A stretch of 64,000 nucleotides of DNA from Pseudomonadota bacterium (GTDB lineage Bacteria; Pseudomonadota; Alphaproteobacteria; Rhodobacterales; Rhodobacteraceae), in assembly GCA_039817245.1 (NCBI GenBank), contig JBCBWF010000001.1, positions 317-64,316 of the forward strand, in the 5' to 3' direction. Position 1 is the first letter of the stretch. Every line of letters starts with the position of its first letter. The position numbers and the translations under genes were made by a program. The notes under the pieces are model-generated. The model ran no database searches. It was not told the origin of the DNA and was given only the letters and a program-made list of their open reading frames with translations. Below, piece after piece: positions 1-64,000 of this stretch.

Positions 1-519
1 ACGCTGCAGGCCCGCCGCTTCGACCTCTCGGGCCTTGTCGGCGAAGTCGTCGACCTCGCCCGCGCCCAGAGCACCGAGAAGGGCATCGATCTGCGCTTCA
101 ACGTGGCCGCGGCAGAGACCTACAACGTGATCGGCGACGACGGTGCGGTGCGCCAGATCATGACCAATCTCGTCGGCAACGCACTCAAATTCACCGATGA
201 GGGCTTTGTTTCGGTCGAGATGAGCCTTGAGCCGGTAGACGATATCGGCATCTGCCGCATCGCTGTCACCGACACCGGCCCGGGCATCCAGGCCGAGGAC
301 ATCGAGCGCATCTTCGAGCGCTTCTTCCAGGTCGACGGGTCGGAGACCCGCGAGCGCGGCGGCACCGGGCTCGGCCTCTCCATCAGCAAATCGCTCGCCG
401 AGATGCTCGGCGGCGAGATCGCCGTCGAAAGCACGCCGGGCAAGGGCTCGACCTTCACGCTGACCGCGCCCTTCGTGGTGGCGCGCATCGGCGACGAAGC
501 CCTGGCGCGCGCGGCATGA
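1..519 (+). CDS. Sensor (probably hybrid) histidine kinase, C-terminal HATPase_c domain; 5' partial
   Basis: Frame is open from base 1 (TLQARRFDL...). N-box NLVGNALKFT, G1 DTGPGI, F-box IFERFFQ, G2 GGTGLGLSIS. Confidence 0.9.
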   Translation, partial: TLQARRFDLSGLVGEVVDLARAQSTEKGIDLRFNVAAAETYNVIGDDGAVRQIMTNLVGNALKFTDEGFVSVEMSLEPVDDIGICRIAVTDTGPGIQAEDIERIFERFFQVDGSETRERGGTGLGLSISKSLAEMLGGEIAVESTPGKGSTFTLTAPFVVARIGDEALARAA

Positions 520-539
520 TTGGTCAGGGGGACTAGGCG

Positions 540-989
540 TTGGACAGCGATCGCTCAGACGGACCCGCGCATGCATCGCCCGGCCCGATCATGATCGTCG
601 AGGACGACGACGTGAACCTGCTCGTGCTCCAACTCATGCTGAAGCAGGAGGGCTATGAGACGATCGCCGCCGTCGACGGCCCCGCCGCGATCGAACTCGC
701 CGACACGCACCGCCCGAGCCTGGTGCTCATGGATCTCAGCATGCCCAAGATGGACGGCATCACGGCCGCCAACGCGATCAGGCGCCGCCTCAACGAAGCG
801 GCGCCCCTGTTCGTGGCCGTCACGGCGCATGTCACGCCGCATCATCGCCAGCTGTGCGAAGAGGCGGAGTTCGTCGACTTCGTGGAAAAGCCGATCGATC
901 GCCAGCGCCTCTTCGCGATCATTCGCCGCATCCTCGACGAGGACCGGCCTGCCGATCACGCGATGGAGCGCCGGCGGTTCCTCGCATAG
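540..989 (+). CDS. Single-domain response regulator receiver (CheY-like)
   Basis: VEDD acidic pocket, phospho-acceptor in MDLSMP, TAH and KP motifs. TTG start 20 bp after the kinase stop. Confidence 0.88.
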   Translation: MDSDRSDGPAHASPGPIMIVEDDDVNLLVLQLMLKQEGYETIAAVDGPAAIELADTHRPSLVLMDLSMPKMDGITAANAIRRRLNEAAPLFVAVTAHVTPHHRQLCEEAEFVDFVEKPIDRQRLFAIIRRILDEDRPADHAMERRRFLA

Positions 990-1444
990 TGCAGCTGCAG
1001 CAGGAAGTCGTAGTGGTGACGGCAGAAATCGCGGCATAGCATGCGCGCCCAGTGGTCGACCGGCAGATTGAAGATCGACCAGAACTCGTAGTCCTCGAGC
1101 AATTCCTCGCCGGGTTCGATATCCCGCAACGCCGTGCAGTTGTCCTCCCGCAGCGGCGTCCAGTGCCGAATTCCGATATTGGCCGAAGGCGGATCGGCAT
1201 GGTTCACATACTCCATACCGTCCTCGTACCAGACGAATTTCTGCTCAGGTGCGTGGAAGTAGCCGCCGTGCAGCGCGAAGGCGAGACGGTCCGGGCTCAG
1301 CCCGCCCAACTCGCCTGGCCCGCAAACATGCATGCTCTCGTCAAAGCGCCAGACCTTCTCGCCGGCCGCAATCGGCTCAGCTGCGAAGACCCCCATCCCA
1401 TGAATCCGGCTCCGCCGGAATTCGACCGATTTGATCCAGCCCAA
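956..1444 (-). CDS. SET-domain protein-lysine methyltransferase-like protein (divergent; Cys/His-containing C-terminal tail)
   Basis: SRIHGMGVFA (SAM-binding motif I), YVNHADPPSAN (NHS-like motif), ALRDIEPGEELLEDY (GEELxxDY motif). TTG start. Confidence 0.82.
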   Translation of the reverse strand: MGWIKSVEFRRSRIHGMGVFAAEPIAAGEKVWRFDESMHVCGPGELGGLSPDRLAFALHGGYFHAPEQKFVWYEDGMEYVNHADPPSANIGIRHWTPLREDNCTALRDIEPGEELLEDYEFWSIFNLPVDHWARMLCRDFCRHHYDFLLQLHYARNRRRSIA

Positions 1445-1576
1445 TCTTCACCCCCGTCTTTTCTAGACATTTGTATGGGTTGCCGGGCAGCGCCTTTGTG
1501 AGACCGTTCATGTCACATCCGCCCGGAACGTTGGTTTCCATTCGAAACACGCGGCGCCTCACCACGTAGTGCCAGC

Positions 1577-1604
1577 AAAATGGCGCACCACACACAGTTG
1601 TCAA
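1577..1604 (-). promoter_or_regulatory. Putative sigma70 promoter for the left SET gene
   Basis: Minus strand reads TTGACA (1604-1599), 16 nt spacer, CATTTT (1582-1577), about 135 nt upstream of the TTG start. The -35 is perfect; the -10 is weak. Confidence 0.4.
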
Positions 1605-1791
1605 ACGCTATAAAAAAGATGAGGCGATCAGCTCGTCCACGCGACGACTACAAACCAAGTCGATTTCAAAACGCATTCGTGTCTTCCAGCGCAACTGAAC
1701 AACGGATACATCGCGGATTGACGAACCGAACGCACGCGAAAGAGCGACACGACACTTCGCAATAGCCGCCCACCAGGCGGAATGCAAGGAT

Positions 1792-2184
1792 CTACACTTT
1801 GTTCTTCGGCGGCTGCATCTCAAACTCCGAGGTGGCGAGGAAATTGTAGTCACAGGTCAATTCCTCGCCGCGCGCGATATCGCGCGCGGCGACCGCCCGA
1901 CCGGGCGTCGAGAAGTCGAGATTGGGCGTGTCCTCATGGTTCATGAACCGCCCGTCGTCCCCATCGAGCGCCATATGGCCAGGAAAGCTCGTCACCTCAT
2001 ACGCATAGCGTTCGTAGAACTCACGCACATGCTCCGGCGCCTCCGCCAGCGCCGCATTGGACACCAGTATGTCGAACATCTCGCTGAACTGCCAGACAAG
2101 CTGGCCTGCGACAATGTCCTCGTCAGTGAACACACCGAGACCCTCGATACGCGACTTCGCCACGTAGCACCGCACCATCATCAT
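1792..2184 (-). CDS. SET-domain protein-lysine methyltransferase-like protein (short rhizobial type)
   Basis: SRIEGLGVF, GRFMNHEDTPN, AARDIARGEELTCDY. Start moved to the MMMVRCYV ATG at 2184. Confidence 0.88.
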   Translation of the reverse strand: MMMVRCYVAKSRIEGLGVFTDEDIVAGQLVWQFSEMFDILVSNAALAEAPEHVREFYERYAYEVTSFPGHMALDGDDGRFMNHEDTPNLDFSTPGRAVAARDIARGEELTCDYNFLATSEFEMQPPKNKV

Positions 2185-2432
2185 ACCGATTGCCCCTCGC
2201 CGCCGCCTTTCTGCGGAACCGCTGTTGGAAACGAGCCTATGAGGCTGCCCGCATGAAAACAATCGCAGGGCCCCTGGGTCGCGCGTGACTGGCGGAATCG
2301 AGCGAAATCATCTATCAGGGCACGATAGTTGATGTAACGGCAGCGCAATCGGATCGGTAAATGATCGGAAAGCCGCCCAGATATCGCCAGAAACTCTGCA
2401 TACACGTTATGCCCAGTAAGTTTGAGGGCAGA

Positions 2433-2639
2433 ATGACGGATCGCGAGTTCGAGGGTGACAACTTCGCTTACGTTGGACCGTGGCGAATCGAAACCGGTGA
2501 TGCGTGGAGGGACTGGCAGATCTCCGCGCTTGAGGCCTGCATGAAGGCCTCCGAGCACAGCAATGACGAAGTGTCGCGGCGCCGCTTTGCCCGCGAAATC
2601 GATCGTCTCTCGCAAGTTCCGCTACGCCAGACCCGCTGA
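2433..2639 (+). CDS. Small hypothetical protein (68 aa)
   Basis: GAGGG RBS-like sequence shortly before the ATG at 2433; protein-like composition (MTDREFEGDNFAYVGPW...); no family recognised. Confidence 0.35.
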   Translation: MTDREFEGDNFAYVGPWRIETGDAWRDWQISALEACMKASEHSNDEVSRRRFAREIDRLSQVPLRQTR

Positions 2640-2661
2640 CGGGCCCGGCGCCGGTCGGCCC

Positions 2662-3480
2662 CTAGCGGGGCGGATCGCGGAAAGCGACGCCGCCGATCCG
2701 GGAGGGTCGGCGATCCCGCGGTGCTGCCCAGGTCTCCGGATCCACGATCATCGCTGCCACGGCCTCGGCCGCCGCCTCCAGGATCCGCTCCCCCTTCTCC
2801 GCGCTCGCCCGCGTCGGGTTCCCCGAGATCCCGTTCGCCGTGATATGGGCAAAGCCCCGCCAGCGATGCGAGGCGTTGCCGGCGCGACGATAGGGCGCCA
2901 GCCGCTCCGTCGCCAGCGCGCCCAGATCGCTCGCATCCACCAGATCCGGCTCCAGCGCCAGCATCATCGAGGTCTCCGCCTCGCCTGCATGCATGATCCC
3001 GCCCTGGTCTTCCAGGAGCGGCGCGATCGCTGCCGCCCCTTCCTCGGCATAGGTGGTGGCCACGATGGTGGCGCCGAGCGCCTCGCTCAGCCGGTCCACC
3101 GCCAGGTTCATGCTCGCAATGTTGCCGCCATGGCTGTTGGAGAGCACCAGTTCGGTGAAGCCGTGGCGCACCAGGCTGTGCAGCACGGACCGGAGCACGG
3201 CGAAGAACGCATCGTGTTCGAGCGTCAGCGTGCCGCCGAACGGCATGTGGTGCTCCGAAAGCCCGTGCCAGATCACCGGCGTCACCACCACCTCCCGCGC
3301 AGGCGCCGCCTTCCGCGCGGCGCGCACGGCCACCTCGTGGCCGATCCGCATATCGGTGTTCACCGGCAGATGCGGCCCGTGCTGTTCGATCGCGGCGACG
3401 GGCACGATCACCACCGCCCCCCGCTCCGCCAGCGCGCGCAACTCATGCGCCTTCAGCTTCGCCCACTCGACCTCGCTCAC
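2662..3480 (-). CDS. Creatininase-family (creatinine amidohydrolase-like) protein
   Basis: PVAAIEQHGPHLPVNTD, NSHGGN and HAGEAETS metal/catalytic motifs; GGAGG RBS before the GTG. Confidence 0.9.
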   Translation of the reverse strand: MSEVEWAKLKAHELRALAERGAVVIVPVAAIEQHGPHLPVNTDMRIGHEVAVRAARKAAPAREVVVTPVIWHGLSEHHMPFGGTLTLEHDAFFAVLRSVLHSLVRHGFTELVLSNSHGGNIASMNLAVDRLSEALGATIVATTYAEEGAAAIAPLLEDQGGIMHAGEAETSMMLALEPDLVDASDLGALATERLAPYRRAGNASHRWRGFAHITANGISGNPTRASAEKGERILEAAAEAVAAMIVDPETWAAPRDRRPSRIGGVAFRDPPR

Positions 3481-3545
3481 GGCGTCCTCCCCATCATCGG
3501 ATTTGCCGCGAGCCTAGCGCCGCGCCGGCCGGGGCGCCATGGCGC

Positions 3546-5171
3546 TCAGCGATGCCAGAGGGGCCGGCCGTCGAGCAGCGTCATGCTCACCCCCACGGCG
3601 CGGATCTCGTCCTCCGGGCAGGTGAAATAGTCCCGGTCGAGCACCGCGATATCGGCGCGCTTGCCGGGCTCCAGCGACCCCTTCACCGCTTCCTCCCGGC
3701 CCGACCAGGCGCCGAGCGTGGTGTAGGCGTGGAGCGCCTCCATCCGGCTCACCGCCTCGGCCCGGTCGAGATCGCCCCCGCTGTCGGACTGGCGCGTCAC
3801 CATCGACCAGAGCGCCAGGAACGGGTTGGCCTGGCACACCATCGCATCCGAGTGACCGGGCGCCGGGATCCCCGCATCGATCAGGCTCCGATGGGGCCAC
3901 ATGTGCCGCATCGCCGCCTGCCCGCGATTGGCCCGGTAGGCATCGCCGAGATCGTACATGAACCCGGTCGCCGAGCTGTCCACCGCGCCGAGCCGCGCCA
4001 GCCGCTCCCGGATCGCAGGGGTCACATAACAGCAATGCTCCACCCGCATCCGGTGATCCTCCACGGGGTGCGCGGCCAGGCACGCCTCGATCGCGTCGAG
4101 GGCGAAATCGATCCCCCGGTCGCCGACCCCCTCGATCATCACCTGCAGCCCGGCGGCATGCGCGGCCACTGCCCGCGCCGCCAGATCCTCCGCCTCGTAG
4201 AGCAGCATGCCGGTGTTCGGCACCGGCTCGCCGGGGATCGCGGCGCCCGAATAGGGCTCGTAATAGGCCGCTGTCCGCCCGGAGGTGGAACAGTCCGGGC
4301 ACCATTCCACCCCGATCACCCGCAGCATGTCGTCGCCGAAGCCCGAGCGGATCCCGGCGCGGATATAGGCCTCGACCAGCCCCTCCTCGCGCCCCGAGAC
4401 GATGATGCCCACCCGCATCGCCAGCCGGTCCTCCGCCTTCAGCCGCTGCAGCGCCTCGATCGAGCGCCGCCCGCAGAGCGAGTTGTAGACGCTGGTGACC
4501 CCGTAGCCGCGCCACTCCGCGAACACGCGCTCGAGCCCGTCCGCCAGCATCTCCGGCGTGTCGCCCGCATGGATGTGGCTGAGGAACACATGCGCCGCCG
4601 CCTCCCGGCAGAGCCCGGTGATCGCCCCGCTCGCCGGATCGCGGTCGAACTGGCCGAATGGCGGATCCGCCGGGTCCGTCCCCAAGCCCACCGCCGCGAA
4701 GGCCGCGCTGTTGGCGAGCCCGATATGCCCGTCCGTGCGCTGGATGTAGAGCGGCCGCCCCCCGGCCGCCGCATCCATCTCGGCAAGGCTCGGATAGCCG
4801 CCGGATTTCACATCGTCGAACCGGTAGCACACGATCCAGTCCCCCGGCCCGCGACCGGCCGCCAGCGCCGCGACCCGCTCCAGCAGCGCCGCGCGCGAGG
4901 CCACCCGGTCCGGGCTCACCGCCTCCCAGGTCGCCAGCCGCGCGGCATAGCTGTCGGGATGCGCATGGCTGTCCACGATGCCGGGGATCGCCGTCGCCCC
5001 CTCCAGCGCGATCTTCTCGGTGCCCGGCCGCGCCAGCGCCTCGATCTCCGCATCCCCGCCGGTCGCCACGATCCGCCCGTCCGCCACCGCCAGCGCCGAG
5101 ACAAAGCGGTTATCGGCATCCATCGTGGCGATGCGGCCGCCGGTCAGGATCAGATCTGGCGCGAGGCTCAT
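3546..5171 (-). CDS. Amidohydrolase family 3 (YtcJ/NfdA-like) metal-dependent hydrolase
   Basis: DLILTGGRIATMD start, PGIVDSHAH, RVEHC, HSDA, GSLEPGKRADIAVLDRD end. Start at MSLAPD with an AAGGAG RBS. Confidence 0.9.
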   Translation of the reverse strand: MSLAPDLILTGGRIATMDADNRFVSALAVADGRIVATGGDAEIEALARPGTEKIALEGATAIPGIVDSHAHPDSYAARLATWEAVSPDRVASRAALLERVAALAAGRGPGDWIVCYRFDDVKSGGYPSLAEMDAAAGGRPLYIQRTDGHIGLANSAAFAAVGLGTDPADPPFGQFDRDPASGAITGLCREAAAHVFLSHIHAGDTPEMLADGLERVFAEWRGYGVTSVYNSLCGRRSIEALQRLKAEDRLAMRVGIIVSGREEGLVEAYIRAGIRSGFGDDMLRVIGVEWCPDCSTSGRTAAYYEPYSGAAIPGEPVPNTGMLLYEAEDLAARAVAAHAAGLQVMIEGVGDRGIDFALDAIEACLAAHPVEDHRMRVEHCCYVTPAIRERLARLGAVDSSATGFMYDLGDAYRANRGQAAMRHMWPHRSLIDAGIPAPGHSDAMVCQANPFLALWSMVTRQSDSGGDLDRAEAVSRMEALHAYTTLGAWSGREEAVKGSLEPGKRADIAVLDRDYFTCPEDEIRAVGVSMTLLDGRPLWHR

Positions 5172-5247
5172 GGCGTTCTCCTTGCAAGCGAGAATGGACA
5201 GGACGGGCGAAGCGGTGTGAGGGTAGACCACCCGCAGGAGAGCCGAA

Positions 5248-5949
5248 ATGCCCCCCGCTGCCACCCCCGCCTTCGAAGTCCCCGCCGACCCCTATCCGTG
5301 GCCCATCGAGCCGCTCGCACCTCACCAGGCCGCGCTCATTGTCATCGACATGCAGCGCGACTTCTGCGCGGCGGAGGGCTATGTGGCTCAGCTCGGCGAG
5401 GATATCGCGCCCCTCGCCGCCGCCATCGGCCCCACGCAGCGCTGCCTCGCCGCCGCGCGCGCCACGGGCCTGCGTGTCCTCTACACCCGTCAGGGCTACC
5501 GCCCCGATCTCGCCGACATGCCCGCCTGGCGCCGTCTAAAGGCCGAGCGCCACGGCACCGTCGTGGGCCGCGAAGGCCCCCTCGGCCGCGTCCTCATCCG
5601 CGGCGAGCCGGGCTTTCAGATCCTGCCCGAGCTTGCGCCCCAGCCGGGCGAGCCCGTGATCGACAAGACCGCCAATGGCGCCTTCACCGGGACCGATCTC
5701 GACACCGTGTTGCGCGCTGCCGGCATCCGCGCGCTCGCCTTCGCCGGCGTCACCATCGATGTCTGCGTGCACACCACGCTGCGCGAGGCCAATGACCGCG
5801 GCTACCAGTGCCTGCTCCTCTCGGATGCCTGCGGCGCCATCGAGCAGGGCCTGCATGACTGGGCGATCCGCTCGGTGACCATAGAGGGCGGGGTCTTCGG
5901 CTCCGTCGCCGATACCGCCGCCTTCGAGGAGGGATTGAGACCGCGATGA
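5248..5949 (+). CDS. Isochorismatase-family cysteine hydrolase, biuret/guanylurea hydrolase (BiuH/GuuH) subgroup
   Basis: ADPYPWP, IDMQRDFC (catalytic D), IDK (catalytic K), TIDVCVHTTLREANDRG (catalytic C), GGVFGSV; colinear with BiuH as I recall its sequence. Confidence 0.85.
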   Translation: MPPAATPAFEVPADPYPWPIEPLAPHQAALIVIDMQRDFCAAEGYVAQLGEDIAPLAAAIGPTQRCLAAARATGLRVLYTRQGYRPDLADMPAWRRLKAERHGTVVGREGPLGRVLIRGEPGFQILPELAPQPGEPVIDKTANGAFTGTDLDTVLRAAGIRALAFAGVTIDVCVHTTLREANDRGYQCLLLSDACGAIEQGLHDWAIRSVTIEGGVFGSVADTAAFEEGLRPR

Positions 5950-6776
5950 CCGACAACCCGGACAACAGCCCTGCCCCCTTCGCGCCAATGGCCGACACCG
6001 CCGGCCCCCTTCGCCCCGCCGATCCCTGGTTCGCCATCGAATGGCAGCCGCACGGTATCCTGCGGATCTGGGAGCCGCATGTCTCGCGGCTGCTGCGCGC
6101 CAACATGTTCCTCGTGCGCGGCGCCGAGCGCGACCTGCTGGTCGATGCGGGCATGGGTGTCGCCAGCCTCCGCCGCTTTCTCCAGCCCTATCTCGAGCGG
6201 CCCGTCATGCTCCTGCTGACCCATGCGCATGTGGACCATGTCGGCTCGGCCGCCGAGTTCCAGGGCACGATCCTGATGCACGGCGCCGAGGCGGATCTGC
6301 TCGGCACCCCGTCACCGGACTGGTCGCTGAGCTACGACGACTACCCGCCCGAGAAACGCGCGGGCCTCGCCGCCGCCGGCTTCGACACCCGCGGCCATGT
6401 GATCGCCGCGAGCCCGCATGCCGGCTTCGACCCCGCTGCATGGTCGATCGCACCGGCGCGCGCCACCGAGATCGTGTCCGATGGCGACGTGATCGATCTC
6501 GGCAACCGGCGCTTCGAGGTGCTGCACCTGCCCGGCCACAGTCCCGGCTCCATCGGTCTATGGGAGGCGGAGACGGCCACGCTGATCGGTGGAGACGCGA
6601 TCTATGACGGGCTGATCATCGACACGCTGCCCGAAAGCGACCCCGCCGCCTATCGCGAGACGATGCATCGCCTGGGCAGGCTCGGTGCTTCGATTGTGCA
6701 TGGCGGTCACCGGGAGAGCTTCGGCGCCCAGAAGCTCGCCGTAATCGCCGAGGGGTACCTCGCGTCGAAAGCCTGA
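5946..6776 (+). CDS. MBL-fold metallo-hydrolase
   Basis: THAHVDHVG (HxHxDH), HLPGHSPGS, GGDA, GGH. ATGA overlap with the upstream gene. Confidence 0.88.
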   Translation: MTDNPDNSPAPFAPMADTAGPLRPADPWFAIEWQPHGILRIWEPHVSRLLRANMFLVRGAERDLLVDAGMGVASLRRFLQPYLERPVMLLLTHAHVDHVGSAAEFQGTILMHGAEADLLGTPSPDWSLSYDDYPPEKRAGLAAAGFDTRGHVIAASPHAGFDPAAWSIAPARATEIVSDGDVIDLGNRRFEVLHLPGHSPGSIGLWEAETATLIGGDAIYDGLIIDTLPESDPAAYRETMHRLGRLGASIVHGGHRESFGAQKLAVIAEGYLASKA

Positions 6777-6907
6777 CGCATGGGCAGAGCCTGCCCGAAA
6801 ATTGCGCAACGGAGCATCATCGCCCCGATCTCTGATTGATGCTTGCGCTGAGCGCTGCTCTATGGCCAGAATTCAGGCGATGGCTGAGGCAGCGTACAAC
6901 CGTGACC

Positions 6908-8017
6908 ATGCGTGACACCGGAGGCGCCGCCGTCTCTCACGCGCTCTCGCTGCGCGGCCTCTCCAAGCACTACGGCACGCTCGCAGCCGTGGACAACATC
7001 GACCTTGAAATCGCCCGCGGCCAGTTCCTGACCATCCTCGGCCCCTCGGGCGGAGGGAAGACGACGGTGCTGATGGCGATTGCCGGCTTCGTCGAACCTT
7101 CCGCCGGGCAGATCCTCCTGGACGGGGACGACATCACCGGGCTGCCGCCGGACAAGCGCAAATTCGGCATGGTTTTCCAAGGCTATGCGCTCTTTCCTCA
7201 CATGACGGTTGCGGACAATCTGTGGTTCCCGCTGCGTGTCCGCGGGGTTTCGCGCGCCGCCGCGAAGCCCAAGGTGGAGGCCGCGCTCGAGCTCGTGCAG
7301 ATGGGCCATCTCGGCCGGCGCTATCCCACCCAACTCTCCGGCGGCCAGCAGCAGCGCGTCGCGCTCGCCCGCGCGCTCGTCTTCGAGCCAGACCTGCTGC
7401 TGCTCGACGAACCGCTCTCAGCCCTCGACAAGAAGCTTCGCTCAGACCTCCAGTGGGAACTGAAGTCTCTCCACCAACGCCTTGGGACAACGTTTATTTA
7501 TGTCACCCACGATCAGGACGAAGCGCTCTCGATGTCCGACGAGATCGTCATCATGCGCCAAGGCCGGATCGAGCAGCAAGGCCAACCCGGCGCCCTTTAT
7601 GAACGGCCCGCAACCCGCTTTGTCGCGGACTTCCTCGGCAAGTCGAACTTCATCGAGGGCCGCGCACAGGAGGCCAACGGCGGCCGCCTCGCCTATGAGG
7701 CCGGCGGCCTCAGCCTCCTGCAGGAGACCGCAGAACGCCCCGCCACGGGCGCGTCCGTCACCGTCGCCCTTCGCCCCGAGAAGATCGTCATCGCGCCCGG
7801 GGACGCCCCTCCCGCGGTCGAGAACCGCGTCGAGGGCCGCATCACGGCGGTGAACTACTACGGCGCCAGCTTCCAGTTCCGCGTGGCCACCGAGGCGCTC
7901 GGCGACCTGCTCGTGGCCGCCCCCGCCTGGACCTGCCAGGTGGCGCAGGAGCCGGGCACGCCCGTCTGGCTCGGCTGGCCGCCGGGCGCCTCCGTCCTGG
8001 TGCGCGATACCGGCTGA
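6908..8017 (+). CDS. Polyamine/opine-type ABC transporter ATP-binding protein (PotA-like)
   Basis: Walker [10 protein letters not shown], signature LSGGQQQR, Walker B LLLLDEP, YVTHDQ, C-terminal TOBE-like region. Confidence 0.92.
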
Positions 8018-8075
8018 TCCGCACCGCACCCGAAGCGCCCGGGCGAGCGGGCGCACAACAACAGGGAGACGACCA

Positions 8076-9263
8076 ATGAGCATCCTCAAGACCGCGTATG
8101 AGAAGGACCTCTACCCCGAGATCGAGGACGCCGGCGACAGCGATTTCGCACGCGACTGCGTGGAGATCGCCGCGACCCGGCTCGCCCGCGGGGAGATCGA
8201 CCGGCGCACCTTCCTCACGGCGCTCACGGCGCTCGGCGCGCTCTCCGCCGCGGGCATCGGCGGGGGCGCGAAAGCGGCCGAGGGTGAGATCGTGGTCGTC
8301 AACTGGGGCGGCCCGGCGGTCGACGCCTACTACAACGCCTTCGGGGTGCCCTTCGAGGGCGCGAGCGGGCTCAAGGTGGTGATCGATGGCACCGGCCCCC
8401 TGCTCTCCAAGATCCGCGCCATGGTGGAATCCGGCGCCGTCACCTGGGATGTGTGCGACACGGGCGCCGCGACGACGCTGGTGCTCGAGAAAGCCGGCGT
8501 GATCCAGGCGATCGACTATGCGGTTGTCGACAAGACCAAGGTGGTGAAGGACTACGCCTATGACTACGGCGTCGCCAACTACCTCTTCAGCTACATCCTC
8601 GCCTACAACAAGGCGAAGCTGGAGACAGCGCCGGCGAGCTGGGCCGACTTCTGGGACACCTCGAAGATCCCGGGCATGCGCACCCTCCGCAAGCAGCCCA
8701 ACGGCATGATCGAAGCGGCGATGTTCGCGGCCGGCAAATCGAAGGACGAGATCTACCCGATCGATCTCGACCTCGCGATGGAGAAGCTGAAGGAGATCCG
8801 CGACGACGTGATCGTCTGGGGGTCGGGCTCGCAGTCCCAGGAGTTGTTCCGCACCGGCGAGGTCGTGATGGGCAACATCTGGCACACCCGCGCCAACCTG
8901 CTGAACCGCGACATGAGCGGCGACGTGGTCTGGACCTGGAACGAGGGCATCGCCACCGCGGGCATGTGGAACGTGCCGAATGGCAACCCGGCCGGCACGG
9001 AGGCCGCCATGGCCTTCATCGCCTCCTCGCAGGACCCCGAGCAGCAGGTGGCACTCTTCGCCGCCATGGGCAACGGGCCGGCCAACCCGGCTGCCGCGCC
9101 GCTGGTGCCGGCCGACCGCCAGTTCGCCGATCCGGGCCAGCCGGGCAACTGGGCACTGCAGGTCAAGCAGGATGCGCGCTGGTATCAGGCGGAGAGCGGC
9201 AAGGGCGATCTCACCAACGACGCGCTCGCGCGGGAGCTCTATCTCGACGTGATGTCCGGCTGA
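8076..9263 (+). CDS. Polyamine-type ABC substrate-binding protein (PotD/PotF-like), Tat-exported
   Basis: Twin-arginine motif DRRTFL plus hydrophobic stretch; VVNWGG, SWADFWD and LRK motifs of this family; GGGAG RBS. Confidence 0.9.
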   Translation: MSILKTAYEKDLYPEIEDAGDSDFARDCVEIAATRLARGEIDRRTFLTALTALGALSAAGIGGGAKAAEGEIVVVNWGGPAVDAYYNAFGVPFEGASGLKVVIDGTGPLLSKIRAMVESGAVTWDVCDTGAATTLVLEKAGVIQAIDYAVVDKTKVVKDYAYDYGVANYLFSYILAYNKAKLETAPASWADFWDTSKIPGMRTLRKQPNGMIEAAMFAAGKSKDEIYPIDLDLAMEKLKEIRDDVIVWGSGSQSQELFRTGEVVMGNIWHTRANLLNRDMSGDVVWTWNEGIATAGMWNVPNGNPAGTEAAMAFIASSQDPEQQVALFAAMGNGPANPAAAPLVPADRQFADPGQPGNWALQVKQDARWYQAESGKGDLTNDALARELYLDVMSG

Positions 9264-9282
9264 GCCGCCGGCGGCCTGCGAG

Positions 9283-10119
9283 ATGACGGGAACGCTCCGG
9301 CTCAACTACTGGCTGCTGATCGCCCCGGCGCTCGGCGTGATGCTCGTGTTCTACGTCTTCCCGCTGGTCCAGGTGCTCTGGATGAGCGTCACCGAGCCCT
9401 ATCCGGGGCTGCAGAACTACGAGCGGCTGATGGAGCGGCGCACGCTCCATCGCATCTGGTGGACCACGCTGGAGATCTGCGTGCTGACCACCGCCATCAC
9501 CGTGGTACTCGGCTATGTCGTGGCCTATGCGATGGTGATGGTCGGCGAGGGGCAGCGCACGGGCATGATGTTCTGCCTCCTGCTCTCGCTCTGGCTGAGC
9601 GTGCTGGTGCGCGCCTTCGCCTGGGTCATGCTGCTCCGGAGCGAGGGGCTCGTGAACCAGGGGCTTGTGGCGACCGGCATCGTCGACGAACCCCTGAGGC
9701 TGGTGCGCAACCAGTTCGGGGTGATCGTCGGCATGGTGCATTTCATGCTGCCGCTCGCCACACTGCCGATCTACTCGAACATGTCCGGCATCGAGGCACG
9801 GCTCGTCTCGGCGGCACGCGGGCTCGGCGCCTCGCCGGCGCAGGCCTTCTGGCATGTGTTCCTGCCGCTCTCCAAGCCTGGGATCATCGCGGCGACGATC
9901 CTGGTCTTCGTCTTCTCGCTCGGCTTCTTCATCACACCCGCGCTCCTCGGCGGGGGCAAGGTGGTGATGATCTCGGAGTATATCCGCGTGAGCTTCGAGG
10001 AGACTTTGCGCTGGGGCGAGGCGACGATGCTCTCCACCGTGCTCCTCTTCGCGGTGCTTCTGGCGCTGGGGCTGGTGGCGCGGTTCGTCGATCTCCGCCA
10101 GGTTTTCGGTGCGCGATGA
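9283..10119 (+). CDS. ABC permease (PotB-like)
   Basis: Multiple TM helices; EAA loop LVSAARGLGA; FITPALLGG. Confidence 0.9.
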   Translation: MTGTLRLNYWLLIAPALGVMLVFYVFPLVQVLWMSVTEPYPGLQNYERLMERRTLHRIWWTTLEICVLTTAITVVLGYVVAYAMVMVGEGQRTGMMFCLLLSLWLSVLVRAFAWVMLLRSEGLVNQGLVATGIVDEPLRLVRNQFGVIVGMVHFMLPLATLPIYSNMSGIEARLVSAARGLGASPAQAFWHVFLPLSKPGIIAATILVFVFSLGFFITPALLGGGKVVMISEYIRVSFEETLRWGEATMLSTVLLFAVLLALGLVARFVDLRQVFGAR

Positions 10120-10934
10120 AGGATCCGCGCGTCCGCTTCGGCCGGTATTTCGCGCTCGGGCTCGCCTGGACGGTGCTGGGCTTTCTCGTGCTGCCGATGA
10201 TCATCGTGGTGCCGGTCTCGCTGACGGACCAGTACTACCTGTCGCTGCCGCAGGAGCGCCTTTCGCTCGAGCACTACCGGGCCTTCTTCGAGAAGGAGAT
10301 CTGGATCTCCGCGACGATCGACAGCCTGGTCATCGCCGTCGCGGCCACGATCCTCGCGGTGCTGCTCGGCACGCTCTGCGCGATCGGCTGCTGGCGGCTT
10401 GCCTCGGGTGCCGCGGAGGCGGTGCGGATCTTCATGCTGACGCCGATCATCGTGCCGGTGATCGTGCAGGCGCTGGCGATCTATCGGTTCTGGATCGATC
10501 TCGGGCTGATCGACACCTATCTGGGCGCGATCATCGCGCATACGCTGATCGCGATCCCTTACGTCGTGATCACTGTCTCGGCCGCGCTCTCGAACTTCGA
10601 CCCGCGCATCGAGCAGGCTGCGCGCAATCTCGGGGCCAACACCTCGCAGACCGTGCGCCTCGTCATCCTGCCCTCGATCATGCCGGGGGTGCTCTCCGGC
10701 GCGCTCTTCGCCTTCACGATCTCCTTCGACGAGATCGTGATGATGCTCTTCATCACCAGCCGGGCCGTCTACACGCTGCCCAAGCGCATCTGGAACGGCA
10801 TTCAGGACCATCTCGATCCCACGATCGCGGCAGTGGCGACGATGCTGATGGTGCTGACGGCGCTGCTCCTGCTGATCGAGCTCTGGACAAGGCGGCGCCG
10901 GCGCGCCCGGCTCGCGGCCATCGCGGAGGAATGA
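10116..10934 (+). CDS. ABC permease (PotC-like)
   Basis: Starts MKDPRVRF with an ATGA overlap; EAA loop IEQAARNLGA; SFDE; TLPK. Confidence 0.9.
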   Translation: MKDPRVRFGRYFALGLAWTVLGFLVLPMIIVVPVSLTDQYYLSLPQERLSLEHYRAFFEKEIWISATIDSLVIAVAATILAVLLGTLCAIGCWRLASGAAEAVRIFMLTPIIVPVIVQALAIYRFWIDLGLIDTYLGAIIAHTLIAIPYVVITVSAALSNFDPRIEQAARNLGANTSQTVRLVILPSIMPGVLSGALFAFTISFDEIVMMLFITSRAVYTLPKRIWNGIQDHLDPTIAAVATMLMVLTALLLLIELWTRRRRRARLAAIAEE

Positions 10935-10938
10935 GCCC

Positions 10939-12561
10939 ATGACCGAGCCCTACGAGCCCATCCCGCCCGCGCCGATGACGCCGGCGAAGCAGACCGCGTT
11001 GGACTGGATCGAGGCGGCGGCACCTGCGCTCTCCGAGGATCACATGACCCTCTGGCATTTCCACGAGCCCGCCTGGCGCGAATACCGGTCGGCGGCCTGG
11101 TACGTGGCGCGGCTGCGCGCCGAGGGCTTCGAGGTCGAGGAAGGCTCTGCCGGGATGCCAACGGCCTTCGCCGCGCGTTGGTCGAACGGCGAAGGGCCCA
11201 CCATCGGGGCGTATGCGGAGTATGACGCCGTGCCCGGCTGCAGCCAGGAGGCCGTGCCCTACCGCAAGCCCCGCGCCGGCACCCACCCCTCCGCTGCGGG
11301 CCACACGGATCCGCATTCCGCGCTCGGCATGGGCGGGCTCACGGGGGTCCTCGCCCTGAAGGCGGCGATGGCGGCGCATGACATTCCCGGCACCATCGCC
11401 TTTTTCGGCGAGCCGGCGGAGAAGATGTGCGGCTCCAAGCCCATCCATGCGAGCCACGGCTACTACGACACGCTGGACGCGGCGATCAGCTTTCATCCGA
11501 CCTCCCTGCCCGCGCTTTCGAACACGGTGATCTGGGAGACCCATTGCGGCTGCTACTGGTCGAAGGTCTTCACTTTCACCTGCCCGGAGCCGCAGGACTG
11601 GGGCGGCTCGGGCGACCGCAAGGGGCTGCAGAACTACCACGCCGTCGCACGCGCGCCGGCGGCACAGGACGCGCTCGTGCAGATGTATGCGCTGACGCAG
11701 GCGACGAAGGAGAACATGCTGCCCCACACGGGTAGCTGGACCCTGAACGAAGCGATCCTGGCGGGCGGATTTGCAACTTCCGACAACCTGCCGCCGCGCT
11801 TTGCACAGCTGCAATATGCCTGGCGCTGCCCCTCCATAGACATGGCCGAGGCGATCGACCGGGTGCTGGAGCACAACGCCGCGCATATCGCCGCGCTGAC
11901 CCACTGCGATGTCGAGAGCGGCTGGGTGACGCGCACGCGCCCGGGGCTCGCCAACCACGCCCTCGCGGCGACCACCTATGCGAATTTCGCGCTGGTGGGT
12001 CCGCCGACCTTCCCGGAGGCCGCGCGCGCCTTCGGGCGGGAGATCCAGAAGAGCCTCGGCCTCGCGCCGGATCCCGACCCGTTCCCGGACAACATGGAAG
12101 CGCTCGTCGACCCGCGTGCGGGCGAGGCCATGATCCGCGCCATCCTGCCGCCCTGGCAGACCAACTACACCTCGGACGACTATACGGACTACACATGGCA
12201 CGCGCCGACCGTGCGCCTCTATGTGGGCCGCCCGGTGATCCGTCCGCTGACCAGCGGACGGGTGACGCCGCACTGGTGCCGCTGGGCGCTCGGCGGCGTT
12301 CCGGCGGCGATGGATCCGATGTTCCTGACCGCGGGACGCGTGATCGCGACGACAGCGCTCGACCTCCTGACAGACGGCACCTCGCTCGCCGCGGCACGCG
12401 CGGAGTTCGAGCGGCGCACCGGCGGCGGCATCGACGGCTCCGCCTGGATCCCGCCGCTTCTGGGGCCGAACGCGCCTGCGCCGGTCCACTACCCCTGGCC
12501 CGAATATGTGGAGACCGGACGCGGGGCGGACTGGTGTGTGCCCGCCCGGCCGGGCGATTGA
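10939..12561 (+). CDS. M20-family amidohydrolase, AbgB (p-aminobenzoyl-glutamate hydrolase subunit B)-like
   Basis: FHEPAWREY, GMPTAFAA, AEYDAVPG, GEPAE, FHP and SDD motifs, colinear with AbgB-type proteins. Confidence 0.82.
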   Translation: MTEPYEPIPPAPMTPAKQTALDWIEAAAPALSEDHMTLWHFHEPAWREYRSAAWYVARLRAEGFEVEEGSAGMPTAFAARWSNGEGPTIGAYAEYDAVPGCSQEAVPYRKPRAGTHPSAAGHTDPHSALGMGGLTGVLALKAAMAAHDIPGTIAFFGEPAEKMCGSKPIHASHGYYDTLDAAISFHPTSLPALSNTVIWETHCGCYWSKVFTFTCPEPQDWGGSGDRKGLQNYHAVARAPAAQDALVQMYALTQATKENMLPHTGSWTLNEAILAGGFATSDNLPPRFAQLQYAWRCPSIDMAEAIDRVLEHNAAHIAALTHCDVESGWVTRTRPGLANHALAATTYANFALVGPPTFPEAARAFGREIQKSLGLAPDPDPFPDNMEALVDPRAGEAMIRAILPPWQTNYTSDDYTDYTWHAPTVRLYVGRPVIRPLTSGRVTPHWCRWALGGVPAAMDPMFLTAGRVIATTALDLLTDGTSLAAARAEFERRTGGGIDGSAWIPPLLGPNAPAPVHYPWPEYVETGRGADWCVPARPGD

Positions 12562-12691
12562 TCGAAACGCCCGCCGATGGTCCCGGCCCCCGAGCCGGGA
12601 CCTCCTTGACAACCGCCTCAGGGAGGGCCCGGCTCGGCGGCCGGGGCCCGCGACGGGCCGCAGCGAAGACAACAAGACGAGGGAGACCGGG

Positions 12692-13705
12692 ATGAGCGGC
12701 GCCGTCAGCGAGTTCGAATACCGCTACAACATGACTATCCGCAGCTTTCCGAGCCATGCGGATCCCAGCTTCGAGAGCGCCGGACAGCAGGAGACGGTCT
12801 GGGGCCGGCGCTGGGGTTGCGACAACGATGTCGGCACGCTGCGCATGGTGCTGATGCACCGCCCCGGCGACGAGATGGCCGTGATCGACCCGGAGAAGCG
12901 CATCGAGCGGCTCAACTCCTACGGCGACGAAGCGGGGCAGACCTGGTACTGGCGCGGCAACCGGCTCCCCGATCTCGCCGCCCAGCAGGCCCAGCACGAC
13001 GCGCTCACCGCCGCCCTGCGGGCCGAGGGCGTGGAGGTCGTGCTGATCGACCGCGCCGGCCCCGGCAAGCACAAGCAGATCTACACGCGTGACAGCTGCA
13101 TCGGCGTCCAGGGCGGCGCCATCGTCACCCGGCTCGGGCCCATCGTGCGCCGGGGCGAGGAAGCCCCGGTCACCCAGGCGCTCGCCCGGGTCGGCTGCCC
13201 GATCCTGCGGACCATCAACGGGCGCGGGCTGATGGAGGGCGGCAGTTTCGTCTGGCTCCGCCCGGGCCTCGCGGTCATCGGCCGCTCCAGCCGCGTCAAC
13301 GAGGAGGGTGCACGCCAGGTGGAGGAGGTGCTGCGCGAGGCCGGCGCCGAGCTCATCCGCGTCGACCTGACCGGCTACAGGCTCCATATCGACGGCGCCC
13401 TGGTGATGATCGACGCCGATACCGCCATCACCAACCCCACGCAGCTCCCCTTCTGGTTCCTGGAGAAGCTCGATGCGCTCGGCATCCGGCAGATCGAGGT
13501 GCACCCCGACGATGCCGTCGGTTGCCTCAACTGCCTCGCCGTGCGCCCGGGGCGGGTCATCATGCAGGCGGGACTCTCGCCGCGCACGGCGGACCGGCTC
13601 GACCGGCTCGGTATCGAGATCGTGCCGGTCGACTACGATCTCGTCTACGAGGGCGGCGGCGGCATCCACTGCTCCACCTCGCCACTCATCCGCGACCCGC
13701 TGTGA
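12692..13705 (+). CDS. Amidinotransferase/arginine-deiminase superfamily hydrolase (DDAH-like)
   Basis: DVGTLRMVLMHRPG, YTRD, EGGS, LHID and GGGGIHCSTSP give the Asp-His-Cys triad; GAGGGAG RBS before ATG 12692. Confidence 0.88.
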   Translation: MSGAVSEFEYRYNMTIRSFPSHADPSFESAGQQETVWGRRWGCDNDVGTLRMVLMHRPGDEMAVIDPEKRIERLNSYGDEAGQTWYWRGNRLPDLAAQQAQHDALTAALRAEGVEVVLIDRAGPGKHKQIYTRDSCIGVQGGAIVTRLGPIVRRGEEAPVTQALARVGCPILRTINGRGLMEGGSFVWLRPGLAVIGRSSRVNEEGARQVEEVLREAGAELIRVDLTGYRLHIDGALVMIDADTAITNPTQLPFWFLEKLDALGIRQIEVHPDDAVGCLNCLAVRPGRVIMQAGLSPRTADRLDRLGIEIVPVDYDLVYEGGGGIHCSTSPLIRDPL

Positions 13706-14655
13706 CCTCCGCTCTGGAGGCGCGCGGCCTCTTCCGCCCGGTCGGCAGCTTTCTCGGGGTGGAGCAGACGCGGGATCTCTCGGGTGCGCGGGCGGCGATC
13801 CTCGGCCTGCCCTTCGATGCCGGCACCCATCCGCGCCGGGTGGGTGCGCGCCTCGGGCCGGCGGCAATCCGCATGATGTCGACCGACATGGTGCGCCACC
13901 ACCGGCCGCAGCATGCCGACGACCGCGATCCGGTGCGCGCGCTCGGCCTCGTCGATCTCGGCGATGTCGATGTGGTGCATGGCGATACGGACGCCTCGCT
14001 CGCGCGCATGGCGGAGGCGATCGGAGCCGTGGCCGATGCCGGAACCGTCCCGATCGGGCTCGGCGGCGACGGGATGGTCAGCGTACCGGCGATGACTGCG
14101 CTCGGCGCGCGCCATCCGGGCCTCGCGGTCATCCATTTCGACAGCCACACGGACGCCTATCCAGAGCCCGGCCAGGGCAACGCGCTGCATCTCGGCCCCG
14201 CCACGACCTTCGCGCATGCGGCCGAGCGGGGGCTGGTGGATCCGCGCGCCTCGATCCATGCGGGGCTGCGCGGCTTCGCCTATGTCCCGGGCGTCTTCGC
14301 CCATGCGGAGCGGCTCGGCTACCACGTGATGGCCATGGACGAGATCGAGAACGACGGCATTCCGGCCGCCATTGCGCGCATCCGTGCCGTCGTCGGCGAC
14401 CGGCCGGTCTTTCTCTGCTGGGACATGGACGTGTTCGACCCGGCGACCGCCCCCGGTGTCTTCACGCCGGCCTGGGGCGGGCTCACGGCGCGCGAGGGGC
14501 TTGCCCTCATCCGCGGGCTCTCGGGGCTGAACATCGTGGGCTGCGACGTGAACACCACCACGCCGAGCTTCGATGTCCAGGGGCAGACGGCGTGGCTCGC
14601 GGCCACCGTCGTGATGGAGTTCTGCTACCTGCTCGCGGAGCGATTGCGCGCATGA
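13702..14655 (+). CDS. Ureohydrolase (agmatinase/guanidino-acid hydrolase family), atypical
   Basis: GLPFD, GARLGPAAIR, HFDSHTD, WDMDVFDP, PGVFTP..GG; GGDG in place of GGDH. GTGA overlap with the upstream gene. Confidence 0.88.
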   Translation: MTSALEARGLFRPVGSFLGVEQTRDLSGARAAILGLPFDAGTHPRRVGARLGPAAIRMMSTDMVRHHRPQHADDRDPVRALGLVDLGDVDVVHGDTDASLARMAEAIGAVADAGTVPIGLGGDGMVSVPAMTALGARHPGLAVIHFDSHTDAYPEPGQGNALHLGPATTFAHAAERGLVDPRASIHAGLRGFAYVPGVFAHAERLGYHVMAMDEIENDGIPAAIARIRAVVGDRPVFLCWDMDVFDPATAPGVFTPAWGGLTAREGLALIRGLSGLNIVGCDVNTTTPSFDVQGQTAWLAATVVMEFCYLLAERLRA

Positions 14656-15602
14656 AAGGCGCGCTCGGCATGGGTCTCGGGGCCTATGCCCCGGTCATGG
14701 TGACCGTCACGCTCTGGTCCTTCCAGATCCCGGCGCTCCACCATCTCGGCATGCGCTGGGACCCGGCCACGCTCAACGTCCTGCGCTACATCATTGCGGC
14801 TGCCGCTTTTCTTGCGATCGCAGCGATGGCGCGACGCAGTCCCGCCGGCCCGACGCAGCCGCCTCTCGGGCCGTTACGGGGCCTCGGCCTCGGCGCGCTC
14901 TTCGCCGGGTTCGGGCTTCTCTTCACGGTGGCCACGACCATCGGAGACCCGATCATGGTGGTCACAGCGGCGGCGTTGATGCCGCTCACCGCGAGCCTCG
15001 TGAACTGGGTGGTGCTCGGCACACCGCCTTCCATGCCGCTTGTCGCGGCACTCTTTCTCGTCGTTCCGGGCGCGGCCCTCACCACCCCCGCCGGTCCCGC
15101 GCTGGAGGGCGACGCAGCGGGATGGCCCGTCGCCGGACTGCTCCTGATCCTGCTGGCGCAGGCCGTGTGGAGCCTCTACTCGCTCAGCGTCCAGCGCTGG
15201 CTCGAGGGCCACTCGAACCTCGCGCGCACCCGGCTCTCGGTGCTCTGGTCGATCCCGTACCACGCGCTCGTCTTCGTGCTGGCAGCAGGGTTGGGGCTGC
15301 TTCGGGCCGATGCGGAGGTGGCGCCGATGACCGACGGTATCCTGATCGTCGCGATCACGCTCGGCCCCCTCGTGCTGGGGGTGATGCTCTGGAACCTCAG
15401 CGTCACGCGGATCGGCCTGCCGGTCTCGGCGCTCTTTCTCAATCTCGTGCCGGTGCTCGGGGTTGGCGTGGCCACGCTTTTCGGCAGCACGCCCGATGGC
15501 TGGCAGCTCCTCGGCGTCGCACTCGTCATCCTCGGCATGGGCGCCGCGCAGTATCGCCGGCGCGATGTGACCGAAGGACGACCGACCGTGCCCCGGGCCT
15601 GA
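14652..15602 (+). CDS. DMT/EamA-family transporter
   Basis: About 10 hydrophobic helices in two repeats; LRY and FLNLVPV motifs; ATGA overlap. Confidence 0.8.
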   Translation: MKGALGMGLGAYAPVMVTVTLWSFQIPALHHLGMRWDPATLNVLRYIIAAAAFLAIAAMARRSPAGPTQPPLGPLRGLGLGALFAGFGLLFTVATTIGDPIMVVTAAALMPLTASLVNWVVLGTPPSMPLVAALFLVVPGAALTTPAGPALEGDAAGWPVAGLLLILLAQAVWSLYSLSVQRWLEGHSNLARTRLSVLWSIPYHALVFVLAAGLGLLRADAEVAPMTDGILIVAITLGPLVLGVMLWNLSVTRIGLPVSALFLNLVPVLGVGVATLFGSTPDGWQLLGVALVILGMGAAQYRRRDVTEGRPTVPRA

Positions 15603-15666
15603 GCCGCGCTCTCGCCGGCGCGTGCTTTCGGCGCTAGGCTCGGCGCAGCAGCAAAAGGAGACCGCT

Positions 15667-16425
15667 ATGCCGGACGACCAGACCCTCTCCGAAGCGCTCG
15701 CCGTGAAGCGGCGCGACCTGGCGGCCGCCTACCGGCTGATCGCCCATTTCGGCTATGACGACGGGATCTACACGCATATCTCCGCCCGTATCGACGAGGG
15801 GCGCTTCCTGCTCAATCCGTTCGGGCTGAGCTTCGACGAGGTGCGCGCCTCCAACCTCGTGACGATCGACGAGGAAGGCCGGGTGCTGGACGACCCGCTC
15901 GGCAACGGCGTGAACGCGGCGGGCTTCACCATCCATTCCGCCGTGCATATGGCGCGGCACGATGTGGACTGCGTGGCGCACACGCATACCGTGGCGGGCG
16001 TCGCGGTTTCGAGCCAGGAAGAGGGGCTCCTGCCGCTGAACCAGTGGTCACTCCAGTTCTACGGCGGCATCGCGTTTCACGACTATGAGGGGATCGCGCT
16101 CGATCTGGATGAGCGCGAGCGGCTGGTCGCCGATCTCGGCCCGCACTACACGATGATCCTGAGGAATCACGGACTCCTGACCTGCGGGCGGAGCGTGGGC
16201 GAGGCGATCAAGCTGATCCTGAACCTAGAGCGGAGCTGCAAGGCGCAGGTGGCGGCGCTCGCTGGCAACCGGCCGCTGCGCATCCCGCCGCAGGAGGTCT
16301 GCGAGAAGACCGCCGCGCAGTATCGCGACGGTGCGGATGCGGTGGCGAGCGGCGAGCGGCCCGACCACCAGTGGGCCGCCTATCTGCGCCTCCTCGACCG
16401 CGTCGCGCCGGACTACAAGGACTGA
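15667..16425 (+). CDS. Class II aldolase/adducin-family protein
   Basis: THISAR, IHSAVH, AHTHT, LRNHG zinc-ligand motifs; AAGGAG RBS. Confidence 0.9.
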   Translation: MPDDQTLSEALAVKRRDLAAAYRLIAHFGYDDGIYTHISARIDEGRFLLNPFGLSFDEVRASNLVTIDEEGRVLDDPLGNGVNAAGFTIHSAVHMARHDVDCVAHTHTVAGVAVSSQEEGLLPLNQWSLQFYGGIAFHDYEGIALDLDERERLVADLGPHYTMILRNHGLLTCGRSVGEAIKLILNLERSCKAQVAALAGNRPLRIPPQEVCEKTAAQYRDGADAVASGERPDHQWAAYLRLLDRVAPDYKD

Positions 16426-16435
16426 CGCGCCGGCT

Positions 16436-17419
16436 TCAGGCGGCTTCGAGCCGCCGGGTCGTGCCGTCCCCGCGCGGCACGATCCACACCTCGTCATAGG
16501 GGTAATCCGCCTCGGAGCCGGCGCGGAGCTTCCGGATCACCTCGATCTGGAACTCGATCCAGCCCATCGCGTAGGGCTCGGCACCCGCGCCGCGCATGGC
16601 GGCATCGAGCTCGGCGAGCCGCCAGAAGGGCACCGCCGGGAAGCTGTGATGCGCGGTATGATAGGGCATCTGCCAGCAGAGCCACCGCATCAGCGCGTTG
16701 GTGCGCGTCGTGCGCGTGTTCTTCAGGATATCGTTCTCGTGGCTCAGGCCGAGATGCTCGATGGTGTTCTGCAGCTGGTGCACGAACTTCATCGCCATCA
16801 TCGGCGCGAGCCACAGGATCACCGCGGCCCAGCTCTGCAGCGCGATCGAGGCGAGAGCGATGAGCGCGTAGAGCGCGACATGGATACGCGCCTCGCGGAT
16901 CACCAGCGCATGCTCGTCCGGCCGCACATAGGGCTCCGCCACGATCCCTCGGCTGAGCCGCACCAGCCGGGAGACGCGCGAATACCAGTAGGTCGGGCCC
17001 CAGAACCAGAGCAGGTAGCTCGTCAGCGTATACGGCTCGCGCACCAGCTCGCCGTCCTTCTCCCAGTCCTGCGTGTGCTGGTGGTGCGCCCAGTGCTGGA
17101 TCTTGTCGAAGTCCCGCGGGTAGAGCATCAGAAAGCCGATGATCCGGCCGAAGAGGGTGTTGGGCCATTTCGTGCGGAACACGGTGCCGTGGGACAGCTC
17201 ATGCTGGCCGGCGTAGAGGAAGTTGAGCAGCACCCCGTGGATCGCGAAGACCGGGACCGCCCACCAGCTGCCCCATGTCAGCCAGAGCGCCGTGCCCGAG
17301 AGTGCGAGGGCCGCGATATGCGAGCCGAGCTGCAGCGCGCCCCGGAAATCGGAGCGCTGCATCAGCGCACGAAGGGCGGCGGGCTCAAGAAGACGGCGGC
17401 GGCTGAATGTGGCGTCCAT
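16436..17419 (-). CDS. Membrane fatty-acid-desaturase-family di-iron oxygenase (MocD-like)
   Basis: Three His boxes: HELSH, HWAHHQH, YHTAHH; TM segments; GAGG RBS before MDATFSRR. Confidence 0.85.
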   Translation of the reverse strand: MDATFSRRRLLEPAALRALMQRSDFRGALQLGSHIAALALSGTALWLTWGSWWAVPVFAIHGVLLNFLYAGQHELSHGTVFRTKWPNTLFGRIIGFLMLYPRDFDKIQHWAHHQHTQDWEKDGELVREPYTLTSYLLWFWGPTYWYSRVSRLVRLSRGIVAEPYVRPDEHALVIREARIHVALYALIALASIALQSWAAVILWLAPMMAMKFVHQLQNTIEHLGLSHENDILKNTRTTRTNALMRWLCWQMPYHTAHHSFPAVPFWRLAELDAAMRGAGAEPYAMGWIEFQIEVIRKLRAGSEADYPYDEVWIVPRGDGTTRRLEAA

Positions 17420-17605
17420 GACGTTCCTCACAGCGAGTTTGCACCGCACCACGCTATCCGCGCCGACGGGGCATGAACAGTGCCGCTACGGGACAATCGA
17501 GGCAGGGATCGACGCTTTTCCGCCTCGCGCGATCATGGCAGAAGTGTGGCGGCCCTTATGCTTGGGCCGCTTGCAATGACAGGGACACCGATCCGCGAGC
17601 GAACG

Positions 17606-19120
17606 ATGCCGATGCACCGTCTGACCGCCCTCGCTCTCAGCCTCGTCGCGTTCCTCGCGGCGCTGCCCGCTTTGGCGGAGTGGCGCGCACCGTCGCGCCC
17701 GGATGCGATCGCCGTCATCATCGGCAATCGCGGGTATGCGGCCGAGGGCGGCGGGGTGCCGGATGTGCTCTACGCCCACAACGACGCGGAGGCCTTCCGG
17801 CGCTTCATGATCGATGTGATGGGGCTGCGCGAGGCGAACATTCTCGACTATCGCGATGCGCGCGCCATCGACCTCCTCGAGATCTTCGGCACGGAGCGCG
17901 ACCATAAGGGCCGGCTCTACTACACGGTGCGCGAGGGCGAGAGCGAGGTCTATGTGTTCTATTCGGGCCACGGGGTGCCCGACATCCGGGACACGGAGGC
18001 GACGGGATACCTGCTGCCCGTCGATGCGCGCGCCGACCGGCCGACGCTCGGCGGCTACCCGCTCGATCTGCTGCTTGCCAATCTCGAGAAGCTGCCGGTG
18101 CCGGATGTGATGGTGTTTCTCGACGCCTGCTTCTCCGGGCTCTCCCAGGGCGGGACGCTGGTCCGGGGCGTCTCGGCCGGCTTCGGCGTGGCCGTGGCGG
18201 CGCCGAAGCTCAAGGCGAATGTCACGGTGCTTGCGGCGACGGCGTTCGACACGCCGCAATACGCTCACTGGCTCACGGAGGAAGAGCACGGCGCCTTCAC
18301 CTACTACACGCTCGAAGCGCTCTATGGCGCGGCGGACGATCCGCTTTATGGCGCGGCGGACGGGCGCGTGAGCCTATCGGAGGTCGAGGCCTATCTGCGG
18401 CGCGAGATGAGCTATCGCGTGCGCCGCAGCTATTTCCGCGAGCAGACGCCGAGCCTCAGCCGGGGCTCGGCGAGCGAACGCGTGCTGGTGGCGAGCGTGG
18501 ACAACAGCTGGCCGTTCTTCGGGGACCCGCCCCCGGCGGAGGTGGAGGAGCCGCCTGCGCCGCAGGTCGCCGCCATCGAACCCGCGGCAGCCGTGCCGGC
18601 AGAGCCCGATATCGTGGTCGTGCCGGGCCCTGTTCCCGGAACCCTGCAGCAGTCCAGCCCTGTCCCGGAAGCCGGGATCGACGCGCCCGAGGAAGAGACC
18701 GGGCCGACGGAGGCGACGGAGAGCGTGCTCGGGCTCAATCGCAGCCAGCGGCGCGAGGTACAGCGCCGGCTGAGCCTTCTCGGCCACGATCCGCGCGGGA
18801 TCGACGGGATCTTCGGGCCGGGCACCCGCGGCGCGATCACCGCTTGGCAGAAGAAGCAGGATCTGACGGCCACCGGCTATCTCGATGCCGCGCATCTCAA
18901 GGCGCTCGTGGAAGACAGCAAGACGGCCTATGACCGCTGGCGCAAGCAGGCCGCCCGCAGCACCACCACACGTCGGCGGAGCAACGCCCGGTCGCAGCCT
19001 GCGGCCAGCGAGCCGGCGCCCGCGCAGCCGAGGCGCACGGGGCGCTACATCGATGCGGCTGGCTGTCTGCGCGAGGCGAACGGCGCGATCGTGCCGGGCT
19101 TCAAGCCCTCCTGCGGGTAG
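17606..19120 (+). CDS. Secreted caspase-family (peptidase C14) protein with C-terminal peptidoglycan-binding domain
   Basis: Signal peptide (LALSLVAFLAALPALA-EW), AVIIGN, YSGHG and LDACFSG dyad, Pro/Glu/Ala linker, PG-binding motif QRRLSLLGHDPRGIDGIFGPGTRGAI. Confidence 0.85.
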   Translation: MPMHRLTALALSLVAFLAALPALAEWRAPSRPDAIAVIIGNRGYAAEGGGVPDVLYAHNDAEAFRRFMIDVMGLREANILDYRDARAIDLLEIFGTERDHKGRLYYTVREGESEVYVFYSGHGVPDIRDTEATGYLLPVDARADRPTLGGYPLDLLLANLEKLPVPDVMVFLDACFSGLSQGGTLVRGVSAGFGVAVAAPKLKANVTVLAATAFDTPQYAHWLTEEEHGAFTYYTLEALYGAADDPLYGAADGRVSLSEVEAYLRREMSYRVRRSYFREQTPSLSRGSASERVLVASVDNSWPFFGDPPPAEVEEPPAPQVAAIEPAAAVPAEPDIVVVPGPVPGTLQQSSPVPEAGIDAPEEETGPTEATESVLGLNRSQRREVQRRLSLLGHDPRGIDGIFGPGTRGAITAWQKKQDLTATGYLDAAHLKALVEDSKTAYDRWRKQAARSTTTRRRSNARSQPAASEPAPAQPRRTGRYIDAAGCLREANGAIVPGFKPSCG

Positions 19121-19128
19121 CGCCGGCG

Positions 19129-20199
19129 TCAGGACCGCTCGGGCAGCCCGCCCTCGACCAGCACGTAGAGCCCGATCCGCGCACCGGCGAAGATCGAGAG
19201 GATCACGAGCGGCGCGCTCGCGCTCAGCACCGAGAGTGCCGAGAGCCCCTGCCCCACCGAGCAGCCCACGGCGAGCACCCCGCCCACACCCATGAGCGCC
19301 GCCCCTGCGAGCTGGCGGCGCAGCTCACGCGCATCGTCGCAGGCCTCCCAGCGAAACTCGGCACGCCAGAGCGCGCCGAGCGCCGAACCGAGGCAGACGC
19401 CGATGACCGCAGCCACCGAAAAGTCGACGATGTCTCCCAGATGGCCTGTCATCACCGAGAACACCGTCTCGCCGAGCGGGGCGACGAAGCTGAACCCCTC
19501 CATGCCGACCGCGCCGAAACTCTGCTGACCGGCAAGCGCGGTCGCGGCCCAGGCGAAGGCGACGGCGCCGCCGGCTGCGGCTCCCCAGCCGAGCGGTGTC
19601 CAAGGGCCCGCATCACCGCGGCGCATGAGCTGCGGGCCGAGCGCGAGGCAGGCAAAACCCGCGGCAATGAGCAGCGAAGGCAGCAGCGTGCCCGTGCCGA
19701 GCTCCGCGTCGACCCATTCCGCGATGCTCGGCTGCGGCGCGGCCAGAGTTTCGGCAGGGGTGAGTGCGAGCCGAAGCGGGGCGAGCACGCCGTGGATCGT
19801 GGCATAGCCTGCCACCGCGATGACGATGAGCATGACGAGTGCGCGCAGATCCCCGCCGCCGAGCCGGGCCAGCGCCCCGAAGCCGCAGGTTCCGACCTGC
19901 GCCATTCCGTAGCCGAAGATCAGCCCGCCTAGCACGACCGACAGGGGCGACCAGCCCTGGCGGAGATAGAGGGTGGCCGCCGGATCGATCACGCCCGTCG
20001 CCGAGAGCAGCGCGGTCACCGCAACGGCCACTGCGGCTGCCATGGCGAGCATGCGCAGCCGGGTCAGATCGCCGCCATAGACCGCGTCCTCGACCGCGCC
20101 CATCATGCAGAACCGGCCGAGCCGGGCCGCGAGGCCGAGGACACCGCCTCCGACCAGACCCGCAATCGCGGCAAGGGCCGCGCCATCCAGCGCCATCAT
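19129..20199 (-). CDS. soxT: YeeE/YedE-family sulfur-compound transporter (SoxT)
   Basis: GRFCMMG, GTCGFG and GCSVGQG cysteine motifs; directly downstream of soxR. Confidence 0.82.
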   Translation of the reverse strand: MMALDGAALAAIAGLVGGGVLGLAARLGRFCMMGAVEDAVYGGDLTRLRMLAMAAAVAVAVTALLSATGVIDPAATLYLRQGWSPLSVVLGGLIFGYGMAQVGTCGFGALARLGGGDLRALVMLIVIAVAGYATIHGVLAPLRLALTPAETLAAPQPSIAEWVDAELGTGTLLPSLLIAAGFACLALGPQLMRRGDAGPWTPLGWGAAAGGAVAFAWAATALAGQQSFGAVGMEGFSFVAPLGETVFSVMTGHLGDIVDFSVAAVIGVCLGSALGALWRAEFRWEACDDARELRRQLAGAALMGVGGVLAVGCSVGQGLSALSVLSASAPLVILSIFAGARIGLYVLVEGGLPERS

Positions 20200-20282
20200 C
20201 GTGGCGTCCTCCCGGGTTTTCCCCGAGCGTATCTATGACGGACCGTTGCAATCAAGTTCGCTGAGGCCGCCCGTTGCCGCAC

Positions 20283-20633
20283 CTAGCGCTCGGCAGCGCC
20301 GTCCTCGTTGCAGAACATATCGTAGACGATCTCGATCATGCGCCGGGCGCGACCGTCCGCGAGGCTGTAATAGATCGTCTTGCCCTCGCGCCGGCTCTCC
20401 ACCAGCCCCTCCAGGCGGAGCCGCGCGAGCTGCTGGCTCACGGCGGCCTGGCGCTGCGAGAGGAGCTGCTCGAGCTCGGTCACCGAACGCTCACCCGCTG
20501 CGAGGTGACAGAGGATCATCAGCCGCCCCTCGTGGGCCAGGGCCTTCAGAAAGTCCGTCGCGTTCCGGGCGTTCTGCATCATCCGGTTCATCTCGGCCTC
20601 GTCGAGACCGTCGTCGAGCACGGGCAGGGGCAT
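20283..20633 (-). CDS. soxR: ArsR/SmtB-family sulfane-sulfur-responsive repressor
   Basis: LKALAHEGRLMILCHL, wHTH AVSQQLARLR, C-terminal FC; the two Cys match the BigR/SqrR type; sox context. Confidence 0.88.
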   Translation of the reverse strand: MPLPVLDDGLDEAEMNRMMQNARNATDFLKALAHEGRLMILCHLAAGERSVTELEQLLSQRQAAVSQQLARLRLEGLVESRREGKTIYYSLADGRARRMIEIVYDMFCNEDGAAER

Positions 20634-20901
20634 AGCGCGGCAGGACCTTTCGGTTCAGACGTCGAGAGTTGCGGCGACCGCGTGGATGCCGACCGTGGCA
20701 CCTCGGTTATCCATCGCCGCTGCGCGAATGCCGGCACGAGCGACGCTGCCGGTCCCGGAGCCGCGGGGACGGCACTGCGCGCCAGTGCCGGGACCGCCCA
20801 GTATGTCCCGAAAGCCGCGCGCAAAATCCCCAGTTGCGACGCGCCCGTCAAGCGTCCGCCTCCGCGCGCCAGGGCTTCTCCCCGATCTGCAGCTCATCGC
20901 G

Positions 20902-21288
20902 TCATCCTTCCGTCTTCGCCGCGCGCGCGATCAGGCTGCGGAGCATGGGATAGAAGAAGTCCTCGCCCGGATAACCTTCGATCCGCCCGATCTCCCGGCC
21001 GCTGGCCAGAAGCACGAAGGTCGGCGTGTAGTGCACCCGCCGCGCCAACGTCACGTCCTCCGGCAAGGGCGCGTGCAGGCGCGCTCGGCGCAGCGGCGCC
21101 AGCTTCCCCTCATCAGTGAGATGGTAGATCTCGCCCACCTCCATCTCCCACATCTCGCACCATTCGCAGGCCTGCTGGTCGAGCATCAGCAGTTGCAGCT
21201 TCTCCCCCGCCGGAGCGGGTGCCGGCACCAGGAGCGTGGAGAGCGCGAGGAACAGGGCCGCTATTGCGGCACGACGCGGCTTCGACAT
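20902..21288 (-). CDS. soxS: Periplasmic thioredoxin-like protein
   Basis: Signal peptide, CEWC, YTPTFVL, RIEGYPG; divergent from soxV. Confidence 0.85.
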   Translation of the reverse strand: MSKPRRAAIAALFLALSTLLVPAPAPAGEKLQLLMLDQQACEWCEMWEMEVGEIYHLTDEGKLAPLRRARLHAPLPEDVTLARRVHYTPTFVLLASGREIGRIEGYPGEDFFYPMLRSLIARAAKTEG

Positions 21289-21422
21289 CGGTTCCCATCC
21301 TTCCATCTGCCCGCGCACTGTCATCCGTCCTGCCGCGTGCTTCACGCTTGCACAGATGGCGGCACAGATATATAAAAAGATGAATATGATGATATAACAA
21401 GACTGCCCGGGATGGAAGCGCG

Positions 21423-22154
21423 ATGGGCTTCGACATCACCTATGCCGGCGCGGCGCTGGCGGGGCTGCTTTCCTTTGCCTCGCCCTGCGTGCTGCCGATC
21501 GTGCCGCCCTATCTCTGTTTCCTCGCGGGTGTGAGCCTCGAGGAATTGACAGAGCGGGGCGAGCGGCCAGCCGGGGCCGAGCGGCGGGTCGTGCTCGCAG
21601 CGCTGCTCTTCGCGCTGGGCTTCGCCACGGTCTTCGTGGCGCTCGGCGCGACGGCGACGACGATCGGCCAGGCCGTGAGCCGGCATTTCGACATCCTGCG
21701 CTGGATCGCCGGTGGGGTGATCCTGCTGATGGGTCTCCATTTCCTCGGCATCCTGCGCATCGGTTTTCTCTATCGGCAGGCGCAGATCGAGGTGGAGGCA
21801 CGCCCCGCCTCCCTCTTCGGCGCCTATCTCGTCGGGCTTGCCTTCGGCTTCGGGTGGACGCCCTGCGTCGGCCCGGTGCTGGCCGCGATCCTCTTCACCG
21901 CCGCGGGACAGGATACCGCGCTGGAGGGCGGCCTGCTCCTCGGCGCCTATGCCGCCGGCATGGGCCTGCCCTTCGTGCTGGCCGCCTTCTTCGCACGGCC
22001 GTTCATGGGGCTCATGCGCCGCGGGCGGCGGTATATGGGCCATGTGGAGAAGGCGATGGGCGGGATGCTCGTCGTCACCGGCCTGCTCTTCATCACCAAC
22101 ACGATCCCCGACATCGCCAACTGGATGATCCAATACGTGCCCGCGGCCGGCTGA
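21423..22154 (+). CDS. soxV: CcdA/DsbD-family disulfide transporter
   Basis: SFASPCVLP and WTPCVGP motifs. Confidence 0.9.
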   Translation: MGFDITYAGAALAGLLSFASPCVLPIVPPYLCFLAGVSLEELTERGERPAGAERRVVLAALLFALGFATVFVALGATATTIGQAVSRHFDILRWIAGGVILLMGLHFLGILRIGFLYRQAQIEVEARPASLFGAYLVGLAFGFGWTPCVGPVLAAILFTAAGQDTALEGGLLLGAYAAGMGLPFVLAAFFARPFMGLMRRGRRYMGHVEKAMGGMLVVTGLLFITNTIPDIANWMIQYVPAAG

Positions 22155-22199
22155 AGCCTCCGCTCAGACGCTCAGGGGCACGACACAGGGAGGACTGCC

Positions 22200-22778
22200 A
22201 TGCTCACCCGCCTCGCCCTCGCGGCCTTCGCCCTCGGTCTCATCGTCGCAGCCCCCGCCGCATCAGAGCCGGCTCCTGGTGCGCTGCACCATAAGGACTG
22301 GTTCGCCGTGACCTTCAAGGATGTGCGCGAGGACATCGAAGACGCGGCAGCTGACGGCAAACGCCTCGCGATCATCATTGAACAACATGGCTGCATCTAC
22401 TGTCGCAAATTGCACGAAGAGGTGCTCTCCGACCCGGAAGTCGCCGATTACATCATCGAGAACTTCGTGGTCGTGCAGATCAATATGTTCGGGGACGAGG
22501 ACGTCACCGATCTCGACGGCGAGAGCATGACCGAACGTGAGGCGGTGCGCCGCTGGGCCGTCGCCTTCACGCCCACTGTCATCTTCCTGCCCGAGGAAGC
22601 CCCTGAGGGCGTTACGGTTTCCGAAGCAGCGGTGCAGGTGATGCCGGGCGCTTTCGGCAAATGGACGACGCTCGACATGTTCCGCTGGGTGCGGCTCAAG
22701 GGCTATGAGGGCGACGAGCACTTCCAGAAATTCCATGCGCGGACCATCGAGGAGCTGCGCGCGGCGGGTCGGCTCTGA
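22200..22778 (+). CDS. soxW: Periplasmic thioredoxin
   Basis: Signal peptide, GCIYC, FTPT; lies between soxV and soxX. Confidence 0.88.
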   Translation: MLTRLALAAFALGLIVAAPAASEPAPGALHHKDWFAVTFKDVREDIEDAAADGKRLAIIIEQHGCIYCRKLHEEVLSDPEVADYIIENFVVVQINMFGDEDVTDLDGESMTEREAVRRWAVAFTPTVIFLPEEAPEGVTVSEAAVQVMPGAFGKWTTLDMFRWVRLKGYEGDEHFQKFHARTIEELRAAGRL

Positions 22779-22901
22779 GCGCTCCGCCCTGCTCTCATTT
22801 CGCAACTGCAAAACATTCCAGAATATGAATTTGTTGTTGCGTGGGCTTTCTGTCTGATGCAACCTCATTCCAACAACAAACTGCGCTTTGGGAGGACGAG
22901 A
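22779..22901 (+). promoter_or_regulatory. AT-rich soxW-soxX intergenic promoter region, probable SoxR target
   Basis: Local AT richness, ATTC-N8-GAAT dyad, 10-bp inverted repeat at 22830-22839/22871-22880. SoxR binding in this interval is known in other alphaproteobacteria. Confidence 0.5.
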
Positions 22902-23360
22902 ATGAAACACATCGCCAGCGCGCTTGCGGCCATGGCCCTGCTCGTTTCGGGCGCCACCGCGAGCACGGAGACGGCGCCCGGCGACGTGCGGATCGTCGAC
23001 GGTGTCATCGAGACGCCACTTACCGCGACCCCCGGCGACCCGGAGAAGGGCCGTCAGTGGTTCGCGGGGCGCAAGCTCGGGAACTGTCTCGCCTGCCACG
23101 TGAACGCCGATCTGAAGAACCAGCCTTTCCACGGCGAGGTCGGCCCGGCGCTGGACGGCGTGGCAGAGCGGTGGTCCGAGGCGGAGCTTCGCGCGATCGT
23201 CGTCAACTCCAAGGCGGTGTTCGGCGACGCGACGATCATGCCCGCCTTCTACCGCGACAGCGGATACACCCGGCCGCTTTCCGATTTCGACGGCAAGACG
23301 ATCCTCTCGGCCCAGCAGGTCGAGGATATCGTCGCCTACCTGAAAACCCTGAAGGAGTGA
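22902..23360 (+). CDS. soxX: SoxAX cytochrome c subunit X
   Basis: GNCLACH, GEVGPAL, TIMPAFY; GGAGG RBS. Confidence 0.93.
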   Translation: MKHIASALAAMALLVSGATASTETAPGDVRIVDGVIETPLTATPGDPEKGRQWFAGRKLGNCLACHVNADLKNQPFHGEVGPALDGVAERWSEAELRAIVVNSKAVFGDATIMPAFYRDSGYTRPLSDFDGKTILSAQQVEDIVAYLKTLKE

Positions 23361-23386
23361 GGCCGACCGGCCTACGAGGAGGTTCG

Positions 23387-23821
23387 ATGCTCTACACCAG
23401 ACGAGATCTCTGCCGCTATGGCGCAGCGCTCGCCGCCCTCGCCGCCGCGGGCCCGTCGCTCTCCTGGGCGTCCGAGGGCGAGGATGCGGTGAAGGCCGCG
23501 ATCATGGCGTTCACCGGCGGCGTGATGCCGGCGGAGGGCGGCGTCGAAATCGGCGCGCCCGAGATCGCCGAGAACGGCAGCACCGTGCCCGTGCAGGTGG
23601 CCGCAGAGGGCGCCAGCTCGATCCTGCTGCTCGCCTCGCGCAACCCGAACCCGGATGTCGCGACCTTCCACTTCGGCGCGCTCGCCGGCTCGTCCTTCGC
23701 TTCCACCCGCATCCGGCTGGCCGAGACGCAGGATCTGGTCGCGGTTGCCAAGATGGCGGACGGATCGTTCCAGATGGCCTCGCGCAACGTGAAGGTCACC
23801 ATTGGCGGCTGCGGCGGCTGA
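23387..23821 (+). CDS. soxY: Sulfur carrier protein
   Basis: Tat motif TRRDL, PEIAENG, C-terminal VKVTIGGCGG. Confidence 0.95.
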   Translation: MLYTRRDLCRYGAALAALAAAGPSLSWASEGEDAVKAAIMAFTGGVMPAEGGVEIGAPEIAENGSTVPVQVAAEGASSILLLASRNPNPDVATFHFGALAGSSFASTRIRLAETQDLVAVAKMADGSFQMASRNVKVTIGGCGG

Positions 23822-23847
23822 GCTGAGTATAACCGGAGGACAATTCC

Positions 23848-24177
23848 ATGGCGAAAGTTAAGCCCCGCGTGAAGGTCCCGAAAAAGGCCGATGCCGGCGA
23901 AGTGGTGACCATCAAGACGCTGATCAGCCATCCGATGGAGTCGGGTCAGCGCAAGGACCGCAAGACCGGCGAGACCATTCCGCGCAAGATCATCAACAAG
24001 TTCGCAGCGCGCTTTAACGGCGAGCTGGTGATCGAGACTGACATCGCGCCGGCGGTCTCTGCCAACCCGTACTTCCAGTTCGAGCTCAAGGTGCCGGAGA
24101 GCGGTACGCTGAGCTTCGAGTGGACGGACGATGACGGCAGCGTCTACTCGACCGAAAAGAAAATAACGGTCGGCTGA
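23848..24177 (+). CDS. soxZ: Sulfur carrier partner
   Basis: LISHPMESGQRKD, SANPY, WTDDDG. Confidence 0.95.
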   Translation: MAKVKPRVKVPKKADAGEVVTIKTLISHPMESGQRKDRKTGETIPRKIINKFAARFNGELVIETDIAPAVSANPYFQFELKVPESGTLSFEWTDDDGSVYSTEKKITVG

Positions 24178-24205
24178 CGCATCGGTGCCCACGGGGAGGA
24201 ACACA

Positions 24206-25054
24206 ATGATGAGAATTGCGATGCTGGCGGCGACCGCGTTGGCCACGGCATGGGGCGTGGTCGCGCTGGCCGGCCCCGGCCCGGACAACGATGCGCTGGT
24301 CATCGATGGCGAGACGCTGGTCACGGAGGTCAAGGCAGACGACAGCCTGCCTTTCGACACCATCTATTCCGGCTGGCGTTTCCGTTCTGACGAGACGCAG
24401 GCGCTCGCGCAGGACGACTTCGAGAACCCCGCCATGGTGGCGGTGGACTATGCACTCGAGATCTGGGAGACCGCCGCCGGCAGCTCGCAGAAATCCTGCG
24501 CCGACTGCCACGGCGATGTGGAGAGCTTCGAGGGTCTGCGCGCGAACATGCCCCGCTGGAACGAGGCCGCCGGGGAGCCCTGGGCACTGGAGGACTGGAT
24601 CAACTGGTCCATCACCGAGCATCAGGGCGCCGAGAAGTGGAAGTGGGAGAGCCCGGAGATGCTCGCCATGACCGCACTTGTCGGCCTTCAGTCCCGCGGC
24701 ATGCCGATGACCGTGCAGACCGACGGGCCGATGGCCGAGTGGGTCGAGCGTGGCAAGGAACTCTACTACACGCGGGTCGGCCAGCTCGACATGGCCTGCA
24801 GCCAGTGCCACGAAGACAATTACGGCAACATGATCCGGGCCGATCACCTGTCGCAGGGCAATGTGAACGGGTTCCCGACCTACCGGTTCAAGTGGCAGGG
24901 CCTCGGCTCGCTGCATCGCCGCTTCTCCGGCTGCATGAAGAACATCCGCGCGCAACCCTACAAGCGCGGGTCGGATGAGTTCACGGCGCTCGAGATCTAT
25001 CTCGTGTCGCGCGGCGCAGGCCTCTCGATCGAGACGCCGGCCGTCCGGAACTGA
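24206..25054 (+). CDS. soxA: Dihaem SoxA, L-cysteine S-thiosulfotransferase
   Basis: Two haem motifs CADCH and CSQCH, HLSQG, FPTYR, RFSGC. Confidence 0.95.
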   Translation: MMRIAMLAATALATAWGVVALAGPGPDNDALVIDGETLVTEVKADDSLPFDTIYSGWRFRSDETQALAQDDFENPAMVAVDYALEIWETAAGSSQKSCADCHGDVESFEGLRANMPRWNEAAGEPWALEDWINWSITEHQGAEKWKWESPEMLAMTALVGLQSRGMPMTVQTDGPMAEWVERGKELYYTRVGQLDMACSQCHEDNYGNMIRADHLSQGNVNGFPTYRFKWQGLGSLHRRFSGCMKNIRAQPYKRGSDEFTALEIYLVSRGAGLSIETPAVRN

Positions 25055-25056
25055 TT

Positions 25057-25081
25057 GCAGGGGCCCTAAGAGGGCCCCTGC
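25057..25081 (+). other. GC-rich stem-loop immediately after the soxA stop
   Basis: GCAGGGGCCC-TAAGA-GGGCCCCTGC, a perfect 10-bp stem with no U-tract. Confidence 0.6.
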
Positions 25082-25191
25082 CCCGCCTCCCTCCACGGCG
25101 TCGGAGGCACCATCGACAGACAGATGCGCGCTCGCTCGACGAGCGCAGGGCGCTGGCGTGAGCCGCGCGCCGAGAGAGGAGGCTTGCCCCG

Positions 25192-26874
25192 ATGATCTCC
25201 CGCCGCGACTTCCTGCAGGCCGGCCTGGCGGCCTCCGCCCTCTTCGGCACCGGCCGGCTGAGTGCGATGGCCGCCACCCAGGCCATGACGGAGAACGCGC
25301 TCCTCGACATGGCGCCCACGGGCAATGTCACGCTGATCCATCTGACCGACATTCATGCGCAGCTGAAACCGCTCTGGTTCCGCGAGCCTTCCGTCAATCT
25401 TGGCGTGGGCTCCGCCGCGGGGAAGCCGCCGCATGTGTCGGGCAAGGATTTCCTGAGCCTCTACGGCATCGAGGCGGGCTCGCCGATGGCCTATGCGCTC
25501 TCCTCGGACGAGTTCTCGGCGCTGGCCCGCGAATATGGGCGGATGGGCGGCATGGACCGGGTGTCGACGGTGGTGAAGCGCATCCGCGCGGATCGTCCGG
25601 ACGCGCTGCTCCTCGATGGCGGAGACACCTGGCACGGCTCCATGACGGCGCTGCGCACGCAGGGCCAGGACATGGTCGACGTGATGAACGCGCTCGCCCC
25701 CGATGCCATGACCGCGCATTGGGAGTTCACCCTGGGCATCGACCGGGTGACGGAGATCGTGGACGAACTGCCGTTCCCCTTCCTCGGGGCCAACATCTTC
25801 GACAACGAGTGGGACGAGCCGGCCTACGAGCCCTACACGATGTTCGAGCGCGGCGGCGTCCAGGTGGCCGTGATCGGCCAGGCCTTCCCCTACATGCCGA
25901 TCGCGAACCCCGGCTGGATGTTCCCGGGCCTCAGCTTCGGTGTCCGCGAGGCGCGGATGCGCGAGGTGGTGGCGGAGGTTCGCGAGGCCGGGGCGGCACT
26001 CGTCGTGCTCCTCAGCCATAACGGCTTCGATGTGGACCGGAAGCTGGCCTCCCGCGTGGAGGGGATCGATGTCATCCTCTGCGGCCATACCCACGACGCC
26101 TTGCCGGAGCCGCTGCGCGTCGGGAACACCTTGCTCATCGCATCGGGTTCCAACGGGAAATTCGTGAGCCGGATCGATCTCGATGTGGACGGCTCGGGCG
26201 TGAAGGACGCGGCGCACCGGCTGATCCCGGTCTTCTCCGACGTGATCACGCCGGATCCGGAGATGGCGACGCTGATCGACACGCTGCGCGCCCCCTACGA
26301 GGCAGAGCTTGCCGAGGTGCTCGGCACCACGGAGAGCCTCCTCTACCGGCGCGGCAACTTCAACGGCACCTTCGACGATCTGATCTGCCAGGCACTGCTC
26401 GAGGAGCGCGAGGCTGAGATCGCGCTCTCTCCCGGCTTCCGCTGGGGCCCGAGCCTTCTGCCCGGCGAGCCGATCACCCGCGAGGCGCTGCACAACGCCA
26501 CCTCCATGAGCTATCCCGCCGCCTATCGCACGGAGATGACCGGGGAATTCCTGCACACGGTCCTGGAGGACGTGGCGGACAACCTCTTCAACCCGGATCC
26601 CTACTACCAGCAGGGCGGCGACATGGTGCGCGTCGGCGGCATGGGCTACCGGATCGACATCTCCAAGCCGCAGGGCAGCCGCATCAGCGAGATGACGCTG
26701 CTCTCCGATGGCAGCCCCATCGACCCCACCCGCAGCTACACCGTCTCCGGCTGGGCCTCGGTCAACGAGGAAACAGAAGGCCCCGCCATCTGGGACGTGG
26801 TCGAGGCGTATATCCGCCGCAAGGGCACGGTCCGCGTGGAACCCAACCAGTCCGTCCGCGTCAGCGGAACCTGA
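25192..26874 (+). CDS. soxB: Thiosulfohydrolase
   Basis: Tat SRRDFL, TDIHAQL, DGGDTW, HWEF, SHNG, GHTHD, YYQQGGDMVR. Confidence 0.96.
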   Translation: MISRRDFLQAGLAASALFGTGRLSAMAATQAMTENALLDMAPTGNVTLIHLTDIHAQLKPLWFREPSVNLGVGSAAGKPPHVSGKDFLSLYGIEAGSPMAYALSSDEFSALAREYGRMGGMDRVSTVVKRIRADRPDALLLDGGDTWHGSMTALRTQGQDMVDVMNALAPDAMTAHWEFTLGIDRVTEIVDELPFPFLGANIFDNEWDEPAYEPYTMFERGGVQVAVIGQAFPYMPIANPGWMFPGLSFGVREARMREVVAEVREAGAALVVLLSHNGFDVDRKLASRVEGIDVILCGHTHDALPEPLRVGNTLLIASGSNGKFVSRIDLDVDGSGVKDAAHRLIPVFSDVITPDPEMATLIDTLRAPYEAELAEVLGTTESLLYRRGNFNGTFDDLICQALLEEREAEIALSPGFRWGPSLLPGEPITREALHNATSMSYPAAYRTEMTGEFLHTVLEDVADNLFNPDPYYQQGGDMVRVGGMGYRIDISKPQGSRISEMTLLSDGSPIDPTRSYTVSGWASVNEETEGPAIWDVVEAYIRRKGTVRVEPNQSVRVSGT

Positions 26875-26893
26875 AACGACGAGTAGGAACAGC

Positions 26894-28159
26894 ATGGCCG
26901 AACTTCCGAAACCCTCCCGCCGGGCTCTCCTGCGTGCGGGCCTCGCCGTCGGCGCTGCGCTGGCCGCCGGCGGCGCCGCGCGCGGCGCGGGAGACCCCGC
27001 GATCACCGATCTCGAGCAGCAGCCCTGGACGCAGTATCTGGGCGACGGCGTGGATGCGCGCCCCTACGGTACGCCCTCGGAATACGAGGCGCATGTCGTG
27101 CGGCGCGACGTGCCCTGGCTGACCGCCGATCCGGTGAGCTCCGTGAACTTCACGCCGATCCACGAACTCGACGGCGTCATCACCCCCAACGGCCTCTGCT
27201 TCGAGCGCCACCATGGCGGTGTCGCCGAGATCGATCCGTCGCTGTGGCGCCTGATGATCAACGGCCTCGTCAAGCAGCCGATGGTCTTCACGCTCGAGGA
27301 CCTCATGCGCTTCCCGCGCGTGAACAAGGCGTACTTCCTCGAATGCGCCGCCAATTCCGGCATGGAGTGGCGCGGCGCCCAGCTCAATGGCGTGCAGTAC
27401 ACCCATGGCATGATCCATAACGTGATCTACACGGGCGTGCCGCTGAAGATGATCCTCGCCGAGGCCGGGCTGAAGGAGAACGCGGCCTGGCTCTTGCCGG
27501 AAGGCGGCGACGCGGCCGGCATGACCCGCTCGGTGCCCCTCTTCAAGGCGCTCGATGACTGCCTGATCGCCACGCATATGAACGGTGAACGGCTCCGCCC
27601 CGAGCAGGGCTACCCGGCGCGTCTCGTCGTGCCCGGCTGGGAAGGCAATATGTGGGTCAAGTGGATCCGCCGCATCGAGGTCGGCGACAAGCCCTGGCAC
27701 CACCGCGAGGAGACCTCGAAATACACCGACCTGATGGCGGACGGGCGCGCGCGGCGCTTCACCTGGGAGATGGATGTGAAGTCCGTCATCACCAATCCCA
27801 GCCCGCAGGCGCCGATCAAGCATGCCAAGGGTCACACCGTGCTCACCGGCATCGCCTGGTCCGGCCGCGGCACGGTGAAGGAGGTGCACGTCACCACCGA
27901 TGGCGGCCGCAACTGGGCCCGGGCGCGGATCGACGGGCCGTCCTGGGACAAGTCCATGCACCGCTTCTACTACGAGTTCGAGTGGGACGGCAGCCCGCTC
28001 CTCCTGCAGTCCCGCGCCGTCGACAGCGAGGGCTATGTGCAGCCCACCAAGGAGGCACTGCGCAAGGTGCGCGGTGTGAACTCGATCTATCACAACAACG
28101 GTATCCAGACCTGGGCCGTGAATGCCGAGGGGGAGGCTGAGAATGTCGAGATTTCCTGA
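26894..28159 (+). CDS. soxC: Sulfane dehydrogenase molybdoprotein
   Basis: Tat SRRALL, FERHH, LECAAN (Mo-ligand Cys), EQGYPARL, PGWEGN, YHNN. Confidence 0.95.
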   Translation: MAELPKPSRRALLRAGLAVGAALAAGGAARGAGDPAITDLEQQPWTQYLGDGVDARPYGTPSEYEAHVVRRDVPWLTADPVSSVNFTPIHELDGVITPNGLCFERHHGGVAEIDPSLWRLMINGLVKQPMVFTLEDLMRFPRVNKAYFLECAANSGMEWRGAQLNGVQYTHGMIHNVIYTGVPLKMILAEAGLKENAAWLLPEGGDAAGMTRSVPLFKALDDCLIATHMNGERLRPEQGYPARLVVPGWEGNMWVKWIRRIEVGDKPWHHREETSKYTDLMADGRARRFTWEMDVKSVITNPSPQAPIKHAKGHTVLTGIAWSGRGTVKEVHVTTDGGRNWARARIDGPSWDKSMHRFYYEFEWDGSPLLLQSRAVDSEGYVQPTKEALRKVRGVNSIYHNNGIQTWAVNAEGEAENVEIS

Positions 28160-28802
28160 GGTTGCCGCGCTGCTCTGCCTCGCCATGGCAACGCCGGCGA
28201 TGGCGGATGGCTTCGGCCTCGGCCGCCCCGCCACGGATGCGGAGATCGCGTCCTGGGACATCGATGTGCGCCCGGACGGCGCAGGCCTTCCGGAGGGCTC
28301 CGGCAATGCGCTGGATGGCGAGGAGATCTTCGCCGAGCAGTGCGCCCATTGCCACGGCGATTTCGGCGAGGGCGTCGATCGCTGGCCCGTGCTCGCGGGC
28401 GGGCATGACACGCTGACCGCGGAGCGACCGGTCAAGACCATCGGGTCCTACTGGCCGTATCTCTCCACCGTCTACGACTACATCTACCGCGCGATGCCGT
28501 TCGGTTATGCCCAGTCGCTGGAGGCGGACGACGTCTACGCGATCACCGCCTACCTCCTCTACATGAACGACGTGGTGGACGATGAGGAGTTCGAGCTGAG
28601 CCACGAGAACTTCAAGGAGGTTCGGCTGCCGAACGAGGCCAACTTCTTCGCCGATCCGCGCCCCGACATGCCGATGCTGCCCAACGCGCCGCCCTGCATG
28701 GAGAACTGCAAGGAGAGCGCCGAGATCACGATGCGCGCCCGGGTGCTCGACGTCACACCCGACAGCGAGGACGACGACCATGCCGGCATGGCCGTGGATT
28801 GA
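28143..28802 (+). CDS. soxD: Sulfane dehydrogenase cytochrome c subunit, mono-haem form
   Basis: WDIDVRPDG, a single CAHCH, TIGSYWPY, AMPFG; overlaps the soxC stop. Confidence 0.9.
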   Translation: MSRFPEVAALLCLAMATPAMADGFGLGRPATDAEIASWDIDVRPDGAGLPEGSGNALDGEEIFAEQCAHCHGDFGEGVDRWPVLAGGHDTLTAERPVKTIGSYWPYLSTVYDYIYRAMPFGYAQSLEADDVYAITAYLLYMNDVVDDEEFELSHENFKEVRLPNEANFFADPRPDMPMLPNAPPCMENCKESAEITMRARVLDVTPDSEDDDHAGMAVD

Positions 28803-29517
28803 GCGCGCCCGGTCGGGCGCCCTTCTCCCGATTGTGGCCGCCGCGCTGACGATCGCGCTTGGCGGTCCGGTGGCGGCCGATGGCGCGGCGAGCGCAGAGC
28901 GCGGTGCGGCTCTCTACGCAAAGTGCAAGAGCTGCCACATGGTCGGGACAGACGCGCGCAACCGCGTCGGGCCGCATCTGAACGAGCTCTTCGGCCGGCG
29001 CGCGGCCTCCCTGCCCGGCTACAAGTACTCCAAGGACATGGAGCGCGCCGGCGCGGACGGTCTGGTCTGGGACGCGGAGAAACTCGACGTCTTCATGGCC
29101 AATCCGCGCGCGCTTGTCACCGGCACGCGGATGAGCTTTCGGGGGATCTCCGATCCCGGAGACCGGGGCGATCTGCTCGCCTATCTGCGCCAGTTCTCGG
29201 TCAGCCCGCGCGATATCCCGGAAGCCGAGCCGACGGCCGTGAAGCGCGATCCGGATGTCGACCCGGCCATCCTCGCGATCGAGGGCGATCCGGCCTATGG
29301 CGAGTATCTCGCCGGCGAATGCGTGACCTGCCACCAGGCCAGCGGCGCGGATGAGGGTATCCCGTCCATCACCGGCTGGCCGCAGGAGGATTTCGTGACC
29401 GCGCTGCACGCCTACAAGGCCAAGTACCGACCCCATCCGGCGATGCAGCTCATCGCCAGCAATCTCTCGGATGAGGAAATCGCGTCGCTCGCGGCCTTTT
29501 TCGAGGGCGTCGAGTAG
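28780..29517 (+). CDS. soxE: Dihaem cytochrome c
   Basis: Signal-like N-terminus; CKSCH in a c2-like domain (VGPHLN, GTRM) and CVTCH in a second domain. Start uncertain. Confidence 0.82.
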   Translation: MPAWPWIERARSGALLPIVAAALTIALGGPVAADGAASAERGAALYAKCKSCHMVGTDARNRVGPHLNELFGRRAASLPGYKYSKDMERAGADGLVWDAEKLDVFMANPRALVTGTRMSFRGISDPGDRGDLLAYLRQFSVSPRDIPEAEPTAVKRDPDVDPAILAIEGDPAYGEYLAGECVTCHQASGADEGIPSITGWPQEDFVTALHAYKAKYRPHPAMQLIASNLSDEEIASLAAFFEGVE

Positions 29518-29590
29518 CCCTCGCGCCGCTTGCCACGCGGCGCTGCAGGCACAAGGCTGAAGACAAAGAAAACCTCGGGAGGAATGAACG

Positions 29591-30850
29591 ATGACGACAA
29601 GACGGACGGTACTGGCAGGCGGCCTCGCGATGAGTGCCGCTCTCTCCGCGCCCGCGGTCCTCGGACAGGCGCGGCCGAAGGCGGTGGTGATCGGTGGCGG
29701 CGCGGGCGGGGCGACCGCCGCGCGTTACATCGCCAAGGACTCGAAGGGCGAGATCGATGTGACGCTGATCGAGCCCACGCGGACCTATTACACCTGCTTC
29801 TTCTCGAACCTCTATATCGGCGGCTTCCGCAGCCTCGACTCGATCGGGCACAGCTATGGCGGGCTCGCGGCCAACGGCGTGAACGTCGTGCATGACTGGG
29901 CGACCGGCGTCGACCGCGATGCGCGCGAGGTCGCGCTCGCGAGCGGGGGGCGGGTCGCCTACGACCGGCTGGTCGTCGCACCCGGCATCGACTTCCGCTG
30001 GGACAGCCTGCCCGGCTACGGCGTCGAGGCGCAGAACGCGATGCCGCATGCCTGGAAGGGCGGCAGCCAGACCGAGCTCCTGCACGCCCAGATCCAGGCG
30101 ATGCGCCCGGGCGGTCTCTATGTGATGGTCGCGCCGCCCAACCCCTATCGCTGCCCGCCGGGGCCGTATGAGCGCGTCTCGATGGTGGCGCATGTTCTGA
30201 AGGAGAAGAACCCGACGGCCAAGATCCTGATCCTCGATCCCAAGCCGAAATTCTCCAAGCAGGGGCTCTTCGAGGAGGGCTGGGGGACGCACTACCCCGG
30301 CATGATCGAGTGGCTGGACGCGGACTTCGTCGGCGAGATCGAGGAAGTGCGCCCGGATACGATGGAGATCGTCGCCGGCGGGGAAGTCACGAAGGCCGAT
30401 GTGGCCAATGTGATCCCGGCCCAGAAGGCCGGCCACATTGCCGAAACGGCAGGGCTGACCAACGAGAGCGGCTTCTGCCCGATCGTGCCCGGCACCATGC
30501 AGAGCCAGATGGACGAGGCGGTGCATGTCCTCGGCGACGCGACGGTCGCGGGCGACATGCCGAAATCCGGCTTCTCGGCCAACAGCCAGGCCAAGGTGGC
30601 GGCGATGTCCGTGCGCGCGGCCCTCACGGGCTCGAAGGTCTTCCCGGCGCGCTTTTCCAACACGTGCTGGTCGCTGATCGCGACCGAGGACGGCGTGAAG
30701 GTCGGCGCGCGCTACGAGGCGACCGACGAGAAGATCGCCAAGACCGAGGGCTTCATCAGCCAGACCGGCGAGGATGCGGCACTGCGCAAGCAGACCTACG
30801 AGGAGAGCCTCGGCTGGTATGCGGGCATCACTGCGGACATGTTCGGCTAG
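29591..30850 (+). CDS. soxF: Flavocytochrome c sulfide dehydrogenase flavoprotein subunit
   Basis: Tat TRRTVL, VIGGGAGG, YRCPPGPYER, MPKSG, NTCWS. Confidence 0.93.
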   Translation: MTTRRTVLAGGLAMSAALSAPAVLGQARPKAVVIGGGAGGATAARYIAKDSKGEIDVTLIEPTRTYYTCFFSNLYIGGFRSLDSIGHSYGGLAANGVNVVHDWATGVDRDAREVALASGGRVAYDRLVVAPGIDFRWDSLPGYGVEAQNAMPHAWKGGSQTELLHAQIQAMRPGGLYVMVAPPNPYRCPPGPYERVSMVAHVLKEKNPTAKILILDPKPKFSKQGLFEEGWGTHYPGMIEWLDADFVGEIEEVRPDTMEIVAGGEVTKADVANVIPAQKAGHIAETAGLTNESGFCPIVPGTMQSQMDEAVHVLGDATVAGDMPKSGFSANSQAKVAAMSVRAALTGSKVFPARFSNTCWSLIATEDGVKVGARYEATDEKIAKTEGFISQTGEDAALRKQTYEESLGWYAGITADMFG

Positions 30851-30860
30851 GGAGGGCGCC

Positions 30861-31313
30861 ATGCGTGCGCGACTGTTTGCGGGCATCGCCCTGATTGCCG
30901 GGCTCGCCGCCTTGCCGGTGCCGGCGGAGGAGGGGCTGCTGGTGACCTATCCGGTCGATGGCAGCTTCGAGGACGGCGCCTTCGGCGTGGAGAGCGCGAT
31001 CACCGACCGCGGGCTGGTGATCGACGCCGTCAGCCATGTGGGCGCGATGCTGAACCGCACGGGCTCGGATGTCGGCTCCACGGTGCCGCTCTTCGCGGAG
31101 GCCGATATCTATCTCTTCTGCTCGGCCGTGCTGTCGCGCCGGGTGATGGAGGCGGATCCGAACAACATCGCGCACTGTCCTTACGGCATCATCCTTCGCG
31201 AGATGCCGGATGGCCGGGTGGAAGTGGGCTACCGGCGGATGCCGGACGGCGCGATGCAGGAGGTCGAGGCGCTCCTCGACGATATCGCGCGCGAAGCGGC
31301 AGGGCTCGACTGA
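30861..31313 (+). CDS. DUF302-domain exported protein
   Basis: Signal peptide, IYLFCSA, NIAHCPY; 10 bp after soxF with a GGAGGG RBS. Confidence 0.75.
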   Translation: MRARLFAGIALIAGLAALPVPAEEGLLVTYPVDGSFEDGAFGVESAITDRGLVIDAVSHVGAMLNRTGSDVGSTVPLFAEADIYLFCSAVLSRRVMEADPNNIAHCPYGIILREMPDGRVEVGYRRMPDGAMQEVEALLDDIAREAAGLD

Positions 31314-31360
31314 GCCCCCGCTTCCGGTCCATGCTCCAGCCCGCGGGCGGGTGACAACCG

Positions 31361-31459
31361 GGGCGCCGATGCGGCCCGAGGCCCCGCCCGCCCGGGCTGG
31401 CGTTCCGCCTGGCCCGGCGGTCCCGTATCCCCCCCGGCCTTCGGGCCGCATCGGCGCCC
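31361..31459. repeat. 99-bp intergenic element bounded by a perfect 19-bp inverted repeat
   Basis: GGGCGCCGATGCGGCCCGA (31361-31379) and its exact reverse complement TCGGGCCGCATCGGCGCCC (31441-31459). Confidence 0.75.
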
Positions 31460-31514
31460 TGCCCTCCATGGATGCGCAGGGTGCTGGGGGCGCTGACAGG
31501 AGAGCGCTGCTGCC

Positions 31515-32354
31515 ATGTCCGACCCGAAACCCTGCATCATCTGCGTCGCGATCACGGGGTCGGTCCCGACCAAGGCGGACAATCCTGCCGTACCGATCAC
31601 GGTGGAAGAGCAGGTCGAGAGCACGCAGGAGGCCTTCGAGGCCGGCGCCAGCATCGCGCATGGTCATGTGCGCGCCGATGACGGGACGCCGACCTCCGAC
31701 CCTGAGCGTTTTGCGCGCCTGAAGGAGGGGCTCGAGCGGCACTGTCCTGGCATGATCGTGCAGTTCTCCACCGGCGGGCGCTCCGGCGCGGGGACGAGCC
31801 GCGGGGGCATGCTGCCGCTGCGCCCGGACATGGCCTCGCTCACCGTGGGTTCCAACAACTTCCCCAACCGGGTCTACGAGAACCCGCCGGACCTGGTGGA
31901 CTGGCTGGCCGGCGAGATGCGGACCTACGGGGTGAAGCCCGAGATCGAGGCCTTCGATCTCAGCCATATCCATCATGCCGCGCTGATGCGGCGCGACGGC
32001 CGGCTGGAGGGGCGGCTCTATATTCAGTTCGTGATGGGCGTGAAGAATGCGATGCCGGTGGACCGCGAGACGTTTGATTTCTACATCCGTACGGTGGAGC
32101 GGCTGCTGCCGGACGCGGACTGGTGCGCCGCCGGGATCGGGCGCAACCAGATCGTGCTGAATGAGTGGTGCATCGCCGAGGGTGGGCATGTGCGGACGGG
32201 ACTGGAAGACAATGTGCGGCTGGACCGCGAGACGCTCGCGCCCTCTAATGCGGCCCTGGTGCGGCGCGCGGCGGAGCTCTGCGAACGGTATGGGCGGCCC
32301 GTTGCGAGCGCAACGCAGGCCCGCGCGATGCTGGATCTGCGCCCCGCGGCCTGA
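31515..32354 (+). CDS. BKACE (DUF849) beta-keto acid cleavage enzyme
   Basis: CVAITGS..NPAVP, HGH, STGGRS, PDMASL, KPEIEAFD, VRTGLEDN. Confidence 0.9.
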   Translation: MSDPKPCIICVAITGSVPTKADNPAVPITVEEQVESTQEAFEAGASIAHGHVRADDGTPTSDPERFARLKEGLERHCPGMIVQFSTGGRSGAGTSRGGMLPLRPDMASLTVGSNNFPNRVYENPPDLVDWLAGEMRTYGVKPEIEAFDLSHIHHAALMRRDGRLEGRLYIQFVMGVKNAMPVDRETFDFYIRTVERLLPDADWCAAGIGRNQIVLNEWCIAEGGHVRTGLEDNVRLDRETLAPSNAALVRRAAELCERYGRPVASATQARAMLDLRPAA

Positions 32355-32402
32355 GGCGGCGGCGGTCTGCGGGCCGGCTAAACGGGTGCGTGGGGGCGTC
32401 GC

Positions 32403-33737
32403 GTGAGCACGGCCGTTGCCGATCACGCGCTCTTGGGTGAGCTGTTCGGGGACGCCGCGCTGGCGCGCCATCTGGACGCGGCCGCAGAGATCGCGGCGAT
32501 GATTCGGTTCGAGGCCGCGCTCGCCGAGATGCAGGGCCGGCTCGGGATCGTGCCGGAGGCGGCCGGGCGCTCCATCGCCGCGACACTTGCAGAGACAACG
32601 GTGGCGCCGGAGACGCTGGCGCCCGGCACCCGTGCGGCCGGCGTGCCGGTACCGGCGCTCGTTGCGCATCTGCGCGCCGCGATCGGCCCGCCCCATGGCG
32701 GCTATGTGCATTGGGGCGCGACCTCCCAGGACGTCATGGATACCGGGCTTGTGCTGCGGCTCCGTGACTGCCTGGACCTGCTGGAAGAAAGGCTGGAAGT
32801 GTTGCTGGACCGGCTGTCGGCCGCGGCGGAGGCGCATGCGAGGCTCGAAATGGCAGCCCGCACGCGGGCGCAGGTGGCGACGCCCACGGTCCTGGGCCTG
32901 CGCATCGCGGGCTGGCGCGCCCCGCTCGCGCGCTGCCAAACGCGGCTGGCGGAGCTTCGCCCGCGGCTGCTCGTTGTCCAGCTCGGCGGGGCTGCCGGCA
33001 CGCAGTCGGTCTTCGGCGCGCAGGGTGTGGCGCTGATGGAGGGGCTCGCGCATGCGCTCGGTCTCGGCTGCCCTGCAAAGCCCTGGCATACGGAGCGCGA
33101 CGCGCTGGTGGAGCTGGCGAACTGGCTCGCGATGGTGACGGGGCTGCTCGGCCGGATCGGCGGCGACCTGATCCTGCTCGGGCGCTCGGAGATCGGCGAG
33201 CTTGCGGCTGGCACCGGCGGCGGCTCCTCCACCATGCCGCAGAAAGCCAATCCTGTGCAGGCGGAGTCGCTGGTGGCGCTCGCGCGTCAGGCGGGCGCGC
33301 AGGCGGGTCTGGCGCAGCAGGCGCTCCTGCACCAGGAAGAGCGCGACTCGACCGCCTGGGCGCTCGAATGGATGGTGTTGCCGGCGCTCCTGCAGGCGGC
33401 GGGGGCCGCGTTGAACCACGCAACGGCGCTGGCAGGCACGCTCACGCCCAAGCCGCCGCGCATGGCCGAGACGCTGGCCCGTGGCGGCGGCACCGTGCAT
33501 GCCGAGGCGCTGGCCTTCTCGCTCGCCGGGCAGATCCCGCTGCCCGAGGCGCAGGCGATGGTGAAGGCCGCGGCGCGCGCGGTCAGCGAGCATGGCGGCT
33601 CGCTCGAAGCGCAGCTTGCCGAGGCCTGTCGCGGGCGCGGACTGACAGCCCCATCCGCTCCGGAAGGTGCGGCCGCAGAGGCCGCAGCGCCGCTGATCGC
33701 CCGGAGCCTCGCGGAAGGGCGCGGCACCGAGACCTGA
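32403..33737 (+). CDS. pcaB: 3-carboxy-cis,cis-muconate cycloisomerase
   Basis: VHWGATSQDVMDT, GGAAGT, WHTERD, GGSSTMPQKANPV, HQEERD...W.LEW (fumarase superfamily, PcaB type). Confidence 0.85.
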   Translation: MSTAVADHALLGELFGDAALARHLDAAAEIAAMIRFEAALAEMQGRLGIVPEAAGRSIAATLAETTVAPETLAPGTRAAGVPVPALVAHLRAAIGPPHGGYVHWGATSQDVMDTGLVLRLRDCLDLLEERLEVLLDRLSAAAEAHARLEMAARTRAQVATPTVLGLRIAGWRAPLARCQTRLAELRPRLLVVQLGGAAGTQSVFGAQGVALMEGLAHALGLGCPAKPWHTERDALVELANWLAMVTGLLGRIGGDLILLGRSEIGELAAGTGGGSSTMPQKANPVQAESLVALARQAGAQAGLAQQALLHQEERDSTAWALEWMVLPALLQAAGAALNHATALAGTLTPKPPRMAETLARGGGTVHAEALAFSLAGQIPLPEAQAMVKAAARAVSEHGGSLEAQLAEACRGRGLTAPSAPEGAAAEAAAPLIARSLAEGRGTET

Positions 33738-33831
33738 ACCCGCTCCCATGCCACCGTGCCCTCAGAGGGCTTGCGCGCCGGGCATGGGCAAGGACAATGG
33801 CGGCGAACGCGCTGCTGCTCATGGAGTTTCC

Positions 33832-34614
33832 ATGACCGACCTGCTCCACCGCCTGTGGCTTGCTGCGCTGGCCCTCGTGCTCGTGCTCGCGCCGATCGCC
33901 GCGGCTGCAAACGGCAACCGCGTCGTGGTTTTCGCCGCCGCGAGCCTCGCCGAGGCGCTGGAGGAAGCGACGGCGGGGTGGGAGGCGGAGACGGGCCAGA
34001 GCGCCGTTCTCTCCTTCGCGGGCAGCGGCACGCTCGCCAAGCAGATCGAGAGAGGTGCGCCCGCCGGGGTCTTTCTCTCCGCCAACACCGCATGGATGGA
34101 CTACCTCGCCGAGCGCGACCTTCTCGTTCCGGGCTCGCGGGACAACCTGCTCGGCAACCGCCTCGTCCTGGTCGGCGCGCCCTTCGCAGGGGCGCCGGCG
34201 GTCCTCGATGCGGCGTTCGATCTCGGCGGCCGGCTCGGGGAGGGGCGGCTCGCGCTCGGCCTCACCGAGGCCGTGCCGGCCGGGATCTATGCCCGCGCGG
34301 CCCTCGAGAGCCTCGGCCACTGGGACGCGGTGCGCGACCGACTGGCGGAGACCGACAATGTCCGCGCCGCGCTCGCCCTCGTTGCCCGCGGCGAGGCCCC
34401 GCTCGGGATCGTCTATGCCAGCGACCTGTCCGGAACCGAGGGGATCGGCGTCCTCGCCACCCTGCCTGCCGAGAGCCACCCGCCGATCCGCTACGACGCC
34501 GCACTGATCCGCGGTCCGGGCGACGCCGACGCGGCGGCAAGCCTCCTCGCCCATCTCGCGTCGCCCGAGGCTGCGGAGATCTTCCGCCGCCACGGCTTCC
34601 TCGTGCCCGGCTGA
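33832..34614 (+). CDS. modA: Molybdate ABC substrate-binding protein
   Basis: FAAASL, SFAGSGTLAKQIERGAP, VPAGIYA, VRAAL..V.RGEA. Confidence 0.93.
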   Translation: MTDLLHRLWLAALALVLVLAPIAAAANGNRVVVFAAASLAEALEEATAGWEAETGQSAVLSFAGSGTLAKQIERGAPAGVFLSANTAWMDYLAERDLLVPGSRDNLLGNRLVLVGAPFAGAPAVLDAAFDLGGRLGEGRLALGLTEAVPAGIYARAALESLGHWDAVRDRLAETDNVRAALALVARGEAPLGIVYASDLSGTEGIGVLATLPAESHPPIRYDAALIRGPGDADAAASLLAHLASPEAAEIFRRHGFLVPG

Positions 34615-34650
34615 TCCGGCATGCGAGCGAGCCGGCCGCACGGGCGCTGA

Positions 34651-35361
34651 GTGGATCCGCTCGCCCCCCTCACCGCCGCAGAGTGGGAAGCGGTGCGCCT
34701 GTCGCTGCGGGTCTCATTCTGGGCAACCGTTGCGAGCCTGCCCTTCGGCATCGGCGTCGCGCTGCTCCTCACGCGCGGCAGGTTCTGGGGCCGGCCGGTG
34801 CTGGACGGGCTCGTCCATCTGCCGCTCATCCTGCCACCGGTCGTCACGGGCTATGCGCTTCTCCTCCTCTTCGGCCGGCAGGGCCCGCTCGGTGCCGCGC
34901 TGGCGGACTGGTTCGGCATAACGCTCGCCTTTCGCTGGACCGGCGCCGCGCTCGCCGCCGCGATCATGGGGTTTCCGCTGATGGTGCGGGCCATCCGCCT
35001 CGCCCTCGAAGCCGTGGATCCGAAGCTGGAGGAGGCAGCCGGCACGCTCGGCGCAGGACGGATCTGGACGTTTCTCCTCGTGACGCTGCCGTTGATCCTG
35101 CCGGGCATCCTGGCCGGCGCCGTGCTCGGCTTCGCGAAGGCCATGGGAGAGTTCGGGGCCACCATCACCTTCGTGTCGAACATCCCCGGAGAGACGCGCA
35201 CCCTGCCCTCGGCCGTCTACACGGCGCTGCAGGTGCCGGGGGGCGAGCCCTTGGCGCTGCGCCTCGCGCTCGTCTCGGTGGTCGTCGCGGTGCTGGCGCT
35301 CCTGCTGTCGGACCGGATCTCCCGCACGGTCGCCCGGCGCATCGCAGGGCGCGCGCGATGA
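34651..35361 (+). CDS. modB: Molybdate ABC permease
   Basis: HLPLILPPVVTG, EEAAGTLGA, GEFGATI, IPGETRTL. Confidence 0.93.
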   Translation: MDPLAPLTAAEWEAVRLSLRVSFWATVASLPFGIGVALLLTRGRFWGRPVLDGLVHLPLILPPVVTGYALLLLFGRQGPLGAALADWFGITLAFRWTGAALAAAIMGFPLMVRAIRLALEAVDPKLEEAAGTLGAGRIWTFLLVTLPLILPGILAGAVLGFAKAMGEFGATITFVSNIPGETRTLPSAVYTALQVPGGEPLALRLALVSVVVAVLALLLSDRISRTVARRIAGRAR

Positions 35362-36482
35362 GCGAGGAGACGCTCGAGATCCGGCTCGCGCACAGCTTCC
35401 CGGGGTTTCGCCTCGATCTGGACGTCGCGGCCCCCCCGGGGCTCACAGCGCTCTTCGGGCGCTCCGGCGCGGGAAAGACGACGGTGGTGAACGCCATCGC
35501 CGGGCTGCTGACCCCGCAGTCCGGCCGGATCGCGCTCGGCGCGCAGGTGCTGCTCGACACCGAACGGCGGATCGCGCTGCCCCGACATCGCCGGCGGGTC
35601 GGCTATGTGTTCCAGGAGGCGCGCCTCTTCCCCCATCTCTCGGTGCGCCGGAACCTGCTCTTCGGCCGCCGCTTCGCCCCGCGCGCTGCCCGGGGGCCGG
35701 GCCTGGACGAGGTGGTGAGCCTGCTCGGGATCGGCCATCTCCTCGCCCGCGCCCCGGTCGCCCTCTCCGGCGGTGAGGCGCAGCGCGTCGCGATCGGGCG
35801 CGCGCTCCTGTCTGCCCCGCGGCTTCTCCTGATGGACGAGCCGCTGGCGGCGCTCGACAACGAGCGGCGCGCCGAGATCCTGCCCTATATCGAGCGGCTG
35901 CGGGACAGTTTCGGGCTGCCCATCGTCTATGTCAGCCACTCGGTGCCGGAGATCGCGCGCCTGGCGACGACGATCATCGCGCTCGAAGCGGGGCGCGCCG
36001 CGCGCGCGGGGCCTGCCCCGGAGATCCTCTCCGATCCCGCGAGCTTCCCGCTCCTTGGCCGCCAGGAGGCCGGCGCGGTGCTCACGGCCACGATCCGCGC
36101 GCATGAGGCGGACGGGCTCAGCCGGCTCGAGGTGAGTGGAGGCACGCTTCTCGTGCCGCGGGTCGGAGAGCCGCCCGGCACGCGCCTGCGCGTGCGGATC
36201 CGCGCGCGCGACGTCATCCTCGCCCGCGAGGCGCCTGTCGGGCTCAGCGCGCTCAACGCCCTGCCCGCCACCGTGGACAGCATCGGCGCGGAGGACGGCC
36301 CCATCGTCGAGGTTGCGCTGCGCGCCGGCGACGACCGCATCCTCGCGCGTATCACGCGCCGCTCGCTCCGCGCCCTCGATCTCGAGCCCGGTTGCCGTTG
36401 CCATGCGGTCCTGAAGAGCGTGGCCATCGGCCGGCGCGACCTTGGCGGGTTCGAACCAAATCACAACTTGGCGGCCGATTGA
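35358..36482 (+). CDS. modC: Molybdate ABC ATP-binding protein
   Basis: GRSGAGKTT, LSGGEAQR, LLMDEP, YVSHS, C-terminal Mop/TOBE domain; ATGA overlap with modB. Confidence 0.93.
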   Translation: MSEETLEIRLAHSFPGFRLDLDVAAPPGLTALFGRSGAGKTTVVNAIAGLLTPQSGRIALGAQVLLDTERRIALPRHRRRVGYVFQEARLFPHLSVRRNLLFGRRFAPRAARGPGLDEVVSLLGIGHLLARAPVALSGGEAQRVAIGRALLSAPRLLLMDEPLAALDNERRAEILPYIERLRDSFGLPIVYVSHSVPEIARLATTIIALEAGRAARAGPAPEILSDPASFPLLGRQEAGAVLTATIRAHEADGLSRLEVSGGTLLVPRVGEPPGTRLRVRIRARDVILAREAPVGLSALNALPATVDSIGAEDGPIVEVALRAGDDRILARITRRSLRALDLEPGCRCHAVLKSVAIGRRDLGGFEPNHNLAAD

Positions 36483-36518
36483 CGCAGTATTGACCTCGGC
36501 GTCACCCTTATGCAAACT

Positions 36519-36606
36519 GTTCACATATTGGTGAACTTATTACTGTCGATTCGGATCCTCATCGGGACTTTCAATAGACGTTTATTTGATTTCCTGACAT
36601 CATCAA
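36519..36606. promoter_or_regulatory. AT-rich porin promoter with two dyad sites
   Basis: GTTCAC-N6-GTGAAC (36519-36536) and TTGAT-N11-ATCAA (36586-36606). Confidence 0.5.
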
Positions 36607-36718
36607 CTGTCGCAGTCCCTCCCTAGCGTGACCGGCATGTGTGGGGTTCGGGCCTTCCACCCGCCCGACCCCGAAGCCCGACGGCGGCATCAAGCCGCCC
36701 AGACATGCCGAGGGATCC

Positions 36719-38044
36719 ATGACCATTCACGCCAAACCGGCGCCGTTGCGTCTTGCCGTCACCGCGCTCGCGCTTTGCCTGCCGCTGCTCGCCGCGCCTG
36801 CCGCCGCTCAGTCCGTCCGCGACGAGATCGAAGCGCTGCGCCGCCAGGTGGACGAGGCCAATCGCGCGCTCGAAGCCGCCCTGCAGCGTATCGACGAGCT
36901 CGAAACCAAGCAGGAGGAGACGCAGGAGCAGGTCGCGGAGATCCCGAAGCCGCGCGTGCGCCCGGGCCGCAAGAACGTCGATCTCGAGGTCTATGGCCAC
37001 ATCAACCAGGCTTTCGCCTATTTCGACAACGGCCAGACCTCGCGGTTCGACGTGGTCGACAACGACAACTCCGGCTCTCGCCTGGGCTTCCGCGGCCGCT
37101 ACAAGTCGGGTGACTGGTCGGCCGGTGTGCGCCTGGAGGCGAGCTTCGAGGTCAACACGACCGACGAGCTGACCTTCGACAGCGACAGCGATCTCGGCAC
37201 CCTGGCCTCCTCGGACGACGGCGAATCCGATTTCCTCAGCGTCCGCCACGCCGATACCTTCTTCAGCCACAAGGACTACGGCACGATCAGCCTGGGCTTC
37301 GGGCCGATCGCGACCGAGGGCGTCTCGGAGACCGATCTCTCCGGCACCACGCTGATCTCCGAGTCGGATGTGGACGACATCGGCGGCGAGTTCCAGTTCG
37401 GCAACGACGACAACGCGCAGCTCGGCTCGGGCTTCGAGGTGGACGACTTCTTCTCGAACCTCGATGGCAGCCGCGACAGCCGCATCCGCTACGCAACCCC
37501 CCGCTTCGCGGGCGTGCAGGGTGTCGTGGCCATGCGCGTCGACGACGACGAGAACGGCGTCGGCCAGTTCTTCCCGGACGCCTCGCTCAACTACGAGGGC
37601 GAGGTCTCCGGCTTCGAGGTCGAGGCGCAGGGCGGCTACCGTCGCGAGGACGGCTCGAACACCTTCATCGCCTCGGCGTCCACCCTCGCCCCCTTCGGCA
37701 CCAGCCTCACCCTCGGCGGCGGCGTGGAAACCTTCGACGGCACGAACCCGCCGGACGCGGAGAACTTCGTCTTCGTGAAGCTCGGCCAGCAGCTCGATCT
37801 CTTCGAGTTCGGCAAGACCAAGTTCTCGGTGGATTTCTTCCGCGGACAGGACAACAGCCAGGCCGATCCGTTCACCGGCGAGCAGACCGAGGCGATCTCG
37901 GTCGGCGGCGGCGTCGTGCAGGAAGTGAAGCCGCTCGGCGCGGAGGTCTTCGCCGCGGGCCGCTTCTATGATGTCGATATCGGCGACGGCACGGACACGG
38001 ACAGCCTCTTCGTGCTCTTCACCGGTGCGCGGGTGCGGTTCTGA
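36719..38044 (+). CDS. Outer-membrane porin with N-terminal coiled-coil
   Basis: Signal peptide, heptad segment (IEALRRQVDEANRALEAALQRIDEL), VYGHINQ, SRLGFRG, alternating beta strands, C-terminal beta-signal GARVRF. Confidence 0.88.
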   Translation: MTIHAKPAPLRLAVTALALCLPLLAAPAAAQSVRDEIEALRRQVDEANRALEAALQRIDELETKQEETQEQVAEIPKPRVRPGRKNVDLEVYGHINQAFAYFDNGQTSRFDVVDNDNSGSRLGFRGRYKSGDWSAGVRLEASFEVNTTDELTFDSDSDLGTLASSDDGESDFLSVRHADTFFSHKDYGTISLGFGPIATEGVSETDLSGTTLISESDVDDIGGEFQFGNDDNAQLGSGFEVDDFFSNLDGSRDSRIRYATPRFAGVQGVVAMRVDDDENGVGQFFPDASLNYEGEVSGFEVEAQGGYRREDGSNTFIASASTLAPFGTSLTLGGGVETFDGTNPPDAENFVFVKLGQQLDLFEFGKTKFSVDFFRGQDNSQADPFTGEQTEAISVGGGVVQEVKPLGAEVFAAGRFYDVDIGDGTDTDSLFVLFTGARVRF

Positions 38045-38103
38045 TGGCAGGATCACGCAACGCGCCGGGCACCAGGATGCCCCGCCGGAAGGGAGGCTCG
38101 GCC

Positions 38104-38394
38104 ATGGTTGGTAGCAGGCGGCCATTCGCAGGCCTTCTCGGCGCGGCCCTGCTCCTCGCCGGCTGCAGCGACATCCCGGTGGAACCGGCCGAGCCGGCCA
38201 CCTGGAGCAAGGATATCTGCAACGACTGCGGCCCCGGCCTTCTCACCGACGAGCGCGGGACCTTCTCGCTCAGCGATGAGATCTGGGGCGTGGACGAGCC
38301 GGCGGAGCAGGCGCCGGTGCAGCCGACCAAGCGCCGCGCGCTCTTTCAGGAGACCGAGACGGGCCTCTATGTCCGTGTCGCGCCGATCGAATGA
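38104..38394 (+). CDS. Small lipoprotein with CxxC
   Basis: GGGAGG RBS; signal peptide II with lipobox LAG-C; CNDC in the mature part. Confidence 0.65.
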   Translation: MVGSRRPFAGLLGAALLLAGCSDIPVEPAEPATWSKDICNDCGPGLLTDERGTFSLSDEIWGVDEPAEQAPVQPTKRRALFQETETGLYVRVAPIE

Positions 38395-38635
38395 GCTGAG
38401 CGGGGCCGAACTGCGCTGAAGCGGGACGTTAGCGCGGAGATCGCGCCACAGCCTGTACCGCTTTGGCGCAGAACGCTCCTTGCGACCGGGCACGACTCGA
38501 CGCTCGGCAATCCTTGACGCTATTGTCCGGCCAAGCGGTTTCTGTCGCCGCTGGCGCGGAGCATTGCGGCATGCCGTGTCAGGACGGCCGAGGCTGCCTC
38601 TTGCAGGGTCCGCCTGCAGACGAGGAGCGCCCTTC

Positions 38636-39541
38636 GTGCCAAAGCTCGCCATCCTGCTGCCCGACATTGTGGACAGCACGCCGCTCTACATCGCTCGCGG
38701 AGACGACGCGGCGCTGAAGGAGATCGGCCGCTGCCTCGACATGATGCGCGGCGTGATCCAGGATCTCGGCGGTCGCTGCGTGCACACCAAGGGCGACGAC
38801 ATCCTGAGCGTGTTCGAGGACCCGGCCGCGGCACTCGAGGCGGGCGACGAGATCCTCAACGAAACCGCCGACGACATGCTGAAGATCCATGCGGGCCTCC
38901 ATTTCGGCAGCGTGATCGAGGCGCGCGGCGCGGTCTTCGGCGAGGCGGTCATCCTCTGCGCCCGGCTTGCCAGCATGGCCAAGCCCGGGGAGCTGCTGGC
39001 CAGCCGCGCCTTCGTGGACGCGCTCGGCGAGGACCATCCGACGAGCCTGCGCCGCATCGATCCGATCCTGCCCAAAGGGAGCACGCGGCGCGTGCCGGTG
39101 TTCTCGCTGACCGTGAACCCGGATGCCCGGCTCCACCACACCGATCTGGATTTCGGCAATCCGGTGCTGCGCAGCATCGCCAATACGGGGACCAACTCCG
39201 GTCTCGGCGCCGCGCATCCGGACGCGCAGCTGCGCCTCGAGCATTATGGCGAGGAGCATCTCCTGTCATCGGACAAGCTCTTCGTCTTCGGCCGCGCGCC
39301 GGAATGCGATCTCGTCGCGCGCGCGCCCTGGGTGTCGCGCCGGCATGCGACGATCGCCTTGAAGCGCGGCCGGATCGAGCTCAGCGACCAGAGCTCGCTC
39401 GGCACCTATGTGCTGCTGGCGGGAAGCACGCAGTTCCATGTGCACCGCGAAACCGTGATCCTGCCCAGCGAGGGCGTGATCTCACCGGTGCTGAAGGCGA
39501 CGGATGAGCGCGCCGAACTGCTCCGCTTCTCGCTCGTCTGA
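38636..39541 (+). CDS. Class III adenylate/guanylate cyclase-like domain fused to an FHA domain
   Basis: PDIVDST, KGDD, AGLHFG, FGEAV..ARL; FHA motifs FGRA, VSRRHA, SSLGT; GAGGAG RBS before the GTG. Confidence 0.85.
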   Translation: MPKLAILLPDIVDSTPLYIARGDDAALKEIGRCLDMMRGVIQDLGGRCVHTKGDDILSVFEDPAAALEAGDEILNETADDMLKIHAGLHFGSVIEARGAVFGEAVILCARLASMAKPGELLASRAFVDALGEDHPTSLRRIDPILPKGSTRRVPVFSLTVNPDARLHHTDLDFGNPVLRSIANTGTNSGLGAAHPDAQLRLEHYGEEHLLSSDKLFVFGRAPECDLVARAPWVSRRHATIALKRGRIELSDQSSLGTYVLLAGSTQFHVHRETVILPSEGVISPVLKATDERAELLRFSLV

Positions 39542-39598
39542 GCCGCCCGCTCAGCGCGTCATGGCGAGACACGCGCATCCCGCAGGCGGCGCACCGCG

Positions 39599-40444
39599 CT
39601 AATCGGCATAGCCGAAGAACGGGAAGGGGCCAGGATGGACGTCGATGAAGCTCACGCTCGAGGTGAGCCGCCCCAACGGATCCTCGGCCACGGGCTCCCA
39701 GACATGGAGAAGCGCCGCGCCGGGCTCGAGCCGGAAGGCGGGTTCCGCGCCCGGGGCGTGACAGAGGGCGACGGCATGCGCCGGCGCCGGCGCGATCGCC
39801 ATGCTCACCCCCTGCTGGGCGCAGAGGATACTGCGATGCACATGCCCGCAGGCGAGCAGCAGGACGCAGGGATGGCGCGCGGCCAGATCGATCAGCGCAT
39901 CGCCGTTGCGCAGGCGCTGCACGTCCATATGCCCGATGCCCGTGTCGAAAGGCGGGTGGTGCATGAAGACCAGCGTCGGCAACGCCTCGGTGAGGAGCTC
40001 CGTCTCCAGCCAGACGAGTTGGTCGTGCGAGAGCATCCCGTGCGGCGCGCCCGGCACCGTGGTGTCGAGCCCGATGAGCCGCATCGATCCGACCCGTGCG
40101 GCCCAGTCCATCGGGCCGGGACCGGGCGGCAGATGCGTCGTCTCGACGAAGGCCGCACGCATGCCGTCGCGCGTGTCGTGATTGCCCGGAAGCAGGAAGA
40201 GGCGGTCGCGGAGCGGCGCAGTCAGGGCCCGGAAGGCGCGGTAGGCCGCCGCCGATCCGTCCTCCGCCACATCGCCGGAAACGACGATGGCGTCGATCGC
40301 GCCACAATCCTCCTCCAGCGCGGACACATGGGCGACCATGCGGGCGAGCGCATCGGCCGTATCGACCTTGCCGTAAGCGAGCACACCGGGCGGGCAGATA
40401 TGCGTGTCGGAGATCTGCAGGATACGCACGCGTCGTTCGCTCAT
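39599..40444 (-). CDS. Metallophosphoesterase, CpdA/GpdQ-like phosphodiesterase
   Basis: SDTH, SGDV, PGNHD, HHPP, GHVH. Confidence 0.9.
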   Translation of the reverse strand: MSERRVRILQISDTHICPPGVLAYGKVDTADALARMVAHVSALEEDCGAIDAIVVSGDVAEDGSAAAYRAFRALTAPLRDRLFLLPGNHDTRDGMRAAFVETTHLPPGPGPMDWAARVGSMRLIGLDTTVPGAPHGMLSHDQLVWLETELLTEALPTLVFMHHPPFDTGIGHMDVQRLRNGDALIDLAARHPCVLLLACGHVHRSILCAQQGVSMAIAPAPAHAVALCHAPGAEPAFRLEPGAALLHVWEPVAEDPLGRLTSSVSFIDVHPGPFPFFGYAD

Positions 40445-41526
40445 CGGCCGTCTCCATTGGTCTTCTCGTCGGCCTCCGGCGCGAGAAACAGCATGTCGCG
40501 CGGTGCGATGGAGAGGCCGACACGGCTGCCCTCGCCCGGCACCTCGGCCCCCGGTGCATCCACCGTGAGCGGCCCCTCCGCCGCGCCTTCGACGACAAGC
40601 CGGCAGCGCCCGCCGAGAAAGAGCGCGCGCCGGACCGTGCCCTGCAGGCTCGCCCCCTCCGGCGCCGCGAGCGCGATGGCCTCGGGGCGGACGAAGACAG
40701 CGCGGTCGGCAGCCGCACCCTCCGGCAAGGCGAGGCTGCCGCCGGGCAGATGCAGCCGCCCCTCGCCGACCCGGCCGCCGAGCGCATTCGCACCGCCGAC
40801 GAAACGGGCGACGAAGGCGTCGGCCGGCTGGCTGTAGAGGATGCGCGGCGGCGCAAGCTGGCGCACCCGGCCCGCATCGAGCACCGCCACGCGATCCGCG
40901 ATCGCCATGGCCTCCGACTGATCGTGGGTCACGAAGACCGCGGTGGTGCCGAGGCGGCGGAGAAGCTCCGCCAGCTCGTCGCGCAGCGCCTCGCGCAGGC
41001 CCGCATCGAGGGCGGAGAGCGGCTCGTCCAGCAACAGCGCGCGGGGCCGCACGGCAACGGCCCGCGCGAGGGCCACGCGCTGGCGCTGGCCGCCGGAGAG
41101 CGCGGTGACCCGCCGGTCCGCCAGCTCCGCGATCCGGCAGAGCGCGAGGACTTCGGCGACCCGCGCTTCCGCCTCGCCGCGCGCCACGCGCTGCACGCGG
41201 AGCCCGTAGCCGACATTTCCCCGCACCGTCAGGTTGGGGAAGAGGGCGTAGGACTGGAAGACCATGCCGACGCGCCGGCGCTCGATCGGCACCGCGGTCA
41301 CGTCCTCGCCGTCGAAGCATACGGAGCCGCCCGGGTCCGGCGCCGCAAGCCCCGCAATGATGCGCAGCATCGTGGTCTTGCCGCAGCCCGAGGGACCGAG
41401 CAGCGCCAGGATCTCACCGGTCGCGATCTCCAGATCCGTGGGCAGCAGCGCCCGTGCGCCCCCTGAAAAGGTCTTCGCGCAGGACCGAAGGCTGATCGCT
41501 GCCCCGCTTCGCGCCCGTTCGGTCAT
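40441..41526 (-). CDS. ABC transporter ATP-binding protein
   Basis: GPSGCGKTT, LSGGQRQR, LLLDEP, FVTHDQ. Confidence 0.92.
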   Translation of the reverse strand: MTERARSGAAISLRSCAKTFSGGARALLPTDLEIATGEILALLGPSGCGKTTMLRIIAGLAAPDPGGSVCFDGEDVTAVPIERRRVGMVFQSYALFPNLTVRGNVGYGLRVQRVARGEAEARVAEVLALCRIAELADRRVTALSGGQRQRVALARAVAVRPRALLLDEPLSALDAGLREALRDELAELLRRLGTTAVFVTHDQSEAMAIADRVAVLDAGRVRQLAPPRILYSQPADAFVARFVGGANALGGRVGEGRLHLPGGSLALPEGAAADRAVFVRPEAIALAAPEGASLQGTVRRALFLGGRCRLVVEGAAEGPLTVDAPGAEVPGEGSRVGLSIAPRDMLFLAPEADEKTNGDGR

Positions 41527-42311
41527 TGCACCCGCCCTGCCCGCGCGGCTGCGAGCTGCATCGCGGCCAGAAGCGGCGCGATCATCACGAAGAACACCAG
41601 CGTATAGGCCGAGGCGATCTCGAGGCGCATCGACGCGTAGCTGTCCGCCAGCCCCACCGGCAAAGTCTTGGTGAGCGGCGTGTGCAGCATCCAGGTGAGG
41701 TTGAACTCGCCCACCGAAAGCGTGACCACCGTCAGCGAGCCGGCGAGGATCCCCGGCACCGCGTTCGGCACGGCAACGGTCCAGAAGCGCTGCCAGGGCG
41801 TGGCGCCGAGGGAGGCCGCGCTCTCCTCCATCGCCTCGAGATCGATCACGGCGAAGACCGCCATGACGGCGCGGATCATGAAGGGCAGTGTGTAGAGCAC
41901 ATGTCCAACGAGGATAAAGAGCCAGGAGAGGCGGAACTCGGAGAACCCGCCGTAGAGCTGCAGCAGCGCGAGGGCCAGCGCCAGGCCGGGGATCGCGACC
42001 GGCAGCGCGACCACCTCCTCGATTGCGCGCGCGAGCGGGCCTCGCAGCTTGGTGAGCGCCCAGGCCGCCGGCACGCCGATCACCAGCGTGAGGAGGAGGC
42101 AGGCCAGCGCGATGCGGAGCGAGAGCCAGATACTGTCCGCATAGAGCCGCCAGACCTCCCCGACCCATTTCAGGGTGAGCCCGCTCGAGAGGCCGCGAAA
42201 ATAGTTCTCCGTCACGCCCGCGAGAATGGACATCACCGCCGGCACGATGAGAAAGGCAGCGGCCAGAAGCGTGACGCCGAGCTGCAGGGCGAAGATCGGG
42301 CGTGAGCGCAT
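41523..42311 (-). CDS. ABC permease
   Basis: TM helices; EESAASLGA; GEFNL; TLPVGL. Confidence 0.9.
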   Translation of the reverse strand: MRSRPIFALQLGVTLLAAAFLIVPAVMSILAGVTENYFRGLSSGLTLKWVGEVWRLYADSIWLSLRIALACLLLTLVIGVPAAWALTKLRGPLARAIEEVVALPVAIPGLALALALLQLYGGFSEFRLSWLFILVGHVLYTLPFMIRAVMAVFAVIDLEAMEESAASLGATPWQRFWTVAVPNAVPGILAGSLTVVTLSVGEFNLTWMLHTPLTKTLPVGLADSYASMRLEIASAYTLVFFVMIAPLLAAMQLAAARAGRVQ

Positions 42312-42312
42312 C

Positions 42313-43119
42313 TCAGCCCCCCGCCGCCACAGTGTCGCCCGCGAGGCTCCGCGCCAGCAGCAGAAGCGCCCAGGTGACGATGCCGAGCACCACGGAGAGC
42401 GCCGCCGCCGTTGCGATATTCGCCGAGAGCGTGAACTCGGTGTAGATGACCATCGCCAGCACATCGATATCCGTGGCCAGCGTGAAGGCGGTGCCGAAAG
42501 CGCCCATGGCGGTGGCGAAGGCGATCGCGCCGGAGGCGATGAGCGCGGGCGCGAGGCCCGGCAGGATCACGTCGCGCAACACCGCGAAGGGCGGCGCGCC
42601 GAGCGACCGGGCAGCTTCCTCCAGCGCGGGATCGAGCTTCTCCGCCGCGGCCATCACCGTGAGCAGCACTCTCGGTATCGAGAAATAGAGGTAGCCGAGG
42701 AAGAGCCCGGTCAGCGAATAGGCGAACACGGCGCGGGTGCCGAGCAGTTCGCGGCTGACGGTGTTCAGAAGGCCCTGCCGGCCGGCCAGCAGGATGATCA
42801 TGAAGCCGACCACCACGCCCGGCAGCGCGAGCGGAAAAGTGAGCGCCGCGATCAGCGGCTGGCGCCCGGGAAAGCGGTGGCGCGAGAGCAGAAGCGCCGC
42901 GGTCGTGGAGACCGCCAGCGCAGCGACGGTCACGGCCGCGGAGACCAGCACCGTGTCGCGCAGAGCAGCGAGGTAGCGCGGATTGGTCAGCACCTCGAGA
43001 TAGAGCGCAGCGCCTGCCTCGCCCTCGGTCGAGGCGAGCACGAGCCGCACCAGCGGCAGCGCAAGGAAGAGGAGCCCGAAGACACCGAGCGGTGCGAGCA
43101 TCAGCAGTAGGATACGCAT
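42313..43119 (-). CDS. ABC permease
   Basis: TM helices; EEAARSLGA; AMGAFGT. Confidence 0.9.
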   Translation of the reverse strand: MRILLLMLAPLGVFGLLFLALPLVRLVLASTEGEAGAALYLEVLTNPRYLAALRDTVLVSAAVTVAALAVSTTAALLLSRHRFPGRQPLIAALTFPLALPGVVVGFMIILLAGRQGLLNTVSRELLGTRAVFAYSLTGLFLGYLYFSIPRVLLTVMAAAEKLDPALEEAARSLGAPPFAVLRDVILPGLAPALIASGAIAFATAMGAFGTAFTLATDIDVLAMVIYTEFTLSANIATAAALSVVLGIVTWALLLLARSLAGDTVAAGG

Positions 43120-43153
43120 GCTGTCCCCTCCCCTTCGCGCCAGGCGAGAAAGA

Positions 43154-43176
43154 CGGGCGGGCTGAGCGCCCGCCCG
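43154..43176 (-). terminator. Stem-loop between the SBP gene and the first permease (partial terminator or mRNA stabiliser)
   Basis: CGGGCGGGC-N5-GCCCGCCCG followed on the minus strand by TCTTTCTC. Confidence 0.55.
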
Positions 43177-43182
43177 CTCAGC

Positions 43183-44190
43183 TCACTCGACTTCCGAGAG
43201 ATAACGCTCGCCGAAGCCGGCCTGGACCTTCTCCATCTTCGCGTAGTCCACCGGCTTGGCGCGCTCGTACTCGCTGTCCGGCAGGAACTTGTTGGCCACT
43301 TCCTCCGGCAGCTCGACCGGGCGGGCGGGCTTCAGATACGCGTTGGTCCAGATCGCCTGGCCCTTGTCCGACATGATGAAGTCCAGCATCTGCTGGCCCT
43401 TCTCCGGGTTCGGGCCGTTCGCCACGAGGCTCATCACATACGGCACCACCACCGAGCCCTCGCAGGGCAGCACGAACTCGAAGTTGCCGTCTTCGGTGTA
43501 TTTCGCGCGGTAGGCGTTGAAGTCGTAATCGAAGAGGATCGGGATCTCGCCGGAGACGACGCGGGCATACGAGGTCTGCTTCGGCACGATCGGGTCGTTC
43601 TTGCCGAGGTCGTTGAAGTACTTGATCGCGGCGTCGAAGTTGTCGAGATCGCCGCCGAAGGCCCGGTTCACGGCCACCGCACCGGCATAGCCCACGAAGG
43701 CCGAGGACGGGTCGAGATAGCCGACCATGCCCTCATAGTCGGGCTTGGTGAGATCGGCCCAGCAGGCCGGCACCGGCGCACCGCCGAGAGCGTCGACATT
43801 CACGAACAGGCCGAGCGTGCCGTAGTGCACGGTGAACCAGCGGCCCTCGGGATCCTTCAGACCCTCCGGGATCTCGTCCCAGCCGGCCGGCTTGTAGGCG
43901 GTGGCCACGCCCTCGTCGCCCGCCTTGATGCCGAAGGTCACGCCGTAATAGGCGATGTCGGCCACCGGGGCCTCCTTCTCGGCGAGAAGCTGGCTGAGCG
44001 TCTGGCCCGAATTCTTGTTGTCGTGCGGCATCGCGATGCCGAGCTCGGCCTCGATCGCCTCCAGCATCGAGGCCCAGTCGGCCCATTGCGGCGGGCAGTT
44101 GTAGCAGATCGCGTCGGCCGCGGAGGCGGGGGCGACGGGACCGGCGAGGCAGACGACGGCGAGGGCGGTGGCAGCGGTGATGTTGCGCAT
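43183..44190 (-). CDS. ABC substrate-binding protein (AfuA/PhnS-like cluster)
   Basis: Sec signal peptide, CYNCPPQWADW, NKNSGQ, DPSSAFVG, YDFNAY. Confidence 0.9.
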   Translation of the reverse strand: MRNITAATALAVVCLAGPVAPASAADAICYNCPPQWADWASMLEAIEAELGIAMPHDNKNSGQTLSQLLAEKEAPVADIAYYGVTFGIKAGDEGVATAYKPAGWDEIPEGLKDPEGRWFTVHYGTLGLFVNVDALGGAPVPACWADLTKPDYEGMVGYLDPSSAFVGYAGAVAVNRAFGGDLDNFDAAIKYFNDLGKNDPIVPKQTSYARVVSGEIPILFDYDFNAYRAKYTEDGNFEFVLPCEGSVVVPYVMSLVANGPNPEKGQQMLDFIMSDKGQAIWTNAYLKPARPVELPEEVANKFLPDSEYERAKPVDYAKMEKVQAGFGERYLSEVE

Positions 44191-44297
44191 CGGGGCTCTC
44201 CCTGGGGTTCGCGACAGTATGGATCGGAAGGGGGTCGGCGGTTGCGTCTATCGGTCGTTGCGTCGGTCGTTCGGGTGGCGGAGCGCCGCGGGGGCGC

Positions 44298-45362
44298 TCA
44301 TCCGTTGCTCTCGCGGGGCTCTGACGCAGCGGCACGGCCGCGGCGCTCGCCCAGGGGACGGACAGCCGCGAGGCTGCCACCCATGCGGAAGCTGTGGGGC
44401 AGCGACACGAGATCGCTCGCCGCTGCACTCTTCTTCTCGATCGCGTCGAGGACGAGGCGCGCGGCGCTGCGGCCCATATCGGCGCAGGGCGTGACGACGG
44501 TGGCGAGCGTCGGCTCGACCAGCGCGCCGACCGTGATCCCGTCGAAGCCGATCACGCTCATATCGCCCGGCACGTCGTGGCCGAGCCGGCGCAGCGCACC
44601 GATGACGGAGATCGCGAGCATGTCGTTGGAGCAGAACAGCGCCGTGGTCTCCGGCGCGCGCGCCAGCAGGGCGGCAACGGCGGCGGTGTGGTCGGCGACA
44701 TTGTAGTCCACCTCGCTCAGCACCGGCGCCGGCAGACCGGCCGCGGCAAACGCGGCCGCGAAGCCGTCGCCGCGCTGGCGTGCCCGGTCGGAGCTCCGGT
44801 ATCGCCCCGAGACATAGGCGGCGTTACGGTGTCCGAGCGCGATGAGCGCCTCGCCGACCTCGTGCGCGGCGGCACGATTGTCGACACAGACCGCACTCTG
44901 CCCCCGATCCGGCTGGTTGAAGATGAGCGATGTCGGCACGCCGGCATCGCGCGCCAACGCGACCGCTTCGCTGTCATGCGCATCGGTCACGGTCATCAGC
45001 AACCCGTCCACCTGCTTGCCGAGCAGCATGCCCACGGCGCGCACCTCCGCGTCGGCGCTGTAGTCCGCACAGGCGAGGAGGAGCTGGTAGCCCGCCTCCT
45101 GCGCCTCGTGCTGCACCCCCTCCAGCGCGTCGGCAAAGACGGGATTGGCGAGCGTCGGCACCAGCACGCCGAGGGTGCGCGAGCGCTGGCTCTGCAGCGA
45201 CCGGCCGATCTCGTTGAAGCGAAAGCCGAGCGCCTCCGCCGCCATGCGAACCCGCGCGGTCACCTCGGGGCTCGCCCGCGCGCTGCCGTTCAGAACTCTG
45301 CTCACAGTCGCTACGCTGCACTCTGCCTGTCTGGCCACATCCCGGATCGTCGGTCGCACCAT
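44298..45362 (-). CDS. LacI-family transcriptional regulator
   Basis: PTIRDVARQAECSVATVSRVLN HTH; sugar-binding domain with CSNDMLA and GFDG. Confidence 0.93.
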   Translation of the reverse strand: MVRPTIRDVARQAECSVATVSRVLNGSARASPEVTARVRMAAEALGFRFNEIGRSLQSQRSRTLGVLVPTLANPVFADALEGVQHEAQEAGYQLLLACADYSADAEVRAVGMLLGKQVDGLLMTVTDAHDSEAVALARDAGVPTSLIFNQPDRGQSAVCVDNRAAAHEVGEALIALGHRNAAYVSGRYRSSDRARQRGDGFAAAFAAAGLPAPVLSEVDYNVADHTAAVAALLARAPETTALFCSNDMLAISVIGALRRLGHDVPGDMSVIGFDGITVGALVEPTLATVVTPCADMGRSAARLVLDAIEKKSAAASDLVSLPHSFRMGGSLAAVRPLGERRGRAAASEPRESNG

Positions 45363-45378
45363 GGTGCACACCTCGCCT

Positions 45379-45392
45379 TGAAAACGTTCTCA
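45379..45392. promoter_or_regulatory. LacI-type operator
   Basis: TGAAAACGTTCTCA, one mismatch from the palindrome TGAAAACGTTTTCA with the central CG typical of LacI/PurR operators; 16 bp upstream of the LacI start. Confidence 0.78.
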
Positions 45393-45618
45393 GCATGAGC
45401 GATTCGCGCGACAGCGCCGTGACGCGAACGAAAAGACCGCAAGACGGCGCGGTCGGGCGGGTGCCTCATGCCCCGCTACAATATCCGGTACCACTCCCGC
45501 CGCCGGCAGCATAGGTTGGTTGCGTATCGACTCTCGCTTGCTCGCGTCTGGGACGCCGGAAATGCCATCACCACATCAATCCAACTGCAGAGGCAGGCGT
45601 TTGCCGCTCTGTGCCGAG

Positions 45619-47832
45619 ATGCTGAGCGTCCTGCCGGCACTCTGCCTCTTCGCAATGCTGGCCCTTCTGGCCGCGCCCTCGGCAGCCCAGATCCCGATCC
45701 CCTCGGGGGGAGGCAGCGAGGAGACGGCCCGCCCTGCCCTGCCCGAGACGCTGACGCCCGAGCTCATCGACGCGACCATGGCCCGCCTCAGCGATGCCGA
45801 GGTGCGCGCGCTCCTGCGCGAGGAGCTGCAGCGCCAAGCCGAGGCGCAGGCGGCCGCGCAGGAGGAGGCCCTGAGCTCCGTCTCGAACTTCGGCCAGTCG
45901 CTCGCCGGCATGCTCGGGCGCATCGCCACGCGCGCCGAGGGCTGGGCGGTTGCGATCGCGAATATCGAGGAACGCGGCCCCAATATCGAGGAACGCCTCG
46001 CACAGGCCAGCATGGGCGCCTGGGGCATGGTGGGCGCCTTCGTTCTGCTCGCCGGCGCTGCCTTCGCAGCGGCATACGGCTTCTGGCTCCTCACACGAAC
46101 CTGGCGCGAATGGCTGATGCGCCCCGAGCGCGGCAGCTACTGGGAAAAGGTGATCCGCATCCTGCTCATCATGGTCCTGGGGGTCGTGCAGGTGGAGGTC
46201 TTTGTCTCGACCTTCGCCCTGCTCGCACCCGCGCTGAAAGGACCGCTCGGGCCGCTCGAAGCCTATATCTGGATCTTCCACAGCGGCATCGAGATGGGCT
46301 GGTTGTTCCTCGTCATCATGGGGGCCGCCTTCGCACCGCATGTGCCCGCCCTCCGCATCATCAGCCTCGATGACGATGCGGTGGCGGCGATCTGGACGCT
46401 CACGCAGCGCGTGGTGGTGGTGGGCGTCGCCGGCTGGCTGATCGCGGGGCTCTCGCCCACACTCGGCCTCGGTTTCCCGCCCGCCCTGATCACGGTGGCC
46501 CTGGCCGGGCTGATCGTGACCGGCATCCTCGCCGCCGCGGCCATGCGCAACCATGCGGCCATCAGCGCCAGCGTCGCCGCCATCCTGCCGGAAGCGCCCG
46601 ATGGCGAGCTTCGGCCCCTGCGCCGCGCCGCCGCTGTTGCGGCGCCCTGGGTCGCGCTGGCCTATATCGGCATCGCCGCCCTCTACTGGATGCTGCATTG
46701 GCTGGAGCGCGGGGAGCAGCGGCTCGGCGGGCCGGCCGGCACTCTGGTGGTGCTGCTGGTCCTGCCCATTCTCGACCGCCTCGGCCTCGAGATCGCGCGC
46801 ACGCTCACCCGTCGCGAGACCGCGCGCACGCTACGTTTCCGCCAAGCCATCCTGAGCATCTGGCGCATCGCGCTCTCCGTGGCCGCCATCGCCGTCGTAA
46901 CCCGGCTCTGGGGCTTCAACTTCTGGGACCTCGCGCATGGGCCGGGGGCGCCGTCCTGGGGCGCCTCGGTTCTGAACATCGTCTGGGCCGCGGTCATCGG
47001 CTGGGCGGTCTGGCAGCTCATCCGCGCAGGGCTCCACTCGGAGCGCCGCCTGGCCGGGGACAGCGAGGACGACGATCCGGCCGTGACGGGGGGGGCGAGC
47101 CGGCTCGACACGCTCCTGCCGCTCTTCCGCGTGGGGCTGCTGATCGTGCTGGTCACCACGCTCATCCTCTACGCGCTCTCCGAGGCCGGGGTGAATATCG
47201 GCCCGCTGCTGGCCTCCGCCGGCATCATCGGCATCGCGGTCGGCTTCGGGGCGCAGACACTGGTGCGCGACATCTTCTCGGGCATCTTCTTCCTCATCGA
47301 CGACGCCTTCCGGGTCGGCGAATACATCGAGCTCGAGGACGGGATCCGCGGCGAGGTGGAGAGCATCTCGATCCGCTCCCTGCAGCTGCGGCACCATCGC
47401 GGCCCCGTGGTCACCATCCCCTTCGGCGAGCTGAAGAGCGTGACGAACCACAACCGCGACTGGGTCATCTACAAGATGAACTTCCGCATGGAGCCGGAGA
47501 CGGACCCGAAGGTGGTCAAGAAACTCGTCAAGACGGTGGGCGCGGAGTTCCTGGCCCATCCCGAGCATGGCCCCAAATTCCTGGAGCCGCTCAAGAGCCA
47601 GGGCGTCTACATGGTGGACGACGACAGCGCGCTCGTGTTCCGGGTGAAGTTCAAGTGCCGGCCGCGCCAGCAATTCGTGCTCCGCCGCGAGATCTACCAC
47701 CGCCTGAACGAGGTGTTCGCCGAGAACAACGTGATCCTGGCGCGGCGGAAGGTAGAGGTGGTTTCGAGTTCGCCCGAGGAAGCCGCCGGCGCTGCCGAGG
47801 CGGCGCTGAAGCAGCAGCAGCAGACCGCCTGA
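45619..47832 (+). CDS. Large MscS-family mechanosensitive channel (YbiO-like)
   Basis: Signal-like N-terminus, many TM helices, core GIAVGFGAQTLVRDIFSG..DAFRVGEYI, TIPFG. Start may be 45562. Confidence 0.88.
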   Translation: MLSVLPALCLFAMLALLAAPSAAQIPIPSGGGSEETARPALPETLTPELIDATMARLSDAEVRALLREELQRQAEAQAAAQEEALSSVSNFGQSLAGMLGRIATRAEGWAVAIANIEERGPNIEERLAQASMGAWGMVGAFVLLAGAAFAAAYGFWLLTRTWREWLMRPERGSYWEKVIRILLIMVLGVVQVEVFVSTFALLAPALKGPLGPLEAYIWIFHSGIEMGWLFLVIMGAAFAPHVPALRIISLDDDAVAAIWTLTQRVVVVGVAGWLIAGLSPTLGLGFPPALITVALAGLIVTGILAAAAMRNHAAISASVAAILPEAPDGELRPLRRAAAVAAPWVALAYIGIAALYWMLHWLERGEQRLGGPAGTLVVLLVLPILDRLGLEIARTLTRRETARTLRFRQAILSIWRIALSVAAIAVVTRLWGFNFWDLAHGPGAPSWGASVLNIVWAAVIGWAVWQLIRAGLHSERRLAGDSEDDDPAVTGGASRLDTLLPLFRVGLLIVLVTTLILYALSEAGVNIGPLLASAGIIGIAVGFGAQTLVRDIFSGIFFLIDDAFRVGEYIELEDGIRGEVESISIRSLQLRHHRGPVVTIPFGELKSVTNHNRDWVIYKMNFRMEPETDPKVVKKLVKTVGAEFLAHPEHGPKFLEPLKSQGVYMVDDDSALVFRVKFKCRPRQQFVLRREIYHRLNEVFAENNVILARRKVEVVSSSPEEAAGAAEAALKQQQQTA

Positions 47833-47845
47833 GGGAGGCTGAACG

Positions 47846-48658
47846 ATGCGCATTGCCCTTCTCCAGACCGACCCGGTGCGCGGGGGCATCGCCGAGGCGC
47901 ATGCGCGCATCGAGACCGCCGCGGCCGAGGCCCGGGTGGCCGGCGCGGCGATCCTGGTGCTCCCGGAGATGTTCCTGTCGGGCTACGCCATCGGGCCCGA
48001 GGCCATCGCCCGCGCCGCCGAAGGGCCCGAGGGGCCGGGCTGGAGCGGCGTCGCCAGGATCGCGGCGCGCCACGGCCTCGCCATCGCGGCCGGCGGGCCC
48101 CTTGCCTGCGCGGAGGGCGGCGTCTGGAACGCGGCCTGCCTCTATGGCGAGGATGGCAGCCTGCTCGCCAGCTACGCCAAGACCCACCTCTTCGGCGATG
48201 TCGACCGTGCGCAGTTCCGCGCCGGTGACACGCCGTCGCCTGTCGTCGCCCTCGGCGATTGGCAGGTGGGTCTGGCCATCTGCTACGATATCGAGTTTCC
48301 CGAGGTCGCGCGTGCCCTGGCCCTTGCCGGCGCCGAGGCGGTGCTCGTGCCGACCGCGAATATGGAGCCCTTCACCAGCGTCTGCACCCGCCTCGTGCCC
48401 GCGCGGGCGGAGGAGAACGGGCTCGCCATCGCCTATGCCAACTATGTCGGGCCGGAGGGGCCTTTCGTCTATTGCGGCCGCTCCTGCATCGTGGGCGCGG
48501 ATGGCGAGGATCTTGCGCGCGCCGACACAGCAGCGGCGCTTCTGGTCGCCGATCTCGACCGCGCCGCGCTGGCCGAGACGCGCGCGCGCACGCAGTATCT
48601 GGCCGATCGGCGCGCGGCACTCTACACCGCGCTCACGGCCCAACCGTCCGGGTCCTGA
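47846..48658 (+). CDS. Carbon-nitrogen hydrolase, DavA (5-aminovaleramidase)-like
   Basis: E-K-C triad: LPEMF, YAKTHL, ICYDIEFPE; PTANM; paired with the monooxygenase gene. Confidence 0.85.
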   Translation: MRIALLQTDPVRGGIAEAHARIETAAAEARVAGAAILVLPEMFLSGYAIGPEAIARAAEGPEGPGWSGVARIAARHGLAIAAGGPLACAEGGVWNAACLYGEDGSLLASYAKTHLFGDVDRAQFRAGDTPSPVVALGDWQVGLAICYDIEFPEVARALALAGAEAVLVPTANMEPFTSVCTRLVPARAEENGLAIAYANYVGPEGPFVYCGRSCIVGADGEDLARADTAAALLVADLDRAALAETRARTQYLADRRAALYTALTAQPSGS

Positions 48659-48691
48659 CCCACGCGCCATCCAACCATCGCGAGAGCCGCC

Positions 48692-50392
48692 ATGGATCCG
48701 AGCCCCCAGCATCAGACCGGCGCCGAGGCCGGCCCTCCCGTCACCGTCTTCGGCCCGGACTTTCCCTTCGCCTATGACGACTGGCTCAGGCATCCCGCCG
48801 GTCTCGGGCAGTTGCCGGCGGAGAGCCTCGGCAAGCGCGTCGCGGTCATCGGCGCCGGCATGGCGGGGCTGGTGGCGGGCTACGAGCTCATGCGGCTCGG
48901 TCTCCACCCGATCTTCTACGAGTCGGGACAACTCGGCGGCCGCCTGCGCTCGCAGCCCTTCGAAGGGGCCGACGGTGTGGTGGCCGAGCTTGGCGCGATG
49001 CGCTTTCCCCCCGCCTCCACGAGCTTCTGGCACTACGCGGACAAGCTCGGGCTCGAGACGCGCGCCTTCCCCAACCCCCTCACCGAAGCCGCCGGCTCCA
49101 CCGTGATCGAGCTCGAAGGCGAGCGCTACTACGCCCGCAGCATCGCCGATCTGCCGCCCCTCTTCCGCGAAGTGCAGGCGGCCTATGACTGCGCGCTGGA
49201 GGAGGAGGCGGGTTTCGCGGCCCTCCGCAGCGCCATCGCCCGGCGCGACGCCGCCGCGGTGAAGGCGCTCTGGGACCCGCTCGTCGCCGCCTGGGACGAG
49301 CGCACCTTCTACGATTTCGTCACCACCTCGCGCGCCTTCGGTGCGCTCAGCTTCCGCCACCGCGAAGTGTTCGGCCAGGTGGGCTTCGGCACCGGCGGCT
49401 GGGACAGCGACTTCCCGAACTCCATGCTCGAGATCCTGCGCGTCGCCGCCACCGAGCAGGACGTCGCCCAGCGCCACGTGGTCGGCGGGGCGGAGCAGGT
49501 GCCGCAGGGGCTCTGGCGCCGCGTGCCAGAGCGCTGCGCCCACTGGCCCGCCGGCATCAGCCTCGCGCGCCTCAACGACGGCGCGCCCCGGCCGGGCGTC
49601 GTGCGCCTCGCCCGGCTCGGCGGGGAGGCCGGCGACGGGCCCGTCGCCGTCACCGACCGCTGGGGCCGCACCGAGACCTTCGACGCGGTTATCGCCACCT
49701 GCCAGTCCTGGTTGCTGACAACCGCGATCGACACCGAGGAGCGGCTCTTCGCGCCGAAGCTCTGGATGGCGCTCGACCGCACGCGCTACATGCAATCCTC
49801 CAAGACCTTCGTGATGGTCGACCGGGCGTTCTGGACGGATCCGGACCCCGCCACCGGGCGCGACACGCTCTCGATGACGCTCACGGACCGGCTCACCCGC
49901 GGCACCTATCTGTTTGACAACGGGCCCGGCAAACCGGGCGTCATCTGCCTGACCTATAGCTGGATGACCGATGCCTTGAAGATGCTGCCCCTGCCCGTGG
50001 AGCGCAGGGTGGAACTCGCGCTCGATGCGCTCGGCAAGATCTATCCCGGTGTCGATATCGCGGGCCATATCATCGGCGACCCGATCACGGTGAGCTGGGA
50101 GGCGGATCCGAACTTCCTCGGTGCCTTCAAGGGGGCGCTGCCCGGGCACTACCGCTACAACCACCGCATGTTCGGCCAGTTCATGCAGGGCGCCCTGCCG
50201 CCCGCCGAGCGCGGGGTCTTCATCGCGGGCGACGATGTGAGCTTCATGCCGGGATGGGTGGAGGGCGCGGTGCAGACCGCGCTCAACGCGGCATGGGGCG
50301 TGATGAGCGCATACGGCGGCCGCTCAGACCCCGCCAATCCGGGCCCCGGAGATTGTTACGAGGCGCTCGGCCCCGTGCGCCTGCCGGACTGA
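48692..50392 (+). CDS. davB: Flavin amino-acid 2-monooxygenase (lysine 2-monooxygenase DavB / Trp 2-monooxygenase family)
   Basis: FGPDFPFAYDDW, VIGAGMAG (FAD), AELGAMRFP, GWDSDFPNSMLEILR, GAFKGALPGHYRY, GWVEGAVQTALNA. Confidence 0.8.
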   Translation: MDPSPQHQTGAEAGPPVTVFGPDFPFAYDDWLRHPAGLGQLPAESLGKRVAVIGAGMAGLVAGYELMRLGLHPIFYESGQLGGRLRSQPFEGADGVVAELGAMRFPPASTSFWHYADKLGLETRAFPNPLTEAAGSTVIELEGERYYARSIADLPPLFREVQAAYDCALEEEAGFAALRSAIARRDAAAVKALWDPLVAAWDERTFYDFVTTSRAFGALSFRHREVFGQVGFGTGGWDSDFPNSMLEILRVAATEQDVAQRHVVGGAEQVPQGLWRRVPERCAHWPAGISLARLNDGAPRPGVVRLARLGGEAGDGPVAVTDRWGRTETFDAVIATCQSWLLTTAIDTEERLFAPKLWMALDRTRYMQSSKTFVMVDRAFWTDPDPATGRDTLSMTLTDRLTRGTYLFDNGPGKPGVICLTYSWMTDALKMLPLPVERRVELALDALGKIYPGVDIAGHIIGDPITVSWEADPNFLGAFKGALPGHYRYNHRMFGQFMQGALPPAERGVFIAGDDVSFMPGWVEGAVQTALNAAWGVMSAYGGRSDPANPGPGDCYEALGPVRLPD

Positions 50393-50404
50393 GGCCTGCC
50401 GCGC

Positions 50405-51574
50405 CTAGGCTGCGCGCGGCATCGCCAGATAGGCCGAAGCGAAGAGCACCGGCCCGAGCGCCCAGTTCACTTCCAGCGGCGTCAGGAAGTCCGCCATGGG
50501 CAGCACGACCGCCAGCGCCAGAAGCGGCGCCTCCCAGACCCGCGCCTCCCGGCCGAGCATGGCGCGCACCTGAAAGAGGCCGCCGACGACCAGGATCAGC
50601 AGATCGTAATCCATCACCCGCGGCGAGGCGGCGACGCAGGCGAAGGCGAGAAGTGCGGCGCGCTCATCCGCCGAACCGCGGCCCCGCGCCCAGACCCCGA
50701 GCAGGGCGAAAAGCACCGCGAGGCTGAGCAGCGCCTGGACGCCGATCGCCGCCGTCCCCGGCGCGCCGAGCCCGCGCAGGAAGCCATGCAGGCTCGCATG
50801 GATCTTCCAGATATCGTTGGAGACGAGATCGCGGGACGACTGGCCGAGGGCGGCGAAGAACCCTTCCCAGGCGCTCCAGCCGAGCAGCACCGTCGCCAGC
50901 CCCGCCGCGCCGAGCGCCACCGCCGCGGCAACCGCGAGCACACCCCATCGCTTTGCCGCCAGCAGCGCCAGCGGCGCCGCGAGCGCCACCTGCGGCTTGA
51001 TGCTCAGAAGCCCGAGCGCGATGCCGGCCATCCAGCCGCGCCGCCCATTCTCCAGCGCCAGCAGCATCAGGCCCAGAAGTGCTGCGGTGAGGAACCCGGT
51101 CTGCCCGTTCACCAGCAAGAGCACGGCGGTGGCCGGCGCAAACGCGGCCGCGACCGCCTCCCAGCGCGGCAGGATCCGCCAGACCACCACGCCGTAGCCA
51201 ATCGCCGTCGCCAGCGTCCAGATCGCCTGCGCGGGCAGGAGCGGGAGCGCACCGAGCGGGGTCAGCACCATCTGCAGATGCGGCGGGTAGAACCAGGACA
51301 TCAGCCGCTCATAGGGCCGCCCCAGCGCCTCCGATTGCACGGCCTGCATCGCGGCCGGGTCGTAGGCCGTCGCCGCCCTGCCCTCCAGCGCCAGATGCGC
51401 CGCGCCCCAGAAGGCGCCGAAATCCATCAGCGTCCCGGGCCCGCCGGGACGGTAGACCATCCAGAGCACCCCCGCCGCGATCGCGACATTGCCGATGGCG
51501 AGGATCGCGGCGACGAGCCCGACGCGCCCCGCGCGCCAGAAACCCTCCGCCACCGCGGGCTCGGCCACGCTCAC
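50405..51574 (-). CDS. GT87/DUF2029 polyprenol-phosphate-sugar-dependent membrane glycosyltransferase
   Basis: DFGAFWGAA, WFYPP, NGQTG, IKPQ, DYD; polytopic; GTGA overlap with gtrA. Confidence 0.8.
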   Translation of the reverse strand: MSVAEPAVAEGFWRAGRVGLVAAILAIGNVAIAAGVLWMVYRPGGPGTLMDFGAFWGAAHLALEGRAATAYDPAAMQAVQSEALGRPYERLMSWFYPPHLQMVLTPLGALPLLPAQAIWTLATAIGYGVVVWRILPRWEAVAAAFAPATAVLLLVNGQTGFLTAALLGLMLLALENGRRGWMAGIALGLLSIKPQVALAAPLALLAAKRWGVLAVAAAVALGAAGLATVLLGWSAWEGFFAALGQSSRDLVSNDIWKIHASLHGFLRGLGAPGTAAIGVQALLSLAVLFALLGVWARGRGSADERAALLAFACVAASPRVMDYDLLILVVGGLFQVRAMLGREARVWEAPLLALAVVLPMADFLTPLEVNWALGPVLFASAYLAMPRAA

Positions 51575-51987
51575 TTGCCCCCGCTCCGCCGCCCGAAGAC
51601 GAGCAGGTGGAAGAGGACGAAATTCGTCGCCGGCACCAGCACCACGAAGATCGCGACGGCGAGCTGATAGGGCCCGTCCAGCGCCGCCACCGCCGCGAGC
51701 GTCGCCTGGCTGACCGCGAAGGAACTGCCCGAGACCGCAACGAAACGCAGCGCCGTCTCCCCATGCGCGCCGGCCGCGCGGTAGGTCCAGTGGTAGTGCC
51801 CCAGATAGGAGACCGGCAGCGCCGCCACGAAGGCGACGGGATTGGCAAGCTCCGGATGCAGCCCTGCCAGCTCCACCAGCGCGAAGAGCACCCCCACATG
51901 CGTCGCGGTCGCACCGAGCCCGACGATACCGAAGCGCAGGATGCGCCCGGCCTCCCGCCTCAGCCATGCGACGGCGCTCTCGCTCAC
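51571..51987 (-). CDS. gtrA: GtrA-family flippase
   Basis: RFGIVGLGAT, AN.VAF, WTY, four TM helices, 138 aa; GTGA overlap with gtrB. Confidence 0.85.
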   Translation of the reverse strand: MSESAVAWLRREAGRILRFGIVGLGATATHVGVLFALVELAGLHPELANPVAFVAALPVSYLGHYHWTYRAAGAHGETALRFVAVSGSSFAVSQATLAAVAALDGPYQLAVAIFVVLVPATNFVLFHLLVFGRRSGGK

Positions 51988-52991
51988 TCCGCCTCTCCCT
52001 CGTCGAAGCCGCGGCGCTCGCGCACGAGGTAGAGGGGGCGGTGCTTCGTCTCGATCATGATCCGCCCGATATACTCGCCCAGCACCCCGAGCGAGATGAG
52101 CTGCACGCCGCCGAGAAAGAGCGTGACGGTGATGAGCGAGGCGTAGCCCGGCACATCCTCCCCCACCACCAGCGTCTTCAGAATGATGAAGCCGCCATAG
52201 AGGAACGCGGCCCCCGCCACCGCGAAGCCGAGATAACTCCACATCCGGAGCGGCCAGGTGCTGAATGAGGTGATCCCGTCGAGCGCGAAGTTCCACAGCT
52301 TCCAGGGGTTGAACTTGCTGTCGCCCGCGTGGCGCTCCTTGTGGTCGTAGGTGATGGTCGTGACGCGAAACCCGACCCAGGCGAAGAGGCCCTTCATGAA
52401 CCGGTTACGCTCGGGCAGCGTGCGCAGCGCGGCGATCACCGCCCGGTCGAGAAGCCTGAAGTCCCCCGTCTCCGGGGGGATGGCCGTGTCGGCGATCCGG
52501 TTGAAGAAGCGGTAGAAATGGCGGCTGAAGAAGGCCCGGCGGCTGCTGTCCGTCGCGCGGTCCGCCCGGGTGGCGGCGACCACGTCCCAGCCCTCGCGCC
52601 AGGCGGCGACCATGTCGGGGATCACCTCCGGGCGCATCTGCAGATCCGCGTCGATGCTCACCACCGCATCCCCGTCGCAATGGTCGATCGCCGCCGTCAG
52701 CGCCGCCTCCTTGCCGAAGTTGCGGGTGAAGGAGAGGACGCGGATCGCAGGCTCGCGCGCAGCCCAGCCGGTGAGGCAGGCCATGGTCCCGTCGCTGCTG
52801 CCGTCGTCGACGCAGACGATCTCGAACCGGTCGGTCACGCTGCGGCAGACCGGCAGGAGCGCCTCGAAGAACGCATCCGCCGACTGCGCCTCGTTGTACA
52901 TCGGCACGATGACGGAGAGGCGGAACGTCGCTGCGGCGCGCGCATCGCCGGGCGCGCCGGTGCCTGTCGTGATGCCGCTCGTCTCGGGCAT
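51984..52991 (-). CDS. gtrB: GT2 bactoprenol glycosyltransferase (GtrB/YfdH-like)
   Basis: VIVPMYNE, DDGSSD, RNFGKEAAL, DADLQ, TGDFRLLDR, LPERNRFMKGLFAWVGF, two C-terminal TMs. Confidence 0.9.
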   Translation of the reverse strand: MPETSGITTGTGAPGDARAAATFRLSVIVPMYNEAQSADAFFEALLPVCRSVTDRFEIVCVDDGSSDGTMACLTGWAAREPAIRVLSFTRNFGKEAALTAAIDHCDGDAVVSIDADLQMRPEVIPDMVAAWREGWDVVAATRADRATDSSRRAFFSRHFYRFFNRIADTAIPPETGDFRLLDRAVIAALRTLPERNRFMKGLFAWVGFRVTTITYDHKERHAGDSKFNPWKLWNFALDGITSFSTWPLRMWSYLGFAVAGAAFLYGGFIILKTLVVGEDVPGYASLITVTLFLGGVQLISLGVLGEYIGRIMIETKHRPLYLVRERRGFDEGEAE

Positions 52992-53160
52992 GCCGCTCGG
53001 CCCTTTCCTGCTTCGCCCGGGCTGATCTGCCCCCAAAGCGGGACATCACTATGGCAGTCTTGGGGCGGCTGTCATCCGCGCCGGGCGTCCGGGCGTGCAA
53101 CGCGACCAATCGGTTCGCAGATGTGGCATGGATCGCGCCCGGAGCGCACGCGGCCGCTGC

Positions 53161-54537
53161 TCAATGCAGCGGGAACAGGTTCTCCCAGGCGCGCTCCAGC
53201 ACCTCCGGGGTCAGCGCCGGCGGCACCCCCTCATAGGCGCAGATCGCAAACGCCTGGTCGATCAGAAACCGCGGATGGAAGGCCTGGTAGGTCCGCTCAT
53301 GCTTCTCGTAGAGCTCCGTCAGCACGAAGGCGAGCACCTCCTCGCTCAGCGCCAAACCGGCCCGCGCGGCCGTCGCGGCGAAGATGCGCAGAAAGAGCGC
53401 GCGGTCCGGACTGTCCACCAGGATCTTGTAGCGCAGTCGGCGCAGCGCCGCCTCGTCCACCAGTTCGCTCGGCGGGATGTTCGTCGAGAAGATCACGAGG
53501 CTGTCGAACGGCGCCTCGAACTTGCGGCCCGATTGTAGCGCCAGAAAGTCCAGCCCGTTCTCCAGCGGAATGATGAGACGGTTGATGATCTCCTGCGGAT
53601 GCTGGCGCTGCCGGCCGAAATCGTCCACCACCAGCACGCCGCCGACGGATTTGAGCTGCATCGAGGCTTCGTAGATCCGGCTGACGGGGCTGTAGGAGAG
53701 ATCCAGCATATCCACCGTCAGCTCGCCGCCGGCGATCAGCTTCGGCCGCCGGCAGGGCATGTAGCGCCGGTCGAAGCCCGGCGCGCGGCGCAGGCCCGCC
53801 GCGATGGCCGCCTCCGAGGCGCCGGGCATGCTCCCCTCCAACGCCTGGATGGCCGCGGTGTCCAGCGCCTGGTGCACCGCGGGGTCGTAGAGCGTGATCA
53901 CCTGCCGGTCCATCTCCAGCGCGAAGGGCAGGAAGACATGCGCCCCGAAGGCACGGCAGAGCGCCTCCGCGATCGACGACTTTCCGTTCCCTGGCGGGCC
54001 GTAGAGCAGCATCGAGGCGCCGGAATTCGCCGCGGGGCCGAGCTGGCGCATGAGCGTCGGCGCCAGGGTCAGGCTCTTGAAGACGCGCTCCAGCGTCGGG
54101 CGCAGCAGCACCTCGCCGCGGATGGACTGCGCCTGGACCTGCGCCGCGAACTGTTCCAGCGGCACCGGGGCCGCGCCGACATATTCGCTCTGCGCCAGCG
54201 CCTCGAGCGCCCATTCGCGCCCCCGCCCGGTCAGCCCGTAGCGCATCTCCGCGGTCACCAGCGCCTCGCGCTGGCCGAGCGCCTCGAAGAGCTTCTGATC
54301 GACCCCGAGCTGCAGGAGCTCCAGCACGAGCCGCACGGGCAGCCGGATCACGCCGGAGAGCTCGCTCGCGCGCTCCTTGCCCATCCGGTAGACGATCTTG
54401 CAGATCAGCCCGAGCAGGAAACCGATCTCGAGGCCCACCTCGTCGAGCGACTGCGGCTGGCGCGGCGGCAGAACCTGGCGCTCGGGCGCCTCCCCGCTCG
54501 CGGTGTCGCGCGCCACGGACTCAGCGGGCTGGGCCAT
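53161..54537 (-). CDS. AAA-family ATPase with N-terminal winged-helix-like region, function unknown
   Basis: Walker A YGPPGNGKS, Walker B VVDDFGRQ, FSTN, DEAALRR. Confidence 0.82.
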   Translation of the reverse strand: MAQPAESVARDTASGEAPERQVLPPRQPQSLDEVGLEIGFLLGLICKIVYRMGKERASELSGVIRLPVRLVLELLQLGVDQKLFEALGQREALVTAEMRYGLTGRGREWALEALAQSEYVGAAPVPLEQFAAQVQAQSIRGEVLLRPTLERVFKSLTLAPTLMRQLGPAANSGASMLLYGPPGNGKSSIAEALCRAFGAHVFLPFALEMDRQVITLYDPAVHQALDTAAIQALEGSMPGASEAAIAAGLRRAPGFDRRYMPCRRPKLIAGGELTVDMLDLSYSPVSRIYEASMQLKSVGGVLVVDDFGRQRQHPQEIINRLIIPLENGLDFLALQSGRKFEAPFDSLVIFSTNIPPSELVDEAALRRLRYKILVDSPDRALFLRIFAATAARAGLALSEEVLAFVLTELYEKHERTYQAFHPRFLIDQAFAICAYEGVPPALTPEVLERAWENLFPLH

Positions 54538-54790
54538 CGGTGCCCTCTCGGCGGCGTTCGGGGATCGGCATCGCTCTCGGCTCCGGCATCGCGCGGTTCG
54601 ATCCACAAGCTACGGCGCGCGCGTTACGCCCGCCCTAACCTTGCGGCGCGGAAGGACGGGACGCGCGAGATCCGGGCGCGCCGGCGCGGCCGGGCCCACG
54701 GCTCGACGAATGCCGCAGGCATGAGGAGAGCGCGGAAAAGCATCGCTGCGCGAAGCGCGGCGATACCGCTAGGGAGGCTCTCGGAACCGC

Positions 54791-55387
54791 TCAGTCGAGC
54801 CGCACGCCCGCTTGCCGCATCGCATCGCGCGCCGCCGCGAGCGAGCCATCCAGGTCGATCGCCCGGCACGCCGCTTCGCGCACCGTCACGCCGAGCCCCA
54901 GCCGCGCGGCGTCCAGCGCCGAGGACTGCACGCAGAAATCCGTCGCGAGCCCCGCCAGCACCACCTCCGAGACACCGAGCGCCGAGAGCGCCCCTGCCAG
55001 CCCCGTCGGCGTCTCCCGATCGTTCTCGAAGAAGGCGGAGTAGCTGTCCACCGCCCGCCGGTATCCCTTGCGCACCACCAGATGCGCCCGATCCGTCTCG
55101 AGGCCGGGGTGAAACGCCGCCCCGGCACTGCCCTGCACACAGTGATCCGGCCACAGCACCTGCGTCCCGTACGCCATCTCGACCGTCTCGAAGGGCGCAG
55201 CCCCCGGGTGCTGCGAGGCAAAGGACGCATGATCGGCCGGATGCCAGTCCTGCGTCAGCACCACGATCGCGTGCTCGGCCATCAGCGCGTTGACGCGCGG
55301 CACCACCGCATCGCCCTCCGGCACCGCCAGCGCGCCTCCGGGGCAGAAATCCACCTGAACGTCGATCACCAGCAGCGCCGTCGCCAT
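54791..55387 (-). CDS. pncA: Nicotinamidase/pyrazinamidase
   Basis: IDVQVDFCPGGAL, QDWHP, WPDHC, RKG, DSYSAF, GLATDFCV. Confidence 0.92.
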   Translation of the reverse strand: MATALLVIDVQVDFCPGGALAVPEGDAVVPRVNALMAEHAIVVLTQDWHPADHASFASQHPGAAPFETVEMAYGTQVLWPDHCVQGSAGAAFHPGLETDRAHLVVRKGYRRAVDSYSAFFENDRETPTGLAGALSALGVSEVVLAGLATDFCVQSSALDAARLGLGVTVREAACRAIDLDGSLAAARDAMRQAGVRLD

Positions 55388-55406
55388 GCCGTGCCCCCCT
55401 CTGCGC

Positions 55407-57017
55407 TCAGACAAGCACCGCCATACCGTCCCGACCGGGATCGGCCCCGCCGCGCCAGCCATCCGGGCCGCGCCGCAGCGCATGCACCGCCGCGAAGCCG
55501 TAGCTCATCGCCGAGCGCCGGGTGGCATAGCCCATGGCCTGCAGCCCCGCCTCCGTGCGCCGCAGAACCCGGTTCGTGAGATCGATCGTGTCCGAGGTCG
55601 TGCAGAAGCGCGGCGCCGCCACCGCCTCCGCCGCGGTCATCCCGAAATCCACCATGTTGAGGATCCCCTGCAGCACCCCCATGGTGATGTAGGTGCCCCC
55701 CGGCGCCCCGATCGCCATCGCAGGGCCCTCGCCGTCGAAGAGGATGGTGGGGCACATCGCGGTGAAGCGCGACTTGCCGGGCGCGAGCGAGCCGGCCCGC
55801 CCGGGCCGCGGATCGAAGACCCCCATGCAGCCATTGTACATGAAGCCCAGCCCCTCGGTGACGACGCCGGACGGCATCCCGATCGAGTGGGTCATCGTCA
55901 CGAGGTTGCCGGCACAGTCGACCGTGCAGATATGCGTGGTGTCCTTCGGCTCCTCCGGCCCGCGATTGAGCCGCGGGACATGCGCCTTCTCGCCGGCCCG
56001 GATGCGCGCCGCCGCGGCCGCCGCATAGTCCTTCGAGGTGAGCTCCGCCACCGGCACCTCCACGAAGCGCGGATCGCCCACCTTCGTGTCCTTGTCCACC
56101 GTCGCGATCTTCATCGCCTCGGACACGGTCGCCACATACTCCGCCGAGTTGTGCCCCATCCCCGCCAGATCGAACTGCTCGAGGATGTTAAGCATCTCCA
56201 GAAGGATCACGCCGCCGCCCGGAGGCTGGTTGGTGGCGATCCGGTAGCCGCGATAGTCGCCCCAGAGCGGCGCGCCTTCCGTCGGCCGGGCCTCCGCCAG
56301 ATCCTCGGCCGACAGGAGCCCGCCATGCGCCGCCATATCCGCCGCGATCTCCCCGGCGATCGCGCCGGTGTAGAAGTCCTCGGGGCCCGCCTCCGCGATC
56401 CGGCGCAGCGTCCGCGCCATATCCGCGTTCCGGTGAATGTCGCCGATCCGCGGCACCGTCCCGTCCGGGCGCAGATAGCACTTCGCCGTGGCAGGGATGC
56501 GGGTGAGGAACTCGATATGCGCCACCCGCCCGGCCTTCGGCACTTCGTGCCAGTAGCCGGTGACGGCGGGCCGGATCGCGAAGCCCTCCTCCGCATAGTG
56601 AATGGCAGCGGGCAGGAGATCCGCGAGGCTTCGCGTGCCGTATCGCTCCAGCGCGAGCGCCAGCGCGCGCAGCGTCATGGGCGTGGTGACCGACTGGTAG
56701 CCGATCTCGTTCACCGCCCCCTCCAGCAGGAAGCCGAACCCGTCCTCCGCCTCGCCGAGCACGATATCGGCCCACATATCGGGCCGCGCCGCCGCGGGTG
56801 CGCGGCCGTGGAAATCGATGAAGCCGTGCCGCCCGTCGGCCATGAGCACCTGCGCCGAGCCGAAGCCGGCGAGGCCGCACATGAAGGGATCGACGACGCT
56901 CTGAACCAGCGCGCAGGCCACCGCGGCATCGACCGCGTTGCCGCCGTCGCGCAGCACATCCGCTCCGGCCTCGGCCGCCTCGGGCTGAGGCGCGGTGATG
57001 CAGCCCTGCGCGCTCAT
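55407..57017 (-). CDS. ggt: Gamma-glutamyltransferase family protein
   Basis: GGNAVDAAVA, DTTH (N-terminal nucleophile Thr of the small subunit), PGKSRFTAMCP, GAPGG, EAVAAPRF, GGADP. Confidence 0.88.
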   Translation of the reverse strand: MSAQGCITAPQPEAAEAGADVLRDGGNAVDAAVACALVQSVVDPFMCGLAGFGSAQVLMADGRHGFIDFHGRAPAAARPDMWADIVLGEAEDGFGFLLEGAVNEIGYQSVTTPMTLRALALALERYGTRSLADLLPAAIHYAEEGFAIRPAVTGYWHEVPKAGRVAHIEFLTRIPATAKCYLRPDGTVPRIGDIHRNADMARTLRRIAEAGPEDFYTGAIAGEIAADMAAHGGLLSAEDLAEARPTEGAPLWGDYRGYRIATNQPPGGGVILLEMLNILEQFDLAGMGHNSAEYVATVSEAMKIATVDKDTKVGDPRFVEVPVAELTSKDYAAAAAARIRAGEKAHVPRLNRGPEEPKDTTHICTVDCAGNLVTMTHSIGMPSGVVTEGLGFMYNGCMGVFDPRPGRAGSLAPGKSRFTAMCPTILFDGEGPAMAIGAPGGTYITMGVLQGILNMVDFGMTAAEAVAAPRFCTTSDTIDLTNRVLRRTEAGLQAMGYATRRSAMSYGFAAVHALRRGPDGWRGGADPGRDGMAVLV

Positions 57018-58483
57018 GCCGGCACCTCCGCGGGGCGCGGCATGGCCGGCGCCGAGGCCAGCGCGGCGAGATCGGGCAGCGGCCGCGCCGTCTCCGGATC
57101 GCGGGCCAGCGCGTCCTCGAGGGCCCGGGCGATGGCCAGAACGCGACGGTCCGACCGGTGCGGCCCGACGATCTGCAGCCCGAAGGGCATGCCCCCCTCG
57201 TCCCGCCCGCACGGGATGGCCGCCACGGTCGCGAAGCAGAGCGTCGGCGCATAGGTGAGCGAGAGCCAGCGCATATAGGTCGGCATCGCCTCGCCGTTGA
57301 TCTCCTCCACGAAGAGCTGGGCATGCGGGAACGGCGCGACCGAGGCGCCCGGGATGATCAGGATGTCCTGCTCCTCGAAGAAGGCGAGGAACCGCCGATA
57401 CGCCTTGGTCTGCTCCGCCTGCGCCCAGGCGACATCGTAGAGGCTGTAGGCCGCCCCGCGCTCCACGTTGTCGATGACGTTGCGATCGAGTTCATCGCGC
57501 CGGCTCTCGACGAGCTCGCGCATATTGGTCGCGAAGGCGCAGGCGCGGGTGATCTCGAAGACATCGTGGATCGGCCCGAAATCCGGTGTCGCCTCCTCCA
57601 TCCGCGCAAAGAGCCCGCCGATCCGGCCCATGCGCGCGCGGAACAGCGCCGCGATCCCCGCATCCACCGGGCAGCAGCCGAGATCCGGCGAGAAGGCCAC
57701 CCGCAGCGCGGCGAGATCCACCGGGTCGACCGGGCCGGGATCCGGCAGGCTCCAGGGATCGCGGAGGTCGTGGTCCACCTGCGCATCGAAGAGCAGAGCG
57801 GCATCCGCCAGATCGCGCCCCATCGGCCCGTTCACCCCCCAGGGCGAGAGCACCGCGGCGGAGCCCGGCGCCGGCACCGTGCCGAAGGAGGGCCGGAAGC
57901 CCGAGACGCCGCAGAAGACCGCAGGCGTCCTCAGCGAGCCGCCATAGTCCGAGCCCGTCGCCAGCGGCGCCATCCCCACCGCGAGTGCGACCGCCGAGCC
58001 GCCCGACGAGCCGGCGGAGGTCTTGGAGGGGTCGAACGGGTTCCCGGTCGCGCCGAACACGCGGTTCACGGTGTTCGCGCCCGCGCCGAACTCCGGCAGG
58101 TTGGTCTTGGCGAAGGGGATCGCACCCGCGGCGCGCAGGCGCGCGACGCCCGGCTCATCCGCCGTCGGCACGTCCTGCGCATGGATGAGCGAGCCGCTCG
58201 TGCAGCGCATCCCCGCCACGGCGCGGTTGTCCTTGATCGCCACGGGCAGGCCGTGGAGCGCGCCGAGCGGCTTGCCGGTGGCCACGGCGGCCTCCGCCTC
58301 GCGCGCGCCGGCCAGCGCGCGCTCGCGGTCCAGCGTCACGATGGCGTTGAGCGCCGGGTTCACGGCGTCGATGCGCGCGAGGCAGCTCTCCATCAGCGCC
58401 ACCGGCGACAGCGCCTTCGCGCCGATCAGCCGGCGCGCCTCGCGCGCGCTCAGATCGCAGGGCTCGCTCGGTCCGCTCTGCAT
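57014..58483 (-). CDS. Amidase-signature family amidase
   Basis: GLPVAIKD, AGSSGGSA, GSDYGGSLRTPA (Ser-cisSer-Lys triad), PFGLQIVG. Confidence 0.92.
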   Translation of the reverse strand: MQSGPSEPCDLSAREARRLIGAKALSPVALMESCLARIDAVNPALNAIVTLDRERALAGAREAEAAVATGKPLGALHGLPVAIKDNRAVAGMRCTSGSLIHAQDVPTADEPGVARLRAAGAIPFAKTNLPEFGAGANTVNRVFGATGNPFDPSKTSAGSSGGSAVALAVGMAPLATGSDYGGSLRTPAVFCGVSGFRPSFGTVPAPGSAAVLSPWGVNGPMGRDLADAALLFDAQVDHDLRDPWSLPDPGPVDPVDLAALRVAFSPDLGCCPVDAGIAALFRARMGRIGGLFARMEEATPDFGPIHDVFEITRACAFATNMRELVESRRDELDRNVIDNVERGAAYSLYDVAWAQAEQTKAYRRFLAFFEEQDILIIPGASVAPFPHAQLFVEEINGEAMPTYMRWLSLTYAPTLCFATVAAIPCGRDEGGMPFGLQIVGPHRSDRRVLAIARALEDALARDPETARPLPDLAALASAPAMPRPAEVPA

Positions 58484-58614
58484 GCTACGCCTCTCCCCGT
58501 TGTTTTGTATTGGCGCGAGCTTCGCCAGTCCCGCACCGCGACGCAAGCATCGAGCCGCGTGCAATCCGCGCGAGGGCGGGGCAAGAAGGTGCAGCAGCCC
58601 CAGCGGAGACGACG

Positions 58615-59805
58615 ATGACCGAGACGATGCCCCCCGCCGCGCCGGCCGGCCCGGCCCCCGCGGCCGACGCGATGGACCCCGCCACCGAGGCGCTCCTCGC
58701 CGAGATTCGCCGCTGGGTGGAGATCGAGACGCCGACCGGCCATGTCCCGGGCCTCGACGCGATGATGGACCTTGCGAGCGCGGCCTATGAGGCGATCGGC
58801 GGCAACGTCACCCGCATCCCCGGAACGCTCGGCCAGGGCGATCACCTCTCCATCGCCCTGCCCTGGACGGGATCCGGGCACGGAGACAACCGCCCGGGCA
58901 TCCTGGTCCTCTCCCATCTCGACACGGTCCACCCCGTCGGCACGCTCGCCGAGGCGCTGCCCTTCCGCGTCGAGGGTGCGCGCGCCTATGGCCCCGGGAT
59001 CGCGGACATGAAGGGCGGCGCGGTGATCGCGCTCGCCGCGCTGCGCGCGATCCACGAGGCCGGGGGGCGGACACCGCTGCCCGTGCGCGTCCTTCTCACC
59101 TCCGACGAGGAGATCGGCTCGCCCACCTCCCGCGCGCCCATCGAGGCGGAGGCGGCGCGCGCGGCCTATGTCCTCGTCACCGAGCCCGCGCGCAACGGCG
59201 GCAAGGTCGTCACGGCGCGCAAGGGTGTCTCGCGCTACGGCCTCGAGACCCGCGGGCGCGCCGCCCATTCCGGCAACAACCATGCCGAGGGGCGGAGCGC
59301 CATTCTCGAGCTCGCGCGCCAGATCGTGACCATCGAGGGCCGCAACGGGGAGATGGAGGGCACCACGCTCAATGTCGGCCGCATCACCGGGGGCACGACG
59401 GACAATACCGTCCCCGAATTCGCCATGGCGCGCATCGATGTGCGCACCCCGACCGCCGCGGCGGCCGAGGAGATCGATGCCTGGCTCCGTACCCTGCGCG
59501 CCGTCGACCCGGACGTGACGCTCACGCTCACCGGCGGGCCGAACCGGCCGCCGATGGAGCGCAATGCCGGCGTGGCTGCCCTGTTCGACCATGCCAGCGC
59601 CCTCGCCGCGGAGATCGGCTTCGAACTGGAGGAGACCTATTCCGGCGGCGGCTCGGACGGGAGCTTCACCGCCGCGACCGTGCCGACCCTCGACGGGCTC
59701 GGCGTGGACGGCGCGAAGGTGCACACCCATGACGAGCATCTGATGGTCCCCTCGATCCTGCCGCGGATGAGGCTCATGCGCCGCCTCTTCGAAACGCTCG
59801 CATGA
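58615..59805 (+). CDS. M20 metallopeptidase (glutamate carboxypeptidase-like)
   Basis: LSHLDTV, GIADMKGG, SDEEIGS, VTEP, GGGSDG, VHTHDE. Confidence 0.9.
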   Translation: MTETMPPAAPAGPAPAADAMDPATEALLAEIRRWVEIETPTGHVPGLDAMMDLASAAYEAIGGNVTRIPGTLGQGDHLSIALPWTGSGHGDNRPGILVLSHLDTVHPVGTLAEALPFRVEGARAYGPGIADMKGGAVIALAALRAIHEAGGRTPLPVRVLLTSDEEIGSPTSRAPIEAEAARAAYVLVTEPARNGGKVVTARKGVSRYGLETRGRAAHSGNNHAEGRSAILELARQIVTIEGRNGEMEGTTLNVGRITGGTTDNTVPEFAMARIDVRTPTAAAAEEIDAWLRTLRAVDPDVTLTLTGGPNRPPMERNAGVAALFDHASALAAEIGFELEETYSGGGSDGSFTAATVPTLDGLGVDGAKVHTHDEHLMVPSILPRMRLMRRLFETLA

Positions 59806-59887
59806 GCGCGGCCGGTCCTGCCGCCGGATCCGTTTCGATCCGGACCCGGGGGCTGGACAGAACGCCGGCAGCGCCCAAGCAAGGGGT

Positions 59888-61360
59888 ATGATCTCCGCCT
59901 CCGATACCCGCGCCGCCGCGGACGGCGCCGAGCCGGCAACCGTGGACTGGCGCGCGGCCCCCACGGCGGCCGAGGCCGCGGCACTCTACCGCCCGCCGGC
60001 GCCCTACCCGGTTTCGCCCACCCGCGCGCTGCTGCGCGCGATCGTGAACCTCGAGCGCGACCTCATCACGCTCCTGCCGGCGGAGGCCTATCGCGCGCTC
60101 GACTTCAAGCTCGGCTCCTCGCGCCGCGGCATCTACATGATCAACGCGCCCGAGACCGTGCGCCTCGCAACGGGGGCGAGGCTCGACGACTTCCCGAAAA
60201 ACGACCTTATGGTGGGGGCGCTCAAACCGGTGGTGGGCGAAAGCATCTTCGTCTCCTCCGGCGCGCTCTGGGAACGCCAGCGCCGCATGACCGAGCCCGC
60301 CTTCGGCCAGCTCCGCATCAACCGCGCCTTCGTGCACATGGCCGGCGCGATGGCCGATGGCGAGGCCCGCTTCGATGCCGCCGCCGCCCGCGGCGAGAGG
60401 CTCTCGCTCGAGGCGGAGATGTCCCATCTCACCGCGGACATGATCTACCGCACCATCTTCTCCGAGCCGCTCGCGCCCGGGATCGCGGGCCAGGTGTTCG
60501 ACGCTTTCGCGCGGTTCCAGCGCGCCGTGGCCAATGTCGAGCTCCGCCGGCTCCTGTTCTCGCCCGCCTGGCAGGAGATCCCCCAGCCCGCCCCCGCGCG
60601 CCGCGCCGCGACCGAGATCCGCAACCTCCTGGCGGAGATGCTGCGCGCACGCCGCAGCCTCATGGCCAGCGGCTCCTGCCCGGACGATATCGCGGCCGAC
60701 ATCGTCGCCGCGCGCGATCCGGAGACCGGCGAGGGCTTCACGGACGAGGAGATGCTCGACCAGCTCGGCGTCTTCTTCATGGCGGGCCACGAGACGACGG
60801 CGAGCGTGCTCACCTGGGCGGTCTTCATGCTCTCCCAGCAGCCCGGAGCCGTGTCGCGTATGCGCCGCGAGATCGACGCAGTGGCGGGGGACGGGCCAAT
60901 AGCACTCGCGCATATCAAGCGCCTCGCCTTCACCCGCGCGGTCTTCCGCGAGACGCTGCGGCTCTACCCGCCCGTCACCTTCCTCGCCCGCGTGGCGATG
61001 CGCGAAGGCCCGCTCGGCGCGCTCACGCTGCCCCGCGGCGCCATGGTGCTGATCAGCCCCTGGACGATCCAGCGCCACGAGGCGCTCTGGCCCCATGCCG
61101 ACCGGTTCGATCCCGACCGGTTCTCGCCCGAGCGCGAGAGCGAGATCGCGCCGGGCACCTATCTGCCCTTCGGCATCGGCCCGCGGGTCTGCATCGGCTC
61201 GGGCTTCGCGATGATGGAGGCCGGGCTGATCCTCGCCTCGCTCATCCGCCGCTACGACGTGGAGACGATGGCGCCCGGCCGTGTCCGCGCCGTCGCGCGC
61301 CTCACCACCCGCCCGGCGCGGGACATCTCCGTGAGACTGCGGCGCCGGGGCGGGGCGTGA
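59888..61360 (+). CDS. Cytochrome P450
   Basis: I-helix AGHETT, K-helix ETLR, haem motif FGIGPRVCIG. Confidence 0.95.
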   Translation: MISASDTRAAADGAEPATVDWRAAPTAAEAAALYRPPAPYPVSPTRALLRAIVNLERDLITLLPAEAYRALDFKLGSSRRGIYMINAPETVRLATGARLDDFPKNDLMVGALKPVVGESIFVSSGALWERQRRMTEPAFGQLRINRAFVHMAGAMADGEARFDAAAARGERLSLEAEMSHLTADMIYRTIFSEPLAPGIAGQVFDAFARFQRAVANVELRRLLFSPAWQEIPQPAPARRAATEIRNLLAEMLRARRSLMASGSCPDDIAADIVAARDPETGEGFTDEEMLDQLGVFFMAGHETTASVLTWAVFMLSQQPGAVSRMRREIDAVAGDGPIALAHIKRLAFTRAVFRETLRLYPPVTFLARVAMREGPLGALTLPRGAMVLISPWTIQRHEALWPHADRFDPDRFSPERESEIAPGTYLPFGIGPRVCIGSGFAMMEAGLILASLIRRYDVETMAPGRVRAVARLTTRPARDISVRLRRRGGA

Positions 61361-61467
61361 GGCCTCCGCCCGCATAAACCCGTCACAGCCCCGCGCTATA
61401 GTCCGCAGCCCCGGCCGGAGACACCGCCGACCGGGCCCTGCGCCATGCCCACTCAGGAGTGCCCGCC

Positions 61468-62133
61468 ATGACCGAGCCCGCAGCACAGACCCGCGAGACG
61501 CGCCGACCCGAACCGCTGGGCCGGCGCATCGAGGACTGCGTGCAGATGGTCTTTCCCACCCCCATTGCGGTCCATCGCTGGGAGGACAGCGACGCGCTGA
61601 ACGCCGCCCTCACGGCGCTGGTCCTCGCCGAGGAAGCGCGCGGCGAAGGGCTCGCGCGCAGCAATGTCGGGGGCTGGCATTCCGAGATGACCTTCATCAT
61701 GCGCGAGGAGCCCCCCTTCCTGCAGCTCATGGACCGCATCCGGACCATGGTGGGCGCGCTCACCGGGGCGATGATGAAACCCGCACAGCACCGCTTCCGG
61801 ATCGAGGGCTGGGCAAATGTGCTGCGCACGGGCCAGTACAACAGCATCCACCTGCACCCGAACTCCACCTGGTCGGGCGTCTACTACGTCACCGGCAACC
61901 CGCCGCCGGAGGGCGCCGGAGACCCGGAGTACAGCGGCAAGATCGAGTTCATCGACCCCCGCCCGGGCGCCTCGGCGACCTATTCCGTGGAAAACGCGAT
62001 GCAGCGGCGCTGCATGCTGAACCCGGGGCCGGGGACGATGATCGTCTTTCCCTCCTGGATGCAGCACCAGGTGCACCCCTATTTCGGCCCGCGAGAGCGG
62101 ATCTCCATCGCCTTCAACGTCGTGGTGGCCTGA
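61468..62133 (+). CDS. TIGR02466-type putative 2OG-Fe(II) oxygenase
   Basis: FPTPI, SNVGGWHS, WANV, HLHPNSTWSGVYYV, FIDPR, FPSWMQHQV, RISIAFN. Confidence 0.82.
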   Translation: MTEPAAQTRETRRPEPLGRRIEDCVQMVFPTPIAVHRWEDSDALNAALTALVLAEEARGEGLARSNVGGWHSEMTFIMREEPPFLQLMDRIRTMVGALTGAMMKPAQHRFRIEGWANVLRTGQYNSIHLHPNSTWSGVYYVTGNPPPEGAGDPEYSGKIEFIDPRPGASATYSVENAMQRRCMLNPGPGTMIVFPSWMQHQVHPYFGPRERISIAFNVVVA

Positions 62134-62151
62134 GCGCGCGTTCGGCGGCGG

Positions 62152-64000
62152 CTATTCCGCCGCCACCCGCCGCGCCGCGGCTTCCAGGAGTGCTGCGAGC
62201 TCCGGCCGGCAGGAGCCGCAATTGGTGCCGGCCCGCAAGGCCCGTCCGATCTCCTCCAAATCCGCGAGGCCATCGGTGGCGATCGCCGCCATGACAGTGT
62301 TGACGCCCACATTGAAGCAGCTGCAGAGCGTGGCGCCGGGGTCGGGGCGGTCTGCGGCGGGCCGGCCCGCAAGGAGCGCCTCGGCCGCCTGCCCCGCCTC
62401 GAAAGCCGCGAGCACATGCGCCCTGGCGATCTCGACGGGCGCGCGGGAGACGAAGAGCGCCCCCGTCACCCGCCCCTCCTCCAGAACCGCGACCCGGGCG
62501 AGACCGCGGGCAGGGTCTTCGACCGTCACGGCCCCGGCCGCACTGCCGGCGCCGAGGACAGCCATCGCGAAGGCCGTCCAGTCCTCCGGCATCCCGGTGT
62601 CGGCGATCTCTGCCTGCCATCCGGGGCCGATGCGCGCCCGGGCCCAGTAGGCGGTGTCCGGTTCGAGCCGGTTGCGGGAGACGGCAAAGCCGTACCAGGT
62701 CGCCTCGAAGGGTCGGATCCGCACGGGCTGGGCCTTCGCATCGGGCTGGCCCGAGACCGGGTCCACGATCCCGCCGACCGCAGCGCCCGCGCGCCCCTCG
62801 GAGGACCACGCCGCCGTCCAGTGCATCGGCACGAAGAGCATGCCCGGACGCACCCGGTCGGTGACGAGCGCGCGGACGACGAGCGCCCCGTGCGGGCTCT
62901 CGATCCGCGCCAGATGCGCCGGTTCGATCCCGTGCTCCGCGGCATCCGCGGGATGGATCTCCACGAAGGGCTCGGCGAAGTGGCGGCTGAGGCGGGCGGA
63001 GCGCGCCGTGCGCGTCATGGTGTGCCAATGGTCGCGCACCCGTCCGGTGTTGAGCCGAAGCGGATAGGCGGGCGTGAGCGCCGATGCCGGGGCCTGCTGC
63101 ACCACGGGCAGCAGGCGCGCCCGCCGCGCCGGCGTGTAGAAGCCGCCCTCGGCGAAAAAGCGCCGATCCGCGCGGCCCGCGGCAGGCACGCCCTCGGCCG
63201 CAGGCACGGGCCACTGCACCGGCGCGAGGGCGTCATAGGCCCTGTCGTCCAGCCCCGCGAGGCCGGAGATGTCGAAATCGCGCCCGAGCCGGGCCGCGAC
63301 GCCCGAGAGGGCCGCATGCTCGCGGAAGATCTCGGCGGGCGAGGCATAGTCGAAGGCCGCGCCCCAGCCCATCGCGCGCGCCACGTCGCAGATGATCCGC
63401 CAATCCTCCCGCGCTTTGCCGGGGATCGGCAGGAACGGCCGCTGCCGCGTGATGCGCCGCTCGGAATTCGTGACGGTGCCGGACTTCTCCCCCCAGGCCG
63501 CGGCGGGCAGCAGCACGTCGGCGGCGCGGTTCGTCTCGGTCTCGGTCACGATGTCGGAGACCGCGACGAAGGGGCAGGCGCGGATCGCCGCGGCCACCGC
63601 ATCGGCCTCCGGCAGGCTGACGGCCGGGTTGGTGGACATGATCCAGAGCGCCTTCAGCCGCCCGTCCCCTGCCGCGCGGAAGAGATCGACCGCCTTCAGC
63701 CCCGGTTTCGTGCAGATCCGCGGCGCGCGCCAGAAGTCCTGCACGGCCTCGCGGTGGCCGGGATCCTCGATATCGAGATGGGCCGCCAGCATGTTGGCGA
63801 GCCCGCCGACCTCGCGCCCGCCCATCGCATTGGGCTGGCCGGTGACGGAGAACGGCCCCATGCCCGGCCGCCCGATCCGCCCGCTGGCGAGATGGCAGTT
63901 CAGGATCGCGTTCACCTTGTCCGTGCCCGCGGCGGACTGGTTCACACCCTGGCTGTAGACGGTGACGACCCGCTCGCTGCGCACCCAGAGGCGGTAGAAG
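62152..64000 (-). CDS. nasA: Assimilatory nitrate reductase catalytic subunit, C-terminal part (5' end outside window)
   Basis: SQGVNQS, TGQPNAMGGREVGG, EKSGTVTNSERR, LNTGRVRDHWHTMTRT, C-terminal BFD-like CSCFNVG...CGSC. Confidence 0.92.
   Translation of the reverse strand, partial: FYRLWVRSERVVTVYSQGVNQSAAGTDKVNAILNCHLASGRIGRPGMGPFSVTGQPNAMGGREVGGLANMLAAHLDIEDPGHREAVQDFWRAPRICTKPGLKAVDLFRAAGDGRLKALWIMSTNPAVSLPEADAVAAAIRACPFVAVSDIVTETETNRAADVLLPAAAWGEKSGTVTNSERRITRQRPFLPIPGKAREDWRIICDVARAMGWGAAFDYASPAEIFREHAALSGVAARLGRDFDISGLAGLDDRAYDALAPVQWPVPAAEGVPAAGRADRRFFAEGGFYTPARRARLLPVVQQAPASALTPAYPLRLNTGRVRDHWHTMTRTARSARLSRHFAEPFVEIHPADAAEHGIEPAHLARIESPHGALVVRALVTDRVRPGMLFVPMHWTAAWSSEGRAGAAVGGIVDPVSGQPDAKAQPVRIRPFEATWYGFAVSRNRLEPDTAYWARARIGPGWQAEIADTGMPEDWTAFAMAVLGAGSAAGAVTVEDPARGLARVAVLEEGRVTGALFVSRAPVEIARAHVLAAFEAGQAAEALLAGRPAADRPDPGATLCSCFNVGVNTVMAAIATDGLADLEEIGRALRAGTNCGSCRPELAALLEAAARRVAAE

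Follow-up and report, generated by a model that had tools for sequence, protein, structure and literature searches.

Positions 3546–16425 of the window, the whole 64,000-nucleotide stretch of DNA that was analysed, hold what we read, with a probability of roughly 0.55, as a catabolic cluster acting on a small guanidino compound; an ω-guanidino carboxylic acid that is imported, deiminated and decarbamoylated is the likeliest case. 4-Guanidinobutyrate is our best guess at the substrate; 3-guanidinopropionate, guanidinoacetate or a close analogue would also be possible. A Tat-exported binding protein of the GABA/5-aminovalerate branch would hand this substrate to an ABC importer of the PotA type, a DDAH-like cysteine hydrolase would turn its guanidino group into a ureido group with release of NH3, and M20L and/or a BiuH-like hydrolase would strip the carbamoyl group to give CO2, NH3 and the ω-amino acid. 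As the original prediction had supposed, the literature yielded no described pathway built on these genes, and likewise no biochemical test. The features are collected in Table 1.

Table 1. Features of the cluster and its creatininase neighbour (window positions)
Feature	Position	Strand	Basis
Creatininase-family hydrolase, outside the conserved cluster	2662–3480	−	PF02633, 215 bits
Amidohydro_3 (YtcJ-like) metal amidohydrolase, divergent from operon	3546–5171	−	PF07969, 279 bits
Divergent intergenic region (76 nt), presumed common promoter region	5172–5247		Sequence reading
BiuH-like isochorismatase-family cysteine hydrolase, candidate ureido/carbamoyl amidase	5248–5949	+	Isochorismatase, 148 bits
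MBL-fold hydrolase, start overlaps upstream stop (ATGA)	5946–6776	+	PF00753, 67 bits
ABC importer ATPase, PotA-type, TOBE domain	6839–8017	+	TIGR01187 potA subfamily, 358.4 bits (cut-off 355.6)
Periplasmic binding protein, GABA/5-aminovalerate/opine-binding branch of SBP_bac_8	8076–9263	+	Homology to solved binders
ABC permease 1	9283–10119	+	PF00528
ABC permease 2, ATGA overlap	10116–10934	+	PF00528, 66 bits; frame confirmed by GC3
M20L, AbgB-like M20D-fold amidohydrolase, uncharacterized subfamily	10939–12561	+	Predicted structure
REP-like palindromic repeat, M20L/DDAH-like gap	12569–12658		Arms of 41 nt
DDAH/arginine-deiminase-fold cysteine hydrolase, guanidino-group-modifying, uncharacterized family	12692–13705	+	PF02274 and PF19420
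Ureohydrolase (arginase family), GGDG for GGDH, GTGA overlap	13702–14655	+	PF00491, 233 bits
EamA/DMT transporter, ATGA overlap	14652–15602	+	PF00892
Class II aldolase/adducin-family protein	15667–16425	+	NCBIfam PRK07044, 313 bits (cut-off 207)

Gene models were built from open reading frame lists, a GC3 frame plot and inspection of starts and ribosome-binding sites. The hydrolases of seven families, the EamA transporter, the class II aldolase and the ABC importer described in the original prediction are all in place, as are the start/stop overlaps, four in number: ATGA was read at 5946, 10116 and 14652 and GTGA at 13702. Eleven genes lie on the plus strand at spacings of no more than 130 nt, and the Amidohydro_3 gene diverges from them across the 76-nt spacer, in which neither a sigma-70 consensus site nor an Rfam match was detected. 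No guanidine riboswitch was found at the cluster and no regulator gene in the window; other lineages carry differing regulators. The REP-like repeat is predicted to form a hairpin (−82 kcal/mol, z = −6) but is unspecific to the cluster, since about 47 related copies are spread across the genome.

The unit had first been proposed to begin at 2662, with the creatininase gene as a member. It begins instead at 3546, because none of the 80 related loci in the comparison set, all anchored on M20L, has that gene, and it lies elsewhere in genomes of the same genus. The same-genus homologues (58–64% identity) have other surroundings; in one genome (G013) the distance to the cluster is about 1 Mb. Nucleotide homology to G013 and a second genome (G012) begins only at 3601. 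The protein scored 112 against the creatininase equivalog TIGR04448 (cut-off 235). The gene adjoins the cluster by chance.

Around M20L, the anchor gene of the module, six genes make up a conserved core: the PotA-like ATPase, the binding protein, the two permeases, M20L itself and the DDAH-like gene. The DDAH-like gene was present in 67 of the 80 loci; in 63, drawn from several orders, it directly neighbours M20L in the same orientation. An ATPase at least 40% identical to that of the window was found in 41 loci, and the same binding protein and permeases in 42–50 (42 for the binding protein, 48 and 50 for permeases 1 and 2). Among 301 genomes sampled across the class, 18 had M20L, 8 had the DDAH-like gene and 6 had both (Fisher p = 5e-7). 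Counting against our reading, about two-thirds of the M20L-positive genomes in this sample lack a DDAH-like gene, as do M20L loci of Shinella, Sinorhizobium and Arthrobacter. On a Roseovarius plasmid, the partner of M20L is another DDAH-superfamily member (32% identity), and the importer is of the same type.

The block from 3601 to 15460/16265 is syntenic in two further genomes of the genus. This synteny, together with recurrence around M20L in many lineages, shows that the arrangement exceeds chance. The module occurs in only 3–4 of 19 same-genus genomes, in a different flanking context each time, and on plasmids of Kozakia (adjoining a transposase), Sinorhizobium, Shinella and Roseovarius; the cluster is horizontally mobile. 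An ordinary polyamine or agmatine importer surrounded by hydrolase genes that are unrelated and share no pathway is extremely improbable. The ATPase does exceed the PotA subfamily cut-off, no regulator, promoter or riboswitch joins the genes, and the tail genes vary among genomes of the genus. These points are set against the M20L/DDAH-like adjacency across orders and on plasmids, the four start/stop overlaps, accessory families that recur at 42–78% identity in distant lineages, and a binding protein unlike PotD/PotF.

The closest solved relatives of the binding protein, which carries a Tat-type signal (DRRTFL), were the GABA binders Atu4243 (4eq7, E = 6e-51) and a Pf622-derived sensor (6dgv). 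The opine binders, for agropine and mannopine, followed (E = 6.5e-33), whereas PotF aligned at only E = 1.7e-6. The "polyamine-type" label given to the importer in the original prediction is thus not upheld. Homologues in Pseudomonas aeruginosa bind GABA and 5-aminovalerate (PMC11113362), and kinship with such GABA-type binders (PMC11113362, PMC3656012) suggests a carboxylate-type ligand.

For the DDAH-like protein, all DDAH and arginine deiminase (ADI) equivalogs scored far below their cut-offs. Its AlphaFold model (pLDDT 88) matched NnhA, P. aeruginosa DDAH (PaDDAH; 1h70, TMt 0.87), ADI and AGAT in Foldseek. C327, H232, E182, D134, D234 and R153 are invariant and R201 nearly so, leaving intact the Cys/His/Glu triad and both guanidinium-binding aspartates (TRD and HxD motifs). 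Both carboxylate-holding arginines of PaDDAH are retained, whereas Asp60, which binds the α-amino group, is replaced by an invariant lysine, K128. The assignments of K128, R153 and R201 are tentative, being drawn from an alignment with PaDDAH at 24% identity and from the ligand contacts of DDAH. Guanidino chemistry is suggested because the enzyme retains the TRD and HxD aspartates, which are lost in CtlX, a putative citrullinase (PMC9007349).

M20L was barely recognized by Pfam (E = 0.003), but its AlphaFold model (pLDDT 91) gave HmrA (M20D, TM 0.83), PM20D2 and N-acyl-glutamine aminoacylase as top Foldseek matches. The metal site is remodelled, with GHTDPH for HxCGH and PAEK for PAEE, and both substitutions vary together in homologues as distant as about 33% identity. 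The subfamily has more than 2,400 homologues, whose names go no further than "amidohydrolase" or "AbgB". Characterized M20D enzymes act on N-acyl amino acids or dipeptides rather than on ureido groups. The M20L step is ambiguous because many relatives also carry a canonical carbamoylase in the locus, which could perform decarbamoylation there.

The neighbourhoods of relatives also add GabT, GabD (both above NCBIfam cut-offs), a PuuE-like deacetylase and an AruI-like TPP enzyme (PGAP name "5-guanidino-2-oxopentanoate decarboxylase"), and in Arthrobacter an SSADH gene follows M20L. Since GabT, GabD and SSADH occur in relatives, the product would be a four-carbon ω-amino acid. Against this, the window's cluster contains neither GabT nor GabD, and no GabT above the equivalog cut-off was found in the genome. 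A second architecture, type B, combines SBP_bac_3 amino-acid-type importers with an AruH/GntC-like aminotransferase and an AruI-like decarboxylase.

Parts of this evidence could also be read in terms of an arginine blocked or substituted at the α-amino group (N-α-acyl-arginine, an opine-like N-carboxyalkyl-arginine or methylarginines), the DDAH-like enzyme deiminating or demethylaminating the side chain and M20L cleaving an N-acyl or N-alkyl amide bond. Among solved enzymes whose active site matches in full, PaDDAH is the nearest, the arginines for carboxylate binding are conserved, the invariant lysine could accommodate an additional carboxylate or acyl oxygen, and the structural neighbours of M20L (PM20D2, N-acyl-glutamine aminoacylase, AbgB) are N-acyl-amino-acid/dipeptide hydrolases. 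The agropine and mannopine binders and the type B clusters would fit as well. We nevertheless consider such a substrate unlikely, as the binding protein is far nearer to GABA-specific than to opine binders, every DDAH equivalog falls far short, the genes of relatives point to a four-carbon product, and the ureohydrolase located downstream is more like guanidino-acid hydrolases than like arginase.

The closest solved relative of this ureohydrolase is 3-guanidinopropionase GpuA (3nip, E = 3e-53). GGDG and an extra HP(R/K)R loop are common to all nine clade orthologues in the related loci, nearly all of them directly 3′ of the DDAH-like gene (inverted and separated in locus L007). For an ω-guanidino acid, it would offer a second, urea-forming route, or it may act on a related guanidino acid. 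The BiuH family hydrolyses terminal carbamoyl amides. Among solved structures, the BiuH-like protein is closest to Rhizobium BiuH (6azo, E = 1e-74), with which its D-K-C triad aligns, but it scored 276 bits against the NCBIfam BiuH model (cut-off 370) and its pocket reads DKTANG/TIEGGVFG in place of DKPGKG/KMQGGVFG.

Amidohydro_3, MBL, class II aldolase and EamA genes are accessories whose presence varies by lineage; in distant lineages they accompany the core repeatedly, in varied combinations that also involve the BiuH-like and ureohydrolase genes. The Amidohydro_3 gene, for which no NCBIfam equivalog was found, occurs in 21 of the 80 loci at 54–77% identity, and on an Arthrobacter plasmid a 28%-identical homologue lies two genes upstream of the M20-like gene, with a TPP enzyme between them. 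The MBL gene, whose product has an intact HxHxDH motif (THAHVDH), is likewise in 21 loci. The aldolase gene (20 loci, 45–78% identity) belongs chiefly to distant lineages and often follows M20L immediately; a Shinella plasmid carries a DMT transporter beside M20L and the aldolase. Co-occurrence in other genomes, as originally expected, thus holds for genes other than creatininase, sparsely for the BiuH-like isochorismatase (8–10 loci, with Rubellimicrobium and Mangrovicella at 48% identity) and EamA (4–5 of the closest loci).

Of the functional linkage first proposed, the association of most genes and guanidino chemistry stand, whereas a single stepwise route through all seven hydrolases is not supported: instead of forming one fixed seven-step pathway, the genes assort as a six-gene core with interchangeable accessories. 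That all seven, creatininase included, serve one pathway for a cyclic guanidine, biguanide, guanylurea or creatinine-type compound appears very improbable. In its favour, 65 nt separate the creatininase and Amidohydro_3 genes, the BiuH-like pocket departs from BiuH (Q to E, K to N), the metal sites of the ureohydrolase and M20L are altered, and creatininase-family genes adjoin biuH in some archaeal contigs (PMC12625717). Yet creatininase is unlinked in same-genus genomes that have the rest of the block, the accessories assort independently, the BiuH and creatininase equivalog scores fall under their cut-offs, and the genome's allophanate hydrolase is on another contig. Metformin hydrolase operons pair the enzyme with an MfmB partner and HypAB/UreJ genes (PMC10927577), whereas the window's cluster has a single ureohydrolase gene and lacks both these nickel accessory genes and a guanidine riboswitch; the suggested biguanide, metformin or cyclic-guanidine substrate is accordingly not favoured.

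The cluster is real and widely conserved, and it probably imports small guanidino acids and hydrolyses off their nitrogen by means of two uncharacterized enzyme families.

Gene models for the cluster were built from six-frame ORF lists, a GC3 frame plot and inspection of start codons and ribosome-binding sites, and all families between 2662 and 16425 were confirmed with Pfam and NCBIfam. As an observation, the original prediction of a seven-hydrolase catabolic island was right in every item: the genes, their families and the start/stop overlaps are as described, the overlaps reading ATGA at 5946, 10116 and 14652 and GTGA at 13702. A convergent fatty-acid desaturase gene comes after the class II aldolase gene. 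Six genes, here called the core, encode the PotA-like ATPase, the binding protein, the two permeases, an AbgB-like M20D-fold amidohydrolase (M20L) and a cysteine hydrolase of the DDAH/arginine-deiminase, or pentein, fold (DDAH-like).

Genes and spacer of 2662–16425, with positions in the window
Feature	Coordinates	Strand	Remark
Creatininase family	2662-3480	-	
Amidohydro_3	3546-5171	-	
Divergent spacer	5172-5247		76 nt
BiuH-like isochorismatase	5248-5949	+	
MBL-fold hydrolase	5946-6776	+	
PotA-type ATPase	6839-8017	+	core
SBP_bac_8 binding protein	8076-9263	+	core
Permease 1	9283-10119	+	core
Permease 2	10116-10934	+	core
M20-like protein (M20L)	10939-12561	+	540 aa; core
DDAH/ADI-fold protein (DDAH-like)	12692-13705	+	core
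Arginase-family protein (ureohydrolase)	13702-14655	+	
EamA transporter	14652-15602	+	
Class II aldolase	15667-16425	+	

The true unit is 3546–16425, because the creatininase homologues of the same genus (58–64% identical) lie elsewhere and have no neighbors in common with the window; it behaves as accessory, mobile DNA. The creatininase gene itself scored 111.6 against TIGR04448 (cut-off 235). Directly to its left lie two SET-domain genes (956–2262; G+C 0.59 versus about 0.68–0.72), and just to the right of the cluster is a gene for a 546-amino acid protein carrying a caspase-like Peptidase_C14 and a peptidoglycan-binding PG_binding_1 domain (17480–19120).

For analysis of co-occurrence, 80 loci from named genomes were collected by a search anchored on M20L, and every protein of the window was scored against all of them. 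Because several of these loci are incomplete, the resulting counts are lower bounds: a DDAH-like homologue in 67/80, adjacent and on the same strand in 63 of these; the binding protein and permeases in 42–50; Amidohydro_3 and the MBL-fold hydrolase in 21 each; the class II aldolase in 20; the ureohydrolase in 10–14; the isochorismatase in 8–10; and EamA in 4–5. The expectation that the genes would be found together elsewhere therefore held for the core and six accessory families and failed for the creatininase, which was present in 0/80 loci and unlinked in two same-genus genomes (G012 and G013). M20L was present in 3–4 of 19 genomes of the genus. From Amidohydro_3 through the DDAH-like gene, both G012 and G013 keep the gene order of the window; beyond that, the tail consists of ureohydrolase and EamA in the former and of the aldolase in the latter, and the flanks differ. 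Nucleotide homology to the window covers 3601–15460 in G012 and 3601–16265 in G013. Among 301 genomes sampled across the class, 18 carried M20L and 8 carried the DDAH-like gene, with 6 carrying both (Fisher p = 5e-7). Plasmid-borne M20L modules were seen in Kozakia (with a transposase alongside), Sinorhizobium (pSymA), Shinella, Roseovarius and Arthrobacter. The 48.6-kb plasmid of Roseovarius sp. Pro17 (L102; 8559–11020) pairs M20L with another DDAH-superfamily member of 305 amino acids, 32% identical to the DDAH-like protein of the window; with an importer of the type seen in the window and a LysR gene, the plasmid carries a minimal, seven-gene version of the module.

When all ORFs of the related loci were clustered, two layouts emerged. 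The window shows type A, as do Thalassobaculum, Bosea, Microvirga, Phaeobacter, Heliomarina, Nitrobacteraceae, Hypericibacter and the Roseovarius plasmid. This type runs from a regulator (LysR, TetR, GntR or AraC, depending on lineage), sometimes with GabT and GabD, through ATPase, SBP_bac_8 protein and two permeases to M20L and the DDAH-like gene, behind which some loci have a TPP enzyme, carbamoylase or deacetylase. Type B, from Ancylobacter, Devosia, Mesorhizobium, Rhizobium, Sinorhizobium, Shinella, Mangrovicella and Kozakia, has one arm with an amino-acid-type ABC importer, a PuuE-like polysaccharide deacetylase and an AllC-type carbamoylase, and a divergent arm with TetR, the DDAH-like gene, M20L, class II aldolase and a TPP enzyme; extras are a DMT/EamA transporter, a conserved 154-amino acid hypothetical protein and at times an aminotransferase. 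In five type B loci (L046, L064, L074, L076 and L080), a second, diverged DDAH-like paralogue (N terminus MSEAEYRENTFFSIFGS...) travels with the 154-amino acid protein, which has no Pfam or NCBIfam match, and a few kilobases separate these two genes from the main pair of DDAH-like gene and M20L.

Recurrent partners were named using NCBIfam as succinate-semialdehyde dehydrogenase (TIGR01780, 701 bits, cut-off 646), 4-aminobutyrate transaminase (NF005692, 804 bits, cut-off 724), a member of the allantoate-amidohydrolase/carbamoylase subfamily, and the TPP enzyme, for which the nearest named family is 5-guanidino-2-oxopentanoate decarboxylase (AruI); the Shinella TPP enzyme carries exactly this PGAP name. 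In Arthrobacter, an Amidohydro_3 homologue, the TPP enzyme, M20L and succinate-semialdehyde dehydrogenase stand in a row. Each of Amidohydro_3, the MBL-fold hydrolase, isochorismatase, class II aldolase, EamA and ureohydrolase turns up with the core in hosts that are only distantly related, which supports a functional link. Their combinations vary, however, and this speaks against a single fixed linear pathway and so against the stepwise route originally proposed. The prediction is therefore supported in part: this is a linked guanidino-compound cluster, but one that is modular, excludes the creatininase and points to guanidino acids.

The importer had been called polyamine-type, a description that its ATPase alone fits, scoring 358.4 bits against TIGR01187 (PotA-type cut-off 355.6). 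For the binding protein, which carries the Tat motif DRRTFL and whose mature part would span about residues 66–395, no PotD or PotF match was found in NCBIfam; its nearest relatives are the GABA-specific binders Atu4243 (E = 6e-51) and Pf622, followed by agropine/mannopine binders, with PotF remote. E values were 5e-21 for the spermidine/putrescine binder 8jv1 and 1.7e-6 for 7xjm, the sole PDB entry named putrescine-binding. GABA and 5-aminovalerate are the ligands of its P. aeruginosa homologues, one of which is encoded beside arginine-transaminase regulators (PMC11113362). Guanidinoacetate and 3-guanidinopropionate would be of about the length of these two ligands. The binding-protein branch and PotA-type ABC architecture are those of the Agrobacterium Atu4243 GABA importer and of P. 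aeruginosa PA0602, AgtB and PA4985. Whereas these systems are tied to uptake of GABA or 5-aminovalerate itself, the importer here is joined with guanidino-group hydrolases, which makes a guanidino analogue of roughly GABA/5-aminovalerate length the probable ligand for import. Atu4243, the closest solved relative of the binding protein, is encoded in the repressed Atu4232 regulon of Agrobacterium, which contains 12 further genes without known function and has no known natural inducer (PMC3656012). The physiological ligand of transporters of this branch may therefore be a compound other than GABA.

The AlphaFold model of the DDAH-like protein (pLDDT 88) has the pentein fold, and its nearest structures, at 16–24% identity, are NnhA, P. 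aeruginosa DDAH (PaDDAH), ADI and AGAT. PaDDAH (PA1195; PDB 1h70, 3rhy and 3bpb) shares the fold (TMt 0.87) at ~24% identity, but the DDAH-like protein has ~80 additional N-terminal residues and other genomic partners. Its catalytic triad, C327 (GGGGIHCST), H232 and E182, is invariant in 24 homologues and aligns to PaDDAH C249, H162 and E114. Likewise invariant in the 24 are the guanidinium-binding aspartates D134 (YTRDS) and D234 (HIDG); the guanidinium-binding Asp of PaDDAH also aligns. In PaDDAH, two arginines presumably hold the carboxylate of the ligand and one aspartate the α-amino group. The arginine pair corresponds to R153 (invariant) and R201 (nearly invariant), whereas the aspartate, Asp60, aligns to an invariant lysine, K128. 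Because the arginine pair is kept and the α-amino-binding aspartate is replaced, we infer that the ligand is a guanidino carboxylate without a free α-amino group.

In the putative citrullinase CtlX, asparagines stand in place of exactly the two guanidinium-binding aspartates (PMC9007349). Since both the TRD and the HxD aspartate are kept in the DDAH-like protein, a CtlX-like identity was rejected, and the residues point to a guanidino or amidino rather than a ureido substrate. Dimethylargininase was also rejected, with 68.8, 64.3 and 38.3 bits against NCBIfam cut-offs of 340, 450 and 300 as well as the change from Asp60 to K128. The main rival to an ω-guanidino acid is that the substrate is an N-α-substituted arginine, a methylarginine or an opine-like compound; agropine/mannopine binders stand second among the relatives of the binding protein, behind the GABA-specific ones.

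M20L fell below threshold against PF01546 (E = 0.003; 17.8, gathering score 24.6) and TIGR01891 (89.4, cut-off 153.75; the N-terminal half aligns). Its AlphaFold model (pLDDT 91, pTM 0.92) has the M20 catalytic and lid domains and matches the M20D protein HmrA (3ram; E = 1e-26, TMt 0.83), as well as PM20D2 and AbgB (3io1). M20L thus shares the two-domain fold of the AbgB/M20D amidohydrolases (HmrA, PM20D2, ILR1 and hippuricase), but has insertions of at least 60 residues and lacks an AbgA partner and AbgT. The canonical M20D metal ligands are changed, with Asp for the Cys of HxCGH and Lys for the second Glu of PAEE. The resulting motifs, GHTDPH and PAEK, are invariant in the family (>2,400 homologues) and co-vary down to ~33% identity, below which canonical AbgB-like motifs reappear. 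This suggests a metal site built differently, possibly a mononuclear one. In one alignment (A3), replacement of HxCGH by GHTDPH or GFxDxH co-varies with that of PAEE by PAEK across a large M20D subfamily. The structural neighbors of M20L cleave N-acyl amino acids or β-alanyl/GABA dipeptides, which leaves its exact step uncertain: it could be decarbamoylation of a ureido acid or amide cleavage ahead of deimination.

The ureohydrolase of the window is closest to 3-guanidinopropionase GpuA (E = 3e-53), then to agmatinase and guanidinobutyrase, and scored 233 bits against PF00491 and 144.9 against the agmatinase equivalog (cut-off 174.3). The metal motifs DSHTD and DMDVFDP are present, but the metal-ligand His of GGDH is lost, the window reading GGDG. 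All nine clade orthologues (the window gene and those of L002, L005, L007, L008, L010, L011, L012 and L025), nearly all encoded directly behind the DDAH-like gene, share GGDG and an additional loop, G-x-HP(R/K)R-x-GA; canonical paralogues at other loci retain GGDH. The loop histidine might replace the lost metal ligand. The BiuH-like protein aligns over nearly its whole length, including the D-K-C triad, with Rhizobium BiuH (6azo; E = 1e-74), but its pocket reads DKTANG and TIEGGVFG in place of DKPGKG and KMQGGVFG, and its 276.4 bits lie below the BiuH equivalog cut-off of 370 (NCBIfam). Unlike in BiuH/TrtA/GuuH systems, its gene has no adjacent allophanate hydrolase gene, and it occurs in a minority of the related loci. 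Because its family hydrolyzes terminal carbamoyl amides, it is a plausible decarbamoylase for lineages without an AllC-type enzyme.

A biguanide or cyclic guanidine, proposed earlier as the substrate, gave way to guanidino acids, to which the evidence points instead. An Rfam E-value scan of 1–20000 detected no guanidine or other riboswitch, and the creatininase is unlinked. By the criteria for metformin hydrolase MfmAB and guanidine hydrolase systems (PMC10927577), the same region holds neither an MfmAB-type paired ureohydrolase nor nickel accessory genes, only the single ureohydrolase gene. A metformin/guanylurea/biuret pathway was rejected on these two absences, the BiuH score and the location of allophanate hydrolase on another contig; the metformin, guanylurea, biuret and creatinine readings were left without positive support. 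Urease fragments and the true allophanate hydrolase of this genome lie on other contigs, the latter on C119. Within the window, a GatA/amidase-signature gene (~57101–58336, minus strand) has a weak allophanate-hydrolase-family match of 148 bits, far under the cut-off.

The promoter scan returned no σ70 sites, terminator-like matches were weak and lay within genes, and the divergent-promoter regions of three same-genus genomes aligned poorly in an operator search. A perfect-looking 90-nt hairpin (12569–12658; −82 kcal/mol, z = −6) lies in the 130 nt that separate M20L from the DDAH-like gene. Since the genome has ~47 related, dispersed copies of this REP-like palindromic repeat, the hairpin was rejected as a cluster-specific regulatory element.

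The most likely mechanism would start with import of an ω-guanidino carboxylate and its deimination by the DDAH-like enzyme, followed by decarbamoylation by M20L and/or the BiuH-like enzyme, with a parallel or complementary route via the ureohydrolase. Overall, this would free two NH3 and one CO2 (or urea) and leave an ω-amino acid. In its full form, to which we give roughly a one-in-three chance, the conserved pair would constitute an undescribed, urea-independent "guanidino-acid dihydrolase" route: a new, Lys-bearing pentein family would deiminate ω-guanidino acids, a new M20D subfamily with a remodelled dinuclear site (Asp for Cys, Lys for Glu) would take the carbamoyl group off the ureido acid, and the ureohydrolase clade, with the GGDH His lost and a loop His gained, would run the parallel route. 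Literature searches returned no described pathway containing this enzyme pair. Against the route, some M20L loci are without any pentein partner gene, and canonical carbamoylases co-occur with M20L at other loci. The genome of the window also has no GabT above the equivalog cut-off, which weakens the inference of GABA as the end product in this organism.

A close parallel is AguA–AguB, in which a cysteine hydrolase of the guanidino-group-modifying superfamily makes a ureido group and a second hydrolase removes the carbamoyl as CO2 and NH3; the proposed route would likewise form no urea. However, AguA is of PAD_porph type (the DDAH-like protein matches PF04371 only at E = 0.25), AguB is a CN-hydrolase in place of the M20D fold, and the substrate here, unlike agmatine, probably bears a carboxylate, given the conserved Arg pair and the GABA-type binding protein. 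In P. aeruginosa, guanidino acids are handled by the gbuA-gbuR and gpuPAR loci, in which a canonical dinuclear ureohydrolase releases urea, and the arginine transaminase pathway comprises AruH, AruI, KauB, GbuA, GabT and GabD. The proposed substrate class is the same, the ureohydrolase of the window is nearest to GpuA and then GbuA, and related loci carry AruI-like, aminotransferase, SSADH and GabT genes. Here, in contrast, the conserved enzymes are DDAH-like and M20L, the ureohydrolase carries GGDG, uptake is of ABC type, and AruH, AruI and KauB are all absent from the window. The proposed route would be a urea-independent alternative to GbuA/GpuA, mirroring AguA/AguB with unrelated enzymes.

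Guanidino compounds are rich in nitrogen and widespread in soil and seawater; among them are products of arginine breakdown, animal phosphagens such as glycocyamine and creatine, and plant metabolites. To our knowledge, bacteria have a small number of routes for them, namely ureohydrolases, AguAB, and the guanidine carboxylase or hydrolase systems. Homologues of the module number in the thousands, both within Alphaproteobacteria and outside them. The module is carried on plasmids in rhizobia, Kozakia and Roseovarius, and comprises two unstudied enzyme families that databases name only "amidohydrolase" and "arginine deiminase family protein". Its culturable carriers include Thalassobaculum litoreum DSM 18839, Bosea minatitlanensis LMG 26207 and Microvirga brassicacearum CDVBN77, as well as Sinorhizobium meliloti Rm41 and Kozakia baliensis NBRC 16680 with the type B layout. 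If the guanidino-acid dihydrolase reading is true, three unstudied active-site variants are assembled in a single mobile module. Assignment of the substrate would annotate two enzyme families together, would show how an M20 enzyme works with Lys replacing a metal-binding Glu, and would add a urea-free nitrogen route for marine and rhizosphere bacteria.
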